Shown here: positions 1 to 64,000 of the stretch, one piece after another | Numbering within the stretch: the stretch's first letter is position 1 | How the letters are laid out: every line of letters starts with the position of its first letter | Assembly: GCA_030704615.1 (NCBI GenBank) | Contig: CM060733.1 | Span: 73,098,001 to 73,162,000 of the forward strand | DNA from: Takakia lepidozioides | Lineage: Eukaryota > Plantae > Bryophyta | DNA length: 64,000 nucleotides | Direction of reading: 5' to 3' | Made by a program: the position numbers and the translations under genes | Notes under the pieces: model-generated | What the model saw: only the letters and a program-made list of their open reading frames with translations | Told to the model about the DNA's origin: nothing | The model's database searches: none

Positions 1-63
1 CAAATTACAAATAATGAGTAGCTAGCATAATATTCAACGGGACGCAAATTCGTCCAACTCACC

Positions 64-1660
64 TCCCGCATATAATCGCCGAACTGGAGGAAACGATAAT
101 GTCACCATGCTAGCCAACTGACCATTGCTCCCTCGTCTGATTTCTTTACAGCACCTGACGTTGTCCACCAAGCCCGTATACATGCAAACTGTGTCTCTGC
201 ATCATCTAAGGTGGGAGCACGTTTCCACGCAAGACACATGGAACGGTGCTCCTCTATGAAATCTGGCGCCACGAGCCTGGTTGTGTACTGCGACAAGCTC
301 TGCAGAAAATGGAACCTACAAGATCTCTCCTTGCTTTTCATCGGAACACTGGGGTCTTCCCCGTACACCCTTCGGATGGCAGCCCAATTTGCTTGTGCGT
401 TGTCCGCCATGAAACCACGGAAATTGGGAGGGGGCAATCCTGCCCTGGCCATCTGTTCGTTTATTCCCTGCCAAAGAAGCATCTCCGATTGTGTGTCCTC
501 TCGTTTCATCTCACAAATAACAATTGTCATTAGTATCCTGCAGTGGGTGTCGTAGACATGTGCACCCATTGTCACCCACTGGTGATTTGTAATTCGCTTG
601 ATATGGTCGAACATGACCCAACTGTTTGACAAGTCCCCACTCGTCATCCGGTGGACCAGTTCGACGCCGCTGCCAGGCCCTCACGTTGACATTTTGAATA
701 CGAAACAGCGATCTGCCTCAGTCCCTTGTCCTGGAAACCTACTTCCATGAATGTAGTCATATCCACATCGTCGCTTCACCTCCAGAATGGAGTGCATATC
801 CGAGCCAGGCCCAATTCTCTGTTTGCAGGAGACAATGTGGTTTCGGACATTCGGTGAACAGACGTGGAACACTGACTCCAGCAATGCCTCCATTTCCTTC
901 TCATCGAGAGGAACTCCGTCGGAGCCATCTTCCGACATAGTTCTGGCCAATGACATCTTATGGGCGGCCTGCAGCTGTATCTGTTTGGGTTTGGCACCAG
1001 GTCTCAACTTAACCTCCTCCTGCAGGAGCTGCTCTGCCTCGTGGGCAGCCTCCCGCGAGTTCCCCCTCGCCAATTTGTGACAATGGGAACCAACGTGTAT
1101 GCAAGCTCGTGTGAGGTCAGGGAAACGGTGCAACACATAGAACTGCTTGGCATTACAAACAGACATGCAATGTGGTGGTTCTTTGCAATGCGCACACTTA
1201 AATGTGGAGTTTGGAACCTTCTCCTAAGCTCGAAATGGTTGATGAGTTGTGCCTGTCCAATCCGTCTCGTTCCTGTGACCTCTGGATTTAAAGTGGAAGC
1301 AAGTTGGAGAGAAACACCGCAACGCGCCCGCACAAACAACGTAGCGCACCCGCACACCATCGAGCATCTTCATGCTGGTGGTTTTGGTGACGCACCAAGG
1401 ATGACCGTCATGTTTCCTATCCATATCTGTCAACATTCCGGACGCCCTCGAATAGTCCGTTCGAGGAGGGAACTCAAAGAAGATATTACCGTCGACGTCT
1501 GCGGGAAGGCATGTAACGGATTTAATTGCAAACTTGCTGTAGTCCAGGAATGCGGCCCCTGGCCTTTGCGCAATAATTGCCAACGATATGACCAGTGCAG
1601 ATGAGCTGCACAAACCGATAATTGTGGCGTCTGACAAGAAGCATGGGGGGGCGAGTGTGC
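64..1660 (-). pseudogene. MULE-type DDE transposase with GCM/WRKY-like Zn region, copy A
   Basis: ORFs 1224-, 681- and 102- are one frame broken by stops at 1224, 681 and 102. Motifs: DGHPW..T, C.G.L.C....C, ACIHVGSHCH, MFDH, FMADNAQANW, RSCRFHFLQ. The exon ends at a GTGAGT donor near 63, the same position as in the other copies. Confidence 0.75.
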
Positions 1661-1769
1661 AAGCACCTTCCCATGGACAGAGGGAACTGACAGAGGTGGC
1701 ATTCCAGTGGGTCTGATTGCAAGATTGAGTGCGAGACCCTCGCTGCCAAAAGTCAACACCGACACCTGG

Positions 1770-2495
1770 AGAGGCCGACACCTGGCCGACAGAGAACATC
1801 CCTCGGATGGAAAAAGGGCGCCGAATTTCCATCCGAGGCCGTTCGGGTGAAGTCGTCTCGTGGGGAAAGGCCGACACCTGGCCAACAGAGAACATCCCCC
1901 GGATGGAAAAACGGCGTCGAATTTCCATACGAGGCCCGTCGGATGAAGTCGTCTCGGGGAGAGAGGCCGACACCTGCCCAACAGAGAACATCCCTCGGAT
2001 GGAAAAACGGCGCCGAATTTCCATCTGAGGCCGTTCGGGTGAAGTCGTCTCGTGGGGAGAGGCCGACACCTGGCCGACAGAGAACATCCCCCGGATGAAA
2101 AAACGGCGCCCAATTTCCATACGAGGCCCGTCGGATGAAGTCGTCTCGGGGGGAGAGGCCGACACCTGGCCGACAGAGAACATCCCCCGGATGAAAAACC
2201 GGCGCCCAATTTCCATACGAGGCCCGTCGGATGAAGTCGTCTCGGGGGGAGAGACCGACACCTGGCCAACAGAGAACATCCCCCGGATGGAAAAACGGCG
2301 CCGAATTTCCATACGAGGCCCGTCGGATGAAGTCGTCTGTGGGGGAGAGGCCGACATCTGGCCGACAGAAAACATCCCTCGGATGGAAAAACGGCGCCGT
2401 ATTTCCATCCAAGGCCGCACGGATGGAGTCGTCTCGGGGGGAGTGGCCGAAAGAGATCATCTGCAGGATGGAAAAACGGTGCCGAATATCCATCA
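1770..2495. repeat. Tandem array of 96-bp units (7 full + 1 partial), each with a ~38-bp palindrome
   Basis: GGCCGACA anchors at 1773, 1869, 1965, 2061, 2157, 2253, 2349, 2445. Each unit carries (CCTCG)GATGGAAA-N3-GGCGCC-N3-TTTCCATC(CGAGG). Degenerate copies continue to ~2810. Confidence 0.95.
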
Positions 2496-3309
2496 ACAGA
2501 CACCCGTATCGACCCTTCATCAACAATTTTCATTCGTTTTTTGCAATTTTTTGTCTAATCAGTCACTCAACTTAGAGTTTTTCGCCTGCGGTCCACTTTT
2601 TGGCACGTTATGCCCACCAATGTCGTCCGGTAGAGACATCGGTGCCGGATTTCCATCCATGAGGTGGACCGACTTACTTGCAGGATGGAAATTCGGCGCC
2701 GGTTTTCCATCCAGCTGCTTCTGGATGAGAACGTCTCGGGCGGAGGAGGGCCACGGTGCGTCCCACTTCATCCGCTGAATGGAAATTTGGCGCCGTTTTT
2801 TCCATCCAGTGGGCTGTTGATGAAGTCTCGGGGGGAGGGTGGGCCAGGTGGCGCCTGTGGGCGACCTCCATACCTACATTTAAGGGCGCAGTTGCGCATT
2901 AAATGTCCTCCGCCGTCTGTTTTGAACCGGACGTTCCACACGGATACCGCGCTTGCTTCCCGGATATGCCTTCGACACCTGATGTGACGGGTCGATGAAG
3001 TTCCATTCGAGGCATGTATGCACGCATTCTGCGGGAGATTTTTTCTTTTACTCGGACTTATGCCGCGTGGAGAAGGGCGTGGCTCTCCTGAGAGAAACCC
3101 CACATCCAGACCGCGTCGCAAACTAAAGCCTTTGTACTACGGGCGGCAATGCGGCAATGCCGACCAGCCAAACGATGACAAAGCGGCAACGCGCCTTCTG
3201 TACAGGTACATATGCGTTGCCTTTCTTTGATCCGTGGCCATTGTAGTCCCTACATTTCCAGGATGTAAGTTGCCTTATGTGGCGCATGAAAATTAGTTGT
3301 GAAGCCCCT

Positions 3310-3740
3310 AGAAAAATGGCGCCGAATTTCCTGTTTCCGGCCATGGGGCGGATGGCTAAGCCCCGGGGGTGGCTGGCACAGTCTGGAAATTCGGTGCCAT
3401 TTTTCCAGTTCCGGGCCCAGTCAATTCTGGGACTTAGCCATTTTCGGACCCTGAACTGGAAAAATGGCGCCATATTTCCAGTACAGGGTCCAAAAATGGC
3501 TAAGTCCCTGGGGCGGATGGCACATATTCTGGAAATTTGGCGCCATTTTTCCAGTTCCGGGCCCAGTCATTTCTGGGACTTAGCCATTTTCGGACCCTGT
3601 ACTGGAAAAATGGCGCCATATTTCCAGTATATGGCTAAGTCCCTGGGGCGGATGGCACATATTCTGGAAATTCGGCGCCATTTTTCCAGTTTCGGGCCCA
3701 GTCAGATCGGACTTAGCCATTTTCGGACCCAGCCTAGAAA
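3310..3740. repeat. Second array of GGAAA-N3-GGYRCC-N3-TTTCC palindromes with long inverted flanks
   Basis: About 6 motif copies. 3430-3507 is a ~78-bp near-perfect inverted repeat (GGACTTAGCCATTTT...AAAATGGCTAAGTCC). Confidence 0.9.
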
Positions 3741-3776
3741 AATGGATGTGATTCTGTCTGTGTTTTTTGAATGCAG

Positions 3777-5268
3777 GTACTGTAAGTTCTTCCTGTTGGA
3801 GAAAGGTCATCTGTCCTTCGAGCCGCCATTCTTCCTCGCATTCCTGGAGGAACCCTGGAGCTGACTCCATGTACACTGACGTTATCGTGAAGGAGTGGCA
3901 TCTGGAGCATTTGCGCGACTGCCCTTGGTATGTGGACCTTCCGCTCGGTTCGCTCGACTTATCCGAGTTCCAATTGAAGCTGGATGCGGAGGCTCGACGA
4001 AACCGGGCTCCGCTGCCTCCGCTGGGTCCAAAGGAGGCGAAAGCGCTTGCCAAGTCCAGGAAAGCGGCAGAGCTTGCTCAGGCAGGTATTCAGGAGAAAT
4101 TGAATGAGAAGAATAAAGGACAAATGAAAATGACACGGAAACAAAGGAGTAAAGTAACCCCCAAAAAACAGAAAACCACCGGGGCACTAGAGGAGGCGCA
4201 GGAGGGGCCCCAAGGGAGTGACTCCGACGACGACTTTGTGCAAGGTCCTGCGACTACTGCTGCTGCTACCAAGTCACCGGTCGTCCGGGTTCCCAAGTCA
4301 GTTCGGACTGGGATTGGCTCTGCCAAGAAGTTGGCATTTGAGGGCAAGCCTACACGGCGGTATTCGGCGGTGATGTTTCCGCAGAGGCCAAAGCTAGAAT
4401 CCCCAACTATCATCCAATGCGTCAATGAGAGCTTCCTTGACGCTCTGGCTGCCAGGGCGAAGAAGGTGGCACACAGTAAGTCTCTGGAGGAGCTGAAGGG
4501 GAAAGCCAAGAAGAGGGCTGCTGCTACAGAGCCTAAAGACACCCCTGGTTTGGAAGCCATGATGGAATTCTTCACGGCTGTGAGCACGGATTGCAAGAGC
4601 ACTCGGGGGGGGGGGGGGGGGTTTGAGGTGGAGAGAGCCTGCGATATGATTCTCCTCGATATTCCAGATGGGGAGCTGCTGGAGGGCCTGGATGGTGTGC
4701 CCACCTGGAACAGGTTTACGGAGGACTACTGGAGAGCCGGGTTTGGGCTGGCGGGGATGCTCCTAGATGACGGTGGATGTATGGTGGTCCTTGCCACAAG
4801 AGGGAAGACCACAGAGAATGTTGTGGCAAGGTGGACACCGAAAAGTGTCACCCCGGTCCTCCTCAAAAAATGGTTCTGCATCAATACGCAGGGGTTGCGA
4901 ACAGAGGGCCAGAGTGTAAGTTATCAATCTATTGCATTCACTTCATATTGTGGTGTATCTAAACTAGACCCTTGAGTGGATCCCTCTTTTGTTGGATGTG
5001 CAGACATTGGTGTTTGAGGCATATTGTTTTGTGAAGAGAGGGTCTACGTTCAAATTCCGCAATGACGGTCGTCTTGTTGATGCCGCTGTGGACCCTGTTA
5101 CCTACGATGTCCTCTACAACTATGTGCCCCAATCTAGTATGCCGAAGGACACAAAGACAGGCAAACCGTGGCGGTACAGCCGGACCCGGAGCCCTGCTTT
5201 CATCCAAACCCTTATGGAGACGTGCTCGGATGTCCAAGGGCGGATTCTTGACCTCGCATGCGGCACGG
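3777..5268 (+). pseudogene. Beta-class N6A/N4C DNA methyltransferase-like gene, copy A (3' truncated)
   Basis: Long Lys-rich N-terminus, then CDMILLDIPDG (~4640-4672), intron 4916-5003, then RSPAFIQTLMETCSDVQGRILDLACGTG ending at a donor at 5269. The following exon is missing. Confidence 0.75.
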
Positions 5269-5729
5269 GTAAGCCTTCACGTGCACATTTTGTCCCCTGG
5301 CTCGATTGCAATTGCATGTCGCGTGCTATTAAGTTGCAACTATGTTGCGTGCAGCCTTTTTATACTATGCTTGAAAGAGCCGTTACAGTCTGCGGTCGTT
5401 AATGACCGTTTGTCTAACTGCCTACGCAACCTAAAAGGTTTGCTAAAAAGTGGCTCGTTGCAGTGGTTGTGAGCCATAGTGGTAAATAGTCCACTACTCC
5501 CTCTATTGGTTAAAGTCGATGCTAACGTGACCGTGTGATATCGTGGTTCACAACCCACGATTACTACACTACCCACTACTGCTCCCGTGGTAATATACCC
5601 TTGTTCCGCCATTTGTTAAGTACCGCGTACTTAGCCGTTTCTGTCTGTGGCCAGGTAGTGTACGTTCATCACTACCCGGTATATCCTGTTGTGACCCTCG
5701 TTGTCTGGCCCTCGTAGCATAGCCGTTAT

Positions 5730-8700
5730 CAACAGCCCCTTTTGCTGTTGTTCCTCATCCTGCACAAGAGCTATGGAAACATCATCTTGCGGTTTCCTTG
5801 AAGCTAGTGGATCTGCCACTACAGTCACATCCCGCTTCTGTCTCTTGGACTGGCATTGCCCCTCCAATCCCCCTTCACCTTGTGAAAAGCCCTGCTCCTC
5901 AATTGCAGTTGTGGCTGTCTCAAATAGTCCGATCTCCTTGCGTTCCCGCGCATCAAGCAAACAAGAGTCAAGGATAATTTGGGCAATTATTGGGCCAGAC
6001 ACAATGATCGGGGACTTAGGAGTAGTATTTTGTAACCGCTTCATCTCCTCCACCAGACCATTGTACATCAACTCCGCCCAAGCCACATCCTCTCCCCTCA
6101 AGGCTTTCAATACCTCCTCCGTGAAAGATCTGCTAAGGTACTGTTGGTTCTGTTTCATGGCAAATAGAACGTTCAGTATTTGGCCAACTTCCCTTAACCC
6201 TGGGTACTCGGCCTTGGTGCAGGTGTATCCCTGGGTCTTAAAGAAACTTGTTTCTTGGAACAAATCCCCTATCTGCAATCTTGCCTTGTGCTCATCCATA
6301 TTCACATGGCCCGATGACAATTCAAATAGTTGCTGCAAGTACTGGGGAATAATCTTTATATCTACTCCCCTCACCTGTGTAACTCCTGTCCGAGGTTCAA
6401 AGTTCTGAATGAATTGAATCATGAACCCCCGATGATGTAAGGACCATTCTTTGTGTAGCATCACTTCCAATCGCAACTCTTTCAGCAGCTGCACCGCCTG
6501 TGGTGTGGCAATTGTCTGCTTCTGTAGAATCGTGGTGCTCTTCACCCTGGTATCCTCCATTCCCCTAATTCTCTTCATCCCAGACAAACAAAAAGGCCTT
6601 GTTTGGAATAGTTGTAGGAAAGCTTGCAGGGCGTAAAGCATGAAAGTATGGTTGGCACAGAAAGGAACGGGTAAGTGAGTGTAAGCCTGTGGGGCTTGCA
6701 AGTAGTGAGTGAGAGAGAATGTCCTTTCAACCCGTCCGTCCTTGCGCCACTGCGTAAGAAGTAAAGCTAGCGTATAGTCTGTGATATCTGCCATAGCTAC
6801 AAAGCTATAGCTTTGATTGCCCCTCCCGTCGAGACGCTGGTTATTCGGAGCAACCCCGACTCTTCCGCTCATAACTTTTCTAATTTCTTGTTCTTGTTTC
6901 TTGGAGGGAACCACTTGCATGAAATTCACGTTCCTCATTGGCTGTTGCCTCAACGGGTAACTTCTCAATTTTACCCCATCTGTTTACATTCCCACTTGGA
7001 ATGCCCACTAGGACAACACATGTGGCAGAGGACCCCCTTTGTTGTACACGTAAAGGGTTCCGTTACCTGCTCCCTGGATGCATTAATGGACCCGCAATTA
7101 ATTTCGGCTGCTCTACCGGGTAGGTACTTCGACGGCCCAGTTTGTCTTCTTGCATGATGACACCCGCTATTGTAGTACATGTAAAGCGGAGTGCTTTGCC
7201 CCTTAGGCCACGTGTTTGAATACAAACTCTCTTCCGTCTCCCTTTGTCCGCGTGGGTTTTTTTCCGAGTTTGACTTCCAAGCTGACCTTACACTTACCGG
7301 CCACTTTTCTGACGTTAACCTGCGTCCACTGGTCACTGACCCTATGGACTGTGCAACCCGCGTGGGCTGTGTTGGGCTGTGACAGACTGTGTCAAACTGT
7401 GGTGAGCTGTGATAGGCTGTGTTACACTGTGGTGGGCTGTGATATGTTGTGTTAAACTGAGGTGGCTGTGTTGTGCTGTGTTAAATTGTGGTGGGCTGTG
7501 ATGGCTGTGTGAACACCCGTGTTCTCTTTTATGGCCATACACATTTGGTTTAACAACAAGTGCTTCATGCTCCGTTGGTGTTACTGGTGTAGGCTGTGAT
7601 GACATCTGTGTTTCAAGATGCAAATCATGCTGCAATGGTTTGTCATGGATACCACTGTATCCCTTCAACTTATTGGCATTGACTCTTCCAATCATCTCTT
7701 TGTTAATGGTTTGTAACATGGTTGTGTTGTTATCATACATCTTCTATATGACATAAGGTCCTTTCCATGGCGACTTAAGCTTAGAAGCTTTAATCTTTCT
7801 CTTCTTCTGCAACCATAGTACCAAATCACCCGTCTTAAAAGTCTTCAATTTACCTTCATCAAACTGATCCTTCCTCTTCATCTGAATTCTGGTCATGTTA
7901 TCTGCTGCATCCGCACGTACTTCCTCCACATGATATAATTCATGTTTTCTGACTTTAATTGAATCCTCGAATTCCATTCTTCTTCCCCATTCCGTTCTCA
8001 TAGTAGGTAATAAGAATTCTACTGGAAGTAAAGCTTCAATACCATAAACTAATTGGAATGGTGTATACTTGGTTGTGACTTTATATGAAGTCCTGTATGG
8101 CCACAAAGCTGTCAATAGCTTTTCATCCCAATCCGTTTTGTTTGCATTGACTATCTTATCCAAGATAGTGCATAGTATTTTGTTGGTGGCCTCTGCCTGC
8201 CCATTGCCCTGTGGGTAATAGGTTGTACTCTTCCTGTGCACAATCATGAACTGTTTTGTCAATAATTCTATGGTCTCATTAATGAAATGACTTTCCTGGT
8301 CACTGATAAATTCCAAAGGACAGCCAAATCTCGTGAGTATGTTCTCATACAGGAACCTTGCTGTGGACTTAGCTGTGTTGTCCTTCAGAGCCTTAGCTTC
8401 CACCCACTTTGTAGTATAATCAGTGGTTGTGATTATATATTTGTTCTGTGTATTCCTGGCTGGTGGATTAATTGGTCCAACAAAGTCTAGTCCCCATTTT
8501 TGAAATGGTTCAGTAGGCATCGTAGGACGCAAAGCCATCTTCCCATATCTTTGCAAAGGTCCTAGCCTCTGACACTCATCACAACTCTTGCAATACTTGT
8601 GTACATCTTTGAACAAAGTAGGCCACCAATAACCTGCAAGTAATATTTTTCTACTGATAGTCTCCTCTCCAAAATGTCCTCCAGCCACTCCTTTATGAAC

Positions 8701-8984
8701 TTCCTCCAAGACTTTATTTACTTCATGGTGGTACAAGCATCGTTTAAGAACTCCATCAGGTCCTAGCTTATATATTCTGCCACCTATCATAGTATAGGGT
8801 AAAGCCTTGATAGCTATTCTCTTCCTATGTTCCTTCCGATAACTGGGTGGGCACTGACCATGAGTAAGGTAGTCTCTGATTGGCCACTGCCAATCTAACC
8901 AATCATCTGCACTTCCTTGCACCTCCACTGCAAATAGACTCGCAATCAGGTAATTGGTCGTCTACTCCCGTGGCGGGCTCTCCT
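5730..8984 (-). mobile_element. Ty3/gypsy non-chromovirus fragment: integrase plus 3' extension
   Basis: HHCC zinc finger and KWGLDF / SDQ / NGQAE integrase core (7744-8928). Colinear with 19410-22395 on the plus strand. Confidence 0.92.
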
Positions 8985-9360
8985 CACTAGTACAGAAACT
9001 GGTTTTTTTAACGGCTCTTCTCACACATTTTGGTGTGAAAAAAGCGCAAGTTCACACCCCCCCTTGGTGTTAGGTTAACCTAGTCCTTTGCACCACATGT
9101 GAACTTTCTTGGTCTTGTGAAAAAAACCATCTCACACCAAACTTGCACCTGATGTGGCAGTAGGCTTAGGTGGCTCTTTTGACGGATATTTTGACGGTCG
9201 TTTTGACTGGTTAGTTCAACTACTATTTTGACTAAGTAATCTTAATGGTCTTTCTACGGTACTTATTACACCTCGGCGCCACCATGTTTGCCACATGTAT
9301 GTCAAAGGGAATGCCACGTAATAGAGTCCATCAGAATTATTAAATAAATAATAGATATTA
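8985..9360. mobile_element. CACTA (En/Spm) terminus
   Basis: CACTAGTACAGAAACTGGTTTTT at 8985. Subterminal AACGGCTCTTCT is shared with the terminus at 13727. Inner boundary is approximate. Confidence 0.8.
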
Positions 9361-10896
9361 AGGGCTCTTCTTACGGACTCTCTCACACAGATTTAACACC
9401 AGGTTCAAGTCGTGGTGTGATCGCAATGACACTAGTGTGAATACTGTCACATCCACTGTTTTGTTCCTATTGGATGAAAAGTAAACAATTATTATTTGTT
9501 GACAAATGCCAAAATGAATAGTCATATTATTATTATTATTATTCTTATAATAAATGGGATAGCACCCCAAAAGCCATTGGCTGCTTGATTTAAATGTAAT
9601 TATTGTTGTTTTAGAATTTTGATTTGTTTTGTTTCATTTAAACAAAAGCTTATTTAAAACATGGATAATAATTGTATTATGAACCACATTGACCAGTAGT
9701 AATGTTATTAATATTAAATATAGCAAACAACCAGCAAAATACCACATTCATGTCTACACAAGTTTAATTTGGCTTGATGTGGGAAAATGAAGTTGCCTTT
9801 GAACAAGGGGATCTTGTGATCATACGTGAGAATAGCAAGAGCATCAATTCAAAAAATATTGTTCATGTCAGAAGAGCAGTTTTTTGTTCACCTGTCTCAG
9901 CAACCTTCAATCCATAAAGAAAACTAAACTAAACTTGTAGCATCTTCAATATCACGCGTGTTTAATAAACTTTTCAGACCATAAGGTGGCACTTCCCTGC
10001 GTGTCACCCAATGTGGTATGATTAGGGGTAACAGAGTAGTCCGGGTACGGCAACACAACCTCTGAAATCATGACCGATTTCACATGGATACGGTGTCTGG
10101 CACATTTGCTTTCGGAAATCCAGCAATATATCCCACACCTGCCCTTCTTTTTGGTGCACAAGGATCAAACAATAACACCTTGTCGCCGATCTGAAACTGC
10201 AACAAAAACCAGATTCCTATATCAGAAATGAACCCTGGAGAACAGAGACTGACAGCTTGGCACTCCTGCAAAATGCATCCTCGTTCTTCCAGCAAACACC
10301 CCAACCCTACCTATTGCAGTACTTCCAATTCTGAATTGCATTTGCCTGTCTCTATACTCCATGCTGACATGATCAAAGGTGGAACGGTGCCATACCTAGT
10401 TGATAGCAGGTTCTGCACGGTCAACATGGATGTGGTAGGACGATGTCACAAAACTACCTTTGTAGGTTGTCAATCGTGCAGCTACACAGCGATACATAGG
10501 GGGTGTATTGATCCAGCATCAGACAAGGAAACAAAAGAGGACAAAGGAAGTACTTACACTGTGCGGATTTTGTTGGTCACCCCATGGTTCAGTTACATCC
10601 ACTGTGGTTGTAGTCTGATTGATAGCACATATTGTGCTTTCCCTGCCCATTGAACGCTTCACTGGTTTCACCATCTGCATATTGAATGACACATGATCAA
10701 AAAATGAGAATAGCACGAATGACACACATTGTGAAGTAGCATTAACAATACAAATCCACCCTCGCGCCCAAGCATTGAATCTTTTGCTCTCACATTTCTT
10801 TGATTATGCTTTGTTGTTGCATCGGGAGGCAAAGTCGTTGGAACTCTGGCAGCACTACTCTCGCTGCCATGTGGGAATGGTGGCGAGGTCTTACGA

Positions 10897-12850
10897 GTGT
10901 CGGAAACGCCCAAATCCGTGGGAGGGCGAATAAACCTTCTGTCAGCAAGGGAGTGGGCCGTGGAGGAGACACACGAGCCCCAGTTTTTGCTTTACATTAG
11001 AGAAGTGAAAGGAGAAGGCGATGGGGAGCCGAGCCCAGATTGGATCAAGGGGATTTTGGAGAAATACCAGGATGTGATGCCAGAGGATTTACCAAGCGGC
11101 TTGCCACCGCGAAGAGGAGTTGACCACAAGATTGAGGTGATACCGGGATCGGAACCGCCTGCCAAGGCGCCCTACTGGTTGAGCCACAGAGAGTTGGTCG
11201 AGCTGAAGACTCAGCTCAAGGATCTAATGTCAAAGGGGTACATCCGGCCGAGTAAGTCACCTTACGGAGCCCCGGTGCTATTTGCAGACAAGAAGGATGG
11301 GACGCTGCGGATGTGTGTCGATTACAGGGCTCTGAATAAGGTGACTATCAAAAACCGGTACCCTTTGCCAATGATCGACGACCTCTTCGATCGGTTGGCA
11401 GGAGCAAAGTATTTCAGCCGGATCGACTTGCGCTCCGGCTATCACCAAATTCGGGTGGCGGAAGGAGATGAGGAGAAGACCGCGTGCAGGACAAGGTATG
11501 GTTCATATGAGTTCTTGGTGATGCCTTTTGGGCTCACCAATGCACCAACGACATTTAGCACGCTGATGAACAGCCTTTTCCAGGAGTGTTTGGATGACTT
11601 TGTGATCGTGTACATCGACGACATCTTGGTGTACTCGAAAACAAAGGAGGAGCACCTGAAGCACCTCAAAAGGGTGTTCCAAAAATTGCGGGAAGGGAAG
11701 CTGTATGCCAAAGCTTCAAAGTGCGAATTCGGGGTCACAAAAGTGGAGTTCCTGGGGCATGTGATTACACAGGATGGGATCAAAATGGATGACAGAAAGG
11801 TGAGGGCGATCTTGGACTGGGAGCCTCCGACTTCGGTCCCGGGAGTGCGATCCTTCCAAGGACTCACCTCCTATTACCGGAAGTATGTGAGAAATTTCGC
11901 CAAGATCGCGGGGCCGCTGTCGGACCTTCTGTGTAAATCCAAAGTCTGGGTATGGAACACATTTTGTGGCCAAGCTTTTGCTGAATTGAAGCAGCGGATG
12001 ACGGAAGCTCCAGTCTTGAAAATCCCGGAGTTCGATCGTCCGTTTGAGATTCATACAGATGCATCGGACTTCGCGATTGGGGGTGTACTTATGCAAGATG
12101 GACGTCCAGTGGCTTACGAAAGTAAGAAACTGAATGAAGTGGAGCGACGGTGGCCGACGCACGAAAAAGAGATGAAGGCGGTGGTGCATTGCCTTGACCT
12201 CTGGCGCCACTATGTTGAACCCAGTGAAGGTGTTCACGGACAATGTCACGGTGAAGTATTTTGCCACGCAGCCCAAGTTGTCCCCAAAACAACTTAGGTG
12301 GCAAGATACTTTGGCAGTGTTCGACGTGGATATCCAGTACAAACCGGGACGGGACAATGTGGTGGCTGATGCTTTAAGTAGAAAGCAGCAGCTCTTGTTG
12401 GTGTACAAGGGCGAGACGACGCTCCAAAAGAAGATCCGGAAGGCTTGCCAGAAGGATGAGCTGGCAAAGTCCGTGATGCAGGACTTGAGGATGGGGGTTA
12501 AATCGCAGTTCCACTTGCAAAATGGACTACTCCGGTATAAGCAAAAGCGTCTCTACGTGCCGAAGGGAGGGATCAGGGATAGTCTCTTGAGAGAATGCCA
12601 TGATAGCCCGCTTGCGGGCCACGGCGGAGCCAAGCGCACTGCGGCACTCTTGAAGAAAGAGTATTTCTGGCCCAAACTGAGGGAGGAGGCAGAGGAGTAT
12701 GTCAAGACATGCACCTCATGCCAACAAAACCGGAGCGAGTACAAAAAGCAAGCGGGGCTGTTACAACCCTTGCCGATTCCAGAGGGAACTTGGGAAAGCG
12801 TCTCGATGGATTTCATGACTGCTATGCCGCTGTCAAAAGGATTCGATGCA
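10897..12850 (+). mobile_element. Ty3/gypsy chromovirus-type pol fragment (RT, RNase H, integrase zinc finger)
   Basis: [41 protein letters not shown]. Frameshift near 12215; truncated at the start of the integrase core. Confidence 0.93.
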
Positions 12851-13726
12851 TTGTAATGCACCAGCAACTTTTCAGAGAGTGATAAGTGAATCATTCCATG
12901 AGTATCTGGATTATTTCATGCAAGTGTTCTTAGATGACTTCAGTGTGTACAACTCTAAGAATGAGCACTTGCAGAAGTTGGAATTATGTTTGGCCAGATG
13001 TAGGATGAGAGGTCTTGGGTTGAATCCAGAAAAATGTACTTTCTATGTGAATTCAGAGGTACTTCTGGGACACATTGTGTATAAGAGGGGACTGCTTGTG
13101 GATCCCAGAAAGACAGAGGCCATTAAAGCATCTCCACCACCAGGAAATGTTAAAAGTCTAAGGAGATTTCTTGGACAAACCAGTTACTACAGAAGGTTTG
13201 TCAGACGGTATGCACAGATGGCAGCACCTTTGAGCAAGCTTCTGAAGAAGGATGCAGTGTTTACATGGACAGCTGAATGTCAACAGGCTTTTGAGGAACT
13301 TACATTGTCAGTAACAACTACACCTGTGTTGATTAACCCTCACTGGCATGTAGTATTTCATGTACACTGTGATGCCTCAGGAGAAGCATTGGGAGCTGTG
13401 TTAGCCCAAAATATCACAGGAAACATAGATTCACCTGTGTACTATGCTAGCAGGTTATTGAACAGTGCTGAAAGGAACTATAGCACCACTGAAAGAGAAG
13501 CATTGGCAATGATTTATGCAGTCAAGAAATTCAGGCATTATCTACTGGGAAGGAAGTTTATGTTTTATGTGGATCATCAGGCTTTGATTTATCTGGTGAA
13601 CAAGCCTTTGATAAGTGGCAGGATAGCAAGATGGTTAATAATCTTGCACGAGTTTGAATTTGAAGTTATTTACAAGCCTGGCCGTTTGCATCTTGTGGCA
13701 GATCACTTGTCACGCCTATCAACAGG
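12851..13726 (+). mobile_element. Ty3/gypsy non-chromovirus RT C-half and RNase H
   Basis: CNAPATFQR, VFLDDF, CDASGEALGAVL, RNYSTTEREALA, HLVADHLSR. Cut by a CACTA terminus at 13727. Confidence 0.92.
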
Positions 13727-14000
13727 CACTACTACAGAAACCGGTTTTTCCAACACCACCCATAGTTCACACCTGGCACTTTGAACGGCTCTTCTTACAC
13801 CCATGTGAGACGAGGCAAGGTGTGATTTGGATCATTGTAGGAAAAGCCACATGGCGTTACAAATTTCACACTCGAATGACACCCATACGGTCAACATATG
13901 TTGACCAAGATAATTCATATGGGGCATTTGACATGAGTGTCAAATGAGTCATGGAGTGTGAGGTGAGTGTCAGATGTCCTACAGGAATTTGGGGCAACTA
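13727..14000. mobile_element. CACTA (En/Spm) terminus
   Basis: CACTACTACAGAAACCGGTTTTT at 13727, preceded by AGG. Inner boundary is approximate. Confidence 0.8.
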
Positions 14001-14769
14001 TATGGCGTGGCACATTGACCATCAAGGTGGATATGACTTGGCCCATTGACCATCCAGGTGGAAGATGGATGGATAAAATGACTTCCACCTCTATTCAACA
14101 TGTCCTGGACGACATAACACATAGACTTTTGTTTAGAGAATTTAAAAAGTTCAAAAAGGTTATTAGGGTTATGGGGACCAACAATCCAAAAAGATGCACT
14201 GCTCATGCAGCTGGCGACAATATCGGTATGAGAATGTCACACTATAATGAACAATGTAAAACAATTGCTTTGAGAAGCTATAGATAAAACTACCACATGT
14301 CGTCTCAGAGATTTGGGAGCCCGGCAATGTCAATCCCATTTCTGTCCAGTCAACCGTGACCCTTCACAATGAGACAATCTGAAGCTGAGCTGAGCACGGA
14401 TTTCAATCTCTACTAGTCCAACCGTACTAGAGAAATATCCAGTGATCCTCAGACAAGGTTTTCTTCACCACCTTACATAAATTGTTCCCAATGACTCAAT
14501 CCCTGTCCACATTGTTGCTAGATTCGAGAAGCTTGGACAAAGTGCCTTGCTCTTTGTGACTGCCTCCTTTTTTGAGACAACGGGGTTTTTTTTTGCTACG
14601 GGTGTCCTTCACTCACAACCGTCTTTTTTACATTGCGTCCGGGATATCAATGATCACCCCAGCCTGAATTTTGCCCCACCCTATCAAGCGCCAGTGCTTT
14701 TTAACTAGTGCTTTTCAACTCGTCTACTGAGGGCCCCACTTTCTCCCCTTCGCTGGTACATGTCAAAAT

Positions 14770-15135
14770 CACTCCAAGAGCCATAGTGTTGGAAAACTGC
14801 CTTCGCATCCTTGATGCTCCCACATTTGGCATACATGTCCACGAGGGCATTGTTCATAATCACATCAGGTAGAATTCCAGCTTTGACAATGAAGCCATGG
14901 ACCTCTTCCCTTTTTCCAGAGCTGCCAGGTTTGCCCTTGATGCTCCCACATTTGGCATACGAGGCATTTGGCATACCCTTGATGCTCCCCACATTTGGAT
15001 CGCATCTGTTACAATTCCAACTTTGGTGATGCATCCAAAGCTGCCAGACTTGCACACGCACTGCAAACGCGCAATCTCGTTCAGCCATAGTGTTGAACAC
15101 GCATCCTCGGTGCTCCCACATTTGCTATACATGTG
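14770..15135 (-). pseudogene. PLS-class PPR gene fragments
   Basis: NNALVDMYAKCGSIKDAKAVF and MYSKCGSTEDACSVFNTMAERD pieces, broken. Another piece (VFNTMAKQDVVSW) lies near 15890-15980. Confidence 0.8.
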
Positions 15136-15141
15136 TCCACC

Positions 15142-16855
15142 ACCAGCTAACTTGCAGAATTCAACATGGAAATTTAGGGCCGATTCTAATAAGAGGGAAA
15201 AACAGGGTGAAATGTGTTGAAGAAGGTGCCCTCATTGCCTGATTTTACCAATTGTGTCACTGCTGCTGCGGCTTCCAGTTGACCATCTACCCATGCAGGT
15301 TTCTTGTAGCTATTCTCCCACAAGGAATCATAGGCAATGTTGTGCTTGAAATGTGGCCCTCACTGATGAATCTGGACCCACACTCTATCCCTGCTCCTTC
15401 AGCTATCCATGCCTCTGCACAAATCATGCATACATCCTTGCCTTGTTGGTAGTAGCTGACAATAACAGCCTACATTTGTTCTAGGAAACACCCAACTCAA
15501 CTTCTCACACTAGTTCATATGCTCAATTACATCTGCTACTCTCTGTAATCCAACAGACATTCACCTTTTGCCACAATTGGGCCACCATTGATTAGGGTCA
15601 GAAAAGTATTCATGCCACAGCTTCATGACTGTTAGGGTTCACTGTCACAAATGAAAGTGTGTTTGTCAGAATTCTGCCCACCCCAACAGCTCAGTCACTC
15701 CCACCCATGTAAGGTACCATGCTGTATCAAGTATAAACCTTGGAAAAGTACATGCAATAGCAGAAACCAACTCTACACCATAGCACAACTGGCTTGGTAC
15801 CTCCCATGTGGAGCTTGCCTCCGCCTTCTACCATTTCGCCTCTGCCTTGCAGGTGCATTCAAGTTGGCAATGGCCAATTCAGCAATTCAAAGGCTCCATC
15901 CCACTTCACTGCTGTGCACATCCTGCAAGCATCGCGCTCCACGACACCACATCTTGTTTAGCCATGGTGTTGAACACTCCCTAAACTTGACCAAATCAGA
16001 AAAGTATTCATTCCACACCTTCTCCTCATCTCTTGTACCTGTTTCTGGATACTTTCCTGTTGTCACATTGGCAGTATCATGTCAAAGTCACTCCAATCTA
16101 TCAAAGATTCAGTCAACCAGCTAACTTGCATAATTCAACATGGAAATTTAGGGCCGATTGTGATAAGGGGGAAAACAGGCTGAAATGTGTTGAAGAAGGT
16201 GCCCTCATCGCCTGATTTTACCAATTGTGCCGCTGCTGCTGCGGCTTCCAGTTGACCATCTACTCATGCAGGTTTCTTGTACCAATCCTTCCACAAGGAA
16301 TCATAGGCAATGTTGTGCTTGAAATGTGGCCCTCACCGATGAATCTGGACCCACACTCTATCCCTGCTCCTTCAGCTATCCATGCCTCTCACAAATCATG
16401 CATACATCTTTGCCTTGCTGGTAGCAACTGACAATAACAGCCTACATTTGTTCAAGGAAACACCCAACTCAACTTCTCACACTAGTTCCTATGCTCAATT
16501 GCATCTGCTACTCTCTATAATCCAACATGCATTCACTTTTTTCCCACAATTGGGCCACCATTGATTAGGGTCAGAAAAGTATTCATGCCACAGCTTCATG
16601 ACTGTTTAGGGTTCACTCTCACAAATGAAAGTGTGTTTGTCAGAATTTTGCCCACCCCAACAGCTCAGTCACTCCCACCCATAGAAGGTACCATGCTGTA
16701 TCAAGTCTAAACCCTGGAAAAGTACATGCAATAGCAGAAACCAACTCTACACCATAGCACAACTGGCTTGGTACCTCCCATGTGGAGCTTGCCTCCGCCT
16801 TCTACCATTTCGCCTCTGCCTTGCAGGTGCATTCAAGTTGGCAATGGCCAATTCA
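15142..16855. repeat. Direct duplication of ~740 bp (15142-15881 and 16117-16855)
   Basis: Both copies run from ACCAGCTAACTTGCA to GGCAATGGCCAATTCA with scattered substitutions. Confidence 0.92.
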
Positions 16856-17110
16856 TCTGCCTCACTCAAAGGAACACAAACAGCAAGCTCAGTCATGATG
16901 TTATGAGGAATTTCAGGAGGCACCATGCCTACATAAATGTCTCCCTCACCCAGTGCCACTTCTGTAATATCGTGAATCACTCGTCGGGATCGAGGGTCCT
17001 TGTGAAGGACCACCTTCCAGTTCCCTCGTGAACTTTTTTCATCCGAGAAAAAAACTTGCTCCACCTGACTAGGGAATGTCCAGGGCTGCTCCATCCCAGG
17101 CAACATAAGC
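16856..17110 (-). mobile_element. CACTA transposase C-terminal piece (end of DUF4216 region)
   Basis: EQPWTFPSQVEQVFFSD...WKVVLHKDPR. Confidence 0.7.
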
Positions 17111-17670
17111 AGTTCGATGCATACTGCTTTGTGAAGGAGAACTCCACCTTTTCTTTCCGGAAGGAGGGATTGTTGGTTGACCCGAACTGCGACCCCATCG
17201 ATTACGACGTCCTGTTCAACAACGTTCCCACGGAACTTCTCCCTCATAGCCTCACTTCAACTGAACCCCTGCGGCATTCACGGACTCGGAGCCCTGCCTT
17301 CATTCAGACAATTATGGAGACATGCACTGACGTGGAGGGCACAGTGCTCGACCTCATCTGTGGGACAGGTATATAGAATCTTGTTGTATGCTATTCTGCA
17401 AATTCTCGTTATGCTTTCATTCGCAACATCTGAAGGGCCATGTCATAATGTGTGGATGGCATTGTAACAGGTGCCTCAATGTGGGCTGGGCGGTTTTCCG
17501 ACCGGCACCTCTTTGCCTACGAGGAGGACACAACCGTCTGGGGATCCCATCTGGAAGGGCTGCAACGGAATGTGAAGGCTCCCATCGAAGCCAAGGACTC
17601 CTCGGATTCGTCGGAGTCGGAGGAAGAGACAGTGGACATTGATGCCGAGGAGAACCCGCAATACGAGTGA
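17111..17670 (+). pseudogene. Beta-class methyltransferase-like gene, C-terminal exons
   Basis: RSPAFIQTIMETCTDVEGTVLDLICGTG, intron 17369-17470, then ASMWAGRFSDRHLFAYEED. Further acidic exons may extend to ~18240. Confidence 0.75.
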
Positions 17671-18377
17671 GTGCAAACATTGTAAGTTTGCAAAGCCTTC
17701 TGGGTGATTTTTTGTCAAACGCATTTCCGGACTGTGGTTCTCATTGGTATCGTTGGTGATTGTTATGTGCAGGATTCCAGGATCCGGGTCGAAACATGTA
17801 GGGCCTACACTTCCTGCCAGGAAGAATGTCCCGTTCTTTGCGAGGGCCGACTTCATGACGAGCCCGGTGAAGGACTACTCCCTTCCTAGTTATGCAGCTA
17901 AACTTGCAAATACAGCGATTAGACTATGTGAGAATCCCAGTAAAGTAGAGCAGATTTTGGAGAGGGCTAGGGAGGACAGAAGGTTAAGGAAAGAGTTGGC
18001 AACAGCTGAGACAGGTAGACGGGTGCGAAAGTTCATATGTGATTCAGCGGATGAGAGCGATGCAGACAGGGAGGACGACGAGCCAACGGAGGTGAGATGG
18101 TCGGTTCCGCAAGGTGAAGATGGGATTTTGAAAGCCTGGCCAACGAGCAGTCCGCTGGAGATGAGAAAGGCAATGACGGGGTGGAGGCGGAGCAGGACAG
18201 TCAAGGACAGGACGACGATAGTGATGATTTTCAAGATTAATAGAATTTTAATGAACTCTCTGTACATTTAAATTCTATTCCAAAGTATATAAAGGAAATT
18301 CTCCCCGTCCTTCATGTCCCCTCTCCCATTTGGTTCTCAACGACAACATCGTCCAAACCTGGTCCCTCCAGAAATCT

Positions 18378-18612
18378 GAAATGCGGCACCGCATTTCAAT
18401 GTCTGAACGTAAATGTGGCAACTGCAAAAACCTCATTTGGAAATGCGGCACCGCATTTCCAAATCGGGGCAAGAACAATTTTCCGTTTCATGGTTTGGAC
18501 ATCAGAAACTGTTCGGACAAACGGAAATGCGGTGCCGCATTTCCGTTTCCGACACGGCAGTTTTGCCGATTGCCAGCTCCTTCCATAGAGGTAAATGGAA
18601 ATGCGGAGGTCG
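18378..18612. repeat. Cluster of GGAAATGCGG(CA/TG)CCGCATTTCC palindromes
   Basis: Copies near 18378, 18439 and 18523; half-sites near 18410 and 18597. Confidence 0.85.
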
Positions 18613-18732
18613 AATATAATTCATCCATCACTGCTATTCATCCAACTACTTAAATGTTGTAAAATCTTAAGTACGTAGCCCATCGAACAACTGCAAAAAT
18701 AACCACATATTCACACTACAGAACTCTTATAA

Positions 18733-19400
18733 CTATTCAAACCTGTAAACAATTTGATGGGCCGGTAGAGTCCCCCTTGGCTGCTCGGTAATCTGCCAAC
18801 TTCGAGCAGGGCCGTCCTTCATCTCGCTCCAAAATAATTCCCTCCAATACTTTATGCGGAAATCGTCCACCCAATCTGACAGAGACCTTACAGATGGTGC
18901 TTCCTCCCGGGTTGGTAGCTGCAAGAAACCCTTTTGAATGAGCCACTCCAACTGCCGCTGAGCTTCCTCCTTTTGCTGCATCCGGAGCCACGAAATCAGA
19001 ATGGGTCTCACAAATGAATATACAAAACGTCATGATGTATTTGTGGCTGCTTACCTGGAACCACCATGTCATCTTGTCCAACCATAAGCCGAACATCACA
19101 TCTGTTGGCGCCTTCGGAAATTTGACATCTTTCCTGATCCCAGGGTTGGAATTCCATATCTTCAACCACGCAACCTTATCCGCAGCTGTAACCTCACTGG
19201 TGGCCAACATCTGCAACTTCTCTAATGTCATCTCGGGCTTCTGGTTGACGACCAATTTCTTGTAATGCGCGGTTATCTCCAAGAGTAACTCAGCACCCAA
19301 AGCTGGGTCACAGATAGATGAATACTTTGCAATTTTGGTATACCACTTCGTCCTATGCTTGCAATGGCCTTCCTAATTAGCTCACTGGTTTCCGTCATTG
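18733..19400 (-). pseudogene. 3' part of a homolog of the ParB-like gene at 46604-50117
   Basis: DPALG...PEMTLEKL...KVAWLKIWNSNPGIRKDVKFPK...WLDKMTWWFQ aligns by eye with DPGLG...PEMTQEKL...KVRWLEIWNSDPIIRDTNNFPK...WLHKATFWSQ; both end at a splice donor. Confidence 0.75.
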
Positions 19401-19409
19401 CGGGCAAGT

Positions 19410-22400
19410 GCGCATGGCTTACACTATGATAGGTGGCAGATTGTATAAGCTAGGACCTGATGGAGTTCTTAAACGATGCTTGTACCACCATGAAGTAAAT
19501 AAAGTTCTGGAAGAAGTTCATAAAGGAGTGGCTGGAGGTCATTTTGGAGAGGAGACTACTAGCAGAAAAATATTACTTGCAGGTTACTGGTGGCCTACTC
19601 TGTTCAAAGATGTGCACAAGTATTGCAAGAGTTGTGATGAATGTTAGAGGCTAGGACCTTTGCAAAGATCTGGAAAGATGGCTTTGCATCCTACGATGCC
19701 TACTGAGCCATTTCAGAAATGGGGACTAGACTTTGTTGGACCAATAAACCCACCAGCCAGAAATACACAGAACAAGTATATAATCACAGCCACTGATTAT
19801 ACTACAAAGTGGGTGGAAGCTAAAGCTCTGAGGGACAACACAGCTAAGTCTACAGCAAGGTTTCCGTATGAGAACATACTTACAAGATTTGGCTGTCGAA
19901 TTTATCAGTGACCAGGGAAGTCACTTCATCAATGAGACCATAGAACTATTGACTAAATAGTTCATGATTGTGCACAGAAAGAGTACAACCTATTACCCAC
20001 AGGGTAATGGGCAGACAGAGGCCACCAACAAAATACTATGTACTATTTTGGCTAAGATAATCAATGCAAATAGAACGGATTGGGATACAAAACTGCTGAT
20101 AGCTTTGTGGTCTTACAGGACTTCATATAAAGTCACTACCAAGTATACACCATTCCAATTAGTTTATGGTATGGAAGCTTTACTACCAGTGGAATTCTTA
20201 TTACCTACCATGAGAAGTGAATGGGGAAGGAGAATGGATTTGGAAGATTCAATTAAAGTCAGGAAACATGAATTATATCATGTGGAAGAAGTACGTGTTG
20301 ATGCAGCGGATAACATGACCAGAATTCAGATGAAGAGGAAGGATCAATTTGATGAAGATAAACTGAAAACTTTTAAGACGGGTGATTTGGTTCTGTGGTT
20401 GCAGAAGAAGGGAAAGATTAAAGCTTCTAAGCTTAAGTCACCATGGAAAAGACCTTATGTCATACAGAAGATGTATGATAACAACACAGCCATGTTACAA
20501 ACCATTAACAAAGAGATGCTGGGAAGAGTCAATGCCAATAAGTTGAAGGGATACAGTTGTATCCATGACAAACCATTGCAGCATGATTTGCATATTGAAA
20601 CACAGAAACCGTCACGGGCTGCACCGGTGATATCAATGGAGCATGAAGCGCTTGTCGTAAAGCCGAATGTGTATGGCCTGAGCGGAGAACACGGGTGTTC
20701 ACATTGTTATCACAGCCCATCACAACATCACACAGCCTATTACAGCCCAACACAACCTATGCGGGTTGCACAGTCCATAGGGTCAGTGACAGGTGGACGC
20801 GGGTTAACATCATAAAAGTGGCCAGTAAGTGTAAGGTCAGCTTGGGAGTCAAACTCGGAGAAAAAGCCACGCAGATAGAGGGCAACAGCAGAGTGTCGGA
20901 GTTCAAACACGTGGCATAAGGGGCAAAGCACTCCGCTTTGCATGAACTGCAATAGTGGGTGTCATCATGCAAAAAGACAAACTGGGTCGTCGAAGTACTT
21001 ACCCGGTACAGCAGCCAAAATTAATTGGGGGACCATTAATACATCCAAGAAACAGGTAACGGAACCCTTTACACGAACAACAAATGGGGACCTTTGCCAC
21101 TTGTGCTGTCCTAGAGGACATTCCAGGTGGGAATGTCCACTGAGGGGGGTAAAATTTGGAAGTTACCTGAGGAGGCAACAGCCAATAAGAAATGTGAATT
21201 TCATGCAGGTGGTTCCCTCCAAGAAACAAGAACAAGAAATTAGAAAAGTTCTGAGCGGAAGAGTCGGGGTTGCTCCGGATAACCAGCGTTTTGACGGGAA
21301 GGGCAATCAAAGCTATAGCTTTGTAGCTATGGCGGATATTACAGACTACATGTTAGCTTTACTTCTCACGCAGTGGCGCAAGGACGGACGGATTGAAAGA
21401 ACATTCTCTCTCACCCACTATCTGCAAGCCCCACAGGCTTACACGCACTTACTCGTTCCTTTCTGTGCCAACCATACATTTATGCTCTATGCCCTGCAAG
21501 CTTTCCTACAGCTGTTTCAAACAAGGCCTTCTTGTTTTGTCTAGGATGAAGAGAGTTAGGGGAATGGAGGATATCAGGGTGAAGAGCACCACAATTCTGC
21601 AAAAGCAAACAATTGCTACACCACAGGCAGTGCAGCTACTGAAGGAGTTGCGATTGGAAGGGCTGCTACGCAAGGAATGGTCCTTGCATCATCGGAAGTA
21701 TATGATTCAATTTATTCAGAACTTTGAGCCTCGGACAGGAGTTATACAGGTGAGGGGAGTAGATATAGAGATTACTCCCTAGTACTTGCAACAACTGTTT
21801 GAATTGCCATCTGGGCATGTGAGTGTGGATGAACACAGGGCAAGATTGCAAATGGTCAATTTGTTCCAAGAAGCGAGTTTCTTTAAAACTCAAGGATACA
21901 CCTGTACCAAGGCCGAGTACCCAAGGCTAAGAGAAGTTGGCCAAATACTGAACGTTCTGTTTGCTATGAAACAGAACCAACAGTACCTTAACAGATCATT
22001 CACAAAGGAGATACTGAAAGCCTTGAGGGGAGAGGATGTGGCTTGGGCGGAGTTAATGTACAATGGTCTAGTGGAAGAGATGAAGCGGTTACAGGGCACT
22101 GTTGCTAAGTCTCCAATCATAGTGTCTGGCCCAATAATTGCGCAAATTATCTTTGATTCTTGCATACTTGATGCGCGAGAACGCAAGGAGATGGGAGTGT
22201 TTGAGACAGTCACAACTGCGATTGAGGAGCAGGGCTCTTTACATGGTGAAGGAGGATTGGAGGGGCAGCACCAGTCCAAGAGGCAGAAGCGGGACACGAC
22301 TATAGTGGCAGATCCACTAGCTTCAGAGAATCTGCAAAATGATAATGTTTCTATAGCTCTTGTGCAGGATGGGGAACAGCAGCACAGAGGGCTGTTATTA

Positions 22401-25118
22401 CTGGAAGCACGGCCTTTGGAAAGGGAAGAAGAAGTCACTTCGGTACCACAGCCATCACAGCCAGTTGACTCGGTTGTCTCAGAGGTCCCTCAGTTAGTAC
22501 ATGCTGTTGCACCAGAGCCTATTGCTCTGGAAGGAGAAGGGTTGGACATTCCCACTACAGAGCAGGTAGTGGAAGAAATTGAGAAGGGTGACCTTCTCTA
22601 TGAAAACTCTGGCTCGGTCAGGAACCAGTGGTACCAGAGGTACAGAGTTTGTCCAAGGAAATCCCTACTATGCATGTGATACCCGAACCTGTGGAGGAGG
22701 TTCTAGGGGTAGGGTGTAAGGGTACTACAACACCTATGGAGAATGAGGTCATAGAGGAAGAAGATCTTGTGGGAACATAGCCTGAATGGTTGGTGAAACA
22801 TCACACTGTGGAGAATCAAGGGGACCATCAACAAGTTTCCCATGAAGACCCACAACAGGCCATGCTTATGAGTTCTATAAGCAGGACACTCAATTTGTTG
22901 GGCACATATGTAAAATCCCATGTTCCATCTACACAATTGGCGGCTTTAAGGGAAGAACTCAAGTAGGAGTTTGAGGCTAGAATTGCCACTGAATGTGCAA
23001 ACAAGGTGGATATGGAGGCCAACCTCAAGTTGCAGAAAGAGTTGGAGGACACGAAGGCTGCCCTGCAGCTAGCAAAGGGGAATCTGATGAAGCGGGTCTG
23101 GAGCAGGAGAAGTTGCATGAAGCACATAAGCAACAACTATACCAATTGCAGGTGAAGCATGAGGGCAAGTTGCAGGAAGTGAACGTGCTACATACAGAGT
23201 TGGAGGCAGTTCATCAGAAAATGACCATTCAATGTGCCACACTAACAACTGCTCTAGAGCAAACTGCATTAGAAGTTAACAGACAAGCAGAGAGATGTAT
23301 GATGGTGGAGGCTGAGACAGTAGAGCAAGGGAAACTCATTGCTGATTTGAAGGCTACTATCCGTCGCAATGAGGATACTTTCCAACATTACAGTCAAGTT
23401 AAGGCTGAGAAAGAAAGGTACATCCTAAAGTTGCAACAAACACTCACGGGCCACAAGAATGAACTTTATGTGGCTAACAAGACTCGGAAAGAAGCCAATA
23501 ATCTGGCTGTTGCCTATGCGGCCCTGGTTGAACCTCATGCAAAGCGCATGGAGGCTTTACAGCAGCAGTTAGATGTGTACAGACTTAAGGAGGAGCAGGT
23601 TCTCAGGGGTGCTACACAGGACTTGGTGGATAATCATCTTATGCAAGTATGGTTAACACAAGGGCCGGGGGAAGGGAAGGCACCCCGAAAGCTCACCCAG
23701 GGGGAGATGAATGATCTCAGGTTGCAGGTACAGAACATTGCCACAACTACTATAGATAGTAGGATAGCAGAGTTACATGATGATGTGGAAGGGCTGCAGA
23801 CTCAAGTAGATGACTTGAGTTCCAACATTGACAAATGAGTCTTTGTTCCTGAGGAGCAGCTGGTGGCTACTTATTTGCATGCCATGACTCTGATTTTTCA
23901 GTCTTCATCACAAGAGGTGCAGGAGTTGCCAACAATAGGAGGGACAGTGGCGGCAATATCACAGCCCCACAGCAGGTGGCTGACACTGTTGATCCCATGG
24001 CAATGCCACAATCAGAGGTTTGGGGGGATGCTGCTTTTCACCCACCTAGGACTCCTGCTGCACTAGAGTACAATTGGGCTATGATTATGCCCTTCAACCA
24101 AATTCCCATTGTGATGGATTTGGCTTGGAAGGAATTCAGTCCTCCACAGTCTTTGGCACACTATTACCAAATCATGCGCATTTGGCAACTCGGACTAAGG
24201 TTCTTCCAAACAATTGACCCATTGAGGATCATCATTTTGCAAGGTACTAGTCTGAGGCAGGCACCATGCTGAAGGAATTAATTGCCTTCCAGGTTGTTCA
24301 TGGGTACATCTACACCAAGACCAAGGAGGTATCTAGTTTGGTCATGGGCTGTGGATTGTACTATGCTGCTTGTTTCCTTGCACGTTATCACATTGAGCAG
24401 CAGAAGATGCAGTCACGATTTCTGAGTTATTCCAGTGGAGATCATTGGGTCTTACCTTCAGTTCCACCCCATATGTATCTGTATGATGCGAAAATCATGA
24501 TGCAGAAGGATTCCCAACTTCGTTCATGGTTTAATTTGGCTTGGAACAACTTGGCCAAAGAGAAATTGGGCCCTGATGATATTTTTTATAAGGGGCATGA
24601 AGCCTGGAAATACTTGCACTGTTCCAAAGTCGTTGGCACACCTCTTACCTATACGGCCAATGAGTTCAGGGAGTTCACTCATTTTGCTTGCAAGCAATTA
24701 AAGCAAGTAGTACAGTTTAAGCTTCCCGACATGGTGGGCCAACACTGTATGCCACGCAGGATTACTGAGGAGCCACTTAAAGTCCGCCACTGAAACACCT
24801 CAGGGGGGAAGATGATTTTGATACTACTGGTTTAGTGGAGGGCGATTTTGACATGGCGGAGGAGTATGAATTAGCAATGGCGGACAAAAGACAACGGGGA
24901 TCTCCTATACCACAACATTTACCTCTTTCTCAAACTAACGCAGGGTTGGCAGTTCCAGCTAGTCGACACTCATCTCCACCAACCAATGACAGGGCTCGGG
25001 CTCGCACACAGAGCCCTCCAAGGGACTCTCACCGACAGAAGGGTGCTCGCTCACAAAGGTTTGTTGAACCTAAACAGTAAACCGTGAGGACACGGCTTTT
25101 TGAGAGGGAGAGGGGTAA
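19410..25118 (+). mobile_element. Ty3/gypsy non-chromovirus internal region: integrase, long 3' extra ORF and PPT
   Basis: Disrupted integrase 19410-20560; zinc knuckle and Athila-like or coiled-coil ORF pieces 20942-25080; polypurine tract GAGAGGGAGAGGGG at ~25102-25115. Confidence 0.9.
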
Positions 25119-26154
25119 TGTTAGAGGGCAGTCTGGGACTTAGACAGTTTTACGGGTTCTGTGGGGTACCCTTAATTTTTGCGCAAACTTACGGATGGTA
25201 GACTTAGACCAACAGAGGCCTTAGGGGTGACAAGCACAGGCTTAGAGGGTGGTAGACAGGCTTACACACTTAGTCACAGTCTTACACAGTCGTACACAAC
25301 CTATCATAGTCTATCACAGCCATACACAGCCTTACACAGCCCGACACAGTCTTACACAGCCTATCACAGTTAGTCACAGTCTATCACAGCTCGACACAGC
25401 TTTGCACAGCCAGTCACAGCCCGACACAGCACGACACAGCTTTACACAGCCAGTCACAGCTCGGCACAGTCATAGCCCGACACAGCTTGGCACAGTCCGT
25501 CACAACGTACGTAGGGAACGGTTATCATTGGCAGGGAACGACTGTGTGGGAACGACATCTGCAGAGGGAACGTGTTTACTTCTTGAGATGACAGTTAGTT
25601 AGTTAGACGGTTAGAACAGCTTGCGGGTAAATTAGGCAGAGTAGCAACTTGGAGAGGACACTTCATAGGGAGCACTTCTGGGTCATTCACAAGGGGAGAT
25701 CAGGCGGAGAGCAGGAACGGGAGCAAGGATGGAGAGCACGGTGAAGATGGAGAGATGATCAGTAGATTCTCGTTACATGCAAAGCTGTAGTGATACTGTA
25801 GAGCAGATTAGAGACACCATGGCTTCGGCCTGATACCTGATAAATCTTAATCTGATACTTATTCGATACAATCACCCTGTGTAGAGAGACTTGAGTGAAG
25901 CTGTGGAATGAATGGATGACTGAATGGAACCTGATAGATACTGAAGCAATCTGATGCTTGAGTATACACAGTAAGGTAATTTGCTAACATGAGGCAAGAA
26001 GAAATACAAACAGGAAGCACAACCATGATTCACTAGCTGTAGGTCATGACTGATTGCTCTGAGCGGGATGAGTGCTTAGAGATATCCAACTCTTCTATCT
26101 TGGAGTTCCCACCTCGGATAGCGAAGGGATGGGTGAGTAAAAGCCGCTCGACAT
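25119..26154 (+). mobile_element. 3' LTR (truncated) with CACAGC minisatellite
   Basis: Starts TGTTAGAGGG right after the PPT; homologous to 27047 onward until the match breaks at 26154. Confidence 0.85.
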
Positions 26155-26790
26155 GGACGACATGTGCTTGACCTTGCATAATTTCCAAGTTGAGCGGAGG
26201 AATAGGTCTGCTCGCACGTTAACATTCGGGGCAGGAGGCAATGAGGGCATGGTGCTGCAGCTTGCATCTGTGCTGCTGTATGAAGCAGTAACCTTGCGAG
26301 AGGGGGTTGCAAACACTGAGATCAAATGCTTAAAGTGCGATTGGTTTCAATTAGTCATCCATAGATTGGCCACAAAAGGTTCGTCCACCAGTTGGCCGGA
26401 GCCGAGGGAGGGAATTGACGCGTTTCTTCAAAGGCACGTACTAACTAACCCTTCACACCGTTTGCCAAGGGGGACAAAAGCAGGGGCGGATCTAGTTTTA
26501 ATTGACCTCCCCAATGGGCAAGTCGTCAAAGGTAGTGGCCGAGACAATGTTGTTGCAAGCTGGAACAACAAGAGCAAGGATACAGTTCCTCATGCATTGG
26601 CACTGACATCCTCCATATTGAAAGACAAAGGGTGCCTTGTGATGTTCTGCAAGGGGGATGCAAAGACATAAATTGAGGTCCGGAGATGCGTTGGGCCGGC
26701 CAGGCCATTCAAATTTATTAAAAAAAAAATGGACTTGCCTCAATCGAATTCCATTGCAAACTGGAGATGTTGGCGAACCACAGGTGGGTT
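26155..26790 (+). pseudogene. Beta-class methyltransferase-like gene, N-half fragment
   Basis: ADLVLIDLPNG...VASWN...ILKDKGCLVMF...KKWTCLNRIPL, parallel to copies A and C. Confidence 0.7.
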
Positions 26791-27046
26791 TACCATCTTC
26801 AATTGAAACGCATGCCATGAAGTTTGTGCTTAAAATGTTCGCAAAGGATTAAAATGATAAGTGTAAGCCCACGGTATGTCTTTCATAGAACATCACCTTC
26901 CAGCAGTTGCCCAGTAATAGTCGGTAACGACTATTACCAACAGTGGCGGGGCAATTCATTTTGTCGGTGCCGACCGGTTCTACGATGGCACCGGTGGGGA
27001 ACATAGTCGGTGGCAACTATGTTGCACGCTTTGAGTGGTCGGTGAG

Positions 27047-29338
27047 TGTTAGAGGGCTGTCTGGGACTTAGACAGTTTTATGGGTTCTGTGGGATACCCT
27101 TAATTTTGCACAGACTTACGGATGGTAGACTTAGACCAACAGAGGCCTTAGGGGTGACAGACACAGGCCTTAGGGGTGGTAGACAGGCTTACATAGTCAG
27201 TCACAGCCTATCATAGTCTATCACAACCCGACACAGCCCGACACAGTCAACCACAGCCAGACACAGCCTCACACAGCCAGTCACAGCCCGACACAGCTTC
27301 ACACAGCCAGTCACAGCTCGGCACAGTCACAGCCCGACACAGTTTGGCACAGCCCGTCACAACATTCACAGGGAATGGTTATTGTTGGCAAGGAACGACT
27401 ATGTGGGAATGACATCTGCAGAGGGAATGTGCATTCTGTCTTGAATGACAATTAGTTAGTTAGGCGGTTAGAACAGCTTGCCGGTAGAATAGGCAGAGTA
27501 GCAACAGGGAGGGGGACACTTCTTGGATCACGACTTGGTCATTGTGGGAAGGGAGCACAAACTTGAGCACAATGATGGAGAGCACGGTGAAGGAGGAGAG
27601 ACGATCTGTTGATGCTTGATTCATGCAAGCTGTAGAGATGTACTGTAGAGCAGATTAGAGACACCATGGCTACGGCCTGATACTTAATAGACAATAATCT
27701 GATACATATTTGATATACTCACACTGTGTAGAGAGACCTGAGTGAAGCTGTGGAATGAATGGATGGATGGGTGGATGGAACCTGGTAGATTGCTGAAGCA
27801 ATCTGATACTTAATTATAGACAGTAAGGTAACTTACTAACATGAATGCGAGAAGGAATACAAATAAGAAGCACCCCCATGATACACTAGCTGTAGGTCAT
27901 GACTGATTGTTCTGAGCGGGCTGAGTGCTTAGAGATTTCCAACTCTTCTATCTTGGAGTTCCCACCTCGGATAGCGAAGGGATGGGTGAGTAAAAGCCGC
28001 TCGACATTTGGCGACCATACTGGGGAACTGAGTCAAGAACAAACAAATGTGACAAGCATCTGGTGGGATCATGGTGGTTGGAGAATCAAAGAATTTGATG
28101 TGAATCAAATTCCCTGTGGAACTGAGAAAGAAAGATTGTCCAAACAAGTCTTTCAGAGGTTCTTGGAATTGCCAGACGGTTGCAAAGAAAACATTCTTAA
28201 GAGAGTGCATGATGCTGATCCAGAGTGGGGTCTGGAGAAAGGAGTGATAAAGATTTATCAAGTGGCCTGTAGAGGGAGAGTAAGTTAGTTACCAACACTG
28301 GTTTATGTGATAGCATTGCTATCCATTAAACGAGTGGAGTTTGAAAGCTGGGAGGAACGGAAAGTGAATGTTTATGCATGAAGAACTTGTACTGGTAAAG
28401 AACTGGATTCCTAAGGATATCCTGTGGATCAAACTTACACCAAGAATAATTTTTCAAACGTGCATGCCATATGGTTATATGGTAACGGAGTCTTTTAGTA
28501 TAGCCAAGGGTGCATTAAAGCTTGAAAAAAATCCAGGCATATACGAGAGATACTACAGAAGAGAGTTTTGGTTATTGCCTCATTAAAGATATGAAAGACA
28601 TGGGACATGGGTGATGAAAGAGAATCTAGACTCCACAGATATTCAGCAAAGAGAAAAAGTTATTTGAAAGCTAATTATCCATATCTCTGGGAGAGAGGAA
28701 TAGACATAGGGGAATCATCTGGACCGCTCACACCATTAAGACCAGGGAGTACATCACCCATACCAGAGGAACCAGAGTTGGATGCCACTCCTTCTTATTC
28801 TTTACAAGAAAGATTAAGGGATTTGGTACAGGAAGAAGATCATCCACGAGAAGAAAGATTTGAGGTACATCCCTGGATTAAAGATTTGACAAAAATCTTT
28901 GATCAGAGTTGGCATTGAACACCAAAAGCAGGAACTCCAGTTTCCGAAGCACAAGACAAAGAAGGAGAGGATGATGTGGCAGAGCCAATGGAGAGTTCAG
29001 ACTCTCCAACACCACTTCAGTTGAGTTATATGAGTGAGGAAGAAGAAATCCAAGAGAAGAACTTGGAAGATGAAAACAGAGAGAAGAATTTGGAAGATGA
29101 AGAGTATGAAGAAGTAGACCCAACAGTTGAGGTTGAGACTACAACCAGGACATCCCAACCTGTTGGACTTGGATCAAGTAGAGCACTTGGATCACAGGCC
29201 AACAAAGGTGCCGGCTCAGGGGGAACAGGCGGGCAGCTTGGATCTGGCTTTGGGGGGACAGGGAGTGTGGGAAGTAGTGCAACTAGAGCTGGGGATACTG
29301 TCCATTTTGATGCATTGGGAGAACTCGGTAGAGTATGA
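27047..29338 (+). mobile_element. 5' LTR (~27047-28260) and start of internal region of a second, diverged copy of the same Ty3 family
   Basis: TGTTAGAGGG start. Candidate end TTATCA at 28260 followed by PBS-like TGGCCTGTAGAGGG at 28263. The LTR end is uncertain. Confidence 0.7.
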
Positions 29339-30384
29339 AGAGGCCTCATCATCTCGTTTCATGGTGGCATTCCGGCCCACCATGTGTGACCTCACCCATG
29401 TACACAAGAACAGAATTGGGTGAAGAATTCCGTAATCCAGTTGAATTATTTCTCTTACAACACCCACATATTCCAATTGGGATAACATTCGTCTGGACAT
29501 ACCTGCTCTGTTTTCGCTTTCCTGATGGAATACTTGAGCAACTCCAGAATCAAATGTCACCCTGTCTCTGGCGCCAGTCCCATCACTTATTGCTTGAAAG
29601 TGATTGCCGTAAGCATACATGGACTTGAAGCCCAATGACTGTACTGCTGGTGGTATACATAAATGGCATATGTCCAAATCATAGGACTCACCTGAACTCA
29701 CCTTGCGTTGGACAGCACCTTCAATCCATTCATGGAATGGAGCCAGTAAGCGCATATCTGTTGGGTATGGAATTTCTCCATTGTGGTGGTCTTGGTCTTG
29801 TCCACAAAGGTATGTTGTTCTGAACTCAGTGCGGGATGCTTCTATGAGTGCCATCTCCTCTTCATAGGCCCTATCCAAATGAGAATTGCAAATTAGGATT
29901 ACAGCTTATACCATTGGCAGAAATGAAACACACAGGATATGATAAGCAACATACTTACTCAAGGAATGGTTTCATGCAATCTGTGTTGTGCAAAATATAC
30001 TCGTGTGCACTGTCTCGTTCTTGAATGATGAGGACTCGTACAGTTCCCAATCCTTCAACCACCTCCCCACTAACTGAGTCTTCTTCATTGGAGTCCCACA
30101 CCCTTCGGCTTGTAGCATGAAATTCAGCCATATACTCAGTTAGAAACCCTAGGGCCTCATCCAAAGCATACCCTTCCGCCATGCTCCCTTCAGGTCGGCT
30201 CATATTCCTTACATAGCCTTTTAATGTCTTCATATACCGTTCCATAGGATACATCCAACGGCTAGACACGGGACCACACACCTCCAATTCGTCCACAAGG
30301 TGTACAAACAAGTGAGTCATGATATCAAAAAATGACGGAGGGAATTCTTTCTCCAGCAGACACATAGTGATTGCAACATCTTCT
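29339..30384 (-). mobile_element. CACTA transposase fragment (DUF4218 and DUF4216 regions)
   Basis: LEKEFPPSFFDIMTHLFVHL...GPVSSRWMYPMERYMKTLKGYVRN..RPEGSMAEGY, an intron, then YVGVVREIIQLDYG...LFLCTWV. Confidence 0.92.
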
Positions 30385-30785
30385 TAAAGACATGACTTTG
30401 TATGCATAAACACCCCAGTCTGTGATGAAAGCTGTCTTTCCCTGGTCTTCTTCCGCCACTTGCACTTGGTTATACCCACTGAAGCCATCCATGAATGAGT
30501 ACATCTCATGGCCTGCCACAGTATCCAGTACAGCTTCTGTGAATGGCAAGGGAAAGAGATCTTTCTTTGTACAAGCATTCAACTTCTTATAATTCACACA
30601 AACTCTCAGTTTACCATTCTTCTTGGGAACTATCACAATGGGTGACAACCAAGTTGTATACTCTATTGGGTATATGAACTTAGCCTCAGCCAGCTTCTTA
30701 ATCTCTTCCCCTACCTTACGTGCATAGTTGGGATTCATCTTGTACCTTGTCGACTCAACAACTGGCTTGCCGTGCTGCAATGGAT
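30385..30785 (-). mobile_element. Ty3/gypsy non-chromovirus RT N-half
   Basis: WLSPIVIVPKKNGKLRVCVNYKKLN...YSFMDGFSGYNQ...YKVMS. Confidence 0.92.
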
Positions 30786-30788
30786 AAC

Positions 30789-33591
30789 ATTATGGAAGGC
30801 CGATGATTGCAAAATAGCCCTTGTCATGTCGTCTTTGTTGGCTGTGTAGAGGTCCACTTTTAAGACACCACTCCCGGTCTACCAGCTCGCATGCACGGAC
30901 TCAGACATGTTCACATTTGGCATTGTTGTGTCCTCTTCCAGATCCAATCCCTGCAGGTAAAATCTCCATCATGAGAACTACATTTGCGTGTACAACGAAA
31001 AAGGCAAGGTCTTAAGGTGAGGTCCATCGAAACGATATCGAGCATGAAGTTATCGGCACCGTCGAATGCTTCATGACACATAATCCAATCTTAAAGTCGG
31101 TGCAGACTATAAGCTACCCACAATAGTGTCATGTCTTACGGTATAGTCGGTGCTGACTATAGAGGGAATGTTCTACTGAAGTGAGCTGCACAGATAGGAC
31201 GCTATGTTATAGTCGGTGCAGACTACAATCCACAATAGTGGCATTCCAACCGAGGCCGACGTTTGGAGGAATAATTTGCTACATGTTATGTTATAATCGG
31301 TGCAGACTATAAGCTGTGGACAATAGTGCCCTACGCTATGCTATCTTCGGTGCAGACTGTAGAACGAATGTTCTGCTGCAGTGAGCCAAACCTCATATGA
31401 TTAGAGAAAATGTATTCACATTAAGGATCAATATTAAAATCTAATGTCATAGTCGGTGCGAACTATAAGGTAAAACAGTGTCATTGCAACGCTATAGTCG
31501 GTGTAGACTACAGTGGAATAAGGTCTCCTCATATGTACTGTGCTTCATGTCACCGGAGCGACTATGAAAGCAAGGTTTTGCTCATGTGAGCGGATATACA
31601 TCCGCTCACGGATTCTTTTGCAAGTAGAAACCATAATAGTCGGTACAGACTATGAAAGTTTCACTTTTGCTCACGTGAGCATAACTCGAAATAACTGGGC
31701 GTATGAAGATATTGCACCAGAAGACGACCACCAAGCTCGGATGGCCAGAAATGAAACCTCCGCTTCCGCCCCAGTATTTGTTGCTCTCCATTTCGTACAA
31801 AGCTGTACATGTGCTTGTTGGAGGTTTTCGGAGATGTATTTTTTGGTCCACTTCTGGAGGCTCTGACCCCAATGGAACCCACATGTTCTCTCACGATCGG
31901 GCATGGGTTCCCCGCCTCCATACATTTCGCGAACAGCAGCCCAGTTAGCATTTGCATTGTCGGCCATGAATCCCCGAAATTGCGGTTGCCCCTTCCCTGC
32001 TCGCAGCATCTGTTCATTGATGGATTCCAACATGATCTTCTATGATTCTATATCCTCACATTTCATTTCACAAATTGCGATCGTCATGAGCTTCCAAAAA
32101 TTCGGATGGTACACGTAACAAGCCATTGTACTCCGTGTATCCGTTTCACGTTGTCAAACATAATCCAGCTCCTTCCCAGCTCCCCCCCCGGGACGCATCA
32201 TGTCCACAGATGGACTTCATAGCCCTTTCCAACAGTTGACATCTTGAATATGAAACATCTCTCATCGACACTTCCTTGGCCTGGGAAGCGGCTCCCATGG
32301 AAATAGTCGTACCCGCTCCACTTTTTCATTGTCAGTAAAGCTTCTACTTCACTCCCAAGCCCCATTTGTGCTTTTTTCTTCTTTGTCTCGTAACGAACAC
32401 CACATTTGCCCACGGCACCGACCTCCTCCATGAACTCCTCAAACTGCTCATCATCAAGCTTCCATCTCTCGGTTGCACCTGGCGATAACACCTTCTCCAT
32501 GGAAATGGACTGAGCAGCAGACATTTGGACCGATTTTGGCCTAGCAGACGGTGACCTATGGATTTCTTCAGCAAGTGCAGATTTGGCTTTGGCAGCAGCT
32601 TCCCGGCATGCTCCAGGTGCAGATGGATGTGAATGAATGCCAACATGCACGGCTGCTCTGGTCATCGTTGGTGGTCCTATCACGTAGAACATTTTGGCAC
32701 GGCAGGTGTGCATGCATGTAGGTGGATGGTTGCAGTGAGAATATAGGAAGGTGTTCGGGGGCACCTGGCTTTGCGGTTTGAACTGACCATCGTAATGCCC
32801 CATCCAATGAATCTCGTTGTGGCTGCTCTCCCTGAGGAAGAATGGGCACGTTCCTCGGACACAACTCAGCGCACCAACACAGTGTACATACCTATAATGA
32901 CATTGCAAGTCAGTGCAGAAAGTGCAGAAATTGCACTATGGAAGTCGGCCACGACTACAACTGCACAATGGACAGTGAGCAGGAACAAAATATCACCTCA
33001 TCTGACTGCGCCGCCTTTTGTGCCAATTATAGGAAGCTTTAAGTTCGTTGTCTTCGTGGTAGCCCATGGATTGTCGTCGTACTTGTGGTCCATGCCTTCA
33101 AGCTGACTTGCTGGGGATGTGTTTGATGTCGGTGGAAGCTCATACACGACATCACCATCAACGATCCTTGGCAAGCACTTCACCTACTGCCCTGACAGCT
33201 CTGGAAAAGGGGAAGGAGGTCCATGGTGACATCTTCAGAGCTGGAATTGTATCATAGCTTCACTTCTACTTCTTCAAAGTTTATCTTCCCCAAGTGGGAT
33301 TTGGAATCAAGATGGAGAAGCTTAAAGATATCCAATATGGATGGGCCGGAGTGTCCATAAGTGGCCTTCTTGCCAACAAACTCGGGGCGCGGCACCTTTT
33401 TGGGAGGTGAGGCAGATGCAGCCAAATTGGGTTTCACCCTTCCACCCTGAGGAGCAGAAGCAACAGTTGCAGGTTCACGTGTCGTGGAATTCCTATCCAA
33501 AGTAGCAGGGACACCGAACACTTTATATCGCAATTCACCTGTAATAGGCAAAATCCACGATTTGTGGTCGTTATAAGAGAACTTTATGGAC
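30789..33591 (-). pseudogene. MULE-type DDE transposase with GCM-like region, copy B (inverted 5' portion)
   Basis: YELPP, DHKYDDNPW, CVGALSC, AAVHVGIHSH, FMADNANANW, RTCGFHWGQ. After intron 30951-31674 comes exon PNVNMSESVHASW carrying the likely third catalytic residue. Confidence 0.78.
31090..31655. repeat. Dispersed array of ~9 ATAGTC-GGTGCA-GACTAT palindromes in an intron
   Basis: Copies near 31095, 31143, 31209, 31293, 31343, 31449, 31494, 31550 and 31636; related copies at ~26917-27020. Confidence 0.85.
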
Positions 33592-34620
33592 GTTTTTAAT
33601 GACGAACTAAAAGGAAAGGTTCTAGTCCCGACCGCCAACAATTATTAGAACGGGCGGCAGCGCGGTCTTCTGATCCTCTGAAGATGGCAGAGGCAGTAAG
33701 AAGTTTTGTGAAGGGAACTCCTCTCCATGGTAGAAATCCTGGGCTCGAGGGCGACTTTCTTATTTGGACAACGAAGCGGAAGATTGTTTTGGGCAACTTA
33801 GAAGACGAGGAACACCTTCATTCATGGAGGCCTGACATGAACCTCCGCACCACACCCAGGCGCCGTGAAGGTGCCGGAGGACTAAGAGTGCCCACAACTA
33901 CTGTTCAGATGTCTCTCGAGACATTGGAGGATGACCTTCCACTACAGAATAAAAAGCCGGTTTTGGAGACCGCCGTGTCCACAGCATGTTGGCACATCGC
34001 CCGGACGTCCGACACTTCAAGAGTAAAGTGTTGGGCAATACGGTCTGACAGTGCATAGGCATGCAAAGAAGAAATCCGGCCACTCCACAGTTTGGGTGTT
34101 CCTGCTCCAAAATATGTGGGTCGTCACCATCCTCCGGCTTTGGTAAAACCAAAGATGATGGAAATGTGGCACTGCCCAACTGATATCGTGTATTGTGTCG
34201 GTGGTGAAGCGGGGCGATGTGTGCTCGATAGACCAGATGTTCCCAACGTTTGGCCTGTGATGGTTAGGACAAGTTTAAATCAGGAGGAGGTTGACGCCTT
34301 AACCGTGGCTGGATTTCGACTTGTTCCTACAGACGACAAGAGCGCTGCCGAGGGAGAGGGGGACATTGTTGCGGATGATAGCAATCACCTGGATCCGGAC
34401 ACATATGCAACCAAGAGATGAGGTAAAATATATCGACGAAAGCCATTGAGTGCACAAGCCTGTAAAAAGATGGAGCTCGGACAATCTTTGAAGGCAATTG
34501 TACAATCGTTCAAAGATGTTCCCCGCCTTGGAATTGGTCGTGTGTACACACTCTGCACACCGGGATCGGCCAAAGCAGGGGAGGTCTACAATGTGTGCAT
34601 CTCTAGAAGTCCGGAGTGCA
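33592..34620 (+). pseudogene. C-terminal region of MULE-type transposase copy B
   Basis: KGSSPDRQQLL...MAEAVRSFV, WHIART, WHCP..C, WPV...GFRL, YNVCISRSPEC (start of a SWIM-like finger). Homologous to 42660-43215. Confidence 0.7.
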
Positions 34621-34739
34621 GATGATACCAAACAGTTGAAGGTGGCATAGAAAAGCCTAGTGTCTATTCAGTGATAATTGGGGCCTCACTAAGTACTAGA
34701 TGTGATGACACCATGGTCGGCCACGATAGACAGTCGTCA

Positions 34740-34900
34740 CTATGGTAACCAAGGACAAGGGTCGCGAACTAACATTGCCTTCACCTCATTTATGGAGAGA
34801 TTAGGGTGGTTGATGTCCTCCGAGTCTTCCCGCATTTTCAATCGGCGCAACAAAATATAGTATATGTGCTTGCAATGGGTGTATGCGGATTTAGCCCTCT
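34740..34900 (-). pseudogene. SWIM-finger tail exon fragment
   Basis: HCKHIYYILL...LSINEVKAML. Confidence 0.5.
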
Positions 34901-34939
34901 TCTTTATTATTATTATTTTTGGCCCCTCGAGTCCTCCCT

Positions 34940-35480
34940 GCAAGATGGAAATTCGGCGCCACGTTTCCATCTTGGGGGATGACGTTCGGCTACCACCTGA
35001 CTTTCTCCCCTCTCGCGATGCTTTCACCCGACCCCCCCGGATGGAAATTTGGCGCCGTATTCCCATCCTGCGGGAAGGACTAGAGACCCAAAAAGAAAAA
35101 CATGTTTTTTTTTTTTTTTCTTTTTTTTTTCCCTGTACGAGTCCTCATTGTGGGATGGAAATTCGGCGCCATATTTCCATCTTGGGAGATGACGTTCGGC
35201 TACCACCTAGCTTTCTCCCCTCTTGCGATGCTTTCATCCAAACCCCCAGGATCGAAATACGGCGCCAAATTTCCATCCTGCGGGGAGGACTAGAGACCCA
35301 AAAAAAAAAAATGTTTGTTTGTTTTTTTTGTTTTTCCGTACGAGTCCTACTGTGGGATGGAAATTCGGCGCCATATTTCCATCTTGGGAGATGACGTTCG
35401 GCTACCACCGGGCTTTCTCCCCTGTCGCGATGCTTTCGTCCCCTCATGATGGAAATACGGCGCCGAATGTCCATCCAGCG
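34940..35480. repeat. Array of six GATGGAAA-N3-GGCGCC-N3-TTTCCATC palindromes in ~205-bp dimer units
   Basis: Copies near 34944, 35040, 35154, 35250, 35356 and 35448. Confidence 0.92.
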
Positions 35481-35949
35481 GGGTCCATTATGGAGGTCAA
35501 GCGATTCCCCCTTTCTCGTCTCGACTCATTCATGACTTGATACTGCTCTCAAAGTGCGCGCCGGTGGTTATTAAATTGTCCATTGGAGACTTGCTATTGT
35601 ATAGGGTTTGCTACTATGAGCATCCCTGGGGCATAAAGTTACTTCCTTTTGAATCGGACTTGAAAGATGCCATTTTTCATGATTGGACCCTGTGTGTGAG
35701 ACATGTAGGAAACTTTATGTTTAAAACGTATGTCCATATTGGTGGGTGGGGGATTCTCTGCACCAACCACAATGCTCAAACGATGGAGGTAGAAATCTCA
35801 AAGCTCACTTTACTTGGTCTTCAACGTTTTTTTTTTTCAATTGTCGTTATGATGTTTTTTGATACATCTTTGTAGTACCGATGCAGGTGTTAAGCAGTTT
35901 GACACCGCATACTCAAGGTTGCAGCTAGGGCATGATCTTGCGTTGACAT

Positions 35950-38720
35950 GGGTTCAAAGAAGTTAGCAAACCAAAGAGCGAAGATTGTTAGACCTGGCCC
36001 CGTCGAGAGATTGGAAGCAGAACGACAAAAAAAACTTCAGCAAGTTGCGTGCCAGCGCAAATATCGTCATATCCGTAAACAAGACAGAGTTACGCAGATC
36101 TGAAATAGAAACTTCCCTTGGCTTAATGAGGCGATCATAGACGTGAGTGAGCAAAGGAAGTTAACAGCCCTAATTGTTGATTTCATAGACACCACCTTTG
36201 CAAAATGTCCAGGTCCTAAGAGCAGGAAGATGGTGATGGAGAGGGTTTTTCTAACCACAAATTGATTGCCCTCACACCAAAGTACTGTGTGCCTCCTAAA
36301 CTAGCACTTGCACAACATTAGGTCTTGGCAGGCGTCAACAGGTCTTTGGAGGCCATTAAACAGACAAATTCTTCTACCCGACTTGCTAGTAAGCATTGTC
36401 TTCTCACAGCCAGCATTGCTGCTGAGCCAACCTCTTCAGCAAGACATTTGGCAAAAGTGCTTGGAGTACATCACAGAACATTTCGATTGCAAATCAAAGG
36501 CGTAAGGTCACGAGTGACACAGGTGCATCTTTGTGGTCCCTGTCTTTGAGGAAGAAGCGGATAGAGATTATTCCAATGTCAACTAAGAATGATGTGGTTC
36601 AATGGTGGGTCTCAGAGACCCGAATTAGTCCTGATAAGAGTAAAGTTACTAGGAAGCGTCTGGAGGTAGGGGTGTATGATGAGAAGCCTACACACTTCCT
36701 CATGGAAACTCAGGTATGTGTCCAGTGCCCAGATTCAAGGCCACTAATTCTAACGCAGTGATTGGACAACAAACTTTTGAGGCTCTAAAGCCATTCTTTG
36801 TGAAAATAATGAAGGAATACATGTGCATGCATCTACCACGTTGAGCTGAACAAGCTTCGAATTGGTTTGAACAACATGAGCATAACTTCTGGCGTTCATG
36901 ACAAAGAAGTTTGCAAGTGCCATTGCCCAGGTTTATGCTTGCACCCTAATTAGCCATCTTGTGGAGCACAGTCAAAGGTTTACAAAGGAATTACTGAATT
37001 GTGGGAATCGATTGTTTGCCAAAAAGGGGATGAGGATGATTGGCACAAACGCAAATGTCTATTTGGGCAGTGCAAGAATTGTATCTTTCCATTTTGCCCT
37101 GTTGAAAATGATGGATCAAGTAGTGGACTGGTTGAGTGGAGGAGGTTTGCTATGGAAACCACCATGTCCAAAGCTGGCAAACTTTTTAAGAAACTGACAA
37201 TAGTTTACAAGAAAACTACTTCTGACGAGTTCGTGAACTATTTTAAGCCCAAGTTATAGAACTTTGTGAAGCACAACTTCGTGGCATGGTAGGAGGATAA
37301 ACAATTCAAGACTTGCATCAACTCGTTTCCAAAAGACACTATAGTGTCTGTTGTGGATTTTGCTAAGAACTACAACTTTGAGATTCAAAATGAGGTTCAG
37401 AGTATGCATTGGCATACATATCAGATAAGTATTCTTGTACACTTTACATTTTGTCACAATCTTGAAGCTGATCCATATGATGAGGAATCATGTATTCTCA
37501 CCGAGTACCACTTCTATATTTCTGATGACCGAAAGCATGACTCTGAGTTTGTGCAAGATTGTTTCAAATTGCATTGGAATCACATGGGCCGTCATGGGTA
37601 TGCACCCAAGTTTGACGGGTGTGCCTCTCAATTTAAAAGCTCAAAGCCATGGTACTTTGTAAGCAAGTACCCAAACATCACAGGGGGCTGTAAAATCATT
37701 TGGAGCTTCTTTGGCAGCGGCCATGGCAAGGGCCCACAGGATGGCGCTGGTACTGTTATTAAAAGGTGAGTCCTCTTGAATCTTCATTTTGACAATTTCA
37801 GCTTGCAATATATCATGGTGATGTTGCCGAATACTAGGTACTGTCAACTTACTTCATGATATGTTTCTCGGTACTTTCACTGTTGATATTTTAATTGTTT
37901 ACTTGTCAGGGTTCTAAGAAGAGCGCAGCTAGATGCTCAAGGACCCAAACCTCAAAATGCAGAGGAGGTAGTGGCATTTTTAGAAGAATACTTAGCAGAG
38001 TGGCCTGAGTCTTCTTACTCTGGATTAAGAAGGCCATTGCGCAAGATATTTTGGCATGTAAAAGGCAGATGTTGTTGACAGAAGTGGCACTACCTACAAT
38101 TGTGATCCCATCAAAGGATCCATGAAGCTGCACTACATATCTGCAACTAATAAGCACAATTTGTCGCATCTACTAGTCAAGGACCTTGCTTGTGTTTGCG
38201 TTTTCTGCTTAGATGGTCAGTGGTCTGATTGTGTCAATGTGCGGTGGACGGGTCAATGGATCCCAAAGCAACTACAACCGCATGACACCAAAGCTGTTCG
38301 AGAGGCTCTGTATGGTGAATGGGATGGTGATTGGCATACAGGGTCTGATGGTTCTGAACTGGCTGCAACACTCGAAATTGCAGACAATTTCGTAGTGAAT
38401 GCGCTGGCAATTTGGAGGGCGTTTCTTTTTGGATAGTTAATTGTACAAAGACACTTCATCAAGTCAAAAAGCCTTTCAAAGACAAGTGGGGAAGTCCTTT
38501 CTTGAAGGGGATGAAGTAGTTGCTCGCCTATATTACCAGAATCCTCGTATGTTTTGTTGAAGGACTCTCGCCTGGTCTACCTACATTCTCACTTGGTGTG
38601 TTGTGAAGTTCCTCATGCCCCCAAAGGATTACAGGGCCAATGGAAATGATGTTGTATATGAGCTCCCTGAAGACGTGCGGACCGGTATCAACTGTCATAG
38701 CATCTTTGGAAGAAGATGAT
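35950..38720 (+). pseudogene. Sola-like (probably Sola2-type) DDD transposase, disrupted, with introns
   Basis: VVDFAKNY..IQNEVQSMHW, ISDDRKHD, DGCASQFK, WSFFGSGHGKGPQDGAG.VIKR, Cys clusters. Superfamily assignment is from memory of the motif. Confidence 0.65.
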
Positions 38721-40799
38721 TAAATGGAGTGGCATTGCCTGGACCACTTTCCTTTTGATGTACTGAGGTTGGTCACTTGGTGCGTGCTCGTGACTACAAT
38801 CATGTTGTTGTGATGTGCTTATGATGATATGCCAAATTTTCCAACTTCAGGGGGGACATTCAGGTTATCCGGAGCAGCAAAGGGCTGTGGTTTGTGGGGT
38901 TCAACTCCCCACTGGATACATTTGCTGATACATCTGGTGATTTGTTCATTTTTGTGATAAGCGTGTCTCTCTGAAGGGATTTCCACCACACAGGGCCTAG
39001 GGTTAGGCAAGAGAAGAAGAATGATGGCTGGCAGGTGGGTGATGTGGGAGGTACTCCACTGGGTGACATAACGCAGGCTGGAAACGTGGACTGGAATCGC
39101 CTCTGCAATGGCACCCAAGCAAATGGTGTCCTGTGGCTATGGTCTTTCCTCTGGTTGTAGGCACTGAATTTGGTGTCTTCATGAAAAAATCTGTCATCAT
39201 AATTTCTTGCTCTTCTTCCCCTTCCCTACTTTGTGGTACGCACTAAATTGATGGGCATGCACACATTCAAGAGAGACCTCTTTTCCTGGAAGAAGATTAC
39301 GAACCATCAGCCCAGACATGAGTCAAGGCCTAGGTTAAGTGAGGCTGAACAATATGCACATGAAAATCCGAGTACTGTTTTGACTCAACATTGTCCGAAC
39401 ATGCTTGGAGTACGCATGCTGATGGGATATGGATAGCTTCAAATTCGTCTACAGGTCATGAGAATGGAGCTGACATATAGAATCACCAGGAAAATACACA
39501 GGCCCTCAGTGAGGCAATTGAGATATCATGAGGTCAGGCTCCTGTGTCACATGCTCGACTGCACAAAACTTCGAGAGCAGAATGATTTTGTCAGGTAGGA
39601 TGGAGAACCTTGATGTCAAGCAGCTGAAAACTTGAAAAAAGGGGATTTCATACGCGGTACAAATTGATTATCGATCCCTGCCCATCCAAAAGCATCAGTG
39701 TAGGTAATCTGTATTTGAAAGAATAGGGGTGTAGAAGCTAAGCTTGTTCAAACTTGCAAAGGGGCACATCCATTCACACACTCCCATCGACATGGCAGCC
39801 GTCTCTACACTGGTGTGCCTCTGCCTCTCTATCAGGAAGGAGATTCTACCTCCACAAAACAGTATTTTTAGGCATTGGGTTAGGGCTACCACATTGCTTG
39901 TCCTCGTTCGAACAGCCAACTCCAAATTTTACTCATTTCACCATCAAGACTCTGATTTAAACATGCTGTTCACAATATCCTGAGTAATATACACTCAAAG
40001 CCCCACCCTGAGACTTGATACAAAGGTTGATTACAGAGCTCCCCTCTTCAATTGTTTTATACCACTACGGAACCTCCACTACATCCATGGACACCGCAAT
40101 AGACACTGCCATCAGTTCATTCTAAATTAACTAAAGATTCGGCCCTGGCTAATATTCTCACTCTCATTGATACCTGGCATTGTGGTTGTTCCAATTTCCA
40201 TTTGCAAGGGCCACAACCTCCAGCACCTCCACAGCCCCATGTTTGTGAGACTAATATCCTCACAACCCTGACCTAACCAACAATATACAGTGTCTCCATA
40301 GTCGGGAAAAAACCAGCCCTCCAAAACTTGGTTCAACTTGTAGAAGCCCCAGCTTATATAGCCTGCGAATCACTTGTGCCGCTAACAGGTCTCCCCAGAT
40401 GGTAAACTCTCCTGTTGCTTTAATAGATGGCCTATGATACCTAGTTCTGTACAACTCAATGGTCAGTGGCCTTAGAATCTGAAGTGAGTGCAGTACTGTG
40501 TTTATTTCCCAGTGACATCCATTGCTAAAGGAAACTTGGAGACTGGTTGGATTGGAGTAGAGAGCATTTACAGATCTATAGATATAGATAGATAGATATA
40601 CAATTATAGAAACTATATATCTATCTCTATATATGTTATATTCCACGCTCGGCAAGCCTCAGCATTGGTACATGGACAGTAAGATCGAGCAGATTCAAGT
40701 CAAGAAAGAATCCCTCACAAGTTGGTCAACTTGATCTCGGTCCACTTGATCTTCATATTTATGATGGGCCATGAGAGGCTCCTGCGTAGTGTGTGAGGC

Positions 40800-40870
40800 A
40801 TGTGGGACATAATGAGAATGAAGGTATGCGAGGCCCTTGGCAGCCCCGAGTGCTATTCTTCGTGGCGTGG
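40800..40870 (-). pseudogene. Receptor-like kinase fragment
   Basis: RRIALGAAKGLAYLH only; no other kinase subdomains are visible. Confidence 0.55.
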
Positions 40871-42659
40871 TTGGTGAGGACGGGAGCTCGTGATATCCTG
40901 GATCTGCATGAAAAGATAAATTATTCAGCATCAAACCTGACTTTGCAAAATGTACAGTCCACCTCCCTCTGACAGAGCCTTAACGATAGGATGCCTGCCC
41001 TCCCCAGAGCCCATCATCAGTTTACCATGCATTGTGTCTGGAAGCTGTTGTTATGCTTGGACAATCCAGTTACAGCATCAATTGGGCGTGAGTTTGGGGA
41101 TTAGCACACCTTATATTCAAGAAAGCAGTACGATATATCATCCAACACTGCTTTTCTGTAGCCAGCTGGTTAATGCAGTCCAGCTTTTTTGGTTGCACAG
41201 AGACCGATAGACAGACAGAAGAATGGAGATTTATTGCAGGAAAGCATATGATCCGCTGAGACTTGAAAAGATAAGTATGGTAGCCAATTTAAAAAATCCA
41301 GTGTAATCACCTTCTTCAAGGGGATTCTCAGATTGCCCGGGCTCAACTCCAGCTGTGCCTTCTGAAGAGGCGGTTCCCTTCGAGTCCTCATTCAATTCTT
41401 TCTTCCGTGGTGCATTCTGATCTGTTGGCATCTGGAAACCTGATTCACACTCTGTACATACATATTAGACCATCTGCACATATGGATGTTTAAAGAAATC
41501 ATCAGGAAAGGAGGTAATTCTCCAGGACAAGAAAGATGATGGCTTTAGAACGTGCTAAGGAACTTTGATGCAGGCAGAAAGCAGTGGCCCTCTCAGAATC
41601 AGCAGGTCTGGTCTCCAGGATTGATCTAAAATCTAACCATACAAATTGCTCAATGTACTTGGAACAAAGGGATTCAAATCGAGCACCACACTTTCGCAGT
41701 TTCCCTCAAAAGCAGACTCAGCACGAGAACTCAACGTCATATATCGTACGCCCGAGCACACATGTACACTCAGTCAAAACCCTCAAACAGATGATCATTC
41801 CCACCACGGAAAGACTGTAATTTAATGAAAGAGACTGGCATCCCCCACCCGCTGCCAGAGAAATCACGCAGCCCGACCACATCCAAGCTAAATCCAGCAG
41901 CTTTTTCCGTAACAAATGCACAAATTTCGGACGGTGGTAAGACTTTGAGAGAAAACCTTCGATTCAATCAACGAATCTCGCTATGCCCTGCGAAAGCTGT
42001 TAGAATAACACCAGGGAAAGGTGTACCCGGAAGCTAATCGAACTTGAATAGACACCCAAAAAATGGCGTCTGGAGGTTGACAAGGGAACCGCTGAAAAAA
42101 CCCATACAATGTCAATCTCCAAGAACTGCCAGTGTAGGGCAGCATGGCAGGCCATGTGCTTCCACCGACTTTTGAATGAATGATGGATGGGCAAGTGTGT
42201 GAGAGCGAGCGAGAGTTAGTCATACACTGGGTTTTCTTTCATCCATTTCTGCAGTCTATATGTGGCAGGAATATCTCAAGGGTTGAGCAAGAATAAGTAA
42301 AGTAAAAGTAAAGTTTGTTTGATGTCCAGTGAATTTACAGAGCCTACTGCTCAACACAGAGCCCATCGAGGGGCCAATGGACAGTTGAAGGCAAGTGTTG
42401 AAGGATTGAACCCAGGATCATAACCTCACAAATACCCAACCACTGGGCCTCCCAAGTGCTCAAGTGAAAGGATACAAGGACTTTACGTATACGTAAAGCT
42501 TCAGCACGAGGCCATTACGTGGGTCGGGCACAATCATGTATAGGAGAAGGGCCTAAGTGGAGGGCCTTCCACCATGTGAGGGCCCTAGACGAGGGCAGTA
42601 GCCCGAAGGCCAGGTCCCGAAAATGGTGGAAGGCCCGACACATAGGCCCTTCTCCTGCG

Positions 42660-43215
42660 TAAAGAACTGCCCGAGAATCACTCTGAAGTGTTCGAGGTCC
42701 GGGCGATGTGCCAGCATGTTGTGGACATGGCGGTCTCCAAAACCGGTTTTTTGTTCTGTAATGGGAGGTCATCCTCCAAGGTGTCTACAGACATGTCTAC
42801 AGTAGTTGTCCCCCAGTTGTCCGCACTCTCTGTCCTCCGGCACCTTCAGGGCGCCTCGGTGTGGTGCGGAGGTTCATGTCATACCTCCATGAATGAAGGT
42901 GTTCCTCGTCTTCTAAGTTGCCGAGAATAGTCTTCCGCTTCGTTGTCCGAGTGAGAAGGTCACCCTCAAGCCCTGGATTTCTACCATGGAGAGGAGTGCC
43001 ATCCACAAAACTTCTTACCGCCTCAGCCATTTTAAGAAGATCCGAAGACCACGTTGTCGCCCGTGCTAGTAATTGTTCGCGGTCGGGACCGGAACCCTTT
43101 GCACCACCATTCAAATAATTGTTGTAGGACGATGATTGCACAGTAGCCCTTGTCATGTTGTTTTTGGTGGCTGTGTAGAGGTCCACTTTCAAGACACCAC
43201 TCCCGCCCTGCCAGC
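42660..43215 (-). pseudogene. Fragment of MULE-type transposase C-terminal region (close relative of copy B)
   Basis: SW.GGSGVLKVDLYTAT...QSSSYNNYLNGGAKGSGPDREQLL. It spans intact the point that is split between 30789 and 33592. Confidence 0.78.
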
Positions 43216-44957
43216 TCGGGGGATGCTATTGTGTGACCAGATCCCGCGAGCAGAAATCTGCTCACGCTTGAGGACTTGCCTACCTATAATCACGGACGTC
43301 CAGTCGACTTAGAAGACCTATTACTGTGCACAGGCCGCCAGTTATCACAAGGTCGGATATGGATGCTACTGGCATGAATGAGGGATGAATGTCGAATGAA
43401 TGTTTGTTATAACGAATGAGAGGGTGAAATGAATGACATACAATGAAAGAATAGATAGTTGTTTGTAGTTGGTAGCTTTCCAAAAATCCCTGCCAGCTCC
43501 GACATGAAACCACTGCTTGTCTTTGCTTGAAAATCAATTATATGTCGGTGCATATGCAGTGTATATTGCAAACTTTGAGTCCACATTGCTTTGTTGATTG
43601 GGAAGGACCACATGTCATTTTTCCAGTTATACAAGGTTGATAGAGAGGCTCACATCCAATCATAAAGAAGGCATACAGGTGAACTCGTGGTTTTTAAGCA
43701 AATCCTTCACAAGAATCGATTCATTCGGACAAAGAAGATCCACTGCTAAAAGACGCACTGTTCAGGACGAAGGCAGAACTGTCCACAAAGACGCTAGCCC
43801 TGCTCTGCTGAAAACCATAACTTTCGTGATGCAGAGAAGGGGGAGATGCCAACAGACTATATGTCGCGGCCTTTTGCCTTGAGGCAGGGGGGTCGGGACA
43901 CAAGAGGGGCTGCCCTGTGGTGGGGGCAGTGGCAACAATAGATGCGGGGGCTGAAGCACCCTTGAGTGCCCAAGGCACTTAAGGAGGCGAGCGCGCTCAC
44001 TAGGTGGAGCCCCGCACACCGGGTTACGGTGGGGGTGGTTCCACGAGGGGTGGGTGGTAGCTTAGTGGTCTTAGTGGGGGTGGCATAGGACTCACCATGG
44101 GGCGGAAACCTTGTGGTGGGAGTCGTGGGGAGTCTTGGGACTCATCACGGCCCAATGAGGCCGTGGTGGGTGGGCCAAGACTCACCGCGACTCATCACCG
44201 GGAGCCGAGGGTTTTTCGTGTGGTTCGCCATAAATTGGCAGGTTGTTTGTGAAACCCCCGTGGACAGTCACAGAAGTATATATAGGGAGTAGTAACCCCG
44301 AGAACGGTGCAAGCCCGTTGGTGACCAAAAGCTAGTGAGTAAGTGTGCGAGCCGGAAAGCGATCAAGTGGTGGGGCTGTTTCGGACTGCCATCGACCAAA
44401 GAGAATTTCCACTTGGCCCAAATTGAGAGAGGGCCTCGTGGATGAGTAAAGGGGGACCATTATGTCCCGGTGAGCAGCCGAAGCTCCGAGTTGGCCCGGA
44501 GGCCAGTTTGGGAGTTAGGCGCGCGCATCAAAGTGAGTAGCTATGACTTGAAGGGGAGCTTACCAAAGTGAGGTGCGCGACACCGGCGGCCAGTTTGGGA
44601 TTTAGGCGCGCGCATCAAAGCAAGTAACTATGACTTGAAGAGGAGCTTACCAAAGTGAGGTGCGCGACACTATACTCCTTAGCCGCGCCTCCACATAAGA
44701 TGACAAATGAAATTGTGTTGGAGGACTTGGGAAAAAATCCGGGTTGGCAAAGAACGGCAGAAACCGTGGCGTCATAGGACTCCTGCAACCACACAGTAAT
44801 AAGAAAACTTCGTAAATACTCTGGAAGCCAAACTTCAGCCACCAAAAATAACACCAAAAGGATCCGTCATGGGGTCTATGAGTTGCCACAAAAGAACATG
44901 CATTTACTCACATGAAAAATCCGAATCCACATCCAGAGCATCCGGCTCTTGCAGATC

Positions 44958-46500
44958 CTACTCCTCCACAATCTTCTCAGTCTTGGTCAAATGCGAGGAT
45001 CCCTCAGAGAGTGGAGCGATGACCCAAGAGTAAAGCTCCTCGTCCCTCTCAAACCCAAAAAGATGTGTTTCTGCACACTTGCAGGCATGGAACGAAGCCC
45101 CTGCAGGATAGCGAATGAAAGCACGAAACCGTGTCACAAGCCAAAATAGGAGAGGAACATGTGCAACGAAGAATGGAGAGTTTCGGCATGCACCTGTGCC
45201 CATGGAGAGGTCAACCACTTTGCCACCATGTCGGCTGCATGTCTCAATGAAGGTCTGCATGAACGCGGGCGACTTCTCCCGGACACCTCTCCATGGAATT
45301 CCTCCAGTCTTTTTCAGAGTCTGGGACGCATCCACATAGTTGTGAACAACATCAGATTCGACTGGGTCACATTCTGGGTCTATGTGCAGACCTCCTCCCC
45401 AAACGTTGAAATGCCCATGGCAGGCCGAATTCGTGACAGGCAAATGGCCTTGAACATATGGGTCTGCACCAGCAACAATGGAAATATGTCAGCAACTCTG
45501 GGTATTCAACGACAACACGGATGAAGACAATGAAAGTTTCAGGAAATACCTTCTGCCTTGGAAACTCCCCCTTCGACAGAGGCAGTGTATTAACACATGT
45601 CCATAATTTGTTGATTTGGAACCCAGAGGACTTCATGTAGCTATGAAGAATCTGGCGGGATGCCATGTCGTCAGATTAAAATATCAGAAGGCCCCCTGCG
45701 TCAGAGAGGAACTTGTTGCTGAACGAGAATGCCCACTGCCAATACATAGGGTTTTGAGCATTCCACTGTGGAGTCACAACATGGGGAATGATATCAAGCA
45801 CAGGCTGCCCATCCGGGATGTCAAGGAGTACAAGGTCAGCGGCGTAGGGCTGCTGGACACCGTTCACCGAGCATGGATTCTTCGTCACCTGCCAAAAGCA
45901 AATGCAAGCGAATCAAATTGGGTAGTTGGTGTACATTCAGGGAACTGGTAGTACAAAGAACTGTTGGATTAAGATGTCGTTGACGACATCTTAATCCACC
46001 AAATCCAACACCCCACAATGTCATGAAATGGGAATCAAAGTTGAAAGATGCATGTGCATTACCAGGGTGAGGAAAGAGCAGAGATGGTCCCATGCAGGAG
46101 ATTTGACCCCTGTGAATGTGGACTTCCTGGACTCCATCATACTCAGGAAGCTGACGTTTGCCGTTTTCCGCTGGAAGTGCGGACCCACTACTCTGGAGAC
46201 ACAAACTCGGGCTTCGTAAGGTCGTTTCCCTGCCCTGTGGTTAGTCCTTTCATCAGCTGGGAGGGAAATCTACTGGACCTCTGTACGCACAATGCGATCA
46301 TCTGCCTGTGGGCGATCAAAAACTGCCCCACCAGTCCCTGCAGGCCCTGACCCAGCATCAACGCCAGCCGCAGCACCGGCAGACCCACCTGCCTCCGCAG
46401 TCTGTTTCCCTTTGTTTTTCTTCTTCCCACCCACGGGGGTGGCCGTCTTTGCTGGCTCATTCTTACTCAGCTGCACAAGGAACCTAGCCTGCAACTACTC
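44958..46500 (-). pseudogene. Beta-class N6A/N4C methyltransferase-like gene, copy C (all motifs present, frameshifted)
   Basis: Exons ~45888-45550 (ADLVLLDIPDG..WN..FLSDAGGLLIF), 45463-45194 (KSPAFMQTFIETCSRHGGKVVDLSMGTG) and 45100-44958 (ASFHAC..THLFGFERDEELY). The 5' end is approximate. Confidence 0.78.
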
Positions 46501-46603
46501 ATCTGTCCGGGGTGCCAAGGCATCTGCATTCTCATTCTAATTCCTCAAGATTTGGCAGAGAAAGCGGAAGAAGGCTTGGGAGAGTCAGCGTCAGTTCTCA
46601 TCC

Positions 46604-49600
46604 GTGGATCCTGCAGTTCAAGAGCAGACCATGCCAGAGCAGGGTCATGTCGCTCAGGAGGAGGAGGTGCAAATAATGCAGTGTCCACGACAGGTTGCAG
46701 CCGAGGATCAGCAAAAAAACACACAAGTGCCTCCACAATCCATGAAGGAGAAGAGTCAGGTGCAAGGCAAAAGGCGTGCAGGAGGGGGCGGGTCTTCTAG
46801 CGGAGGAAAGAAGCCTGAGAAGGTTAGTTCATACATTCGAATCCATGTTTCTTGCAACACAAAGGAGTTAGATTGAGGTGTCGCTGACGCCACCTAAATA
46901 GGGCACCTTTCCGGGTAATGGTGTACGTAGGAAGGTTAAGGAGAAGGAAGATTAAGGTGTCATTGACGACAGCTTAATGTGCCACTGCGTTCAACCAAAA
47001 ACATTGAGAAAACACCCAAGAACTACAGCAGATTAAGCTGTCGTTGACGACAGCTTAATCTGCCACTGCATTCAACCTCGAACATGGGGAAATCACCTAG
47101 AAAAACAGCAGATTAAGGTGTCGTTCACGACATTTTAATTTGTTAATGCATTCAACATAAAACAAGGGAAAAACACCCTACAACTACAGCAGATTAAGGT
47201 GGCGTTGACGACATCTTAATCTGCCTCTGCATTCAACCCAAAATATGGGAAAAACACCCTACAACTATAGCAGATTAAGGTGTCGTTGACGACATCTTAA
47301 TCTACCAATGAATTCAACCCAAAACATGGGAAAAACACTCTAGAACTATAGCAGATCAACAACACCTTAATCTGCCTCTACAATCAAAATAAACATGGGA
47401 GAAACACTCTAGAACTACAGCAGATTAAGCTGTTGTCAACGACAGCTTAATCTGCCACTGCATTCAACCTCAAACATGGGGAAATCACCCTAGAAAAACA
47501 ACAGATTAAGCTGTCGTTGACGACATCTTAATCTGTCAATGCATTCAACATAAAACATGGGAAAAACACCCTACAACTACAGCAGATTAAGGTGGCATTG
47601 ACGATCTCTTAATCTGCCTCTGCATTCAACCCAAAATATGGAAAAAAAAATACCCTACAACTGTAGCAGATTAAGGTGTCGTTGACGACATCTTAATCTA
47701 CCAATGAATTCAACCCAAAACATGTGAAAATCACTCTAGAACTTCAGCAGATTAAGGTGTTGTTGACGACAGCTTAATCTGCCTCTGCAATCAACATAAA
47801 CATGGGAGAAACACTCTAGAACTACAGCAAATTAAGTTGCCGTCAACGACACCTTAATCTGCCACTGCATTCAACCTCAAACATGGGGAAATCACCCTAG
47901 AAAAACAGCAGATTAAGCTGTCGTTGACGACATCTTAATCTGCCAATGCATTCAACATAAAACATGGGAAAAACACCCTACAACTACAGCAGATTAAGGT
48001 GGCGCTGACAACATCTTAATCTGCCTCTGCATTCAACCCAAAATATGTGACAAACATCCTACAACTGTAGCAGATTAAGGTGTCGTTGATGACATCTTAA
48101 TCTACCAATGAATTCAACCCAAAACATAGGAAAATCACTCTAGAACTTCAGCAGATTAAGGCGTCGTTGACAACAGCTTAATCTGCCTCTGCAATCAACA
48201 TAAATATGGGAGAAACACTTTAGAACTACAGAAGATTAAGCTGTCGTCAACGACAACTTAATCTGACACTGCATTCAACATCAAACATGGGGAAATCACC
48301 CTAGAAAAACAGCAGATTAAGCTGTCGTTGATGACATCTTAATCTTGCCATGAATTGTGTATCCTAACACATGGCATTTTGCAGAAAAAGAGAAAGAAAG
48401 CTGGGGGAAGCCAGCCTGCAGAGGAAACAGTTGTTCTTGAAGACAGGGACATTGTTGTGGACGCCAACTATGAAGCCAAGGTGCATTCTCTTATGTACGC
48501 CACCAAGGTGAACTCGAGGAAAGTCATCAACTCCATGGAAGTGAAAGACGGCACTCTTTTCATTCCTCTGTGCCGGATGATTTCTATGCCAGCAAATCGG
48601 CCTGCCCTTCACCACGATATCAAGAAGCTACAGGGGGATTTTATCCATGGGTACTTGAAGGGTTCGGCTATGTTTTACGTGTCACTGACTGATATCCAGG
48701 GATCTGAGAAATTGGTGGACTTGGATGTAATGGACAGTTGGGACCCGCTTTGGAAAGAAGTGAATACGGAGTTTGAGATTGAGTTTTCACAGAACCAACA
48801 CACGTCCAGTACATGAACAAAATGTTCTTAGTCTGGGATGGCAACCACCGTTTGGTGGCCTGGATGGAGTACATCAGTAAGATGCATGCGGAGAACAAAG
48901 AGTGGCACTATCGGGTTCAGTCAATGGTCCTAGATCCGGAGGGGAAGTTCACGCAGCTTCTAACTGCAATACACGATATCAACAAGTAAGAGTCTTGCCT
49001 ACTTCTTGTCTTCCATTTCATTGTTATGTCAATCTTCAGACTTTGTCAACTGACTTGTTCGCATTGCAGGGGGACGGAGACATCCCATGTCACCACCAAC
49101 ATAGTTCATTCCTTGTTTCGTATGCAAAGCATAGGAGTGATGCCATTGGAAACGTTCGCGAGTGTCTTGTCCTCGGACACACTGAAGAAGTGCCAAACGA
49201 TCAAGAAGACAGAGACTTGGTACAACCTGACAAGGGAGGTGTTTCTCGACTACTTGTACGCGGTGAGTTTCTGTATGGACTGCCATTCTGCTTGAATTGT
49301 GGATATGACATGTTTTTGCTTTGGTTTTGTTGTTCACGAGGGTTACATGGATGTGTCACAGCAAGAAATAGCAGAAGTGGGAGAACAAGCCAAGCTGGAG
49401 TATTACGCCACTACAGATAAGGATGAGAGAACGACAAACGGGGGCAAAAATGAAGGCGGACATGGATACCTGCAGGAAGAACCTGAAGAGCGCGTTCGAC
49501 AAACACATTCGAATCGCTGACCCCGGATTGGGAAAGGGGTTTTTGGAGCAGGTTCGGATCCACTGGAACAAGCCCACTATGCCAGAGATGACACAGGAAA

Positions 49601-50117
49601 AGCTCCACCGCCTTTCATTTCCATGGTTGACCCTGCTCAGAAAGTGAGGTGGCTGGAAATCTGGAACTCGGATCCGATCATCCGGGATACAAACAATTTC
49701 CCAAAACCAATGAAGGACGCTGAGACTGGGGTGGTGACACCTGTCAACGACTGCGCATTTGACACTTGGTTGCACAAAGCGACCTTCTGGAGCCAGGTGA
49801 GACTCTAAAAACATTGTCACTGTTCCAGCAATGAGTACATGGTTTCTTCTGTTGAATAACTCAACATTTGGCGGATGGTTGTGCAGCTGGAAAAGCGGGC
49901 AATTGATACTTTTGAGAAATCACTGCTGGACTACAAGATCACAATGACCACTCCGAGCATCAAGTTCCAATCATACGTTCGGAAATGGAGAAGAGAGCTG
50001 TGGAAGTATGCATTTTTCCGTGAGTTTGAGAAGAAAGAGGGCATTCTCCACTCGCAAGACTTCGACCATCAGTCTCGCAGAGAACTCAACACCTGTTTGC
50101 CTGTGCAAGACACTTAA
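46604..50117 (+). pseudogene. Multi-exon gene with ParB/sulfiredoxin-like domain
   Basis: IPLCRM..NRP...DIKKLQGDF..GY and FLVWDGNHRLVAW (48831-48860). GT-AG introns at 46823-48384, 48986-49069, 49263-49361 and ~49797-49887; several frameshifts. Confidence 0.68.
46868..48345. repeat. Tandem array of ~81-bp units, each with a ~36-bp palindrome, in a 5-unit higher-order repeat
   Basis: GCAGATTAAG anchors at 46947, 47028, 47108, 47189, 47270, 47351, 47420, 47501, 47582, 47666, 47747, 47827, 47908, 47989, 48070, 48151, 48231 and 48312; degenerate first unit at ~46868. Confidence 0.97.
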
Positions 50118-50553
50118 ATACAGGCATGCCACGCATCCATGTTTGACATAAGGGGTTCGACCCACAGCGTAGTTACTGAGGATGTGGCATCTGCAAAGTC
50201 GGCCGCAATTCTTGCCTCTCAGAATCTTGTGTCCGGCGGTCTGTGATCTGACATCAATGGGATGAAATTCTCCAGCATCTGTCAGAGTCAAAGCCGGCTA
50301 CTAAACATCATGCAAAGTAATAATTTGCCTCAGCACCTTCAGTCGGTGGATCCACTGAGACATTGTCAGGAAGTGGTCCGCATAGTTCGGCCTTCCTGGT
50401 GTACTCTTATCACCTACTCTCCACTGTCCACACTCCTGTGCTCGTGCATGCAATGTCTCTCAACTCCGACGTCGTTGTTTCTACTCCAACGCACAAGCGG
50501 AGTACCTGAGTGTCGTAGCCGACGGGAATGGGCTTGCCGTTGTTCAAGAAGAC

Positions 50554-52469
50554 TTGCTTTGCATAACCGTCCGCTTTGAGGCAGGGACTGTACATGTGGT
50601 GAGAGAGGTGTATGACAAAGTGGGGAAGGTTGAGGGCACATGCGTTCAGAAACCACATTTGTCTGGCAGTCGGCGAGAGTGGAGAGTTCCACTTGCAAAG
50701 TATCGCGTTCATGGGGATCAAAGACGTCTGTCGGGAGGTTCCATAATCACGCCCGGAACAGCAGCTTCGGTGGCTCAGGTGCCGAAAACTCTGCCCATCA
50801 AAAGAGAAGAAACAACCTCCACCACATTTGTTGATATCTCCGATAGTTCAGAAGAGGACGTGTCGGAGCTCCCCGCGCCTCCGAATCAACGTCTGCTGGA
50901 GGACCCCGATGTGCAAGAGATCGCAAGTGTCATTCCGAAATTGCAGTCCTTGAGGGGGTTGCCGAGATGCAAGAGTGATGTGAGAGGCATTGACTGGGAT
51001 ACACAGCGAATCGTTAGAGCAAAATACCTACCCACTGAATTTAATGGTGATATCATTTTTGAGCTGCCACCAGCGACCTCCTTTGGGGATTGGCACGACG
51101 AATGGTGGGCATGGACAAGAAGCACGATGGACATCCATGGTGCCGGACGAAAACTTCCAATATATGCAATCCGTATGGCTTGAAGTTCCGTAGATCGATT
51201 TGCGTTGGACACCTCTGTTGTCCAAATGCTTCTTGCCAGCATTTCCAAATAGACGGTTCGGCAAACGAGACGGAATGGGAAGGTGTCTACGACAACCCTT
51301 TCAAAGTAGGTTGTGCTCCTACAAGCAGTAGTACTCTCATTTGCAAGTTGTGTAAATTGGTCCCACAGTGCATCGCAGATTGCAATGCATGTATGTACTA
51401 CGTGCTTCACAATTGCAGTTACCTCACAAGGGCATGTATCCATTTCGGCATTCATGCACATCCAATGTCCCAAGGATAGTGCTGGGAGACTATTGATACG
51501 GTCCGTTCACTGCTTGAACACGAAATTCATAGTGCTCCTGGTGCATTGCCATCAGCCACTGCTCTAGCAGCAAGCACAGGATTCTTACAAAAGTATTTGT
51601 TTGGGGAATTGTAGGAGTCCACCACTAAATTTGACACTGCCTCCCTTGACGATGTTCTGGACCATTTCTCAACATTGAGTTCTCTGAATGTGCGAAATCA
51701 AATCAACGTCCTAAGGGGGGGTGCTGCCAACACAGGCTTTATGGATAGCATCCTGGAGTTGAAGCGTATAAGCCGATATGACTTCATTCAGGACAGTGTT
51801 TTCCCGGGGCAAGGTGCCAGGAAAGTGTATTTATTCAAGATGTTCACAGTTGGTGAGGGATCGGGAGTTAGTCTGGTGCGAAGAATGCAGCCCGGTGGTG
51901 ATCTTCAGAAATCCTGGATTATGTTTGATCACGTGAAACGTGTGAAGGAATGGACGACCATGGCCTGTCATGAATACGATCCTGCCTACCAGATAGTGAT
52001 GACTGTTGTTGTTTGTGACATGCAGTCGGAGGACACAGAGTCACAAATTCTTATGTGGAAGTCCCTTGTTAACGTCATGACAGCTCATGGTGTCCCAGAT
52101 CCAAACTTCACTGGGCTCATGGCTGATAGCGCTCAAGCAAATTGGAATGTTGTCCGCATTGTTTTTGGTTCAGGTGACCCCAAACTACCAATGGAAGGCC
52201 GGGAACGCACTTGCCTCTTTCATTGGAGCCAGTCCCTACAACGCCACACAAAGAGTTCCATAAAATTGGAGTTGCGGGAGGAGCATATGAGACTATGTCG
52301 TGTGTATAAAGATGCCACCTCCGAGCAGGAAGCCAACTCTATGTTTCAGACTATTCGAGCATGGTGGTACTCATCTGAGGCAGCGAGTCTGGATGGAATC
52401 AAAGAACTGGAAGACTGGTTGGGGTTCTGGAACTTCAGATATATACAGTGGGGTGCCTTCATGACAACT
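50554..52469 (+). pseudogene. MULE-type DDE transposase with GCM-like region, copy C (3' exons not found)
   Basis: IIFELPP, DKKHDGHPW, CVGHLCCPN..C, ACIHFGIHAH, MFDHVKR, LMADSAQANW, RTCLFHWSQ; donor at 52470; stops near 51479 and 51612. Confidence 0.78.
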
Positions 52470-52836
52470 GTAAGTTAGTAGCGTAATGTATGTATGGATT
52501 TGTGGGTTTGCAGTATGTTCCTGTGGACTAATCCCCATTTCCCTCTTTGTACACAATGTCACTGCCATGTGAGACCGTTCACATGCAGAAGGTGACACTG
52601 TGAAGAATTCCACACCCTGAACTGCCACATTTTCCACACACATGTGGAAACACCCACACTGGCGTCATGTGATCACAACCACTCCCACAACATGCATAAG
52701 GACTTTGCGTCTTCCGCTTGATGCCTGCCATTGCACAACCAATTCATGTATCAACAGTAGTATGCAATAGAATGGGAATTACGTATGAAGCAATTGTCAA
52801 TGCGCGGAAGAGGAAGTGCTGGTGATTTATGGGGGT

Positions 52837-55800
52837 TTAAGAAGAAGCAATCGGTAACGGTTTTGTGGAAAGTTCATCATTTTTCTGGAAATCTACTTTC
52901 CTGGCAAGGGACATGTTGTTTCCATCATCATTTTTTATGAATGGAACTGCTTGAAGAGGGTGCAACAGACCTTTGTCGATTCTAACTTGTAAAGTGGACA
53001 GCCTCCCACGAACACAACGAAGCTCGGCAAGCAAATGTTTGCGCATTGTTTCACTCTCATTGCCAAGAAGCGACAGGGACTTCATCTCAGATTCAATTGA
53101 TGAAACATCCGATGGCTCCTGCCGACCACGCCGGGATGATGCTGAGCACTCCGTAGGCTCTGCTAGATTCACAACTTCCTCCTCTGCATCAATATCTGGA
53201 AGTTCCGATTTCATCAACATGTGAAGACCTCCATGAATGGTCCCGAGCTTTGTGCCACAGAGCTTCACAATAAGCCCTTCCTTCAGATTGGCTTCATCAA
53301 TTGAAGAACGCGGATTTGATGTTTGCACAAGTTACCCTTCAAAGCCCATGGACAATCGCAACAAGCCAGGTGGGCACGTGCATAGATTGTGTAGCTTCGA
53401 CCGGCCGTTTGAACACTATCCACAATCGCCGGATGACCAGGAACAGTGGGCAAATGAACATTGACATCAGGGATCTCCCTTGCAGTCCAAACAGCATTAC
53501 TGATAAATTCCTCTGTCGTACATTCCTTTTGAAGCCTTTCGATTTCAAGTTATCTCTATACCAATAGTGGGTTAGAACAGGACCCACGAGTTCGCTGATC
53601 AGCCAATCGATTCTCCTGCCATCAAGCCTTTGCTTTCCCGAGCGTAAACGAGCCTTCAAATTTCCGTGCCAAGATTCAATTGCGGCATTAGTATCCTGAC
53701 TTGCGTGGGGAATATAACGAGCCCCCGTGATCACATGCTCAGTTTTGGGACCCATTCCATTCTGATGTAACGTAGGAAGTCACGCGCAAGCGGATAGGAA
53801 TAATTCAAATCTTCCAGTCGCTCCAGCGCCCACTCTTCTAGGGTGACTCCCACACAGGCGTTAATGCCGTACATTACGTCGCCAAGCTGTTTCAAAACAG
53901 CATTGCGAGTGTATGGATCGGGCATCTTACGCCACGAATGTTTCAGCCAAGCGCGACGAACATGCCAAAGGCATAGAAATATTGCTACGTCCCCAAACGA
54001 TTCCCTGCACGCACACACATCAAATGCCACCCAATCCATCAGTGTAACTCTTGTCAGTGTAACTCTTATCAGGAACTCTTCGCAGTGTAACTCGTAGAAG
54101 TGTAACTCTTCAAAGTGTCACTCTTAGTAGTGTGACTCATGTAACCCCTCGTGCATCTGGTCATGTAACTATCAGTGTGAAACTCACAGCAGTGTAACCC
54201 AACACATATAACCCCTCGCAGCGCTGTAACGCAATCCATGTTACACCGTGTAACTCTCAGAGCGACCCAACCATACAAACCCTCTGCGATGCTCCCAGTG
54301 TAACTCACATGCTATAGCAGTGCAACCTAATCCATGTAGGACTGCGGATGACACGCCGTGTAACTCCCTGTGTAACTCGCAGTGTAACCCTCTGTCTACC
54401 TCATAGCAGTATAACCCTCGGTCTAACTCACAGTAGTATAACCCTCGGTCACAGCCAACCCTCCGTCCAACTCAAGGCAGTAAACCATCTGTCTAACTGA
54501 TAGTGTAACCCTCAGTGTAATAGACAGCACTGCAACCCAATCCATGTAACCCCTCGAGCAACTGACAGTGTAACTCCAAGTGTTACAGGCAGCAATGCAC
54601 CCCCTCGTGTAACTGGCAGTTTAACTCTTACTGTGATTCTCAGTGTAACTAGCAGCAGTGTAGCCGATCCATGAAACCCCTCGTGCATGCAACTTGTAGT
54701 GTGACTCAGAACATTGTAACTTCTAGCCGTGTACCTGATAGCATTGATTTCTGCGTCTGCATCGTCGACAACAAAAGCATTTGGCCTCCAATCTGGTTTG
54801 CTCTGAAGAAGTCGGTCGCGAAGACGTTTCATCCAGGGGCTCAAGTCAGTCGTTTTGTTTCTCGCTGATATAATATAAGCAACAGGTATGCCGTTGAGCC
54901 ATTCGTCAAACACCATCATGGTATACATTGGAACTGCAATGTCGCAATGGTACAAAAATGAATAAGGTGAGCGTTAAATATTGGCAACAGTTGCATGGCA
55001 CTCACATTTCAGAATGCAATGAAAGGTAAAGCGTGACACGAATACCTTATTCGTTGGTCCCAAATGTTGCATCGCAGGATACCACACGGTTGTGTCCCAA
55101 GTCGATCATTTTCTGTTTTTGCCACTCCGTTTGTATTCCAATTACGAACTTCAAATCACCCGCCACTGGCGCTGTCTCTTCATGGTAGAAGAAGACGCTT
55201 TCAGGATTGCTATTGACCCACATACGTACACTTTGTGCATCATCTGGATGTTTTTTTAACTCTCAATCGCAAGCTTGTCGGCAATGTTTCTCACGTCGTA
55301 CTCGAACAAGAAACAATCGCGACTCCACTCCATGCCTGGCTGAGACGCACAAGCTTCCTGGAGTTGTTGAGTGTGTTGTGTCATAATCATAGCTGGAGAT
55401 AGGCCACTGCGAAGACTATCGACGATCCACTGTTTCATATCTTGGCTGAGACGAGGGGCATGCACGAATCGCGAGAAATGGGAAGAGGGGTCAGCTGAAC
55501 CATGACATGGCTTTCCTTTTGCATCCACATGCTGTTTCTGGAAGTATGTGATGATTGCCAACTCTGAATCTAGAAAACACTGGCCAACTTTGAAGCTACA
55601 CGTACACCCACGTTTGTATGACTCTCCGAAATCCGCTGCCTTACGTCTGATTCGCTTGACTGCTGTTTGATTATCGGAGGCTGCTATCGGTTTTTCTTTT
55701 TTCTTCACAATCGGCGGGTCCGTGCGCCTATCTATCGGGCCGTAGCAGCAGTGGTACCTGCAAAAAAAAGCATATAAAGCGAGGAGGGTTATCGCCATAT

Positions 55801-56320
55801 ACGACTTTGCTAGACTAGCAGAAAGAAGTGGGGCTGGGAATGTTATACAACCCTCATAAGTGACTTACTTATGCCACTGACGATAACTGTTTGCACGCGG
55901 TGTTGTCAAATCTGGCAACTCACGGTACCTTCGATCTTGAACATAAAATTGGGTCTTCCCATCCACTCTACTCCTTTCTCCCTCCAGAAAGTCAGGAATG
56001 CGAGACCATGGAACGACAGCTACTTCGATGGATATCCGTTTCCCTTTTCCCTGGGAAACCTGGCGTATCCAACGGAGGTTTGTGTGATTGAAAAGCCCGT
56101 CTATGGGCAGCTGTAGGATGCATTTCAAATGAGATACCAAATGCTGCAAATGACAGAGTTCTCCCGCCTCATCTTTCAAACCATTTGATTCCAATGCTGC
56201 TTTGCGTTCCTCGTCTAGCACCTTCGCGGCAGCACATGCCATTAGCAGCAACAATACCACCAGTACAGTACAAATCGCATAATACACGCGGGCAACGCAG
56301 CGGAGCCCTCGGGACTGCAC
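52837..56320 (-). pseudogene. Second MULE-type transposase, related to the plant SWIM zinc-finger family (AT1G60560/AT4G13970 type)
   Basis: YHCCYGP, KRGCTCSF, HVD..G..CHG, IGIQTEWQ, CDATFG, FVVDDADAE, LCLWHVRRAW, NAAIESWH. Introns at 55758-55868, 54934-55045 and 54005-54734; stop at 55256. Confidence 0.82.
54040..54720 (-). repeat. Intronic TGTAAC(C/T)C short-motif array
   Basis: Many GTGTAACYC motifs; the reverse complement of the 56480-58035 array motif. Confidence 0.85.
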
Positions 56321-56479
56321 GTCGTCTACGCACCTGGTGAAAATGACGAGCGATGATGGAGTTACACGTGGGTTTTGATGTTACCGAATCGTGTAACCCA
56401 GGTTTGAATTCAAAATATCTGACACCTCTTGGAGCCCGCCAATTTTTGCCGGGCACTAAGGGGCTACACGAACAGGGGT

Positions 56480-58035
56480 GACATGCGTTGGGGATAAAGG
56501 ATCCGGGGTGACACGAGCTATGAGTGACACAATCGGGGGTTACACGGGGGGGATTGATACAGTATCGGGGTTACATGGTGGGGTTACAATGTGAGAGTTG
56601 CACAATGAGGGTTACACGAGGCGGAGCTAAAGCGCTGACGTGCAGAGGGTTACAGGATGATGGGGTTACGAGGAACTGGAGTTACACGGAGAGGGTATAT
56701 GGGATAACATGATACAAGCTTACATTGGGGTTACACGATGCAGGATAACATGGAGTGAGGGTTACACCTCGCGGGTAACAGAGGGTTACATGGGTTACAA
56801 AGGGTTACAGAGGGTCATGGGGTTACATGGGTTACAGAGGGTGACATAGGGTTACATGGGAGGGTTACATGGAGTGAGGGTTACACTCAGCGGGTGTTAC
56901 AGAGGGATAAAACGGGTTACGGAGGGTTACATGGTGGTGAGGGTTACACCTGGTGGGGTTACAGAGAGTCACAGAGGGTCACATAGGGTTACATGGAATG
57001 AGGTTACACAGGGGTGAGGGTGACACTCTACGGTGTTACAGAGGGTTACTGAGGGTTACATGGTGGTGAAGGTTACACCTGGTGAGGGTTATAGAGGGTC
57101 ACAGAGGGTCACATGGGTTATAGAGGGTAGAGGGTTACATGGGTGAGGGTTACATGGGGTTACATGGGTTACACAGGGTCACAGAGGGTTACACGGGTTA
57201 CGCAGGGTCACAGAGGATTACATGGGTTACAAGGAGTGAGGGATGCATAGGGATGGGGGTGACACTCTGCGGTTGTTACAGAGGGTTACATGGTGGTAAG
57301 GGTTACACCTAGTGAGGGATATAGAGGGTCACAGAGGGTTACATGGGTTACAGAGAGTTACAGAGGGTCAGAGAGGGTTACATAGAGTGAGGATTATATA
57401 GGGGTGAGGGTGACACTCTGCGGTGTTACAGAGGGTTACATGGTGGTGAGGGTTACAAAGGGTCACAGAGGGTTACATGTGTTACAGAGGGTTACATGGA
57501 GTGAGGGTTACATAAGGGGTGAGGGTGACGCTCTAACGGTGTTACAGAGGATTACATGGGTACAGAGCCACGGAGGGTCACAGAGGGTTACATGGAGTGA
57601 GGGTTACATGGGGATGAGGGTGACACTCTGCGGTGTCACAGAGGGTTTGTGAGAGTTACGGAGGGTTACATGGTGACGAGGGTGACACTCTGCGGTGTTA
57701 CAGAGGGTTACATGGTGGTAAGGGTTACACCTGGTGAGGGATATAGAGGGTCACATGGGTTACAGAGGGTTACATGGTGGTGAGGGTTAGAGAGGGTCAG
57801 AGAGGGTTACATGGAGTGAGGGTTACATAGGGGTGAGGGTGACACTCTTGTGTTACAGAGGGTTACATGGTGGTGAGGGTTACAAAGGGTCACAGAGGGT
57901 TACATGGGTTACAGAGGGTTACATAAGGGGTGAGGACGACACTCTACGGTGTTACAGATGGTTACATAGGTTACAGAGCCACAGAGGGTTTGTGAGGGTT
58001 ACATGGTGGCGAGGGTGACACTCTGCGGTGTTACA
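56480..58035 (+). repeat. GGGTTACA-based complex satellite
   Basis: Dense GGGTTACA, GGGTCACA and GGGTGACA motifs with recurring longer blocks such as GGGTGACACTCTGCGGTGTTACAGA. Confidence 0.95.
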
Positions 58036-58839
58036 GTTGGGTTTTTCGTCATTGCTTCTTTCTTCGTAGTTCATCCTTCTTCCGGTTGACATTCGGTGTC
58101 TGCCGTGGTTCATCCGTTCCTTGTCATTCATCCTTTCGGGATGAGGAAGGATCTGGAAAGTGTAATGAATTCAGATGCGGCGTTACATGAATGCAATACT
58201 TGCAGGTAGGCTTATTATTATTGCGGGCTACATTATCCGCCATTTTTATGCAATCCGTTGGATTGTGCCCTCGTTCTCGCTCTAATTTATGATAAGTGCC
58301 TCGTGGTGTGCTCAAGAATACATATATGCCTCTCATTAAAACTCAATTTCCTAATTAAAAATTTGTTCTTCTCACCATTTCTCTACTTAATTTGTAGAGT
58401 GCGCATTATCAAACCATCTGCAAACAGAATACCGTAGTATAGGGGTCATTTTGACACAAATTTTAACATTTCAAAGATTGTTGAAAATTTTGAAAATTGA
58501 TTTTGTGAAATTAACTGACTTTGTGAATGATAATAGAGTATCTTTGGAATATTCCATATGTTGCCACACATCATACTCAGAACACCAATGGATTCAACCA
58601 GAGGGCTACCCTTCTCAGTCATGTATCTTACAGACATTGAACAAGAATCCCTCACTGGCTAGGGCTTCACTGCAAACAGCTTCTCGAGTCTCCTCACCAT
58701 CTACTCTAGCCAAAAGTATACTTTGCGATCAATGGATGCCTTACCTGCCAGGATCTGCCACTGGTCCTCTGCTGACAAGGAGTTCAACCCCTCGCACCAA
58801 ATGACTACCCCTGCTTTTCTGGCTCCTTGCTAACTACTT

Positions 58840-59743
58840 TGCATGGATTGGGACCAGACCAGTTCAGGACCTGCCAATTGACCCAGGAGATTGGCAATGG
58901 AACTTTGGGGGGACCCTATGCAAATTTTTCTCCTACTCCGCAAAGAAAGCCTACAGAGCCCTCATCAACCTTGGTTCCCTATCTGTAAAATGGAATGAGG
59001 AGTGGGGTCATGAACAATTCCTGGAGGAAAATTGGGACAGTATCTGAAGTTTGATTTGGGAGAAATCAAAACCTGCCAAGCTCAGTGCCTTCTTATGGCA
59101 GATTGCCAACAGGGCTCTCAAGACATCAAGAAGACTCCAGAACGTCAGCTGTTCTTCCTCAGATTTTTTCAGATCCACATGGGGCCGGGGGTGGGGGGCG
59201 GGTTTGCACCTGCATGGGGATGACTCCTGTGAATGGCCGGGACAAACCCCACCTCAGTGGCAACAGCACCAAACCCTCCTCTCCTGCTTCCCCACAATTT
59301 GATAAGTCCGACATAAACTGGAAGCATGTCAAGACCAACACCAAGACCAAGCTGTCTTACTTCAAATAGCTTATTGCAGCTCATTTCTAGGGATCCATTG
59401 ATCCCTTCACTGTTGTTTCCACTACTTGCTCAGTGATCAAAATTAGGGCAATGGCCCTCTGTGATGTCTGGGGATGGGGTTTCCCTTTGGCGTGCATACT
59501 GTTTCTGCTCTGGGTCTCCTCCCCTTACTCCCCTTACTCCACCCTTACTCTCTAGCTCCTAGTCTCAATGACACCAGTGATAGTTCTTCGGGTCATCCGT
59601 CACGGTTTACCGTGTGCTTGGGCCTCATGGCGGCCAAGGGCCATCAAGGGTTTTTAATTTTTTTCCCTTCAATAGTTATAATAAAGTTCATCCAGGACCT
59701 CTGTCCCGTGTTCTGCAACCCTAAAAATAAAAATAAAAAAAAA
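58840..59743 (+). mobile_element. 5'-truncated L1-like LINE tail
   Basis: YSAKKAY...W...IWEKSKPAKLSAFLWQIANRAL (zf-RVT-like), then AATAAA and an A-rich tail at 59723-59743. Confidence 0.6.
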
Positions 59744-60479
59744 CGTGTACTTCGGTGCCCACTTTAAAACTTTAAAACTGCCCCGGAATGCATATATGCC
59801 ACAGAAGGTCAACTACTACACTCAAAATCAGAGTGCGAATCCAACAACATTCAAAAGAGGCATCAAGCACCTTTACTATCATATCTTAGATTAAATTCAT
59901 CTAATTAACATTGGTGTCTTGCATGACACACTTGTCTTAATATGCCATAAAATACAACTAAACTAATCTATAAAGAGGTACAATAATAATTCAAGAGGAT
60001 AACACAACGGGTCAAATATATCATCTCTGCAAAAAGCTCCTTATGGAGACCATGTCTACAGGTCTTCCTCAGTCACTTTCAGCAGACATAATGAAGAAAT
60101 TGCCAGTACAGAGGAAGTTGCCATGCCCTGCTTGACGTGTAATAGGTATTAAAATGCCATACATACACCACCAAAAAGGGCAGCTTTCTGTGCCATATTT
60201 CAAGTTCAAACCCCTTTGAACCAAGCTGTGAGAGCTCATCTTGGAACAGTTACAAGACCATTCGACTGTCCCCATCACTGGTTCTACACTAAAGTGAACT
60301 TCACAGTGAACCAAAAACTGTGTGAAAAAGGTCCCCAACTGTTTCTTCCAGTAAAGAGCCTAGTGGTGCTATGCCACTTGATTCACAGGAAAAATTAAGG
60401 GGAGGGGAGAATGGAGCTAAATGCATTAGAGACAAATATACAAGGAAACATAGGGACATGCTAGACAATGAATGAAAGA

Positions 60480-63298
60480 TCATTGAAAGCGAACCACGAT
60501 GCACGAAATGTCATCCTTGCTCTTACGATTGAGTGCTTCAGTTGTGAGTTGCTTGGCTGCCACCTTTGGATCCCGCACCTTCTTCACCAGATCAACAGCC
60601 TCTTGATTCTTCATCACCTGTTTACAAGCATGAGCTACAAAATTAGTGTTTTCTCATTCAAAACAGAAACTCCTATAAAAGTACAACATACTACAGTTGA
60701 ATGCATACTACCACACAAAAATGACCTTGACAAGGTGGATCTTACAGTTAGATATAAACTCCTTGAATGTCAGCAAAGGGCTCAATCAAAACCCACACCC
60801 AGCCTTTGATGTAGACAACAAAGGTAAGGTTTGATTTCTTTTGCCACTGGACAATCCATTATTGAAATGGGAAGAGGTGATTGTTCTGAAGGAAACAAGG
60901 AGGCAGGTGTGATGAGTGTCCTTACCATGCTTGAAAGCCCAATAGCATACATACAGCAGAGGAAGAATGACAATAACAGGGAAAATGGGAACTGCGTTCC
61001 CACAAAACTCTTAAGAAATGTGATCGATGGTACTGGTTCCATTTTTTCAATGTCCGGGACAACTGATAACTCAACCAATAGAGGGCTGCAGTTCAAGGCA
61101 TTAACTCCGAATATGCAACTCCAAGAAAATTGGGACAACTTACTTTTCACCTCTAGTGGGTGGCTCACTGAAAAGAGTACCACACACTCCCACCCACAAG
61201 ACGTCTTGTTTTTCCCTTAATGCTGTGCTTGTATGTAAGTACATGTCACCTCCATTGTCAAGCTAGTTGGCAAGGGGGATAGGCCAAGGAAGGAAAATGG
61301 GGAAGATGCACAAACAGTGCTGAGGCTTACGGCTTCTGCAATCCTGAGACATACCTCTTTAACAAAATTTTAGTTGTAACTTGCCATCTCTTTAACAGAT
61401 GACCTTCACAAGACCATACCAAGAAATAAGAGTGTCTTGGGTCAATGCTTTGGGCAATGCCATAGCATATAGGCAACACTGACACCGAACTGTTGAAATA
61501 CCTAAACTATGCCATATGGACATTTATCTGATGCAGTAAGAAGAAGAAAATACTCGAGTCAAAATCCTACCCCAACTTTTGATACATGAGAAGAGAGGAG
61601 AGGAGTGGAAAGAATATAGTCCTGTGCAGCTTTGGTTTAAAAGTTTCTAGCATCTTTCCCTGACATGTAACCACTTGGAATTGACAACAACAAAATGGTG
61701 ACCTAGAGCTCCAGTCAGCAGACAGAGATACAAGCTCCTACTACAATCGTTTAGAGAAAGAAAGAGGGCTCAGTAAAAACAATTAGATGATTTCAACCAC
61801 ACCGACATAGGTTTGAAGGTGCACATGGAAACTCGCAGAGATACAAACAACATTTCTTTCTCCAACACCAGCATGCAGCAGAACTTGTCTACATCTAGGG
61901 ATTGATAGTGGAAAAACACCCCACACCTCTGTTTACAGCTGCAAGTGTGTTCTACTTGAATAGAGGTACAAACCTTCCAAAGGCCATCACTGGCCAGAAT
62001 GAGCAAGTCGATGCTGTCATCCACCAACTCTTCTCTGATATCTGGCTGTGCACTCAAATGAACCTTCAGACTTTTGTCGCCGAATGCACGAGCTACTGCA
62101 AGTTGTCCATCCACCCTTGGAACATCCCCTGCAACACAGGCAGGAGCTATGTAAGGCACACAAAATTGCCTTCCCAGAATGTGCAGGTGGGAGTTCTTAA
62201 ATAAACCAGTACAACCAAAGGAGTGGGACCCTTGCAAACACCAGCTTCCCCTCTCACTGGGAACACAAAAACCTTAATGCTGTCTCTTCACTTACACAGC
62301 CACCAATCAACACCTTATTATACCTCAAGACCTGTGAGGTTTTGACCATACAAACCCCAAAATGTCAGGCAACCCCAAGATTAACACAAACTACAACATT
62401 CAGAGACCGAACTCCAGAGGGGCTATCCTTCCGATGAGCAGATTAAAACAATACCTGGCATGTTAGAGACGAAACCCCCCTTGTTTTCAATGCTTCCCCT
62501 CTCAGAAGGAGCACTTGGCTCATGATCAACAGAAAGCTGGACAGCAACTCCAGCCCTGCAAAGAACTGCCCTGGAATCACCCACATTGGCCACCAACAGA
62601 CGCCTGCCATCTATAAGAATTGCAGTCACAGCTGTTGAGCCTCCAGGTCCCAAATCTGGAGCTCTCTCCAGAATAGTCCCATCTGTGTTTAGATATGCCT
62701 TTCTGATAGCTGCTGCAGGATCTCTCCAAAATCCAGCCTGCCACAACATTAACTCAGCCAACTGTCATGCCACAGTAATTCATGGCAAGAGTCCCACTCT
62801 CCTCCCTTACTCCACGTTGATCCATAGGCCTAGAGCCCTTATGGAAAAATCAGCTTCCCCACAATGCACACCTGTGTACTGTTTCCACTGCATTAATAAA
62901 GCTCCAAAGGAGTATCATGCAGCAAATGACATCTGAACATCTACACACACGAGTCTAAAAGCAACCATCTAAAGAACAATAGAACAGATCGACAAAAAGG
63001 TTGAGCGGGCACTTCCAGAGAGCTACAGTTTCATTCTAGTTTGAGAGCTTCATACCTCTTTGAGAATATTGTCAAACAGATTTTGCTGCAGATAGTCAGC
63101 AACGTTTTGTCCCAGATGACCATCATAGATAGCAAACAATCCGAGTTCATGTTCTTTGACTCTTCTGAATTCTGCAACATGATAATCTTCCATTGCATGC
63201 CTTGATTTTCCTTTCACAAGAGAGAAGCCATGCACAATCTGATTGCTAGTATGCTGACTCTGTCCTCTTCCAGTGTCGGGTTGCAAGCCTGAAGCCAT
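60480..63298 (-). CDS. PP2C: Protein phosphatase 2C, plant clade F type, 272 aa
   Basis: Exons 63298-63056, 62737-62455, 62128-61974 and 60617-60480 sum to 819 nt in frame. Motifs MED, FAIYDGH, GSTAVT, NVGDSRA, ARAFGD, ASDGLW, SKDDISC. An extra upstream exon is possible. Confidence 0.95.
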
Positions 63299-64000
63299 CT
63301 GAAGATTAAAGCAACATCCACAACCATCAGAAACGGAGCCTTGTTAAATGTATCCCCATGAATGTCCTATTGGCATGATGACAGGAGAACATACACTTCA
63401 CGTGTGCATAGGAATGTTCCAACCTAGACCGAAGCATCTAGAATATGACAGCGTGTAACCGAAACAAAGCACCTTTACGACCTGCCAAATCCTCCCAAAA
63501 GGACAGTATTCTACGGTTCCATAGCAATATCCAGGAGAACAGCTCAAGTGAAGAACACACTCCTCAACAATCGTAAGGGAAAAAGGTGAGCTCCTAGTCT
63601 TAAACTCACGGCACCGACGCAGCCTATAAGTGGTTGACAGATTCGGGCTCTCAGAGGCATGAAGACTGATGCTGCAAAGCGATGAAGTCGGAAATTTGGT
63701 TCCGCGCACTGTCGAAGCACCCAATCTCTGTCTAGCAGCTTGGGCAACGAGATAAATGAATCAAGTGTTTAGGACTACAGGAAAAAGGGGTAAAATCGGG
63801 GATTAAAGAGGACAATCAGATCCGATGAGAACTGGTATAAAAACAGACGAGGGATGGACTTCGCATACATGGTAGAGACGCGCTAACATGCAGACAGTGG
63901 AGAAGAGAGACAGGAGAAAATGTAGGCGTGCGAGCTTGCAGGCTGTGTCGCGCACCTTGCCTGTCTTACAAGCACGTGACCAAAGCTTGCCCCACGCCGC

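Follow-up and report, generated by a model that had tools for sequence, protein, structure and literature searches.

Does the region from 44950 to 58040 of the window (the whole 64-kb stretch of Takakia lepidozioides DNA analyzed) contain one undescribed mobile element? The original prediction joined a methyltransferase (MTase) gene, a ParB-like gene, two MULE transposases and two repeat arrays into such an element. We found a broken Mutator-type transposon at 44.7–52.5 kb, carrying a ParB/Srx-fold gene, a beta-class amino-MTase-fold gene and a palindrome array (Table 1). The parts claimed for this interval were all present, with MTase-like exons (44958-45876) on the minus strand, and ParB-like exons (from 48385) and a transposase exon (50488-52469) on the plus strand; Pfam matched nothing in the window pieces apart from SWIM. 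The chances stand level, in our judgment, that this is a defective cut-and-paste transposon of Mutator type whose second gene encodes a self-targeting, putatively anti-silencing chromatin regulator.

Table 1. Features located in the window
Feature	Position	Strand	Basis or remark
Candidate MTase-side terminus, GGGAAAAA...	44729-44740	+	initial 8 bases equal the fixed Ceratodon end, reading inward
MTase-like last core exon, after motif I; GFE at acidic SAM-ribose position	44958-45100	-	acceptor 45101; profile A2 E 3e-31
MTase-like exon, PWRG-REK-P and motif I (DLSMGTG)	45194-45425	-	PHROG DNA methyltransferase E 0.001
MTase-like exon with variant motif IV (DIPDG)	45565-45876	-	E 3e-21
Lone palindromic site in MTase intron, core CGTTGACG	45965-45997	.	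12/12 arm match
MTase half, probable low-complexity linker with stops	46021-46540	-	translation; position in P0195, P0190
Putative 5' exon of ParB-like gene; donor 46823	46540-46822	+	sequence; inference
Palindrome array, 81-bp unit, ~18 palindromes (17.4 unit copies at 46949-48350)	46868-48350	.	in first intron of ParB-like gene
ParB/Srx-fold exon, WDGNHR motif; one frameshift near 48805	48385-48985	+	profile A1 E 7e-41, 9e-52
ParB-like gene, helical exons to conserved Y-R intron position	49070-50123	+	matches Ceratodon P0195 residues 1-153
Transposase exon 1: Cys/His zinc domain (GCM-like pattern), first two catalytic Asp, CxxH	50488-52469	+	217 homologues; Atlas MULE 0.95
Separate MULE-SWIM transposase gene	52840-56400	-	SWIM E 7e-5
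Second MULE intron repeats, 16 motif copies	54030-54730	-	motif count
GGGTTACA array, 64 copies, non-palindromic, upstream of second MULE	56380-58040	+	repeat search
Copy B transposase exon 1	45-1583	-	profile/reference match
Copy B palindrome arrays, 96- and 73-bp units, core CGGCGCCG	1768-3745	.	repeat and palindrome search
Copy B fusion gene 3' part, post-Y-R-intron exon to motif I	3778-5270	+	profile match
Copy C MTase C-terminal exons	17068-17670	+	profile match
Copy C three palindromes in Y-R intron, core CGGCACCG	18370-18550	.	palindrome search
Copy C helical exons of ParB gene	18745-19342	-	E 1e-11
Copy D MTase motif IV exon (DLPNG) and palindromes	26369-27046	+	between two LTR-like repeats
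Copy D inverted block: transposase exon 1, intron with palindrome array (31080-31660), exon 2 start	30750-33183	-	
Copy D remaining transposase exon 2, SWIM remnant	33603-34640	+	
Further palindrome array, copy-B type, 210-bp unit	34928-35483	.	
Transposase exon 2 fragment, continuous across copy-D breakpoints	42647-43229	-	84-87% identity to 30789-30889, 33615-34024

The ParB gene and the transposase lie head to head in four of four outside families, Ceratodon purpureus among them. The MTase is also present in three of these families; the contig of the fourth ends before that point. Near-identical outside copies stop at fixed GGG termini and differ in their flanks (single ends, two families), which supports movement of the element as a unit. 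The flank comparison of close copies proposed earlier did yield fixed ends, but no target-site duplication (TSD). The outside elements are large (over 16–19 kb), and cargo dN/dS of 0.02–0.11 indicates purifying selection. The co-occurrence in four outside families, the fixed ends with variable flanks and the purifying selection all support a mobile family of several genes whose ParB/amino-MTase module contains introns and is of prokaryote type. For the candidate terminus at 44729, such an 8-base match has a ~8% chance of arising within 1.3 kb; a search within the 64-kb window found no partner end, TIR partner or TSD.

MTase and ParB had been taken for separate genes. Both are present, and in the window family the two halves do lie divergently, as two genes; yet in other families they are halves of one fused gene, ParB continuing into the MTase in Ceratodon, L003 and the L014 family. 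The order ParB then transposase is common to other copies, as seen in diverged read contigs that span the ParB–transposase junction. One reading, in which an inversion confined to the window copy had split the fusion gene, an 8-bp direct repeat marking its breakpoints, was rejected: the layout is family-wide, since those contigs span the junction and the missing middle exon of the fusion gene was found on neither strand. An old inversion in the founder of the window family is possible.

The second MULE and its array, also assigned to the element originally, proved not to belong to it. This transposase has no similarity to the first and no counterpart inside 12 outside loci, the GGGTTACA motif hardly occurs in the five outside loci where it was counted, and contig depth at the left end of the second MULE drops to flank level. 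The second MULE with its array is a separate element. Three diverged copies of the main element were likewise claimed for the window, and these are present, with transposase cores 42–48% identical (no ParB part was found in copy B). Gene order does vary among them, but partly through post-insertion damage: an inversion in the 30.8–33.6 kb copy and a ParB deletion in the 0–5 kb copy. The window is a transposon graveyard, with an unrelated second MULE and varying arrangements, as expected if unrelated repeats had nested by chance and gene fragments had been captured passively in the manner of Pack-MULEs. We find this explanation scarcely credible overall, and for the three-part core it is already largely refuted, since four outside families have the same head-to-head layout, exact shared ends, conserved introns and strong purifying selection. 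It holds for 52.8–58 kb alone.

At class level, the element is not undescribed. In 2025, accessory genes for ParB plus N4/N6-MTase, accompanied by inverted-repeat arrays, were described as cargo of algal Sola, Plavaka and Mutator transposons, with self-action proposed (PMC12477816; bioRxiv 2025.02.11.637652). The likeness to the algal class is one of domain content and layout: a ParB-like domain, a PF01555-type MTase fused or adjacent, and a DNA transposon with inverted-repeat arrays were all found here. The window element is a land-plant variant of this known, uncharacterized class, and our literature search found no paper on such ParB-methylase transposons in land plants. In the 21.5 kb Ectocarpus transposon Sola1-1_Ec32, the accessory gene encodes a ParB-like domain and an N4C/N6A MTase in one protein, opposite the transposase (PMC12477816). 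Giant size, cargo, opposite transcription and proposed self-modification are all alike, but the transposase is brown-algal Sola rather than MULE-type, and the window gene is in two divergent halves. In red algae, PAG3 joins ParB to a 2OG oxygenase and PAG2 a methylase to SET (10.1101/2025.02.11.637652). As in the window family these genes are separate, with a ParB gene beside tandem inverted-repeat arrays and a PF01555 methylase, also in Chondrus Mutator elements; in contrast, 2OG oxygenase and SET domains were not seen here.

The transposase of the window copy is broken by stops and frameshifts, and its exon 2 (Glu, SWIM) is missing. The family shows a DDE pattern with CxxH after the second Asp (FDH, MADS and CLFH in exon 1; NL(S/A/L)E in exon 2), and its best Atlas matches were MULE (0.94–0.95); Pfam PF10551 gave no match and IMG/VR no relative. 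By pattern, a SWIM finger (CxC...CKH) occurs in L002, L003 and L014 and as a remnant in copy D, with none in the 50–52 kb copy; Pfam SWIM did not match the L003 ORF. Conserved Cys and an HxH pattern in the zinc domain are compatible with a Zn-ribbon insert, its GCM identity being by Cys/His pattern alone; Pfam and PDB profile searches detected no GCM-like domain.

The family model of the ParB half gave predicted structural matches to KorB, PadC, Srx, Noc and ParB. ParB/Srx-family proteins filled the top 47 Foldseek rows and the top 8 VIA rows, each single match being weak (E 0.013, Z 7.3). There was no match to phages, and an Atlas search with the ParB exon returned no informative feature. Plasmid and chromosome ParB/parS systems (KorB, Noc, ParB) likewise have a ParB/Srx N-terminal fold followed by a helical region, and palindromes, but no ParA was seen here and the fold match is at Z about 5–7. 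Plasmid centromeres carry palindromes in tandem units, and the anatomy of our arrays is like theirs. This, and the conserved ParB fold and GNHR motif, would suit a selfish segregation or addiction module, in which ParB, clamped on an array resembling parS, would skew transmission or keep excised copies tethered and the MTase would mark self. Such a role is very improbable. The elements are integrated, no ParA ATPase partner was found among ORFs or called genes of the window or outside loci (distal L018–L020 cargo being without assignment), none of the loci examined showed a nuclease partner, and helical phasing of the sites gives no clear result (pooled p 0.04; halves p 0.17 and 0.70, so not reproduced in either).

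Fold comparison called the other half a beta-class N6/N4 methyltransferase (E 2e-13). Exon 45194-45425 has 74 homologues and an intron position common to other copies and Ceratodon. One exon of the family passed the Pfam N6_N4_Mtase cut-off, and phage matches were weak (E 0.003 or worse among the matches listed). With the negative IMG/VR and phage searches for the transposase and ParB, this gives no support to a virus or prophage-like element. The fold, and motif IV before I, are shared with CcrM, M.BceJIV, M1.HpyAVI, M.PvuII, bdelloid N4CMT and Marchantia DN4MT1. Unlike those enzymes, the protein is ParB-fused and transposon-borne, and its motif IV is not DPPY but D-x-P-[D/E/H/N] (variants DIPD, DAPE, DVPE, DLPN, DQPH and EIPD). 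Active beta-class amino-MTases have (D/N/S)PP(Y/F/W), TSPPY in DN4MT1; here the aromatic is absent in every copy seen, so the 'modification module' stays putative. Motif I retains D-x-x-(A/S)-x-TG and a downstream Glu, its first Gly being mostly substituted. In the motif IV exon dN/dS is near 0.02; the first Asp of that motif is retained, as are the motifs for SAM binding. Judged from sequence, the chances that the domain is catalytically active are about even.

The accessory protein may instead be a transposition cofactor. ParB-type bridging of internal palindromes would join the ends of a 15–20 kb element (perhaps without long TIRs), and the MTase fold, catalytically dead, would serve for DNA binding or dimerization, in a role comparable to that of MURB, or of TnpA at end synapsis. 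The lost aromatic, the size of the elements, the sites in the transposase intron and a candidate end without a TIR-like partner all fit. Yet the sites are not located at ends, the SAM motifs and first Asp persist at such low dN/dS, and unrelated algal transposase superfamilies carry similar cargo, fitting a transposase-independent job. We consider a cofactor role unlikely.

The predicted palindrome arrays were confirmed in part: 34 sites were found versus 0–4 in shuffles, but the second array (56.4–58.0 kb) is non-palindromic. A CRISPR-like reading of the 81-bp array was rejected because its spacers are copies of each other. Palindromes with a CG-N4-CG core accumulate in element introns and the intergenic region, and diverged families have the core CG-K-Y-R-M-CG in common. 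Counted inside elements left out of its derivation, this core occupied 10 of 35 CG-N4-CG sites in L018 (2.2 expected) and 5 of 23 in L003 (1.4 expected); L001 had seven inside the element and none outside. L002 showed no enrichment. Three families carry a site or array in the transposase intron. These palindromes could also be sites of the transposase's GCM-like zinc domain (autoregulation), the ParB-MTase having other targets, for example RNA or a short motif spread throughout the host genome, which it would methylate. In MULE transposases the WRKY-GCM1 domain binds DNA (PMC1702500), and between Ceratodon subfamilies the core stays similar where cargo has diverged (dS 0.5–0.9) but the transposase has not (dS 0.06–0.12). 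Three observations make this doubtful, and we rate it as improbable: the arrays are concentrated within and close to the ParB-MTase gene, inverted-repeat arrays also lie by the ParB gene in red-algal elements whose transposase is unrelated, and the repeats of the second MULE are non-palindromic.

In the model we favor, the ParB-MTase protein (two proteins in the split window family) would bind the palindromes as a dimer. The ParB part may load and spread in a nucleotide-dependent manner, as ParB does from parS, and the MTase-fold domain would mark (4mC/6mA) or occlude CG-containing sites. Marking or occlusion could allow expression of the element despite host 5mC silencing, a function akin to that of VANC in VANDAL elements. 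The model draws on the head-to-head layout, the folds, the fixed ends, purifying selection, core enrichment, the transposase-intron sites, the algal proposal and the VANC precedent. VANDALs are MULEs with an accessory gene and tandem cognate motifs in non-coding regions that vary between families (PMC5735166), and VANC is the only transposon protein for which the 2025 red-algal study lists binding to and modification of its own element as demonstrated (bioRxiv 2025.02.11.637652). Our element resembles them as a MULE with an accessory gene and family-specific amplified non-coding motifs; it differs in its ParB/amino-MTase folds, Pfam scans reported no VANC similarity, and anti-silencing, shown for VANC, is here suggested by analogy. 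Against the model stand motif IV without its aromatic, L002 without core enrichment and a transposase zinc domain that could itself bind; a search of RNA runs found none containing the stretch. CpG retention, ambiguous as a sign of protection, also counts against it, being only modestly higher in the elements (0.53–0.78) than in neighboring retroelements (0.18–0.66) and not above the second MULE (0.84).

A bolder version is unlikely on sequence grounds. Seed-free land plants would then host a widespread MULE lineage with an active, sequence-specific 4mC/6mA writer of non-canonical catalytic motif, loading at parS-like CG-N4-CG palindromes via a nucleotide-dependent ParB clamp and spreading a bacterial-type mark over its own element against 5mC silencing, its cargo swapped between subfamilies as a module. 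Were the favored model true, DN4MT1 would be joined by another source of 4mC/6mA in land plants, or else a new base-flipping reader would come to light, and a ParB clamp might prove to work on eukaryotic chromatin. C. purpureus, a moss used in the laboratory, has at least four copies, two of them about 99% identical, with loci on chromosomes 1, 3, 6 and 9, and these copies together with a defined candidate site make the algal self-modification proposal directly testable.

The original prediction joined an MTase-like gene, a ParB-like gene, transposases and palindrome arrays in one multi-gene mobile family. Related loci outside the window, fetched via either gene, fell into four families: Ceratodon (L012, L013, L016 and L017), ENA (L001, L014, L015 and L018–L020), and two more represented by L003 and L002. 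The ParB gene lies head-to-head with the transposase in all four, and in three it continues into the MTase without a change of strand. The gene models for Ceratodon link the ParB helical region with the MTase, and two intron positions are common to the window copies and Ceratodon. Four Ceratodon copies on different chromosomes have an identical end base (...TTTTCCC) and unrelated flanks; a GGG(G)TGTACC end is common to three ENA copies. Layout and fixed ends thus uphold the mobile family, and chance association of the genes is scarcely credible. Alignment of flanks of close copies gave single ends but no TSD, since the elements exceed 16–19 kb and no single copy was recovered with its two ends. 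The window element is real.

Structure models were built on family relatives rather than on the broken window copy, and spliced gene models were searched one exon at a time. For the ParB exon model (pLDDT 79), the top 47 Foldseek matches and the top 8 VIA matches (Z 5.2–7.3, then 3.7) were all ParB/Noc/KorB/PadC/sulfiredoxin structures. Single matches are weak, yet the whole set, together with a conserved GNHR, is consistent with a ParB/Srx-type fold. A role as a segregation module seems very improbable. The Ceratodon MTase domain model (pLDDT 89) best matched CcrM (E 2e-13), then BceJIV, HpyAVI, PvuII, MboIIA and bdelloid N4CMT. Profile searches recovered the same enzymes, and one MTase exon passed the Pfam cut-off. 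Motif I reads D-x-x-(A/S)-x-TG; motif IV is D-x-P-[D/E/H/N], lacking an aromatic residue, in every copy seen. Exon 1 of the transposase carries D, D and CxxH, exon 2 carries E and SWIM, and the protein's nearest Atlas clusters are MULE. Its N-terminal Cys/His pattern is compatible with a GCM-type domain, as a pattern that profile searches did not confirm.

Between Ceratodon subfamilies, dN/dS was 0.02–0.11 for the MTase, 0.07–0.10 for ParB and 0.06–0.09 for the transposase. Cargo (ParB plus MTase) dS was far higher than transposase dS (0.5–0.9 versus 0.06–0.12), indicating module exchange. L012/L013 and L016/L017 are 92–95% identical in the transposase half but mostly 70–85% in the ParB–MTase half, and the array core is CGGTGACG in the first pair and CGTTAACG in the second. 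From these alignments, the cargo thus seems to have been swapped together with its array as a module. ENA copies, ∼90% identical, showed weaker constraint, as expected of decaying copies; their motif IV exon showed none (dN/dS about 1 or above, on few changes).

The predicted palindrome arrays were borne out, with 34 sites in the window versus 0–4 in shuffles. The 81-bp array has 17.4 units, each with one 32-bp palindrome. Arms differ from family to family. The core CG-K-Y-R-M-CG was derived from the window arrays and L012, all of which have it; L018, L003, L001 and L002 served as an independent check. It fits 10 of 35 CG-N4-CG sites in L018 (2.2 expected) and 5 of 23 in L003 (1.4 expected), and L001 has seven core sites inside the element and none outside. 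In L002 the core was not enriched and the CG-N4-CG core was absent. Sites fall in intergenic stretches and also in introns, both those of ParB/MTase and the one of the transposase. Alongside the co-mobility, folds, selection and site conservation shown here, we give an even chance to a model in which the cargo protein would bind its element's own palindromes and, once bound, protect or regulate that element, through amino-methylation or by covering CG sites. VANC is a functional precedent (PMC5735166). That the cargo is instead an end-bridging cofactor is a distinctly weaker candidate, and that the transposase binds the palindromes is somewhat less likely still. Among the RNA runs searched, none contained the window stretch.

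As a kind, the element is not undescribed. Ectocarpus Sola1-1 has a ParB plus N4/N6-MTase gene opposite its transposase, like the head-to-head layout of the outside families, and the same paper refers to similar proteins in green and red algae (PMC12477816). In red algae, ParB and PF01555 genes ride on Plavaka and Mutator elements together with arrays of inverted repeats (10.1101/2025.02.11.637652), resembling the window element's MTase-like and ParB-like genes beside such arrays. Ours is a land-plant variant of this algal kind, whose function there is proposed; for land-plant members, we found no paper in literature that included few subscription journals.

In self-comparison, MTase-like, ParB-tail and transposase pieces recurred at all four predicted places, mostly 33–57% identical; profile scans set their exact positions. 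The window copy reads MTase (-), array, ParB (+), transposase (+), and other copies show indels where it loses frame. Same-species contigs, compared over the ParB–transposase side, cover 48.4–52.5 kb deeply and span the ParB–transposase junction at 86–90% identity, so the split layout is common to a family. Their depth (run X3; summed depth, not copy number) is down to about 65 at 52.8 kb. Profile scans found no transposase exon 2 in the window copy; a second MULE occupies that place. The prediction had counted it as part of the element, which does not hold: its transposase has no similarity to the first, its repeats are its own, and no counterpart was found inside the outside elements. It is an independent MULE-SWIM element with high CpG retention (0.84). 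Its non-palindromic GGGTTACA repeats, 64 upstream and 16 reversed in the intron, face each other, and may form a target array for a transposase or a VANC-like protein. Copy B has no ParB part, its sequence beginning at the exon that follows a conserved intron; copy C consists of a rearranged fragment, and part of copy D is inverted, as a continuous fragment shows.

The window is CpG-depleted (0.56), with abundant Gypsy-type and CACTA fragments, and its genes have spliceosomal introns. Their named relatives come from Ceratodon purpureus, so that the host is probably a seed-free land plant.

Coordinates of elements and neighboring features (window positions unless a locus is named)
Feature	Position	Remarks
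Independent MULE-SWIM element	52840-58040	
Copy D, inverted segment	30789-33615	
Copy D, continuous fragment	42647-43229	
Imperfect hairpins	42542-42656; 44120-44193	just beyond candidate left end of window copy
87-bp tandem duplication	44496-44670	just beyond candidate left end of window copy
Decayed PPR gene fragment	14705-15132	PF12854, E 8e-4
Direct repeat, 740 bp	15142-15881; 16116-16855	95% identity; beside PPR fragment
Gypsy-type integrase region, two copies	5731-8796; 19420-22396	inverted, 88-91%; 445-aa ORF downstream, same strand, no Pfam match
LTR-like direct repeats	25119-26154; 27047-28007	81%; 10-bp CACAGCC units; flank 890-bp MTase gene piece
DUF4218 CACTA fragment	29955-30780	adjoins reverse-transcriptase fragment
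Probable CACTA piece	16747-17040	judged by eye; no Pfam match
ENA shared sequence past MTase gene	L018:13338-20657; L019; L020	at least 6 kb; further minus-strand ORFs of 226, 86 and 74 aa
DUF7869-containing element	L001:14941-18552; L014:15882-19488	78% identical, inverted; 1-2 kb beyond transposase end
Non-palindromic tandem array, 9-bp units	L003:7268-7596	between ParB and transposase genes
Non-palindromic tandem array, 233-bp units	L002:850-2478	between ParB and transposase genes
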